From: Breznakia blatticola
GTDB taxonomy: Bacteria > Bacillota_I > Bacilli_A > Erysipelotrichales > Erysipelotrichaceae
DNA: 32,000 nt
Reading direction: 5' to 3'
Assembly (NCBI RefSeq): GCF_004365815.1
Contig: NZ_SODD01000006.1
Location: 38,929-70,928 of the forward strand
Shown: positions 1-32,000 of the stretch, piece after piece
How positions within the stretch are numbered: the first letter of the stretch is position 1
Layout of the letters: every line of letters starts with the position of its first letter
Made by a program: the position numbers and the translations under genes
Notes under the pieces: generated by a model
Told to the model about the DNA's origin: nothing
Database searches by the model: none
The model's input: only the letters and a program-made list of their open reading frames with translations

Positions 1-421
1 TGTGAATCTCTTCATCAGAATATACAGAGAAGATACGCTCTAAGATTATACTATGTTCATCATATACTTTGCCAAAATAGCTGCTTGCTACATCTGTCAG
101 ATGAATTGAGACCATATTACCTTTACCCGGTTTTACTTCAACAAATCCATTCTTTTCAAGAAGTGTAACTAACTTTTTAATATTTTGTCTAGAACTTCCA
201 AGTAATTCACCAAGCTGTGTATACGATGGTGCATGTTTCGCATGGCGAATCATTGCCAATACCATAAACTGTTTCAATGTAATTTGTGTATCACTTTTAT
301 CGAATATCGTTTGTAAACGATTTTGTAGAATCGAAATACTTGAAAACACACCACGTATTTCTTTTACTCGATCTCCTTCATATTCATTAATTAATGTTTG
401 TATATCCACTGTATCCACCAT
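1..421 (-). CDS. MarR-family transcriptional regulator (C-terminus runs off the left edge)
   Basis: Manual translation from the ATG at 421 gives MVDTVDIQTLINEYEGDRVKEIRGVFSS...TLKQFMVLAMIRHAKHAPSYTQLGELLGSSRQNIKKLVTLLEKNGFVEVKPGKGN, a winged-HTH pattern typical of MarR. The SD AAGAAGGGA lies just upstream. It is absent from the ORF track because no stop codon falls in the window. Confidence 0.8.
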   Translation of the reverse strand, partial: MVDTVDIQTLINEYEGDRVKEIRGVFSSISILQNRLQTIFDKSDTQITLKQFMVLAMIRHAKHAPSYTQLGELLGSSRQNIKKLVTLLEKNGFVEVKPGKGNMVSIHLTDVASSYFGKVYDEHSIILERIFSVYSDEEIH

Positions 422-431
422 TCCCTTCTTC

Positions 432-481
432 TTTACATTATAGTAACCAGTTGCTATAATGTAAACGGTAACTGGTTACCA
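432..481. promoter_or_regulatory. Palindromic face-to-face divergent promoters plus a putative MarR operator
   Basis: Plus strand: TTTACA (432-437), 17 nt, TATAAT (455-460). Minus strand: TTTACA (465-460), 17 nt, TATAAT (442-437). Positions 432-465 form a palindrome with 12-bp arms. GTAACCAGTT (443-452) is repeated inverted as AACTGGTTAC (470-479), and GGTAACTGGTTACC (467-480) is itself palindromic. Confidence 0.55.
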
Positions 482-494
482 TAGGAGGTTCGAA

Positions 495-1364
495 TTGAAT
501 AAAACATTAAAATATTTAGTATTCGCTATAGTTGTTCTTACAATACTCGCTACAGGTATTGGGCTTTTATCAAATACAGTGTACGAACAAACAAACATGA
601 CATCAGTCAATGGTGCAACGATTTCATTATATGGAAAAGGAATTTATCACAACGATTCGATAAGCATTGCAGCACAAGCAAAAGGTCAAGATTTAACTAC
701 ATTGCTTATAGCGATTCCATCATTAATCGCAGCAACATATTATACATACAAAAAATCAATTGCTGCTAAACTTGTTTTAGCTGGAGTGCTTGCATATTTT
801 CTTTACTCATACATATCGTATGTATTTCTAGCACAATATAATCCTTTATTTATCGTTTATATTGCTCTTATGGGATTATCTTTTTTTGCTTTCACAATAT
901 GTATTACTTCTCTTGATAGCAACAAAATAAAACAAATAATGCCTTCATCATTTCCTAGGAAGAAACTTGCAGTATTTCTTATTTTCTTTTCAATCATGAT
1001 GATGTTTCGTTCTCTATCAATTATTATTCCAACGATCACCAGTAATATCATCCCTGTTGAATTAGAACACTACACATCTTTAGTTATCCAAGCCATGGAT
1101 CTATCCATTTTACTGCCTTCTGCATTACTTGGTGGAATATTACTATATAAAGATAAACCACTAGGTTATGTAATATCTATTGTGATCATCATTAAGTTTA
1201 CACCATTAGGTGTAGCTATTTTAGCTATGTTGGCTTTTATGGCAAATGCAGGTGCAGTCGTAAAACTTAGTGAAGTCATTTTGTTCTCAATCATTGGAAT
1301 TACGCTTATATTTGTCTTATTGGTAGTTCTTAAAAACTTAAAAAACTTACATAAAAGAATTTGA
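495..1364 (+). CDS. Polytopic integral membrane protein, function unknown
   Basis: 289 aa ORF with a TTG start 6 nt after the SD AGGAGG (484-489). It has about 8 hydrophobic segments and sits divergent from marR. Confidence 0.7.
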   Translation: MNKTLKYLVFAIVVLTILATGIGLLSNTVYEQTNMTSVNGATISLYGKGIYHNDSISIAAQAKGQDLTTLLIAIPSLIAATYYTYKKSIAAKLVLAGVLAYFLYSYISYVFLAQYNPLFIVYIALMGLSFFAFTICITSLDSNKIKQIMPSSFPRKKLAVFLIFFSIMMMFRSLSIIIPTITSNIIPVELEHYTSLVIQAMDLSILLPSALLGGILLYKDKPLGYVISIVIIIKFTPLGVAILAMLAFMANAGAVVKLSEVILFSIIGITLIFVLLVVLKNLKNLHKRI

Positions 1365-1527
1365 TATTTTCGTGAAGATGTTTGGGATAGATTTGTAACA
1401 TTGAGACAATTTCTTTTCCATAAATTTTTGAATTATACATAAAAAAACTATCATTTTCCCAATGTTTTTGAACTATACTTCAAAAACTTATGAGATGTGT
1501 TATACTATCAATGAGAGGTGATTTCCA

Positions 1528-2730
1528 ATGATAAAACGACCAATATATTTAAATTGGCTGATTCAGTCTAAAGATAATGAGTTTGTAAAAGTGATTACTG
1601 GAGTTAGAAGATCTGGTAAATCTGTTCTTTTAAGTTTATACAAAGACTTTTTAATTGAGACAGGAATCAACACCAAAAACATTATATATTTGAATTTCGA
1701 GCATCCCGACAACTTTAAATTCAATGACTCTACACTACTTTATGAGTATCTACAAGAAGCAGTAAGTAATCGCAAAGGTAAAATTTATTTTATGTTTGAT
1801 GAAATTCAAGAAGTACATAATTGGCAAAAACTAGTGAATGGTCTTCGTGTTGCCTTTGATTCAGATATTTACATTACTGGTTCTAATGCCAATTTACTTT
1901 CGGGAGAATTAGCAACATATCTTGCCGGAAGATATATTGAATTACAAGTTTATCCATTTTCGTTCAAAGAATTTAAGCAGTATCACGATATATTAAATCA
2001 AAACAGTGCTATAGATATCGATCATTTATTTAATGAATATCTTGAATGGGGCGGATTTGCTATGTTGCAAAGTATTCAGGACAAAACAATTAAATCTGAT
2101 ATACTTGATGGAATCTATACCAGCATTATCTTAAAGGATGTTGCCGCCCGTGATCAAATAAGAGAGATTAGTTTGCTAGAACGTCTTGTCAATTATTTAC
2201 TAGACGTGATTGGATCAAAAGTTTCTATTAAGAAAATTGCTGACACACTAAATTCTGAAGGTTTAAAAACTAGTTCTAATATTATTGATAAATATATTAA
2301 ACTTTTAAAAGATTCTTTTGTTTTTTATGAAGCCCAACGTTATGATATTCGTGGTAAACAAAGACTAAAAACGCAAGCAAAATATTATATCGTTGACACT
2401 GGTTTACGAAATAATTCACTAAAAAGAGTTGGTAATTTAGGCTCTCAGTTGGAAAACATAATTTATATTGAACTAAAACGAAGAGGATATGAAGTTTTTG
2501 TAGGAAAACTAGATGATAGCGAAGTTGATTTCGTATGTTTTAAAGATGGTTTGGTTGAATATTATCAAGTTGCTTATCAGTTACCTCAAAACGATACACG
2601 CGAACAAAAATCCTTATTGCATATTGCAGACAACTACAAGAAAACGATTATAACACTAAATCGCATGGATACAGGAATAGTTGATGGAATACCCGTCATT
2701 CACGCTATCGATTGGTTACTAAATAATTAA
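1528..2730 (+). CDS. AAA+ ATPase of the AAA_14/DUF4143 family (COG1373-like)
   Basis: Walker A GVRRSGKS, Walker B-like IYFMFDEIQ, and a C-terminal SEVDFVCF...YYQVAYQL segment typical of this family. The SD GAGGTG lies upstream. Confidence 0.85.
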   Translation: MIKRPIYLNWLIQSKDNEFVKVITGVRRSGKSVLLSLYKDFLIETGINTKNIIYLNFEHPDNFKFNDSTLLYEYLQEAVSNRKGKIYFMFDEIQEVHNWQKLVNGLRVAFDSDIYITGSNANLLSGELATYLAGRYIELQVYPFSFKEFKQYHDILNQNSAIDIDHLFNEYLEWGGFAMLQSIQDKTIKSDILDGIYTSIILKDVAARDQIREISLLERLVNYLLDVIGSKVSIKKIADTLNSEGLKTSSNIIDKYIKLLKDSFVFYEAQRYDIRGKQRLKTQAKYYIVDTGLRNNSLKRVGNLGSQLENIIYIELKRRGYEVFVGKLDDSEVDFVCFKDGLVEYYQVAYQLPQNDTREQKSLLHIADNYKKTIITLNRMDTGIVDGIPVIHAIDWLLNN

Positions 2731-2736
2731 GAAAAA

Positions 2737-2774
2737 GTGATAAACACATGTATTTGTGTCTATCACTATTTTTG
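2737..2774. terminator. Bidirectional intrinsic terminator between the convergent ATPase and tsaD genes
   Basis: GTGATAAACACA (2737-2748) pairs with TGTGTCTATCAC (2755-2766) with 1 mismatch. It is flanked by an A-run (GAAAAA) and a T-run (TATTTTTG). Confidence 0.6.
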
Positions 2775-3782
2775 TATATCCATAACTTTTAATGATGGTT
2801 TTGCACTTTGACTAAAATCACCAAATGCTTCATTTTTATATGCGAAGTATCCAGCAACTGCAACCATTGCTGCATTATCCGTACAAACCCATAATGGTGG
2901 AAGAATCAGTTCTTCTTTACGATCTTTGAATGCTTCATCCATCTTTTCACGCAAACGAGAGTTAGCAGCAACTCCACCTGCTAGTAACACCTGATTTACT
3001 TCTACTGTATCAATGGCTTTTACTAGTTTATCCATGATCTCATTAAGTGCAGTTTCTTGGAAACTTGCAGCTAATGTAGCATCATCATATGTTTCCCCTT
3101 TACGTTTGCAGCGATCCACAAACTGTAAAACCCCACTTTTTAAACCACTAAAGCTTAAATCGAATTCACCTTGTGTTTTTGGTTGTGGAAGTTTATATAA
3201 AGATTCAACACCTTTTGCCAGTTTATCAATCTTTGGTCCTCCAGGGTATCCAAGATGTAATACACGAGCAACTTTATCATATGCTTCACCGATTGCATCA
3301 TCTTGTGTTTGTCCTAATATTTCATATGAATTATCATCTTTCATATACACGATTTCAGAGTGACCTCCACTTACAACGAGTGCAAGTAGTGGAAACTTTA
3401 AATTCGTAATTAGATTATTGGCAAAGATATGCGATTTAATGTGGTGAATTGGCAAAAGTGGTTTATGATATGCCCAAGCTAATGTTTTTGCAGCTTGTAC
3501 ACCTACATGTAAACTACCAATTAAACCAGGCCCACGTGTATAGGCAATGGCATCTACATCGGCTACAGAGATTCCTGCTTTTTCAACAGCTTCATCAATT
3601 ACTGCAGATATTTGTTCAACATGTAAACGACTTGCCACTTCTGGTAAGACTCCACCAAATTTCTCATGGACTTCAATTTGTGTTGCAACCACATTACTTA
3701 GAATCTCTTTTCCGTTTCTAACAATGGCACAAGCACTTTCATCACATGATGATTCAATAGCTAATATTGTGATATCTTTCAT
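2766..3782 (-). CDS. tsaD: tRNA N6-adenosine threonylcarbamoyltransferase TsaD
   Basis: ILAIESSCDESA, HHIKSHI, SGGHSE and GGVAANSRLR motifs. The ATG at 3782 follows the SD AGGTGA. The ORF track extends to a GTG at 3791, which is the alternative start. Confidence 0.95.
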   Translation of the reverse strand: MKDITILAIESSCDESACAIVRNGKEILSNVVATQIEVHEKFGGVLPEVASRLHVEQISAVIDEAVEKAGISVADVDAIAYTRGPGLIGSLHVGVQAAKTLAWAYHKPLLPIHHIKSHIFANNLITNLKFPLLALVVSGGHSEIVYMKDDNSYEILGQTQDDAIGEAYDKVARVLHLGYPGGPKIDKLAKGVESLYKLPQPKTQGEFDLSFSGLKSGVLQFVDRCKRKGETYDDATLAASFQETALNEIMDKLVKAIDTVEVNQVLLAGGVAANSRLREKMDEAFKDRKEELILPPLWVCTDNAAMVAVAGYFAYKNEAFGDFSQSAKPSLKVMDIQK

Positions 3783-3783
3783 C

Positions 3784-4224
3784 TTATTCACCTACTAACA
3801 TAACTCCCATAATACGGGCATCCTCTGTGGGATCTTTGTAATAATTCTTACGTATATCAATTTCAATAAAGTCAAGTTTCTCATAAAATGAGATTGCTTT
3901 AGCATTACTGTCTCTTACTTCTAAAAATACATGTTCGACTTCTTCATCTAAATGTTCAAACATGAATTCCATCAACTTCTCGCCGATTCCTCTTCTTTGA
4001 TATGCTGGATCTATGGCAATCTTGCACAATTGTGCACTATCAAAGGTAATCCAGTAATCAATGTAACCAACAACTTTACCATTGTCTTTGTATACATATA
4101 AGTTTGCAACAGGACTGTCTTCAATTTCATATGTATAGTTTTCTAATGTGTAAGGTGAACTAAACACGCTACACTCAATTGCAAGCACTTCTGGTAAGTC
4201 ATTTATTGTCATTTTCTCAATCAT
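3784..4224 (-). CDS. rimI: Ribosomal-protein-alanine N-acetyltransferase (GNAT)
   Basis: GNAT motif QRRGIGEKLM, 146 aa, located between tsaB and tsaD as in the ydiB-ydiE-type operon. It overlaps tsaB by 4 nt. Confidence 0.9.
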   Translation of the reverse strand: MIEKMTINDLPEVLAIECSVFSSPYTLENYTYEIEDSPVANLYVYKDNGKVVGYIDYWITFDSAQLCKIAIDPAYQRRGIGEKLMEFMFEHLDEEVEHVFLEVRDSNAKAISFYEKLDFIEIDIRKNYYKDPTEDARIMGVMLVGE

Positions 4225-4802
4225 TTGAGATATGCACTTTCTTCTTTTAGATATGTTGGAATGAGCGCATGAATATGTTCTACCTTTTGGTAGAATGGAC
4301 GTAAATCCTTAAAGTTTTTTACAAAATCAGGAATAATATCAAGACTACCAATTAAACTTGCATCACCAACGATTTGCCCACCCAACTCTTTGACTTCATC
4401 GACAGTTTTAATACCTTCTTCATGCATCTTTCCATCTTTATAACGACCATAATACACACGGTTACTTCTAGCATCTAAGATTACATGAACATCGTCAAGT
4501 CCTGCATATAACTGCAAAGTAGATATTGTGTAAAGTGTTTTATTCATACTAGAAGTAAATACTTTAGCAATACTCATAGCAATACGAATTCCAGTATAAC
4601 TTCCTGGACCTACTGTAATTACAACTTCATCAATATCTTCAGATTGCCAGTTTACACTTTCCATTAAACTGATTAACTCTACGAATATACTTTCGCTTTG
4701 TTTTTTCCATGCATATTCACTGTAGCTTGCAACAACTTCATCATTTTCCATTAATACTAGATTTAAATAACGATGACTTGTATCCATACATAAGGTTTTC
4801 AT
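4221..4802 (-). CDS. tsaB: tRNA threonylcarbamoyladenosine biosynthesis protein TsaB
   Basis: N-terminal MDTSHRYLNLVL and VVITVGPGSYTGIRIAMS are characteristic of TsaB/YeaZ. Confidence 0.9.
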   Translation of the reverse strand: MKTLCMDTSHRYLNLVLMENDEVVASYSEYAWKKQSESIFVELISLMESVNWQSEDIDEVVITVGPGSYTGIRIAMSIAKVFTSSMNKTLYTISTLQLYAGLDDVHVILDARSNRVYYGRYKDGKMHEEGIKTVDEVKELGGQIVGDASLIGSLDIIPDFVKNFKDLRPFYQKVEHIHALIPTYLKEESAYLK

Positions 4803-5242
4803 TACAACACCTCTTCTATTTCTTGGTACTTCTTTCCAATTCCACTCACTTGAAACAAACGGTCTTCACCATCAAGTGCAATATGAATCTCTAAGCGTTC
4901 AGATGGTAATACATCGTTGATGTAGTCATACCATTCCACGACTTTAATACCATTCTCATCAAATACTTCTTCAAAACCTAAGTCTTGTTGAATACCTTCC
5001 AAACGGTAAGCATCAATATGATATAACATAGGTTCTCCATCATAGATTTTAAGTATATTAAATGTTGGCGAAGTAATCACATCATCAATACCAAGTGCTT
5101 TTCCAAGCGCTTTGGTAAATGTCGTTTTCCCTGCTCCTAAATCTCCAGCCATACATATCAATCCATCACCTTCTAGCAATGTAGCAATTTTATTGGCTAA
5201 AGCATTTGTTTCTTCTATTGATTTTACTCTTACTGTTTTCAT
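4802..5242 (-). CDS. tsaE: tRNA threonylcarbamoyladenosine biosynthesis ATPase TsaE
   Basis: Walker A GDLGAGKTTFTK and SPTFNI, HIDAYRL motifs. It overlaps tsaB by 1 nt. Confidence 0.9.
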   Translation of the reverse strand: MKTVRVKSIEETNALANKIATLLEGDGLICMAGDLGAGKTTFTKALGKALGIDDVITSPTFNILKIYDGEPMLYHIDAYRLEGIQQDLGFEEVFDENGIKVVEWYDYINDVLPSERLEIHIALDGEDRLFQVSGIGKKYQEIEEVL

Positions 5243-5254
5243 GTGTATTCCTCA

Positions 5255-6463
5255 CTATCCATTCAATGCATGTTTTCGTTTTTCATACATTGTGTGACTT
5301 AATTTATACAATAGTGTATTTCCTGGTAAGTCAAACTCACCAATTAATTCGTTAATCATTGGGTTAAAATTACGTTTGAACTTTGTAAGTCCATCTTGTA
5401 ATGAGCCATCAATGCCACCCATGTTACATGTTTTTGCCACATGTGTAAAGCACATTGCCATAGATTCATACCATGTTGCATATGGCGCCATATAGCGTTT
5501 AAATTCATCATTCATTCCTGCGTATAGTATTTCACTTGTATGTCCATACATCACAACTAGCGTACCAGCAATATACACATGTGTTCCATATACTTCAAGC
5601 CAGTGTTCTAACTCTTTACATTCACGACTTAATGATGCATCTAACTCTTCTAATGTGAAACGCTTTTTCTTTGCATTCTCTGGACAATTTGCTAGATCTT
5701 CAATATTTTTATCATGTCTAGCTTTTGTTGCTGCATAGATACTTTCCAAATCGAGTGATGCCATCATCAAAAAGGCATCATCTTTATATACATCAAGTAG
5801 TTTTCTAAAGTATGATTCACCACGCAAAGCAATTTGTTTGCGCTCAGTTGTAAGATCCATTAGTTTACTAAATTCTCCTACTTTTTCTACACCACATTTT
5901 TCTACTTTTACTTGTTTTTTAGCAGCAGTTGCTAGCATTTTTTTAGTACTCTTTGAAAATGTCTCAGGATCAAATTCACTTTGATATACATTGGCTTGAA
6001 ATCTTGGTTGAATTGTTGAAGACATATCTTTTGAAAATCCTTGATGAATAAGTCCTGCTTTTTTTGCATTCTTCATAATTTTATCAATATTGGCTTCTAC
6101 TTGTGGCTGTTCACCCAAGTGAAAATCTTGATAGTGAATAGCTGGATCCATCTTTACAAATAAACAGCGTTTCTTTTTAGCAAATTTACGTAATTCTTGA
6201 AAGAAGTATGTAACTAAGCGCTCATCTGTATAATCTAAAATTGGTCCACGAGGTGTATACATCATCGTAAATCCTAATGGAAGTTGTTTAATTAGTACTA
6301 GTGATGAAGCAACCAGTGTTTTATCATCAAAAACACCAACAAAGACATGATCCCAATTTTCTTTTACTTTTGCCCATGAAGCAGACTGCAGTAAATTACA
6401 AAGCTCATGATTTTTTACAAACACATCATGTGTGATTGCATCAATTTGTTTAAACTGATACAC
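5255..6463 (-). CDS. FemAB-family peptidoglycan interpeptide-bridge aminoacyltransferase (FemX/MurM-like)
   Basis: 402 aa. The N-terminus HDVFVKNHELCNLLQSASWAKVKENW and the coiled-coil insert match the FemABX/MurMN pattern. Confidence 0.85.
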   Translation of the reverse strand: MYQFKQIDAITHDVFVKNHELCNLLQSASWAKVKENWDHVFVGVFDDKTLVASSLVLIKQLPLGFTMMYTPRGPILDYTDERLVTYFFQELRKFAKKKRCLFVKMDPAIHYQDFHLGEQPQVEANIDKIMKNAKKAGLIHQGFSKDMSSTIQPRFQANVYQSEFDPETFSKSTKKMLATAAKKQVKVEKCGVEKVGEFSKLMDLTTERKQIALRGESYFRKLLDVYKDDAFLMMASLDLESIYAATKARHDKNIEDLANCPENAKKKRFTLEELDASLSRECKELEHWLEVYGTHVYIAGTLVVMYGHTSEILYAGMNDEFKRYMAPYATWYESMAMCFTHVAKTCNMGGIDGSLQDGLTKFKRNFNPMINELIGEFDLPGNTLLYKLSHTMYEKRKHALNG

Positions 6464-7004
6464 GTCGATTCCTCCATTCTTCTTTCATAATGAGATATTT
6501 ATTATACAATCTCTCAATTTCACGATGATCAAAAGGTGATTCTTTTCGATCAATTCGTTGCTGTAAATCTCTTAATTCTTTCCAAATCACAGTATCTAAT
6601 TCTTTGGAATAATGCATCTTAGCACCATGTTCTTCATATTCATCTTCATCAAGTAAGGTTTGTTCGTAAGTGTTACTTACTTTGATATCTAAATCATAGT
6701 CAATATTTTTGATAGCTTCCCCATCATAAATACTTGGACTGGCTAAGTTACAATAGTAAAACACACCATGCTTACGAATCATACTAATGACATTATACCA
6801 ATGGTTTGGATAGAAAAAACAAATTGCTGGTTCTCTAGTTAACCATTTACGTCCATCAGCTTCCACTACATAGGCACGATCAGTTATCGCAACAATTCTA
6901 TCTTTATTAGATTCTATGACAAAAGCTTTCGACCATGTGCGGTGAATACTTCCGTCATGTTTATAGCTTTGGATATATACATACTCATTTTCTTTTGGTA
7001 ACAT
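6450..7004 (-). CDS. DUF402 / UPF0374 nucleoside tri-/diphosphate phosphatase (Ntdp-like)
   Basis: 184 aa. YKHDGSIHRTW...NIDYDLD resembles the Staphylococcus/Bacillus YgaC-Ntdp family. Confidence 0.75.
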   Translation of the reverse strand: MLPKENEYVYIQSYKHDGSIHRTWSKAFVIESNKDRIVAITDRAYVVEADGRKWLTREPAICFFYPNHWYNVISMIRKHGVFYYCNLASPSIYDGEAIKNIDYDLDIKVSNTYEQTLLDEDEYEEHGAKMHYSKELDTVIWKELRDLQQRIDRKESPFDHREIERLYNKYLIMKEEWRNRRVSV

Positions 7005-7098
7005 ACTTCACTTCCTAACTGATTTATTATACCACTAACAACATCATATTTCACTGTTATATCTATACAAGAAATTTGATTTGTTGTAGTATACCTAT

Positions 7099-7551
7099 AT
7101 GGAAAAGAATTTACTACTCGCACAATTTCGTGCAATCACAGAAGACATCACTGAAGAAATATCGCTTTTAAGTAATGCAAGTGCATGTATGATGCAATTA
7201 CTTGAAGATATTAGTTGGGTTGGCTTCTATTTATATAAACATGACAATTTGATTTTAGGGCCTTTTCAAGGAAAAGTTGCATGCACAAACATTGCAATGA
7301 ATAAAGGTGTTTGCGGAACAAGTGCATACAAACAAGAAACACTTGTAGTTGAAGATGTCCACAAATTCCCAGGACATATCGCTTGTGATAGTGCTTCAAA
7401 CTCAGAAATTGTTGTCCCTATTATTGTCAATGATACACTTTATGGTGTACTTGATGTAGACTCTACAAGCTTTGCACGATTTAAAGAAGACGAAAAAGAA
7501 TTATTTGAAGGATTTGTTGAAATTCTTGTCAACCAACTTGAACAACTATAA
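7099..7551 (+). CDS. msrC: GAF-domain free methionine-(R)-sulfoxide reductase (fRMsr/MsrC family)
   Basis: 150 aa. It carries three conserved Cys contexts (GKVACTNI, KGVCGTSA, PGHIACDSAS) and the SEIVVP motif. Confidence 0.8.
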   Translation: MEKNLLLAQFRAITEDITEEISLLSNASACMMQLLEDISWVGFYLYKHDNLILGPFQGKVACTNIAMNKGVCGTSAYKQETLVVEDVHKFPGHIACDSASNSEIVVPIIVNDTLYGVLDVDSTSFARFKEDEKELFEGFVEILVNQLEQL

Positions 7552-7554
7552 AAG

Positions 7555-7605
7555 AAACCAGAAATGATTACGTGTTATACACATTCTCATTTCTGGTTTT
7601 ATTTT
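7555..7605. terminator. Bidirectional intrinsic terminator (convergent msrC and AAC(3)-like gene)
   Basis: A perfect 13-bp stem, AAACCAGAAATGA (7555-7567) with TCATTTCTGGTTT (7587-7599), followed by TATTTT. Confidence 0.7.
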
Positions 7606-8414
7606 GAATAAAAGTAAGCTTTCGATAAACTTAGTGCTTCTTTGGCACTAAAGAAACGACATCTTGCTCGTGAAATCAAAGTTTCATTAACAATTTGACG
7701 TTCTTCTAGTATATCTTCGATATCCCGTATATTAATAGGTTCATATGCATAATCTAGCATTTGCATGAACCCTTTTTTTCCTTTGCGATCTAATGGACTT
7801 GATACAATTCGAATCGGTGTATTTTCATCATTGATTCTAGCAGCCTTAAATATATCTGCCCCCTCATATTTCATCCCTAGCAATAAAACATATCCATTTA
7901 ATTCTGCCATTCTTTGAATCGGTGAATTTGACTGTAATGGAAAGTGTAATAGTTGTTTATCACATAGTAGTTTCGCATATTTTCCCCATGCAACAAACGA
8001 ATGTGTTGGATGATTGGAACGATATACTCCATCATGCATCATCATCTGGTTAGCAAGTTGATTTCGTGATTGCGATAACTTTTTATTAAATGCCGGTATT
8101 GATTCACGTAAAACTTCAACTTGATATGGTTTACACGCACGTGAATCACGATTTAATGGATCCACATTATCCAGAGTAAAGCTACTTGTCATAAAGGTAC
8201 CTTCATATCCAAGGACTTCTTGTAAGGCTTCAATGATACTACGATTGCCACCAACAACATATGAAAAATATTCCAATGCGCTTTGGACGTAGACGACCAT
8301 TCCTTTTTGCAAACCAAGCGTACGAAAATGTTCCACTAAATCATCTTTTGTGATTACATTTTCACCAATTAGTTTCCGCTCAGAATCCCTTGTGATATTA
8401 ACCATTGTTTCCAT
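7599..8414 (-). CDS. AAC(3)-family (YokD-like) aminoglycoside N3-acetyltransferase homolog
   Basis: 271 aa. ITKDDLVEHFRTLGLQKGMVVYVQSAL, RSNHPTHSFVAWGK and GYVLLLG align with the B. subtilis YokD/AAC(3) pattern from memory. A strong SD AAGGAG lies 8 nt before the ATG. Confidence 0.8.
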   Translation of the reverse strand: METMVNITRDSERKLIGENVITKDDLVEHFRTLGLQKGMVVYVQSALEYFSYVVGGNRSIIEALQEVLGYEGTFMTSSFTLDNVDPLNRDSRACKPYQVEVLRESIPAFNKKLSQSRNQLANQMMMHDGVYRSNHPTHSFVAWGKYAKLLCDKQLLHFPLQSNSPIQRMAELNGYVLLLGMKYEGADIFKAARINDENTPIRIVSSPLDRKGKKGFMQMLDYAYEPINIRDIEDILEERQIVNETLISRARCRFFSAKEALSLSKAYFYSK

Positions 8415-8764
8415 TCATTAGGCTCCTTACTATACTCGTATACTCCATCACTTACAACTTCACCAGAACGTATATGAAACATTACTGGCCAACTATCATA
8501 TCCAGATAAGGCATGTTCTAGTTGGTTTTCAAATGCATCATTTACATCCGTTTCATTAAACGTATATAGCACAACATTATTTTCTTTGAATTCATCGATA
8601 ATCAATTCTTCAAATTCTTGACACGCACTACTGCCATCGTAAGTTATCAATAACAGAAAATCTTCTCCATTATTGACCTTTTCTAAAATCTGCTCTTCAC
8701 CAATACTGACAAATGAATATTCATCTTTTTTTGACAGCCTGTGATAAGCATAAAACACACACAA
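8369..8764 (-). CDS. Hypothetical thioredoxin-fold-like protein without a CxxC motif (start uncertain)
   Basis: 131 aa ORF with only non-ATG starts available (TTG 8764 or GTG 8758) and no clear SD. The layout FLLLITYDGSSACQEFEELI...VVLYTF resembles redox-inactive thioredoxin-like accessory proteins. Confidence 0.45.
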   Translation of the reverse strand: MCVFYAYHRLSKKDEYSFVSIGEEQILEKVNNGEDFLLLITYDGSSACQEFEELIIDEFKENNVVLYTFNETDVNDAFENQLEHALSGYDSWPVMFHIRSGEVVSDGVYEYSKEPNEWKQWLISQGILSGN

Positions 8765-8779
8765 ACTATTCCAAATAGC

Positions 8780-9280
8780 TTATAGCGCATCTTCTTCCAC
8801 CGCAACTTCGCGTTGATTATGCGCAATTCGGCTTGCTGCACTTGCTGCAATTGCACCTACGATATCATCTAAAAATGTGTGACAAATATCTGGATTTTCT
8901 TTGTGATCATTTAATTCTTTTATAATACCAAACTTATCTTTATCAATAAAACCAAAGTTTGTTAGTGCAATTGAACCATATAAGTTACAAATACCATAAG
9001 CTAGTACCTCATCAATTCCATATAATGATTCATCACGATTGATAATATCATCCAACATCGTATCTTCCAAGATATGTTGTTCTGCTGCTTTGTCTAAAGC
9101 AATTCCTGTCATAATCGCATGTTGAACTTCACGTTTACGAATAATACTTTTTACTGTTTCGGTTACATCATCATTACTAATCCCCGTTTGATGATCTTTT
9201 TGTAAATACATAACACAATCGTTGATGTCTTGAATTGTAACTCCACGTTCTTCTAATAATGCTATACAGTGTTCAAACAT
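8780..9280 (-). CDS. pgpA: Phosphatidylglycerophosphatase A family protein (YutG-like)
   Basis: LEERGVTIQDI...REVQHAIMTGI...YGIDEVLAYGICNLYGSIALTNFGFIDK...HTFLDDIVGAIAASAASRIAH matches B. subtilis YutG closely, from memory. Confidence 0.85.
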   Translation of the reverse strand: MFEHCIALLEERGVTIQDINDCVMYLQKDHQTGISNDDVTETVKSIIRKREVQHAIMTGIALDKAAEQHILEDTMLDDIINRDESLYGIDEVLAYGICNLYGSIALTNFGFIDKDKFGIIKELNDHKENPDICHTFLDDIVGAIAASAASRIAHNQREVAVEEDAL

Positions 9281-9354
9281 ATAAATCCCCTTTTTATTCT
9301 CTCCTTACTATTATACATGACTTTTTACATTTATGAGTGATAAATATTAAGGAA

Positions 9355-9381
9355 AAGAAGTCGAATTCAATTCAACTTCTT
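9355..9381 (-). terminator. Possible weak intrinsic terminator after the MATE gene
   Basis: On the minus strand AAGAAGT (9381-9375) pairs with ACTTCTT (9361-9355), followed by TTCCTTAATATTT. The stem is short and the T-tract is interrupted. Confidence 0.35.
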
Positions 9382-9383
9382 GC

Positions 9384-10736
9384 TTAGGTTATAAGTTTTC
9401 GATTCATCCATTTTCCACTACGATATCGCAAATAGAAACATGTACTTCTCAGTAGCCAATCAACTAACATTCCAATATATACTGCTTCAATTCGTAAATG
9501 GAAAAATCCAGTCAAGAAATAAGCTAAGAATACACGACATGTAAACATTGAGATAATTGAAACCACCATTGTGAATTTGGCATCATTACTAGCACGAAGT
9601 GCATTAGGAAACGCAAACGCCATATTCCAAAGTACAATATTTCCTACTGCCATCATCATAATTAGTACATCTGCAATTCTCATCGTTTCATTACTTAATG
9701 AATAGAGTTGAAACATTGGCTGTTTTAAAACGACAAACAGCAACGATGATGCTGCCGTTGTTACATAGGCATATCCCATGAGTTTTCGAATATAGAATTT
9801 GGCTTGGTCATAATCATTTGCACCTACACATCGTCCAACTACTGGAATTAATGCAAGTCCAATGGCTGCTCCAGGTACGATCATAAACGAACTAAAGTTT
9901 CCAATAACCGCATTCGCTGCAATACTTGCTGCACCAAATGTAGAAACTAATGATTGCACAATAATTTTTCCACCTTGGAAAATCCCATTTTCAAATCCTG
10001 ATGGAATTGCAATACTTAAAATACGCTTCACCATTTGCCAATCAAAACGATAATCTTTTAGATGTTTCACATATAGTGGTAGACTATCATCATTTAATCG
10101 TCTAGTGATTAATATAGAACCAATGATACGACTCAACAATGTAGATAACGCTGCTCCTGCAACTCCCCAACCAAAACCAAAGATAAAGAGAGTATTCCCA
10201 CAAACATTTAACCCATTCATCAATAAGGAAGTACGCATTGAAATACGTGAGTTCCCCATCGATCTAAAAATTGCTGCTCCACCATTATATAGAGCAATAA
10301 AAGGATATCCTAATGCAGATATAAAGAAATACACCATTGCATGTTCCATAATTTCTTTACCCACATCACCAAAGATTGTCCGTAAGATACTTCCTTCAAA
10401 AACAATGACAAGCACAGCAACAACAATCGCAATACCGGTTGCTACAAATAATAGTTGTTTACATGCTTCTCTTGCTTTTTTATCATTGTTCTTTCCAAGG
10501 TACTGACTTGCCACAACTGCTCCACCTGTCGCAAGTGCTGCAAAGATATTAATTAGTAAAATATTAATTGTCTCTACTAAAGCAAGTCCACTTACTGCAT
10601 TTTCACCAACTGAAGATACCATGATGGTATCGATGGCTCCAACGGAAATAGAAAGCAACTGTTCCACCATTAAAGGTAGGATCAGTTGCCGTAATTGAAT
10701 ATTATCAAAAAAGTAATGACTCGGTGTTTTTTTCAT
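9384..10736 (-). CDS. MATE-family efflux transporter
   Basis: 450 aa, about 12 TM segments, and an N-terminal LILPLMVEQLLSISVGAIDTIMVS signature typical of MATE/NorM-type exporters. Confidence 0.9.
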   Translation of the reverse strand: MKKTPSHYFFDNIQLRQLILPLMVEQLLSISVGAIDTIMVSSVGENAVSGLALVETINILLINIFAALATGGAVVASQYLGKNNDKKAREACKQLLFVATGIAIVVAVLVIVFEGSILRTIFGDVGKEIMEHAMVYFFISALGYPFIALYNGGAAIFRSMGNSRISMRTSLLMNGLNVCGNTLFIFGFGWGVAGAALSTLLSRIIGSILITRRLNDDSLPLYVKHLKDYRFDWQMVKRILSIAIPSGFENGIFQGGKIIVQSLVSTFGAASIAANAVIGNFSSFMIVPGAAIGLALIPVVGRCVGANDYDQAKFYIRKLMGYAYVTTAASSLLFVVLKQPMFQLYSLSNETMRIADVLIMMMAVGNIVLWNMAFAFPNALRASNDAKFTMVVSIISMFTCRVFLAYFLTGFFHLRIEAVYIGMLVDWLLRSTCFYLRYRSGKWMNRKLIT

Positions 10737-10769
10737 ACTCGATATTATACACCGACTTTAACAATTGTA

Positions 10770-11618
10770 CTAGCAATTCTCTAATTGGATTTCACTTTGT
10801 AGTTCTTCGTTTATCCCATTACGTTTTCTTACTAGATACATACACATATAAATATCTTTTAATACTTCTTTTTTTACCATGCTTGTATCTAATGTCACAG
10901 TATCATTAGAAGGTAATGTAAAGCTTAAACGTTTTTGATCAACATAAGTTACAGAAAGTAAATCCTTATACATTACTTTTTGCACATCATATGAATCAAG
11001 TTTATTAAACTCTACAAACGTTTTAGATAAACTATAACGTGTATCCCCGATTATAAGATGGAACGGTATCGTAAATGGTACTGCTTCATCTTCACCTTTT
11101 ACATCAATAGAAATAATGTAAGGTGCATCTTTGCGATTTAATAATTTAAGAATGGAAACATCATAGTGTTTACTATCAAGTTTCTCAACATATGCCTCGA
11201 TTGCTTTTGCTTCTTTTTTCCCATGCTCAAATCCAGGATATAAAACAATAATAATTAATGCTGGCTTATGCGCAATTTGTAAGGCTTTATCTAAAGCCGT
11301 AATCACGGAATCCGCATTTGTTGTTATACTTTCATCTCCTCCTGGTAAATACCCCAGATTAAACACACCCACATCAAAAGCACCCACATGTTGATCTACG
11401 TTTGCGTGATCGTCCAAAATCCATTCAATATTGCTTCGTTGGGCGATCGTTTTCGCTTTTGCTATTGCACCTTCTTGAATATCAAAGGCATATACTTGAT
11501 GACAACACTCACTTAGAAATTTCGTATCATACCCATTTCCACAAGTGAAGTCAACAGCAATGTCTAAGTCTTGATGCTCAGCAATAAACTTATGTGCTAC
11601 TTCAACAATTTTTTTCAT
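10770..11618 (-). CDS. MnmM/YtqB-like class I SAM-dependent methyltransferase with an extra ~100 aa C-terminal domain
   Basis: Residues 1-183 (VDFTCGNGYDTKFL, VYAFDIQEGAI, FNLGYLPGGDESITT, IIIVLYPGFEHGKKE) parallel B. subtilis YtqB. Residues ~184-282 have no counterpart in the ~190 aa YtqB. Confidence 0.8.
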   Translation of the reverse strand: MKKIVEVAHKFIAEHQDLDIAVDFTCGNGYDTKFLSECCHQVYAFDIQEGAIAKAKTIAQRSNIEWILDDHANVDQHVGAFDVGVFNLGYLPGGDESITTNADSVITALDKALQIAHKPALIIIVLYPGFEHGKKEAKAIEAYVEKLDSKHYDVSILKLLNRKDAPYIISIDVKGEDEAVPFTIPFHLIIGDTRYSLSKTFVEFNKLDSYDVQKVMYKDLLSVTYVDQKRLSFTLPSNDTVTLDTSMVKKEVLKDIYMCMYLVRKRNGINEELQSEIQLENC

Positions 11619-11629
11619 ACTTACATTTT

Positions 11630-11662
11630 AACGTAAAAGAGATGATGTTTCCATCATCTCCG
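11630..11662 (-). terminator. Intrinsic terminator after surface-protein gene A
   Basis: Minus strand: GGAGATGATG, GAAA loop, CATCATCTCT, followed by TTTACGTTAAAAT. Confidence 0.6.
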
Positions 11663-11709
11663 GCATTTCTAACAAAAAATTTATAATTTTTACGATATCT
11701 TTACAAATA

Positions 11710-14631
11710 TTATTTCTTTTTCTTTAAAATCAGGATCATCAAAATACCTGCACCTGTAGTAATCAACATATTCATAAAGTGTAATACATCATTCACATCA
11801 CCTGTATCAGGTGAATGCACTTGCGTGTTTGTTTCTTTCGTACTCGATGTATTTACTTGCTTATTCGTATTTGAATTGTTTGGATTTTCAGTGTTTGGAG
11901 TTGATGGATTTTCAATATTTGGATTTGTTGGTTTTTCATCAGGATTTGTTGGTTTTTCAACACTAGGATCTTTTGGCTTATCTGAAGGTTGTTCAATAAC
12001 AAGTTCTCCTTCTTTTACTAAAAGGATTGGTTGTCCATCAAGTGCTAGATGAATATTTTGTCCTTCATCAATGAACCATGTCGCTGTCTTTGCATGTTCT
12101 CCAAATACAGTTAATCCTGTGCTTGTTTCATGTTTAAAGTTTTCAGTATTTCCATCCCATGCAATGATAGTCCCTTCATTTAGCGGTTGTGTATCTAGAC
12201 AATCAATAACATCCTCTTGAGTAGCTCCTTTTCCAATAAGATAGCCATCTTTTGCGATTTTGATAGATGATGTATCGCTTGCTGAAAGCGCGACTCCAGA
12301 TGCATTGATGATACCACCCTCTATGATGAATTCTCCTTCAACGTTCACTAATGAATCTGTTGTTTGACCAATCCATTGTCCTTTTGCATATAATTTTGCA
12401 CCTTCATCAATAAAAACGGAATATGGTTGCTTAATTACTCCAGTAACTTCAAAGAACACCTCTGTATCACCTGTATAATCAAGGACATAAATATCAGCTT
12501 CTTCATTTTCTTGATTGCTTGCTTCTCTTTGGATACCACCAACCGAAACATTTCCATCGATATTAATCCCACCAAGTAAAACAGCATGTCCTTCCTTCTG
12601 TTTTTTGTAAACAATTCCATCAACTTTCACATTAACATTACCACTAGCAGCAACACCTGTATTACCAGCAACAATATCTCCAGACACGTAAATTGTTGTC
12701 ATCCTATCACTATCATCATTTTCACATGAGATACCAACACTCAGTGCATGAACATCTCCACCCACATGAAGCGTTCCATTTTTATTTGTACCTCCTCCAA
12801 CAAAACAGTTTGTAATTGAGCCATTAACTACAACAGTTGCTTCATCATCTACTAAAACACCATTTACATAGTGGTTTTGATTATTATCAACCATTTGACC
12901 ATCAATATGATTCACTTCAACATATGCATTGCTTGATGCTTGCACAATATAGACTTCATCATTACCCTCGTATTTCAAATCCACACCATGTTCACCTGTA
13001 TAAGTAAAACTGAAATCATCAAATACCGCTAGCAAACTGTTCAGTTCATATTTATATTTTGATGTATCGATACGGATATTGTTTTGATATACACCTTCAT
13101 ACATAGTTGATTCATACGTACCTATAGCAACTGGATGCTTTTCTGCCATATTTGGACTACAGACAGTAATCACTACATCTGTATAATCTTGTCCTTTTAT
13201 AGCTTCTTGTACATCTTGAATTGAGTGATATTCATATGTATCGCCCTCTCCTATATCAAATTCTCCTATTTTCGTTTGTTTTTCTTTCATCAATAATACA
13301 TCATTATATGTTATCCACATATTACCATCTGCTTGTTCTTTCCAAACAACAGTATTTGCATCTTGACCAAACATAACGATTCCTTCTTGTGAATTTTCAG
13401 TTTTGGGATTTTTATTTTTCCCATCTACTGCAATAATTACACCTTGATTCGTAACACTTTTGGCGTTGATTACATCCTTTTGTGTAATTCCACTACCAAC
13501 TAATATACTGCCACTTTCCAACATTACATCTGCATCTTTTGATACAATAGCTTTCCCTTTTGAATTTGATAACATTCCATGATAGGTGAAACTTCCAGTA
13601 CCATCTATCTCAATTAATGCACCTACTTTATCTCCAACTACATCTCCATAAAATGTTACATGACTTTCTTTGGTGTAGTCAAATATCAATGCTTGCATAT
13701 CATTCGTTTCTAAATCGAAAACTAAGGTAACATTACTTCCTCCAACACGAACATTTTCATGTCGATTCAAATTCTGTAGTCCCTTTGCTTTAATATAAAC
13801 CTCCACATCGTCTTCAGTTATATCCATAAGCATTTCAGAATTAGTCTTTACTTCTCCACGCACTTCAATGTCAATTGAACTTCTGGCTTCAACAACAAAT
13901 GCATCAAGTGACATGTCTCCATATATCAAAACATTTGCCTTTTCTCCTGCGGTTGACTCGCTGGTATTGATACCTCGTTTACATTTTAGTATATTTCCTT
14001 TTACAACAACCTTCATATCACTTGTGTATTTAGATAAATTCATAGCCGTACGAACAAACGAAATATCTTTTTCAATTATTACACTTGCTTGATTATTTGC
14101 TAATACACCGATACGGACTTTTTCACTTTGGTTATTATCTTGAATTCCTTTAACATCAAGCAAACGAATACTTGATGAATCATAAGCTTTTACTGCTGCT
14201 AGACCTTCATCTACCATTGCTACACGAACACCATGTTCTCCTACATAGTCAAATGTAGAATCATCTTTCATTGTAATTCCAGCTTGAAGAATCATTTCAA
14301 AATCCGTTGTATCAATTACCACGTGTTTCAATTTTCGAAACGACATTTTTACATTTTGTCTCATAATTGCAGGTTGATCCACAACTTTAACTTTAATTGA
14401 TACATATTTGTTGTTGTTTGCATCAACAAGTATGTCTTGTAATTCATCAAATTCTGTAGAACTTCCAATTTCATATTCCTTATCATAAATTACTTGATCT
14501 TGTTGAATCTCTACCTCATGGTTTAAGACGACTGCTTCTTTTCTTAGTGTTGCTTGTACTGGCATAATTGACATTACAAAAACTACCATTACTAAAACAA
14601 CACGTAAACAAATTTTTAGTTTTCTAATCAT
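11710..14631 (-). CDS. Sortase-anchored cell-surface protein, paralog A (two-module, beta-solenoid-like, no recognisable domain)
   Basis: 973 aa. Signal peptide ...SIMPVQA/T, a Pro/Asn/Thr-rich wall-spanning linker, the sorting motif SPDTG (11800-11814), then a hydrophobic helix and a KKKK tail. SD GAGGAAGG. Confidence 0.85.
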   Translation of the reverse strand: MIRKLKICLRVVLVMVVFVMSIMPVQATLRKEAVVLNHEVEIQQDQVIYDKEYEIGSSTEFDELQDILVDANNNKYVSIKVKVVDQPAIMRQNVKMSFRKLKHVVIDTTDFEMILQAGITMKDDSTFDYVGEHGVRVAMVDEGLAAVKAYDSSSIRLLDVKGIQDNNQSEKVRIGVLANNQASVIIEKDISFVRTAMNLSKYTSDMKVVVKGNILKCKRGINTSESTAGEKANVLIYGDMSLDAFVVEARSSIDIEVRGEVKTNSEMLMDITEDDVEVYIKAKGLQNLNRHENVRVGGSNVTLVFDLETNDMQALIFDYTKESHVTFYGDVVGDKVGALIEIDGTGSFTYHGMLSNSKGKAIVSKDADVMLESGSILVGSGITQKDVINAKSVTNQGVIIAVDGKNKNPKTENSQEGIVMFGQDANTVVWKEQADGNMWITYNDVLLMKEKQTKIGEFDIGEGDTYEYHSIQDVQEAIKGQDYTDVVITVCSPNMAEKHPVAIGTYESTMYEGVYQNNIRIDTSKYKYELNSLLAVFDDFSFTYTGEHGVDLKYEGNDEVYIVQASSNAYVEVNHIDGQMVDNNQNHYVNGVLVDDEATVVVNGSITNCFVGGGTNKNGTLHVGGDVHALSVGISCENDDSDRMTTIYVSGDIVAGNTGVAASGNVNVKVDGIVYKKQKEGHAVLLGGINIDGNVSVGGIQREASNQENEEADIYVLDYTGDTEVFFEVTGVIKQPYSVFIDEGAKLYAKGQWIGQTTDSLVNVEGEFIIEGGIINASGVALSASDTSSIKIAKDGYLIGKGATQEDVIDCLDTQPLNEGTIIAWDGNTENFKHETSTGLTVFGEHAKTATWFIDEGQNIHLALDGQPILLVKEGELVIEQPSDKPKDPSVEKPTNPDEKPTNPNIENPSTPNTENPNNSNTNKQVNTSSTKETNTQVHSPDTGDVNDVLHFMNMLITTGAGILMILILKKKK

Positions 14632-14712
14632 TCGTATTCCTTCCTCTTTCTATAAAACACACATACACAAAATGATATCTTACGTAGAAATAGTATGTAA
14701 AACACCCAATAA

Positions 14713-14718
14713 ATTATA
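14713..14718 (-). promoter_or_regulatory. Conserved -10 box (TATAAT) of the putative paralog A promoter
   Basis: TTTTCGTTATAATTTAT is conserved verbatim upstream of both paralogs (second copy at 17803-17808). The -35 region is weak (TAGTGA). Confidence 0.4.
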
Positions 14719-14770
14719 ACGAAAATGATATACAATCACTACTATTCATTCTAGCCGTTCATACGTATAA

Positions 14771-14800
14771 AAGGCTATGCATTTTTACACGCATAGCCTT
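14771..14800 (-). terminator. Hairpin/terminator after paralog B, part of the duplicated unit
   Basis: AAGGCTATGC (14771-14780) pairs with GCATAGCCTT (14791-14800). On the minus strand the stem is followed by TTATACG. Confidence 0.5.
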
Positions 14801-14845
14801 GACAATCAATTGTTTTTTTGTTTTGTAACTTCTAAACACTCATAG

Positions 14846-17728
14846 TTAATTAGATTTTATTGTGTTGTTCTTCTTTAGAATAAATAAGATGAGCGCACTA
14901 GCAACTACAATCAAGTTAACCCAATATACTGCATTTGTTGTATCACCAGTTTCTGGTGAAGTACCTGTAATCACAACATTAGATTCCGTTGGATTTTTAA
15001 CGTTTGAATCTGTTTGATTTTCACCATTTGGATTTATTGGTTTATCAACATTAGGATCTTTTGGCTTATCTGAAGGTTGTTCAACTACAAGTTCTCCTTC
15101 TTTCACTAAAAGAATTGGCTGTCCATCAAGTGCTAGATGAATGTTTTCACCTTCATCAACAAACCATGTCACTTTCTTAGCATGCTTTCCAAATACTGTT
15201 AAGCCTATACTTGTTGCATGTTTAAGGTTTTCTGTATTTCCATTCCATGCAATAATGGTTCCTTCATTTTGTAATTGTGCATCTAGACAATCAATAACAT
15301 CTTCTTGTGTACTTCCTTTTCCAATAAGATAGCCATCTTTTGCGATTTTGATAGATGCAGTGTCACTTGCAAAAAGTGCAGTTCCTAACGTATTAATAAT
15401 TCCTCCATCTACAATTAACTCACCTTCTCCATCAACTTCTACTAAAGAAGCAGTTGTTTGCCCAAACCATTGTCCTACCGCATTAAGTTTCGCATCGCCA
15501 TCAATCAAAATTGTAATTGGTTTCTCAATTGTATTTTTAATATCTAAATTTACATTCGTATTATCAATGAAATCATACACATGAATATCTGCATTGTCTT
15601 CATTCTCACTTGTTATTTCTCTTTCAATACCACCAACAGAAACATAAGCATTAATGTTCTCTCCAGCAAGTTCGAGTGCACTGCGTCCGCTTGTGTATAT
15701 GATTCCACCAACTTCTACATTCACATTTCCATTAGCAAATACGCCAAGATCACCTGCTGTGATATTACCATGTAGATATGCACTTGGTGTCTTTTGAGTA
15801 TGATCATTAACAATATAAAGAGCTGTTTCTATTGCATCAAGATTACCCAAAATATCTAACTGTGCTTCATCTTGAATATAACAACCAACTGTCGCATTTG
15901 AAACTGATCCATTAACAACTACATTTGCTTTTTGATTTGCTGTGATTGCAACAGCAAATACATTTTGTCCATCATCGAAGATTTGACTATCGATATGATT
16001 CACTTCAATATACGCATTTCCTGTCGCAAGTACATGATTAAAATCTTTATTGTTTTTATACTTTAAGTCAACTCCATGATCACCTGTATATGTAAAACGA
16101 AATTCATCATAAACATGTAAAATGTTATGCAATTCATACTTGTATTTTGAAGTATCAATGCTCACATTCGTTTGATAGCCTAGATACGGATGAGTCGATT
16201 CCTCACTACTCAATACAATTTGTTCTTGTTCCACCATGTTTGGGCTACATACTTTAATAATCGTATCTGTGTAATTTAGTGACTTTGTAGCTTCAAGCAC
16301 TTCTTGAATCGAATGATATTCATATTCATCACCTAATCCTATACTAAATTCTCCGATATTTTGTGGATTTACTTCTTTTTCTTTCATCAATGGAACATCT
16401 TTATATGTTAACCACATACTTCCATCTGCTTGTTTTTTCCATACAACATCTTTTGCATTTGTTCCAAATACTGTCACTCCATCTTGGGAATTCTCAGTTT
16501 TTTCACTTTTGTATTCTTCATCTACAGCAACAATAACACCATTGTTTGTAACACCTTTCGCTTGAATTATATCTTCTTGTGTATTTCCTATACCAACTAG
16601 GACACTTTCATCTTCAAGTATTACATCAACACCATTTGCTTTTAGTGTACTCCCTTTTTGATTTATCATTGTTCCAGCATAGGTTAAGCTTCCTTCACCT
16701 TCTACTTCAATTAATGAACCAGCTTTGCTTCCAATAAAATCTCCATATAGTACCAAATGACTTTCATCTTCAAACTCTATTTCGAATCTACTCTTAGTAT
16801 ACATTTCTAAGTCTAAATCTAGTGTAATATTGTTTCCATTAAAACGAATACGCTCGGTATCATTTACACTATATAGCTGTTTTGCTTTTATTCTGATATC
16901 AATATCATCACCATATACACTCATAAGTGTTCCAGAATTAACTTTTGCTTCACCAAGTATTTCTACATCAAAAGAGCATCTAAAGTCAAAAACAAAAGCT
17001 TCACTCGAAACATCTCCATGAACTAAAACTCGAGCTCTTTCTCCTGGTACATTATCTGTAGCATTAATACCATAGTTACAGTCATGAATGCTACCTTTTA
17101 CTTCAAGATATGTTGTATTTGTATTATCAGTAAAATATACAGCATTCCAAAAGAATGAAATATCCCCTTCTATGGTTGCTTGCGCATCATCATATAGTTG
17201 AACTCCAAATTGAATGGGTTTCGCTTGTATGTAGTTTTCATTTCCTTGCACATGCAAAAGACGTACTTTAGCAGAATTACTGATATTTACAGCCGTTTGA
17301 AAACCTTCTAGCAAGTGTACACTTACTCCATGTTCTCCCTCATAGTCAAATACAACATCTCCTTTAACATGAAGTTCGTTTTGAATGATCATTGCAAAGT
17401 TTGTAGTATCAATAACCACATGCTTTAATTTTGAACTGTTAATATTCACCATCTTGGTCATCATTGCAGTTTGATCAATTACATTTACTTTAATAGATGT
17501 GTAGTCATTAACAACTGCATCATTGATAATATCTTGCAATTCCATAAACTCAGTTGCACTTCCTAGCTCATATTCCTTATCATAAGCTATTTGATTGTTT
17601 TGAACAGCAGGTTCTCGATTTGAAGTAATTGTTTGTTTTTTTAAAGTCCCTTGTACTGGCACTATCGATATCGAAACAATCACAACAATTAAAACCGCAT
17701 AAAGGTATGTTTTTAGTTTTCTCATCAT
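14846..17728 (-). CDS. Sortase-anchored cell-surface protein, paralog B
   Basis: The ORF track runs to 17788, but the SD GGAAAGAGGAG precedes ATGATG at 17728, and alignment with paralog A (MIRKLK vs MMRKLK) supports this start. It has the signal peptide ...SIVPVQG/T and SPETG (14945-14959) followed by a TM helix and a basic tail. Confidence 0.85.
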   Translation of the reverse strand: MMRKLKTYLYAVLIVVIVSISIVPVQGTLKKQTITSNREPAVQNNQIAYDKEYELGSATEFMELQDIINDAVVNDYTSIKVNVIDQTAMMTKMVNINSSKLKHVVIDTTNFAMIIQNELHVKGDVVFDYEGEHGVSVHLLEGFQTAVNISNSAKVRLLHVQGNENYIQAKPIQFGVQLYDDAQATIEGDISFFWNAVYFTDNTNTTYLEVKGSIHDCNYGINATDNVPGERARVLVHGDVSSEAFVFDFRCSFDVEILGEAKVNSGTLMSVYGDDIDIRIKAKQLYSVNDTERIRFNGNNITLDLDLEMYTKSRFEIEFEDESHLVLYGDFIGSKAGSLIEVEGEGSLTYAGTMINQKGSTLKANGVDVILEDESVLVGIGNTQEDIIQAKGVTNNGVIVAVDEEYKSEKTENSQDGVTVFGTNAKDVVWKKQADGSMWLTYKDVPLMKEKEVNPQNIGEFSIGLGDEYEYHSIQEVLEATKSLNYTDTIIKVCSPNMVEQEQIVLSSEESTHPYLGYQTNVSIDTSKYKYELHNILHVYDEFRFTYTGDHGVDLKYKNNKDFNHVLATGNAYIEVNHIDSQIFDDGQNVFAVAITANQKANVVVNGSVSNATVGCYIQDEAQLDILGNLDAIETALYIVNDHTQKTPSAYLHGNITAGDLGVFANGNVNVEVGGIIYTSGRSALELAGENINAYVSVGGIEREITSENEDNADIHVYDFIDNTNVNLDIKNTIEKPITILIDGDAKLNAVGQWFGQTTASLVEVDGEGELIVDGGIINTLGTALFASDTASIKIAKDGYLIGKGSTQEDVIDCLDAQLQNEGTIIAWNGNTENLKHATSIGLTVFGKHAKKVTWFVDEGENIHLALDGQPILLVKEGELVVEQPSDKPKDPNVDKPINPNGENQTDSNVKNPTESNVVITGTSPETGDTTNAVYWVNLIVVASALILFILKKNNTIKSN

Positions 17729-17802
17729 TTTCTCCTCTTTCCAAAAACACACATACACAAAATAGTGTTCCATACAAATAGATTGCACAAAACAGTGTAT
17801 AA

Positions 17803-17808
17803 ATTATA
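17803..17808 (-). promoter_or_regulatory. Conserved -10 box (TATAAT) of the putative paralog B promoter
   Basis: It has the same TTTTCGTTATAATTTAT block as at 14709-14725. Confidence 0.4.
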
Positions 17809-17860
17809 ACGAAAACTTAACCAAATAACTACTATAAGTACTTACCATTCATACGTATAA

Positions 17861-17890
17861 AAGGCTATGCATTTTTACATACATAGCCTT
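17861..17890 (-). terminator. Hairpin/terminator after the alcohol dehydrogenase gene, part of the duplicated unit
   Basis: AAGGCTATG (17861-17869) pairs with CATAGCCTT (17882-17890). On the minus strand it is followed by TTATACG. Confidence 0.5.
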
Positions 17891-17911
17891 GACATTTATT
17901 CCATTTTTTGT

Positions 17912-19081
17912 TTAGAAACAACGCTTATAAATTTCAAACACATCATTTGCTTCTAGTGTTTCGTATCCACCGATTTTACCACCTGGACGTGACTTAACAC
18001 ACTCTTCAGCAAGTTCTTTAAAATTTGCATCATTTGGAATACCTAATTCTGCAAAATTCTTTGGTAGTTTCATTGTAACAGTGAAAAATTCATATAACTT
18101 TTGAATTCCTTTTTGCGCACACTTATACGTGTTTTCTTCTTCAACATTAAATACTTCTCTTGCAAAGCGTGCAATACGATCTTTGTTCGTATCATTCAAT
18201 ATATAAGATAACCAAGCTGGTTCTAATAATGCGAGTGTTGCACCATGTGTTACATCATAGTATGCACTTAAAATATGTTGCATTGCATGACAGCTCCAGT
18301 TCTTCCCTGGACCTGATACTAAAAATCCATTGATTGCCCATGTTGATGCCCACATAATATTTGCACGTGCTTCATAATGATTCGGTTCATCTAGTAATAC
18401 TGGACCATACTTTACACATGTCTTCAACAAATCAATCGCTACTTGGTCAGAAATATCACATCCAGCTTCATGATGGAAAAATGTTTCCATGATATGTGAC
18501 ATGATATCTGCTACACCTGATGCGCTTTGAAATGCATTTACAGTATAGGTATATGTTGGATCACAAATGCTAACTTTTGGAAATAGTAAATCATTAGCAA
18601 ACCCTTTTTTACTTTTTGTCTCTGGATTTGTGATAACTGCTGTTTGATCCATTTCACTTCCTGTTGCACTTAATGTAAGTACAGAAATAATAGGCAAAGC
18701 TGCTTTAATCTTTTTCGCATCTAAGATTAGTTCCCATGCATCTTCATCAGAGCAAGCTCCTGCTGCAATTGCTTTTGATGCATCAAGTACACTACCTCCT
18801 CCGACTGCAAGAACTACATCAATATTATGTGTTTTACATAGTTCTACACCTTTTCGTACAGATGCAATGCGTGGGTTTGGTTCAATTCCATTACACTCCA
18901 CAATCGTGCAGTCAGCTAGTAAATTATAGACTTTGTCATACAGTCCTAGTTTTTTTATACTACCTCCACCATACACAAGTAGAACGCGTTTACCAACACT
19001 TGCGACTTCTTCAGGCAAGTGTTGAACTTGATTTTCTCCAAAATGGATTTTCGTTGGGACATAATACGTAAAATTCTTCAT
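17912..19081 (-). CDS. Iron-containing (group III) alcohol dehydrogenase, butanol dehydrogenase/YqhD-like
   Basis: YGGGSIKK, AVGGGSVLDASKAIA, and His-rich metal-site contexts (DIMSHIMETFFH, HAMQH, HGATLA). The ATG at 19081 lies 6 nt after the SD GAGGTG. The GTG at 19090 used by the ORF track is part of that SD. Confidence 0.9.
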   Translation of the reverse strand: MKNFTYYVPTKIHFGENQVQHLPEEVASVGKRVLLVYGGGSIKKLGLYDKVYNLLADCTIVECNGIEPNPRIASVRKGVELCKTHNIDVVLAVGGGSVLDASKAIAAGACSDEDAWELILDAKKIKAALPIISVLTLSATGSEMDQTAVITNPETKSKKGFANDLLFPKVSICDPTYTYTVNAFQSASGVADIMSHIMETFFHHEAGCDISDQVAIDLLKTCVKYGPVLLDEPNHYEARANIMWASTWAINGFLVSGPGKNWSCHAMQHILSAYYDVTHGATLALLEPAWLSYILNDTNKDRIARFAREVFNVEEENTYKCAQKGIQKLYEFFTVTMKLPKNFAELGIPNDANFKELAEECVKSRPGGKIGGYETLEANDVFEIYKRCF

Positions 19082-19177
19082 ATGTTTCACCTCGTTATAT
19101 CTTCATTATAGAATAAATGTTCTTGATATTCTATGAAGATAAAAATGTTCTGCCATAAAGACAAAACACTTTTTCGT

Positions 19178-20014
19178 TTAGTATTGTAAATTTGGATCGA
19201 AAAATCCGATAAGTACTCCAATAAAAGCAATAACAACCAATAACAACATCACTTTTAATGGTGATATTTTCTTCTTGGCTAGTAAATACCAACAGAATAC
19301 AATCACACCAGCTGATAAGAATCCTGGATATACACTATCAAATGTATCTTGTAGCACTAAGAAAGGTTCTTCTGCTCCAGCTGCAGTCATGGTAAATGCA
19401 GTTTTAACAGATACCCAACTTGCTGCTACAGCACCAATAACAATTGCTCCTAACATTGTGATAGATTCACGAATCGCTTCACCTTTTTCACCAACTAAGA
19501 ATTCAACTGCTTTTCCACCTAAATCATATCCTTTATTGAAAATAAATCTCATACCAAAATATGCAAATAAGTTCCAAACAATAATATAGAATATTGCACC
19601 TAGTGGTGATCCACCTGTTGACATCCCCATCGCAATACCAAGTAAGATTGGAATTACAGTTCCAACTACTAATGAATCTCCGATTCCTGCGATTGGTCCC
19701 ATAAGACCTGCACGTAGACCGTTTATTGCTTCATCATCCACATCCTCTGTTCCTGCAGCACGCGCTTCTTCTAAACCAGCTGTAATCCCAACAATAACTG
19801 CTCCTAATTGAGGTTCTGTATTAAAGAATGCAGTATACGTATGAATCGCTTTTAATTGTTCTTCTTTTGTATCATACAGTTCTTCAACAATTGGTAACAT
19901 TGCACATAAGTATCCAAATGTTTGCATATGTTCTTGTGAGAAACACGTTAAGTTACCGTAGTACCATTTATGAAATGACTTTGTTAGTGTCTTTTTTGAA
20001 ATTTTCTTATTCAT
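19178..20014 (-). CDS. PTS mannose/fructose/sorbose-family IID component
   Basis: 278 aa. The N-terminus KSFHKWYYGNLTCFSQEHMQTFGY and FNTEPQLG are typical of ManZ-type IID. Confidence 0.9.
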   Translation of the reverse strand: MNKKISKKTLTKSFHKWYYGNLTCFSQEHMQTFGYLCAMLPIVEELYDTKEEQLKAIHTYTAFFNTEPQLGAVIVGITAGLEEARAAGTEDVDDEAINGLRAGLMGPIAGIGDSLVVGTVIPILLGIAMGMSTGGSPLGAIFYIIVWNLFAYFGMRFIFNKGYDLGGKAVEFLVGEKGEAIRESITMLGAIVIGAVAASWVSVKTAFTMTAAGAEEPFLVLQDTFDSVYPGFLSAGVIVFCWYLLAKKKISPLKVMLLLVVIAFIGVLIGFFDPNLQY

Positions 20015-20854
20015 TTAAATATCCTCCTCATCATCTACATCAATACTTCCTGATGCTTTTTTGGTAATCATCACCATTTTGATGCGGTAGTTAATAATTG
20101 CAAATGTTCCTGCAATTACAGTTGCTGAAACCAAGTTAATTCCTAACGAAGCAGCTAACGTAAACCCAAGGAAGAACATTACAAAATCTGATGCTTTAAC
20201 AACAATTTGTTTTAGTAAAATTGCAATCCCAACACAAGGTAAAAGAGATCCAACTGTAAACAGTGTTTTCATTGCTAGTCCATCCATTGGTAAGTATTCT
20301 TTAATTAAATCAACCATTGGTGCCCCCATTTTACACATAATTAATACGGGAATGAATGAACAAATGATATGAGAAATCCATGGTAATACATAGTTTACAA
20401 TGTTTAATTTGCTTAAATCCCCATCTTCAACGGACTTCCATCCAATATGTTGCCATACAAGGTTAATGGTTGCAGTTCCATAGAATAATACAGTCCCTAA
20501 TGTTCCAACCATGGTTCCAAATGATGCTGCAAGTGATTGTCCATCTAAAGATGCTGCATCTAATCCATAACTTTTTAATGCGATCATCGCTAGTGGAATT
20601 CCAATGTAACTAACTGCACGTACATCTGCAGATACTGTCCCTCCTGGCGTTACGAGTGCAATATACACCAACTGCATCGCAATCCCAACTAAAATTCCTG
20701 ATTGAATATCTCCTAATACAACTCCACATACTAAACCACCAATTAATGGTCTTCCTAGTGTGTAGTTACCAAAAGATGTTCCTCCTAGTCCTGGCATACT
20801 TGATAAACAGGCAAATAAACCAAGTATAGCCGCTTGTAACCAACTAATTTCCAT
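20015..20854 (-). CDS. PTS mannose/fructose/sorbose-family IIC component
   Basis: 279 aa polytopic protein directly abutting IID. RPLIGGLVCGVVLGD is typical of ManY-type IIC. Confidence 0.9.
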   Translation of the reverse strand: MEISWLQAAILGLFACLSSMPGLGGTSFGNYTLGRPLIGGLVCGVVLGDIQSGILVGIAMQLVYIALVTPGGTVSADVRAVSYIGIPLAMIALKSYGLDAASLDGQSLAASFGTMVGTLGTVLFYGTATINLVWQHIGWKSVEDGDLSKLNIVNYVLPWISHIICSFIPVLIMCKMGAPMVDLIKEYLPMDGLAMKTLFTVGSLLPCVGIAILLKQIVVKASDFVMFFLGFTLAASLGINLVSATVIAGTFAIINYRIKMVMITKKASGSIDVDDEEDI

Positions 20855-20880
20855 ACTCTAAACCCTCTTTTCTTTCTTTA

Positions 20881-21372
20881 TTAATAACCAAATTTACTTT
20901 TAAAGTTTGACCATGCACCAATAGATACATCAGGTAGTAGCGAAAACTCTACTGCATATCCTGCTTTTTCTATTGCTTCTAAACAGTCCGCTTCTATTTG
21001 TGTAATACTTTGATTATTTCCTAATTTAACTGCATTTTCTCGATCATTACATGGTCCAACAATTACATTGTTGATACCTGGTTGAAAACCTAAATCTACC
21101 AAGATTCGTTTCATATCAACTGGATCCTTACAAATCAAGAAATACTTTGTATCGCTTTCCAATACCTTTTGACATTTCTTTTCAAATTCTTCCATTGTCC
21201 AAACAAATGTCTTTTTTCCACTCGCAGATTTATATGCTGCTTTTAAAATATCGTTATTTGCTGCTTTGTCATTAACTGCAATCAACCCATCACATGGGTA
21301 TTCAAGAGCCCAACGTGTACAAGTTTGACCATGAATCATGCGGTCATCTACTCTAATAAATGTAACTGCCAT
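20881..21372 (-). CDS. PTS mannose-family IIB component
   Basis: IRVDDRMIHGQ phospho-histidine motif, 163 aa. Confidence 0.9.
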   Translation of the reverse strand: MAVTFIRVDDRMIHGQTCTRWALEYPCDGLIAVNDKAANNDILKAAYKSASGKKTFVWTMEEFEKKCQKVLESDTKYFLICKDPVDMKRILVDLGFQPGINNVIVGPCNDRENAVKLGNNQSITQIEADCLEAIEKAGYAVEFSLLPDVSIGAWSNFKSKFGY

Positions 21373-21384
21373 CTTTTTTACCTC

Positions 21385-21807
21385 CTAAATGTCTTCTTCT
21401 TCATCTACAACAAATGAGAATTGTCGTAATCCTGCACTTGCTTCTTGCAAAACTTGATCAACTAATTCTTGTCCATGATAGGTATCTTTCATCAATGCCG
21501 TCGTCAATACTAAAGGCAAATTCATTCCACCAATAACAACTAGATTTTGACTCAATCCATGTTCACTTAATATGCTCATCGCTGTTGTTAATGGCGAGCC
21601 ACCAATTAAATCACCAACCAATACAACTGCATCTTCAGGATGAATATCACAAATTGCTTCTTTCATTAATATGGTAAAATCATCAATTCCTTTTCCATCC
21701 TCTAGCCCGATTGCTAGACACTCTTTTTTATCTCCAACAAGCATTGTTAATGCATTTTTTAACCCACTAGCAAACTGCCCATGAGATACCATAATCAAGT
21801 AGTTCAT
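21385..21807 (-). CDS. PTS mannose-family IIA component
   Basis: MNYLIMVSHGQFASG is the active-site His context. The ATG at 21807 follows the SD GAGGGA, and the track start at 21819 overlaps that SD. Confidence 0.85.
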   Translation of the reverse strand: MNYLIMVSHGQFASGLKNALTMLVGDKKECLAIGLEDGKGIDDFTILMKEAICDIHPEDAVVLVGDLIGGSPLTTAMSILSEHGLSQNLVVIGGMNLPLVLTTALMKDTYHGQELVDQVLQEASAGLRQFSFVVDEEEDI

Positions 21808-21908
21808 CTTGTCCCTCATTTCTATTACACTTGCATTCTAGCAAGAAAGCCCTTTCATTCCATCTGCACATTGTCACTACTTTTATATGAATTTTTCACA
21901 ATTAGAAA

Positions 21909-21920
21909 TGACATTTGTCA
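21909..21920. promoter_or_regulatory. Palindrome TGACATTTGTCA upstream of the PTS operon (candidate response-regulator site)
   Basis: Perfect 5-bp inverted half-sites with a 2-bp spacer, followed by CAAAAAAATAG. A near-identical element is at 26245-26267, and an extra TGTCAC half-site is at 21872-21877. Confidence 0.4.
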
Positions 21921-21948
21921 CAAAAAAATAGCATAGCTTTTCGCCATA

Positions 21949-23256
21949 CTATTCTTTTAAATATTTATTAATTTCCTTTTGTAGTCGAATAAGTGCAATA
22001 TCGATATCTTCACTATTCATCATTATTTGTTGTAGTCTTGTATCAATAAGAGCTCGAGCAGACTCATACTTTTTAAATTGACTATGTGAAGTTGTATCCT
22101 CCATAACATCCGTTAACATACTTAAATTTACCATTCCTTCTTCATTCTCAATTTGAATGGCTTCGATTGTTTCACTCGATTCTGTCACGGATCTAAGTGG
22201 AGAAATTCCTTGTGAGTTTTTAATTAAATGAAGTTGTGTATTTTCATCATATGATAACTTCTTCAAAAACTTCCAAGCAACATCTTCATGATTTGTTCTT
22301 GTTGACATTCCTAATAGCATCGTAGATGTTTCTGAATTGCCACTGTTTGCATCAACAGAAGGCATTTTTAAACAATCCCATTCAAAGTTTGAATATTTTT
22401 TTACGCGCCATGGATATGGTTTATACGTTCGATATTGTGAGAGTTGCATCGGTGAAAATGCAACTTTCCCTTTATCAAAATCTTCAGCTGTGACAGTATT
22501 TCCTTGATGCAAATCCATCAGTTTCTTTGCATATATAATTGATTCTTTCACACGATCTTCGCCAACGTAACACTCTTGTCCATCTTCATCAAACAGTTCT
22601 ACAGAATGTGCAAACATGGAATCTAACCAATCATAGTCATAACACCCATACTGATCCACGTTTCCATCGCCATCTATATCTTTTGTGACCTGTTTTGCAA
22701 TTGTATACAAGTCATCAAGCGTCCATTCGTTATTTGGTATAGCTATACCTTCCTTTTCCAATAGCGTTTTATTCACAAACATTAATGTTGGATTACTCTC
22801 AAATGGTAATGCATATTGTTTATCTTGATAGACACCAAAATCTAGTGCACTCTTGTAGTATTTATCTGTATCAAAACTTTGATCTTCTTCCACTAGAGTA
22901 TTCAAGTTTTTAAGAACACCTAGTGAACTAAACGTATTAAAATCTTCATTTAATACGACAAACACGTCCGGTTCATTACCTTGTACAATTTGATTCGATA
23001 ACCATAAAGAGTAATCCTCTTTTAAAACTCCACTATCGTATTCAATTTGCACATTTGGATTTTCTTTTTCAAATGCAGCAATCGCTTCATCTATCACTTC
23101 ATATGTTTTTCCACTTGGTACATCCCAGTTACTTCCTGCAAATATACCTAAGCGAATCACGATTGGTTGATTGTATGTATAAACACCAAAGATTACCCCA
23201 CCAACAAGTAATGCACATACAAGTAATAGCTTCACTTTATTGCGCTTCATCTTCAA
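21949..23256 (-). CDS. Family-1 (MalE-like) extracellular solute-binding protein, membrane-tethered, orphan
   Basis: 435 aa. It has an N-terminal TM anchor without a canonical lipobox, and IRLGIFAGSNW...PDVFVV...ALPFESNP are typical of carbohydrate SBP_bac_1 proteins. It overlaps the RR gene by 20 nt. Confidence 0.85.
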   Translation of the reverse strand: MKMKRNKVKLLLVCALLVGGVIFGVYTYNQPIVIRLGIFAGSNWDVPSGKTYEVIDEAIAAFEKENPNVQIEYDSGVLKEDYSLWLSNQIVQGNEPDVFVVLNEDFNTFSSLGVLKNLNTLVEEDQSFDTDKYYKSALDFGVYQDKQYALPFESNPTLMFVNKTLLEKEGIAIPNNEWTLDDLYTIAKQVTKDIDGDGNVDQYGCYDYDWLDSMFAHSVELFDEDGQECYVGEDRVKESIIYAKKLMDLHQGNTVTAEDFDKGKVAFSPMQLSQYRTYKPYPWRVKKYSNFEWDCLKMPSVDANSGNSETSTMLLGMSTRTNHEDVAWKFLKKLSYDENTQLHLIKNSQGISPLRSVTESSETIEAIQIENEEGMVNLSMLTDVMEDTTSHSQFKKYESARALIDTRLQQIMMNSEDIDIALIRLQKEINKYLKE

Positions 23257-23914
23257 AATCCTTTAGTGTATGTCCATTTTGAACTGCCCAAATGGCAAGT
23301 TGTGTGCGATCTCGAAGATTCAACTTAGATAATATCGAACTCAGATAATTCCTTACAGTTCCTTCAGATAAATATAGCTTTGCAGCAATTTCTTTATTTG
23401 ATAAGCCAAATGCAACTTGTTGAATGACTCTCCATTCCGGTTTTGCAATATCTTTGGTATATGTTTCATCTACTTGAATGGTGTAATTGTTTTTTGACAT
23501 CTTAGAAAACACACCAAATACTTTTGTTGCGATATCTGGATTGATCATTGCACCACCTTGATTCACGGTACATATAGCATGATAGAGTTCATCCATCCCG
23601 ACTCCTTTAAGTAGATATCCGCTGGCTCCATATGCAAGTGCACTAAAAACAAACTCATCATCAAAGGTTGTAAGAATAATAATTTTTGTATCAGGATATA
23701 ACGTTTTCACTTCTTTTGTACAAACCACACCATCCATATTGGGCATACGAATATCCATAAGAATAATGTCTGCTTGTTTATGTTGTAATTGTTCTAAGAC
23801 ATCCAATCCATCACAGGCAACTCCTATAACTTCTAAGTCTTCATGTGTTTTTAAAACAATCGAAAGTGATTCGCGAATTAACTCCTGATCATCTGCGATG
23901 AGTACTTTAATCAT
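23237..23914 (-). CDS. NarL/FixJ (LuxR-type HTH) response regulator
   Basis: Receiver domain motifs VLIADDQ...ILMDIRMPNMDG. The C-terminal HTH is LSNKEIAAKLYLSEGTVRNYLSSILSKL. Confidence 0.92.
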   Translation of the reverse strand: MIKVLIADDQELIRESLSIVLKTHEDLEVIGVACDGLDVLEQLQHKQADIILMDIRMPNMDGVVCTKEVKTLYPDTKIIILTTFDDEFVFSALAYGASGYLLKGVGMDELYHAICTVNQGGAMINPDIATKVFGVFSKMSKNNYTIQVDETYTKDIAKPEWRVIQQVAFGLSNKEIAAKLYLSEGTVRNYLSSILSKLNLRDRTQLAIWAVQNGHTLKDFEDEAQ

Positions 23915-25211
23915 AATGCTCTCCTTTCTGAATTGGGATTTTTACTATTGTAAGAAATCCATTTGCTCCATCAAAGTGAATTTCTCCACCAATGATAACG
24001 ACACGTTCCATCATTTGTCGTAATCCAAATCCATATTTTATTTCTTTACAACCGACTCCGTTATCTTGCATTTCCATATAGACAAAATTTTCTTTTTGAT
24101 ATAAATGAATATCTATCTTGGTAGCACCACCATGACGCATCGCATTGGTAATACTTTCCTGGATAATACGAAACAATACATCTTCTTTAGCTTTTTCAAA
24201 ATCGATATTTTCTAAATTGTAGTGTAAATCTACTTGCAAATGTGATACTCCTGTAACCTCTTCAATCATTTGCTCAATTGCACCTTTTAGATTTTGATGT
24301 TCTAAAGCTCCTGGTCTTAGTTTATTAAGTGAATTACGAACATCTCCAATTCCTTGACGAACGACCTTTGAAACGATATGCAGTTGCTTCTTTGTTTGCT
24401 CTGTATTGATATCAATCATTGCAATACACGCATCAATTCCTGCTGCAATACCTGTAAGTGCATGACCTAGCGTATCATGTATTTCACGTGCCAAGCGTTT
24501 ACGTTCATTATTTTCACCGACCTTCTCAATCGCAAGTGAGTAATTTGTCAATTCACGATTGACTTGGTGAATCATATCAAGTTCATGCGCAATACGTTCA
24601 TTTTCCTGTATTTGATTTGCAATATACACAATGATAAAGCTTATAAATAAAAGTAAGTTAAATGTTTCCATTACATTTTTTAAAATCATCAATACACTTC
24701 TAACATTTGCTTCATAAATCGCAAAATATGCAGAAGGCGAACTCATCTTAAGAAACACAGAAGAAATATCATAATTGGTAAACAAGAATATGATGATAAG
24801 TGATACAAGTAAACCACGAGAGAATTTATCTTTCATATGATATATCGAATCACAGAACACTAAAAATAAGATTCCGTTATATCCCATGTTTAACATGTAT
24901 ATTAAAGAAAAACTAACACCAACTAGTGCAATATTATATAATGCATGGTTCTTCTTTTGCTTCTTATGATAGGTTCTTGTATACATAAACCCAATTAAAA
25001 CAAAATACAACAACAAAGATCCAAAATATAGAAAAACTGGATTTTTAGGAATGTATGTAATACGGTCTAAAAACTCTCGTGCCATCTGATTATCAACGAT
25101 GTATTTTGTGCCAAGCAAATAAGTAGATGCATAAAATAACACAATAATAAAATTGAGAATTGTCATGATATTACGTATGGTCGATAGTGAAGTGAAATAA
25201 TTACGTTTCAT
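23907..25211 (-). CDS. Polytopic sensor histidine kinase, HisKA_3 class
   Basis: About 200 aa of TM segments joined by short loops, the H-box REIHDTLGHALTGI, the N-box NAMRHG, and DNGVGC, GFGLRQM. The ATG at 25211 follows the SD GGGTGG and overlaps the upstream stop as TAATG. The GTG at 25220 is the alternative start. Confidence 0.9.
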   Translation of the reverse strand: MKRNYFTSLSTIRNIMTILNFIIVLFYASTYLLGTKYIVDNQMAREFLDRITYIPKNPVFLYFGSLLLYFVLIGFMYTRTYHKKQKKNHALYNIALVGVSFSLIYMLNMGYNGILFLVFCDSIYHMKDKFSRGLLVSLIIIFLFTNYDISSVFLKMSSPSAYFAIYEANVRSVLMILKNVMETFNLLLFISFIIVYIANQIQENERIAHELDMIHQVNRELTNYSLAIEKVGENNERKRLAREIHDTLGHALTGIAAGIDACIAMIDINTEQTKKQLHIVSKVVRQGIGDVRNSLNKLRPGALEHQNLKGAIEQMIEEVTGVSHLQVDLHYNLENIDFEKAKEDVLFRIIQESITNAMRHGGATKIDIHLYQKENFVYMEMQDNGVGCKEIKYGFGLRQMMERVVIIGGEIHFDGANGFLTIVKIPIQKGEHYD

Positions 25212-26164
25212 TATTGCCACCCTTTTTCATCAAAGTTATGAATGTTATCCTTTGTGATAAGAGTTACAGGAACAACAATTAACTTTTCCTCTTTATGTTG
25301 TAAACAGTTATACATTTGTTCAGCTGCAGCTTTACCTAAGGTAATTGGAGACTGTGCCACGGTTCCTAAAACCATTTCATTACTCATTAATAATGATTTT
25401 ACATCTGGTGTTCCATCAACTCCATAAACTTTCACATCACTTCTTTGATTGCTTTCAAGTGCTGCAATTGCACCAAGTGCACTTGGATCATTTAATGCCA
25501 TCACGACTTGTACCTCAGGAGTTTCTTTTAGCATTTCGTCCATCATTGGCATTGTACGTTCTAGTTGTCCTTCACATTCTCTTTCATTTATAATTTTATA
25601 ATTCTCATGACCTTCAATCGTTGCTAGAAATCCATCAATACGATCCTTTGCAGAACGGGCAGCAGTATGTTTAAGCAAAATAATATTTGCATGTTCCATT
25701 TTGGACATCATATCTTTTGCACATTGAACACCTGCATCATAATTATCAGATACCACGGTTACATCTACAACATCTTCATTCAACAAAGGTGCATCAACTG
25801 CTACAATTGCAATACCTGCCTTACTTGCTGCAAGCAGTTCTTCATCAATTGAGTCAGCATCTACAGGGTTAATAAAAATACCATCTACTTTTGCATCAAT
25901 AAAATATTGAATTTGTTCCTTTTGCTTATCTACATGTAGTGCTGGATCAAGGGTTATCAAAACATCACCATTTTGTTCGATGACTTTACGCATTTCATTA
26001 TTGATCACTTCATAAAATGGATTATTCATCGTCATATAGCTCACACCAAAAACAAGGTTTCGTGTTGTAGGTTTTTTATATTCCCCATACACAAATCCAA
26101 TCATCGTAAGACATACAGCGATAGTCACAAAACTTGCTATGATTTTCTTATATTTCATAGTCAC
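25211..26164 (-). CDS. Type-I periplasmic-binding-fold sugar-binding protein (RbsB/XylF-like), membrane-tethered, orphan
   Basis: 317 aa. It has an N-terminal TM anchor, and NPFYEVI, DGIFINPVD, VVSDNYDAG and ALNDPSALGA are typical of Peripla_BP_4/RbsB-type proteins. Confidence 0.85.
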   Translation of the reverse strand: MTMKYKKIIASFVTIAVCLTMIGFVYGEYKKPTTRNLVFGVSYMTMNNPFYEVINNEMRKVIEQNGDVLITLDPALHVDKQKEQIQYFIDAKVDGIFINPVDADSIDEELLAASKAGIAIVAVDAPLLNEDVVDVTVVSDNYDAGVQCAKDMMSKMEHANIILLKHTAARSAKDRIDGFLATIEGHENYKIINERECEGQLERTMPMMDEMLKETPEVQVVMALNDPSALGAIAALESNQRSDVKVYGVDGTPDVKSLLMSNEMVLGTVAQSPITLGKAAAEQMYNCLQHKEEKLIVVPVTLITKDNIHNFDEKGWQ

Positions 26165-26244
26165 ACCTACATTAATAATGTTATCCCCTATTTTATTTGT
26201 TTTAACTTATATTAATCATACCTAATTTATGTCACATACGCTAC

Positions 26245-26256
26245 TGACAAATGTCA
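26245..26256. promoter_or_regulatory. Palindrome TGACAAATGTCA in the sensor-operon/araC divergent intergenic region
   Basis: It has the same half-sites and the same 3' flank (CAAAAATAG) as 21909-21931. An extra TGTCAC half-site is at 26230-26235. Confidence 0.4.
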
Positions 26257-26462
26257 CAAAAATAGTTGATAGTCTATCATACACATAAAACCCTAACAAC
26301 TTTAAAAAACATGAAACCTTATAGTCTACTATATAAATGTAATTAACAACCTCATGCCATTCATCTTACATCGTATATATGCTCTCTAATAATTATGCAA
26401 GAAGAGCGGACAAAGTGTATGCAACGGTTTATAATTAGATATATAGAAAAAGGAGTTCATTT

Positions 26463-27341
26463 ATGGAGTGGATAGAAAATTTGAATGCATCGATTGCCTA
26501 TATTGAAGAGCACATTACTGATTCTTTACATACTAAAGAGATTGCTAAAGTAGCAAGTTGTTCAACATATCATTATCAAAGAATATTTGCTTATATGACA
26601 GGAATTCCACTATCCGAATATATTCGTCGTAGAAGAATGTCTTTAGCAGTAGTTGATTTGAAAAACACAGATATGAAAATCATAGATATTGCTTTGAAAT
26701 ATGGATATAACTCGCCAACTGCATTTAACCGTGCCTTTCAAAGTGTTCATGGAATTGCACCATCATTAGTTAAAGATGAAGGAGTGCGTGAAAAATCATA
26801 TCCTGCACTAACCTTTCAAATGAATATACAAGGAACAGAAAGTTTAGATTTTAGAATCGAAAGCAAAAAAGCATTTCGTGTAATTGGATCATCTATTGCT
26901 CTTCATGGTGAATTTAAAAGCATGGATGAACCTGTCAAACAAATATGGGAAAAGTGCGAAAAGGATGGCACAATTCAAACACTAATGCAATTAGCAAATA
27001 GAGATTCATCGAATATATTAGAAGTCATGATACCGGATACATATACAGAAAATTGGAAATATATGATCGCAGTTGAAACAGATGATCCCACTAATACTCA
27101 ACTAGAAGAATATACAGTTGAATCTTATACATGGGCAGTTTTCTCTTATGAAGGTAAAACTGCAGAAGAAGCGCAAAGGATAGGAAATCGTATCATTTAT
27201 GAGTGGTTACCTACAAGTGGATATGAATATGATAACGGACCAGATATTTCTGTTCATACATATATAGATGGAAAACGAACCATACTTGAATATTGGTTGC
27301 CAATAAAAAATAAACAACAAGCGAGGATATGTAATGATTGA
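26463..27341 (+). CDS. AraC-family transcriptional regulator with a GyrI-like effector-binding domain
   Basis: The N-terminal HTH_18 pattern is IAKVASCSTYHYQRIFAYMTGIPLSEYIRRRRM...YGYNSPTAFNRAFQSVHG, followed by a ~150 aa GyrI-like/SOUL-type domain. The promoter is cGGACA-17-TATAAT and the SD is AAAGGAG. Confidence 0.9.
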   Translation: MEWIENLNASIAYIEEHITDSLHTKEIAKVASCSTYHYQRIFAYMTGIPLSEYIRRRRMSLAVVDLKNTDMKIIDIALKYGYNSPTAFNRAFQSVHGIAPSLVKDEGVREKSYPALTFQMNIQGTESLDFRIESKKAFRVIGSSIALHGEFKSMDEPVKQIWEKCEKDGTIQTLMQLANRDSSNILEVMIPDTYTENWKYMIAVETDDPTNTQLEEYTVESYTWAVFSYEGKTAEEAQRIGNRIIYEWLPTSGYEYDNGPDISVHTYIDGKRTILEYWLPIKNKQQARICND

Positions 27342-27744
27342 TTTTAAAAAAGACAAAAACATAGAACCAACGGATGATAATCTTAAGATTGTACTGAAAG
27401 ACAGTTTTCTAGCATATAAAGAATTAACAGAGAAATTGTCTGATTTTAATGTAAATCTTGAATGGCGTTTTTACAAAGATGGGGGTTGGCTTGCAAAAGC
27501 TACTCACAAAAAGAAAACTATATTTTGGGGACAAGCAATGAGTGATTGTTTTCTTGTTGCCTTTCACTTTAATAAAAAAACCATTCAAGGTGTTTATGAT
27601 CTAAATATCGCAGAAACATTCAAACAAGAATTATTACAGGCTCAAAATGATGAAAGTAAATTCACTTCACTACGATTAAAAGTAGTAAACTCAAAGTCTT
27701 TACCTAATATTTATCAGTTGATTGAATATAAGTGTAAAGTTTAG
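27334..27744 (+). CDS. DUF3788-like small protein
   Basis: 136 aa. LEWRFYKDGGWLAKATHKKKTIFWGQAMSDCFLVAFHF resembles the DUF3788 pattern from memory. It overlaps araC by 8 nt. Confidence 0.55.
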   Translation: MIDFKKDKNIEPTDDNLKIVLKDSFLAYKELTEKLSDFNVNLEWRFYKDGGWLAKATHKKKTIFWGQAMSDCFLVAFHFNKKTIQGVYDLNIAETFKQELLQAQNDESKFTSLRLKVVNSKSLPNIYQLIEYKCKV

Positions 27745-27771
27745 AAATACACATGACCAATATACATTTAA

Positions 27772-27818
27772 ACAAAAAAACCTAGTCTTCCAAATTTTGG
27801 ATAAAGTAGGTTTTTCTT
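27772..27818. terminator. Bidirectional intrinsic terminator (convergent DUF3788 and luxS genes)
   Basis: AAAAAAACCTA...TCCAAATTTTGGA...TAGGTTTTTCTT forms a composite stem flanked by an A-run and a T-run. Confidence 0.65.
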
Positions 27819-27858
27819 AATTCATAAATATAAATTGATACACAAATGTATACATTCT

Positions 27859-28338
27859 CTATTTTGGATATACTAAGTGTTCTTCACTTAGATTTGCTAA
27901 CGTGTCTACCAAGTATTGTTTTGCCCAATACTTTGCAGCAACTAGGTTTAAATCTAAATAGTTTCCACATGAATAATCGTCAGCACCAGGAATATCACCT
28001 TCATAGTTTGCCATGAACGTGTATAGATCTGTGATAAGTTCAACAATATCTTTACTTTCTAAATCACCCTTTAAAATAAGGTAAAAACCGGTACGACATC
28101 CCATAGGACCAAAATAAACAGTTTGGTCTGCATAGGTTTCATGATTACGTAAATACGTTGCCCCTAAGTGTTCTAGTGTATGAATCTCAGCTGTATTCAT
28201 TACAGGTTCACGATTTGGTAATGTCATACGAATATCAAATGTAGTAAGTACTTCATTACCTACATAATCTTTTCTTGAAACATAAATACCACGATTTAAG
28301 TTTCTATGGTCTACTTGAAAACTCTCAATCTTTTTCAT
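27859..28338 (-). CDS. luxS: S-ribosylhomocysteine lyase LuxS
   Basis: SFQVDHRNL, HTLEHL and GCRTGFY motifs. The ATG at 28338 (or 28341) follows the SD AAAGGAG. The track extension to 28386 overlaps the upstream gene. Confidence 0.95.
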   Translation of the reverse strand: MKKIESFQVDHRNLNRGIYVSRKDYVGNEVLTTFDIRMTLPNREPVMNTAEIHTLEHLGATYLRNHETYADQTVYFGPMGCRTGFYLILKGDLESKDIVELITDLYTFMANYEGDIPGADDYSCGNYLDLNLVAAKYWAKQYLVDTLANLSEEHLVYPK

Positions 28339-28351
28339 CATTACTCCTTTA

Positions 28352-29404
28352 TTATGCAAAAAGCATTTCAATAATATATAAGGCAATCACACCAATTAGT
28401 CCCAGTATTAAGACTGCGATATGTGCCCATTTGTACATGTATAGTATTGCCATAAACTCACGAAGAGAAGCACCAAACCAAAAGTAGAAAGGTGTTCTAC
28501 TTCCAATTCCTTGAGCATTTAGTCCTACTTTTCGAGCAAGCATTCCTGAACGCATAACATGATAGTTACTTGTTGCAAAAACTACTTCATACTTACCTTT
28601 ACTACGTTCTTCAATCTTCATTTTGGAATACATCATATTTTCTTTGGTATTTCTACTTTTGTTTTCAATTATGATATCTTCGCGTGGTACACCGTGTTCT
28701 CTTGCATAAGTTGCCATCGCATCTGCTTCGCTTACTTTTTCATCACTACCTTGTCCACCACTCATAATAAGTTTAGGAATCTTACGATTCTTCTTTTTAT
28801 TTACATGTGCGAAGTATAGCGTAATCGCCTTATCAATACGCCGAGCAAGCAATGGAGTTGGTGTTTCACCATTGATTAATCCTGCCCCTAAGACAATAAT
28901 ATAGTCCTTGTTTAAACGAGGTTTATACACTGAATATAATAACGAAGACATGAAGTAGTTTGCAAGGTTAATTAGGAAATAAAATATTACAAACCAACCA
29001 TATAGTATGATGGAACCTTGAATTTGCGACATTGTGTGGTCCCTAAAATTAATTGAAGCAAAAATCAATGCAACAAGAATTCCAATTCCAAAGAATAAAA
29101 CAAACAAATTCATTAGTCCTCGTCCTTCTTTGAATATAAGAATGATACCGTTAATAATTGCTGCTATCATTAAGGCAACAATACCAAAGGTTAAATAGGC
29201 AAAGATAAATAGTAATCCTGCTGATCCAATAAATGTGAAAACAGGAAGTGTATATTCTCCTCCTAAGGATACAAAACTGATACAACTAAAACCAATAGCA
29301 ACATTAAATAGAAATCCATTAGTTATTTTCCGACGATCAAACAACCAAGAAATTAGGAAAATTACAATGGATGCAATCGTAATAATATAAAGATAATCTT
29401 GCAT
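28352..29404 (-). CDS. Polytopic membrane protein with a DUF218 (YdcF/ElyC/SanA-like) domain
   Basis: About 6 N-terminal TM segments, then YIIVLGAGLINGETPTPLLARRIDKA...LIMSGGQGSDEKVSEADAM...IIIENKSRNTKEN and one C-terminal TM. The ATG at 29404 follows the SD AGGGGAG. Confidence 0.85.
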   Translation of the reverse strand: MQDYLYIITIASIVIFLISWLFDRRKITNGFLFNVAIGFSCISFVSLGGEYTLPVFTFIGSAGLLFIFAYLTFGIVALMIAAIINGIILIFKEGRGLMNLFVLFFGIGILVALIFASINFRDHTMSQIQGSIILYGWFVIFYFLINLANYFMSSLLYSVYKPRLNKDYIIVLGAGLINGETPTPLLARRIDKAITLYFAHVNKKKNRKIPKLIMSGGQGSDEKVSEADAMATYAREHGVPREDIIIENKSRNTKENMMYSKMKIEERSKGKYEVVFATSNYHVMRSGMLARKVGLNAQGIGSRTPFYFWFGASLREFMAILYMYKWAHIAVLILGLIGVIALYIIEMLFA

Positions 29405-29406
29405 GT

Positions 29407-30114
29407 TTACTCCCCTTTCATATCCCAACGATAATGACCAACAATCCCCTTTTGTGCATAGCGCTCAAATGTATCTTCTTCACGTACTGGTTGACCATCG
29501 TTATGAATTAAATATGGATATCCATCTTTATTGCGAATATTGCTTAATATCGCAACGGATCCATTTTTATAAAAAATGATATCCCCTGCATTCCAACTCC
29601 CAATTTCTTCAATTGGTGCATCGATTCTAGTAATATGACGCTCAAAGAATCTTCTTTGATTGTTCACTAAACGAAAATTGATATTTGGATCTTCCGCATC
29701 AGGATATTGGTATGGATTTTTCTTAATATCTGCATCCATCAATTCTTTTAAATCATATCCCGCATGTTGTAATGCACGCCATACAACATCTCCATTCGTT
29801 CCTTCATCATCAGGTGGATATGCATTTGTATAATAGGCTTCCACATACGTTGGATGCTTTTTTGCGTCCGCTTTTGCTCCAGCTACAATATCACTATAAT
29901 CATCAATACCATTGTGATTATAATCAATTTCACTTAACATCTCTTCAAAATAGAAATCACTTGCATCGTATGCTTTTCTAGGAATGATACGATAGTAATC
30001 CAAAACAAAATAGCCTGCAATAACTCCTGCAATTACTAACAGGATCAGCAAGCGCGTAATCAGTTTAGCAAACCATGTATGTTTCTTCTTTTTTGGCATA
30101 GTACTATTATACAC
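29407..30114 (-). CDS. DUF1287-domain protein, membrane-anchored
   Basis: N-terminal TM anchor. GTNGDVVWRALQHAGYDL, NINFRLVNNQRRFFERH and AGDIIFY resemble DUF1287 (YijF-like). The start is ambiguous between GTG 30114 and ATG 30099. Confidence 0.75.
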   Translation of the reverse strand: MYNSTMPKKKKHTWFAKLITRLLILLVIAGVIAGYFVLDYYRIIPRKAYDASDFYFEEMLSEIDYNHNGIDDYSDIVAGAKADAKKHPTYVEAYYTNAYPPDDEGTNGDVVWRALQHAGYDLKELMDADIKKNPYQYPDAEDPNINFRLVNNQRRFFERHITRIDAPIEEIGSWNAGDIIFYKNGSVAILSNIRNKDGYPYLIHNDGQPVREEDTFERYAQKGIVGHYRWDMKGE

Positions 30115-30154
30115 AGTTTCCCTTAACTTTGTGTCAAATTACACCATAGACAAA

Positions 30155-30185
30155 AGAAAAAGATGCCAGTTTTTAGCATCTATTT
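30155..30185 (-). terminator. Possible intrinsic terminator after the 125 aa ORF
   Basis: Minus strand: AGATGC, 9-nt loop, GCATCT, followed by TTTTCTTTTG. The stem is short (6 bp). Confidence 0.4.
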
Positions 30186-30557
30186 TCCTCTTTCTAAACG
30201 TTCATATGTTCCATTTTTCACTTGAACATATACGTACTGCAAATCATCACTGACAAATACTTCCCCTTTGTAGTATTTATTGTGATTTGTAGATAGTTCT
30301 TTGTTTGTTAGAGTACGCGCTTTAGCTCTAGCTTTGATTGTTCCATGCGTCATATAACCTTCAGGTACACTGACTTCATATACTTGTGGTTCTTCTTCAA
30401 AATAATTAATACCTTGTATAAAGATATTAGGAACATAAAAGTCTTCTGCTAGCATCTCTCTTTCGCGAAACGAAATCGATGTAATAATCGTGACAACAAC
30501 AACAAAAACCAATAATGGAACAAGAAAGATTTTCTGATTTTTCTCCAATTTCATCAT
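30180..30557 (-). CDS. Small membrane-anchored hypothetical protein
   Basis: 125 aa with one N-terminal TM (FLVPLLVFVVVVTIITSI). It has no SD, and a TATAAT lies 6 nt upstream of the ATG. Confidence 0.5.
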   Translation of the reverse strand: MMKLEKNQKIFLVPLLVFVVVVTIITSISFREREMLAEDFYVPNIFIQGINYFEEEPQVYEVSVPEGYMTHGTIKARAKARTLTNKELSTNHNKYYKGEVFVSDDLQYVYVQVKNGTYERLERGK

Positions 30558-30627
30558 ACATATATTATACGGTATATTTTGTATGTTTTAGAAATCGTTA
30601 ATGACATTTATTCCACTGTGTATGACA

Positions 30628-31611
30628 TCATCTTGTAAACAGTGGTTCAATTTGACTTACGACTAATGAAATCACATCATTTGCTTGGTCAGTGAGCATT
30701 CCAGTAATACAAACGATCAACTGCTTACTTTCATTAATATATAACAAATTAGATCCATCACCCACGGCAGCATATATACGTTCATTCTCATCTAATACCC
30801 ACCACAAGTAGCCATAAGCAAGTTGTAAACTTTTTGCATAACTTTGTTGTTTTGTACTTTTTTCTAGCCATGATGCACTTACAATTCTTTGATTGTGATA
30901 TACACCATGATGCATGCAAAGTTCTCCAATTTTCAGTAAATCTGTAAGTTTTAAGGTTAATCCCCATCCAGCTGCATATACATTCTGTCCATCATGAACC
31001 CAACCACTCATGTCAGTCGATTGATAAAAATTCATCTGTGCTTCCACGCTATCAAAATGAATCCCTTCTTTTACTTGAATTCCCAGTGGATCAAATAATT
31101 CATCCTTGGCAAATGCAAGTACTGACTTACCTGTAGCTTTAGTAAGTATTGCACTCAATAGATCTGGTCCAATTAATAGTGCATATTGAAAGTTACCGAT
31201 TTCTTGAGGCATTCCTACCATCTCAATAGTAAAACGAACCCAATCATCACTGATGAAATACTGTTCATATACATCTTCAATATTTTCATATACATACGGT
31301 GTTTCCATTTTTAGAATATCCTCTATACGGAGCTGATCAAATGCTGATAGTCGTCGATTTCTTGGAATGTCTTGAAAGTAATCTGCAACTCTTACATATT
31401 CATCTTTAATGTATCCTTTATCAATGGCAATCCCTATCAAAATCGATACAATAGATTTTGTGAGTGAATATATATGATAATAATCATTTGCACTTCCTTC
31501 ATGAAAATAGTGTTCATATACACTTGTATCCTGATGCATAATCGCTACACCTTTGATATTTGTATATTGACTAACAATTCGTTCTTCTAATGCTTTAAAT
31601 TTTTGATTCAT
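30628..31611 (-). CDS. Beta-lactamase-family serine hydrolase (class C/PBP4*-like)
   Basis: SxxK motif in IYSLTKSIVSILIGIAIDKG, with YGYLWW later. The ATG at 31611 lies 7 nt after the SD AAAGGAG, and the track extension to 31677 is unsupported. Confidence 0.85.
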   Translation of the reverse strand: MNQKFKALEERIVSQYTNIKGVAIMHQDTSVYEHYFHEGSANDYYHIYSLTKSIVSILIGIAIDKGYIKDEYVRVADYFQDIPRNRRLSAFDQLRIEDILKMETPYVYENIEDVYEQYFISDDWVRFTIEMVGMPQEIGNFQYALLIGPDLLSAILTKATGKSVLAFAKDELFDPLGIQVKEGIHFDSVEAQMNFYQSTDMSGWVHDGQNVYAAGWGLTLKLTDLLKIGELCMHHGVYHNQRIVSASWLEKSTKQQSYAKSLQLAYGYLWWVLDENERIYAAVGDGSNLLYINESKQLIVCITGMLTDQANDVISLVVSQIEPLFTR

Positions 31612-31703
31612 TGTAATCTCCTTTCGTTTGTTTGGATATCCTACATTAACCTTAAGTCCATTAAAAATCATAATCAAGTAATATTTTAAAAGTTTTATTT
31701 CAT

Positions 31704-31767
31704 CAAAAAAAGGGGCTGTGACAGATAGGCATATTTAGCCAAATCTGGAGCACAGCTCCTTTTTTTC
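31704..31767. terminator. Long bidirectional terminator hairpin
   Basis: A7, then AGGGGCTGTG (31711-31720), then CACAGCTCCT (31751-31760), then T7. There is extra inner pairing of CAGAT (31722-31726) with ATCTG (31743-31747). Confidence 0.6.
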
Positions 31768-31887
31768 TTGGTTTATTCCATATATTGCTCATTTTCTTAA
31801 TCATGTGTACATTATTAAAAGCCTATTTTCATTTTAGGCTGATTTTTGATTCACTTTTGTATAAACTCTTTAAACTAATGTGGAAAA

Positions 31888-32000
31888 CTATGACAATATA
31901 ATATCGTCTTTCGGTTTCCCATGTTTTTTATTATGGTACTTACGTAAATTGAAGCCAATCCCTACAAGCTTCATTTCTACCTCGACACCACTTTCTCCTC
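31888..32000 (-). mobile_element. 3' end of a transposase gene (IS1182-like C-terminus?); the element continues beyond the right edge
   Basis: Manual minus-strand translation gives GESGVEVEMKLVGIGFNLRKYHNKKHGKPKDDIILS*. The V-x-x-E-x-x-L-x-x-x-x-x-N-L-x-K pattern resembles DDE transposase C-termini of the IS1182/IS5 type. Only 36 codons are visible. Confidence 0.35.

Follow-up and report, generated by a model that had tools for sequence, protein, structure and literature searches.

Why would two sugar-binding proteins bracket a two-component system? The question is raised by a 32,000-nucleotide stretch of the Breznakia blatticola genome (the window), in which four overlapping minus-strand ORFs encode, in this order, a Peripla_BP_4 protein, a HisKA_3 kinase, a REC+LuxR regulator and an SBP_bac_1 protein. 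The ORFs lie at the coordinates given in the first-pass annotation, made from the letters alone, and Pfam and NCBIfam profile searches agree with it on their domains. Very probably, judging from sequence comparison, the sensor cluster and the PTS next to it are the B. blatticola orthologue of Streptococcus mutans LevQRST (levT-levS-levR-levQ) and its target levDEFG. The architecture itself has been known from S. mutans since 2006, and Breznakia is a further genus that carries it, not the bearer of a new one. The sensor operon comprises the following features, with gene names given as proposed orthologues:

25211..26158, minus strand: levT orthologue, a TM-anchored Peripla_BP_4 (RbsB-like) binding co-sensor, 315 aa (PF13407, E 6e-44)
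23907..25211, minus strand: levS orthologue, a 6-TM sensor kinase with HisKA_3 and HATPase_c domains (Pfam), 434 aa
23237..23914, minus strand: levR orthologue, a NarL/LuxR-class response regulator (Response_reg and GerE), 225 aa
21949..23250, minus strand: levQ orthologue, a TM-anchored SBP_bac_1 binding co-sensor, 433 aa (Pfam PF01547/PF13416)
21921..21959, minus strand: intrinsic terminator hairpin at the operon end, overlapping the levQ-like stop codon and followed by a U-run

How are these genes and their products built? The levT-like and levS-like genes meet in TAATG at 25213-25209 (stop TAA 25213-25211, kinase ATG 25211-25209), and levS and levR share ATGATTAA at 23914-23907; both overlaps are as first described. 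The third had been put at 20 nt, a value that holds only for a TTG start at 23256; it shrinks to 14 nt (23237-23250) because we take ATG 23250 as the levQ start, since an AAAGGA Shine-Dalgarno sequence lies 8 nt before it and it corresponds to the region where S. mutans LevQ begins (MKMIKK; the published LevQ numbering begins at the second Met). For the levT-like gene, ATG 26158, with AGGTG 5 nt upstream, is a likelier start than the alternative GTG 26164. The RNA of the terminator folds with -18.8 kcal/mol (z = -8.0), and 0 of 200 shuffled sequences fold as well. The best NCBIfam match of the LevT-like protein is RbsB, while the LevQ-like protein matches SBP_bac_1/SBP_bac_8 and, weakly, MalE. 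Each opens with a single N-terminal hydrophobic segment that continues past a Cys and lacks a canonical lipobox, which bears out the membrane anchors first proposed for them. The same holds for the description of the first ~200 kinase residues as TM helices joined by short loops: hydropathy places six hydrophobic helices there, with external loops of at most about 22 residues, and the loops are also short in an AlphaFold model, albeit one of low confidence (mean pLDDT 63.5). This TM module defines a small family, with 178 representatives among 1.84 billion proteins, and full-length homologues of the kinase occur in Erysipelotrichales and Megamonas. Behind it follow the HisKA_3 domain (E 2e-17, Pfam) and the phospho-acceptor His245 within a REIHD motif.

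Four proteins of this kind from S. mutans are LevQRST, reportedly named a "four-component system" by Zeng, Wen and Burne in 2006. For comparison, the S. mutans lev locus (L087) was fetched via a published primer; it is taken to be authentic because it holds all seven published lev primers and carries 14 of the 14 residues named in PMC3043104 at the positions given there. Gene order is identical in L087 and the window (T-S-R-Q, then the PTS), and homology is full length for all four proteins (E 2e-81 to 2e-125): identity is 40.3% to LevT (residues 1-315, E 2e-81), 39.6% to LevS (residues 13-432, TM region included, E 4e-112; about 26% for the TM region by itself), 66.5% to LevR (E 9e-114) and 44.1% to LevQ (E 2e-125). 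LevT residues D72 and C149 are kept as D71 and C146, and LevQ residues E170 and F292, which are changed in a constitutive mutant, as E167 and F289.

The S. mutans system, also described in a later study (Zeng, Das and Burne, 2011), has the architecture seen in the window. There, levDEFG comes after levT-levS-levR-levQ; LevS has been placed in HPK7 and LevR in the NarL family (PMC3353171). LevQ, which is surface exposed, and LevT each have a TM anchor, LevS, with up to five TM segments, exposes little outside the cell, and no ABC transporter lies near the locus (PMC3043104). Signaling requires all four proteins and is induced by fructose and mannose, and LevR binds the levD and fruA promoters (PMC3043104). 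AND/OR integration of two ligands, suggested in the first pass, may or may not operate in the window; in S. mutans genetics the roles of the binding proteins are unequal: LevQ is essential, whereas LevT tunes specificity and can give a negative signal. A functional equivalent has been reported in S. gordonii. These data supply a precedent for the first-pass proposal that the binding proteins act as co-sensors for a NarL-class pair controlling the adjacent PTS. That PTS and its surroundings are laid out as follows:

26245..26257, minus strand: putative operator box for LevR, GTGACATTTGTCA, lying roughly 100 nt ahead of the sensor operon
21865..21921, minus strand: candidate operator region of the PTS promoter, with an exact box GTGACAAATGTCA at 21921-21909, a degenerate middle site and a proximal half-site
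19178..21819, minus strand: levDEFG orthologue, a mannose-family PTS (Pfam EIIA-man, PTSIIB_sorb, EII-Sor, EIID-AGA)
21385-21819, minus strand: PTS IIA (likelier start ATG 21807)
20881-21372, minus strand: PTS IIB
20015-20854, minus strand: PTS IIC
19178-20014, minus strand: PTS IID
17912..19090, minus strand: Fe-dependent alcohol dehydrogenase, YqhD-like (Pfam Fe-ADH; NCBIfam PRK15138, E 5e-83, below the curated cut-off)

The window thus shares with S. mutans the order of binding protein, kinase, regulator, binding protein and Man-family PTS; the Peripla_BP_4, polytopic HisKA_3, NarL and SBP_bac_1 classes of the sensor proteins; the N-terminal TM anchors of both binding proteins; overlapping coding regions and the lack of an ABC transporter; sequence identities of 40-67% for each sensor protein and 46-72% for the PTS (46, 72, 72 and 71% to LevD, E, F and G); and TGACA-NN-TGTCA boxes in the PTS promoter. 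It differs in its surroundings and its host, an insect-gut member of the Erysipelotrichales. In 72 related loci surveyed (Erysipelotrichales, Megamonas, Enterococcus, Streptococcus and lactobacilli), the PTS lies directly downstream of the sensor genes in 57, and 51 of these carry a levX-like gene; most relatives have levX and a HAD sugar-phosphatase gene in the slot that in Breznakia is occupied by the Fe-ADH gene. For levX, an accessory feature outside the sensor proper, tblastn finds no match in the window, and the gap between the IID and Fe-ADH genes is only 87 nt. No terminator is predicted between these two genes; Fe-ADH is possibly co-transcribed with the PTS and may belong to the regulon. 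No GH32 fructanase gene, hence no fruA, is seen in the 32-kb window. Two sortase-anchored surface proteins of ~975 aa, without recognisable domains, were also noted.

What could link the regulator to the PTS? The palindrome TGACA-NN-TGTCA is present at the PTS promoter in all 60 loci for which that region was captured, S. mutans included: with up to two mismatches it lies upstream of the IIA gene in 60/60, and in 56/60 an exact copy is found within 160 nt. The S. mutans levD sites are at -112, -91 and -67. Exact boxes number 74 in 9.6 kb of PTS-promoter DNA versus 20 in the remaining 1.1 Mb, and the window has two copies of the exact 13-mer GTGACAWWTGTCA where 0.03 would be expected, each of them in a promoter. 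In the Breznakia PTS promoter, the proximal TGACA half-site (21876-21865) overlaps the -35 position, and an extended -10 element, TGCTAGAAT, lies at 21843-21835. The palindrome is probably the LevR operator. Boxes are also found upstream of GH32 fruA-like genes (loci L010 and L073) and, exact or near-exact, upstream of the first sensor gene in 30 of the 72 loci. In Breznakia, such a box precedes the first sensor gene and has flanking sequence in common with the PTS promoter; S. mutans and the other streptococcal loci examined lack it. Since this putative LevR box precedes the sensor operon, it suggests autoregulation.

Taken further, the Breznakia system could be read as a rewired LevQRST, with positive autoregulation through a LevR box at its own operon, an output that includes the YqhD-like reductase and perhaps the two ~975-aa surface proteins, and two ligands integrated by the 6-TM kinase; we hold this extended version to be rather unlikely. 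The plainer LevQRST-like model would run as follows. Two outward-facing binding proteins, the LevT-like one of the type-I RbsB fold and the LevQ-like one of SBP family 1, each held by one N-terminal TM helix, would sense a sugar outside the cell (fructose, mannose or a similar hexose being the likeliest candidates) and pass the signal to the LevS-like kinase, presumably via contacts with its 6-TM bundle, because the external loops of the kinase are short. The kinase would phosphorylate the NarL-class regulator, whose targets would be the phased TGACA-NN-TGTCA boxes; the PTS promoter, with an extended -10 as its sole element, has its -35 position overlapped by the proximal box. Binding would activate the mannose-family PTS operon and, in Breznakia, probably the sensor operon as well. 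With no more than 40-44% identity to LevT and LevQ, the binding proteins may have a ligand specificity other than that in S. mutans.

Do the binding proteins sense sugars at all? The same parts might be wired differently: the 6-TM kinase would read PTS activity or the state of the membrane, and the main role of the binding proteins would be that of a scaffold or inhibitor, like YycH and YycI for YycG. PTS components and seryl-phosphorylated HPr do modulate LevR-dependent expression in S. mutans, and the LevT TM anchor by itself gives a negative signal, but point mutations in LevQ (E170A/F292S, C161A) alter which sugars induce (PMC3043104), which argues for ligand recognition; two of these residues, E170 and F292, are conserved in the window. 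The title of the 2006 paper mentions a feedback loop, and the literature examined holds no report of ligand binding by LevQ or LevT; against a mere scaffold, both binding domains are full length and intact in all relatives. On this evidence, we consider the scaffold reading improbable.

Could the two proteins serve import instead? Both come from families dominated by ABC-transport receptors, and CUT1 systems can use a shared distal ATPase, so that permease and ATPase genes might lie outside a view that covers 32 kb of the genome only, the adjacency to a two-component system being incidental or a matter of co-regulation. The absence of ABC permease and ATPase genes from the window, noted in the first pass, was upheld by Pfam (32 of the 36 ORFs of at least 100 aa; three of the other four are antisense and nested inside annotated genes) and by tblastn with an ABC ATPase probe, which gave zero matches. 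Nor did the search for permease-less clusters among relatives, which the first-pass annotation had proposed, change the picture: the overlapping genes keep their order in 68 of the 72 loci, spanning several orders and two phyla, and Pfam finds no cognate sugar ABC importer among 106 ORFs flanking 18 sampled loci. The ABC genes seen in the search, these flanks included, belong to LptB, TagGH, an amino-acid importer, an exporter and a Bmp-type system that brings a binding protein of its own; the gene cluster of binding protein, permease and ATPase typical of canonical sugar importers (CUT1/CUT2) is not seen, with no BPD_transp or ABC_tran gene found in the window and none recurrent beside the relatives. 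In S. mutans, moreover, the orthologues are needed for signaling, and PTS systems are the sole entry for fructose and mannose (PMC3043104). That both proteins are ordinary ABC-import receptors is thus very improbable.

Other sensors resemble LevQRST in part. In XylFII-LytS-YesN (Clostridium beijerinckii) and HptA-HptS-HptR (Staphylococcus aureus), too, an extracellular ABC-type binding protein lacking a transporter serves as co-sensor of a membrane kinase in control of sugar uptake genes, but they use one binding protein instead of two, and a LytS/YesM-type kinase with an AraC-type regulator instead of HisKA_3 and GerE/LuxR; the similarity of XylFII to the first binding protein of the window is only distant. 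The first-pass statement that co-sensor precedents use LytS/AraC partners is correct for these two systems; it does not extend to LevQRST, which uses an HPK7/NarL pair. In Escherichia coli UhpABC, a polytopic HisKA_3 kinase and a NarL-class regulator likewise need a separate membrane co-sensor, and the output is induction of a sugar-phosphate transporter. UhpB is the top NCBIfam match for the window kinase core, but it matches residues 194-429 only, the TM modules being unrelated, and its co-sensor partner, UhpC, is a homologue of MFS transporters instead of a binding protein. BT1754 of Bacteroides thetaiotaomicron (PDB 2x7x) has the type-I periplasmic-binding-protein sensor fold and matches the first binding protein (E 3e-14). 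A fructose-binding regulator of fructan utilisation, BT1754 differs from the window in that binding domain and kinase form one polypeptide, a hybrid kinase with AraC-type output. The first-pass annotation had supposed that the architecture is uncharacterised and without experimental precedent. In favour of this, XylFII-LytS-YesN and HptASR do use other kinase and regulator classes, and the match of the first binding protein to XylFII is only a distant one (5xsj, E 6e-11). It is nevertheless the least probable reading of all, refuted by orthology to LevTSRQ, since LevQRST has the same four domain architectures, gene order and PTS target and is homologous protein by protein.

The LevQRST family is much broader than the few species named in 2011. 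Gut Erysipelotrichales commonly carry it, and it is found as well in Megamonas, a diderm genus, and in Enterococcus pseudoavium. The conserved array of phased palindromes provides a candidate LevR operator and regulon, GH32 fructanase genes included, that can be put to the test. No member of the LevQRST family is known to have a solved structure, so the large set of orthologues found here could serve structural studies of how two binding proteins signal through a kinase that exposes hardly any surface outside the cell.

Four genes overlap on the minus strand of the window (G+C content 33.6%), and ORF calling, domain searches and direct reading of the junctions bear out the layout and domain classes described in the first-pass annotation:

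21949-26164, minus strand: the four ORFs of the sensor operon (ORF calling)
first gene, minus strand: binding protein, Peripla_BP_4 (Pfam, E 6e-44), top NCBIfam match RbsB
second gene, minus strand: kinase, HisKA_3 and HATPase_c (Pfam)
third gene, minus strand: regulator, Response_reg and GerE (Pfam)
fourth gene, minus strand: binding protein, SBP_bac_1 / SBP_bac_8 (Pfam)

The first and second genes share a TAATG overlap (25213-25209) and the second and third share ATGATTAA (23914-23907), both as previously read; the third overlap, put at 20 nt, is instead 14 nt if the fourth gene starts at ATG 23250. This ATG has an AAAGGA Shine-Dalgarno 8 nt upstream and matches the start region of Streptococcus mutans LevQ (MKMIKK there), whose published numbering starts from the second Met (PMC3043104). 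For the first gene, ATG 26158 is the probable start. By hydropathy, both binding proteins carry one hydrophobic helix at the N-terminus and lack a canonical lipobox, in line with the membrane anchors proposed for both, and the first ~200 residues of the kinase hold six hydrophobic helices joined by short loops, as had been described. A low-confidence AlphaFold model of the kinase (pLDDT 63.5, pTM 0.41), which served helix counting only, gives the same number, with the last helix continuing into the DHp domain. The reported lack of ABC permease and ATPase genes also holds: Pfam found none among 32 of the 36 window ORFs of at least 100 aa (three of the other four lie antisense within annotated genes), and an ABC ATPase probe had no tblastn match in the window. 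Taken together, the ORFs, domains, junctions and ABC search confirm the observation, with two start codons slightly corrected.

Is this architecture new? The first-pass annotation knew of no characterised example, and regarded co-sensing through a HisKA_3/NarL pair as lacking precedent. Neither view stands, because the "four-component system" LevQRST of S. mutans already has this architecture and its proteins are homologous; LevS belongs to HPK7 and LevR to the NarL family (PMC3353171). In S. mutans the levTSRQ operon directly precedes levDEFG; a TM domain is predicted to anchor LevQ and LevT alike, LevS crosses the membrane with up to five TM domains and exposes little of itself outside the cell, and the surroundings lack genes for a functional ABC transporter (PMC3043104). 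Activation of fruA and levDEFG by fructose or mannose needs all four proteins (PMC3043104). The S. mutans locus was absent among the 80 reference-genome loci returned by our scan and was fetched from metagenome contigs by exact matching to a published levT primer. The retrieved locus (L087) holds all seven published primers, with mismatches confined to those with engineered restriction sites, and its deduced proteins have 14 of the 14 residues named in PMC3043104 at the stated positions (LevT C12, D72 and C149; LevS L202 and I253; LevQ C161, E170, C188, D202, Y254, F261, F292, C296 and C336); it is therefore the authentic lev locus. Comparison with it gives the following identities:

Identity of the Breznakia proteins to their S. 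mutans counterparts
First binding protein and LevT: 40.3%, residues 1-315, E 2e-81
Kinase and LevS: 39.6%, residues 13-432, including the TM region, E 4e-112
Regulator and LevR: 66.5%, full length, E 9e-114
Fourth protein and LevQ: 44.1%, residues 28-432, E 2e-125
PTS IIA, IIB, IIC and IID and LevD, LevE, LevF and LevG: 46, 72, 72 and 71%

Substitution of LevQ E170 and F292 makes signalling constitutive (PMC3043104), and both residues are kept in the fourth protein, as E167 and F289. The S. mutans insertions known to change signalling are concentrated at kinase TM helices 4-6, and the anchor helices of the binding proteins are predicted to make contact there. By homology, then, the window cluster is LevQRST. 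Orthology to this experimentally characterised system supports the earlier proposal that the binding proteins act as co-sensors for a NarL-class pair governing the adjacent PTS.

The kinase is identical to a protein annotated from Breznakia blatticola (Erysipelotrichales). Full-length homologues of it (50-62% identity) occur in Longibaculum, Massilimicrobiota, Erysipelatoclostridium and Megamonas; the annotated contexts of three homologues hold BP_4, HK, RR and SBP_1 genes, four PTS genes, an ~88-aa protein and a HAD hydrolase, with no sugar ABC transporter. Scanning one genome per species yielded 69 loci whose kinase match extends over the TM region, from Erysipelotrichales, Megamonas, Enterococcus pseudoavium, Floricoccus, Lactobacillus, Ligilactobacillus and ~20 Streptococcus genomes. 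Together with the three annotated loci they form a set of 72, and the four sensor genes stand in identical order in 68 of them. The PTS lies directly downstream in 57 of the 72, with a small gene after the IID gene in 51 of those 57; loci that depart from the full pattern are mostly contigs ending too early. One locus alone has room for a PTS but none (L019, Erysipelotrichaceae bacterium MTC7, 7018-11278): its four sensor genes are followed by a tagG/tagH-type ABC-2 exporter and teichoic-acid synthesis genes, so its target operon is elsewhere or lost. The complete cassette is also present in the diderm Negativicute Megamonas (L003, L022, L023), beside lpt genes, and in Enterococcus pseudoavium (L009), with proteins 51-79% identical to those of Breznakia, like many from Erysipelotrichales. 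Identity at this level points to horizontal spread of the cassette among gut Firmicutes.

Could the binding proteins be ordinary transport components, always encoded beside cognate permeases? Among 106 ORFs no more than 5 kb from the core cluster at 18 diverse loci, Pfam matched ABC_tran in four and BPD_transp_2 in two; the genes that turn up repeatedly in these flanks encode HAD/S6PP phosphatases (7-8 ORFs) and GH32 hydrolases (2 ORFs). ABC ATPase matches lie near the sensor genes in 10 of the 72 loci, and each one inspected belongs to an unrelated system: LptB in Megamonas, at L027 a Bmp/PnrA-type system that includes a binding protein of its own, at L068 an amino-acid importer, at L058 an exporter and at L019 TagGH teichoic-acid export. 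As none of these could partner the binding proteins, orthologous clusters do not always adjoin cognate permeases.

The intergenic regions suggest how the system may be controlled:

26245-26257, minus strand: copy of the 13-mer GTGACAWWTGTCA, ~100 nt upstream of the sensor operon
21909-21921: copy of GTGACAWWTGTCA, ~100 nt upstream of the PTS IIA gene
21876-21865, minus strand: TGACA half-site at about -35, upstream of the extended -10
21843-21835, minus strand: extended -10, TGCTAGAAT
19178-21819, minus strand: mannose-family PTS, IIA, IIB, IIC and IID (Pfam)
17912-19090, minus strand: YqhD-like Fe-dependent alcohol dehydrogenase, after the IID gene (Pfam)
14846-17788 and 11710-14631, minus strand: two paralogous ~975-aa proteins, 53% identical

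The 13-mer, a form of the palindromic box TGACA-NN-TGTCA, has two exact copies in the window against 0.03 expected. With up to two mismatches, the box precedes the IIA gene in all 60 loci with the region captured, and 56 of the 60 have an exact box within 160 nt, usually 100-112 nt ahead of the start codon; additional copies follow a ~21-22 nt phasing, and at S. mutans levD the sites lie at -112, -91 and -67. The 9.6 kb of PTS promoters contain 74 exact boxes, and the other 1.1 Mb contains 20. A CcpA cre site can be rejected: the cre consensus has a central CG, which the box lacks, and the box travels with lev promoters across phyla. We infer that it is a putative LevR operator. Boxes also precede FruA-like GH32 fructanase genes located immediately upstream of the sensor genes at two loci (L010, 1871-6880; L073, 1814-6040), consistent with the reported binding of LevR at the fruA promoter of S. 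mutans (PMC3043104); this arrangement ties the LevQRST family to fructan use in bacteria other than S. mutans. One of the two large fructanases has FIVAR domains and the other an LPXTG anchor.

The half-site at about -35 combined with an extended -10 is a layout typical, we infer, of an activator-dependent promoter. Between the levQ-like gene and this promoter, direct RNA folding revealed a strong terminator hairpin (-18.8 kcal/mol, z = -8), overlooked by a consensus terminator scan; the hairpin defines two transcription units, an arrangement shared with S. mutans. Unlike the window, neither S. mutans nor any other streptococcal locus (L054-L074) has a box ahead of levT, whereas it is exact upstream of the sensor operon in Erysipelotrichales loci L025, L029, L037, L038, L040 and L043-L047. 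Its presence there in Breznakia suggests autoregulation, positive and confined to part of the LevQRST family.

The window also departs from S. mutans in gene content. It has no GH32 gene, and its Fe-dependent alcohol dehydrogenase follows the IID gene in place of the levX and HAD phosphatase genes of S. mutans; most relatives have levX and a HAD/S6PP sugar-phosphatase at this position. The exchange may be a lineage-specific change in the output of a lev-type operon. Our best guess for the sugar sensed in Breznakia is fructose or mannose, since IIB, IIC and IID are ~72% identical to LevEFG. Directly downstream of the PTS and dehydrogenase genes, on the same strand and with no terminator predicted in between, lie the two ~975-aa genes. 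Neither product has a Pfam match; that of 14846-17788 starts with a signal or TM segment and ends in a sortase-like sorting signal, made up of a variant SPETG motif, a hydrophobic run and a basic tail. The plus-strand region 26463-27744, divergent from the sensor operon, encodes an AraC/GyrI-like (Rob-type) regulator and a DUF3788 protein, with no evident tie to the lev-like system.

Comparison with structure chains found no solved structure of any LevT, LevQ or LevS relative. The closest chains to the first binding protein are ribose-binding proteins, followed more distantly by the BT1754 sensor domain (2x7x) and XylFII (5xsj); those closest to the fourth are Lmo0181 and an arabino-oligosaccharide-binding protein. 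The kinase model was too weak for a fold search; solved structures match the cytoplasmic core of the kinase alone (DesK, VraS). Its TM module on its own, searched against 1.84 billion proteins, brings up only 178 cluster representatives, mostly of 430-450 aa, and thus marks a distinct, fairly small family. What remains of value is how broad the LevQRST family is, its candidate operator and, as a subject for study, its signalling mechanism.
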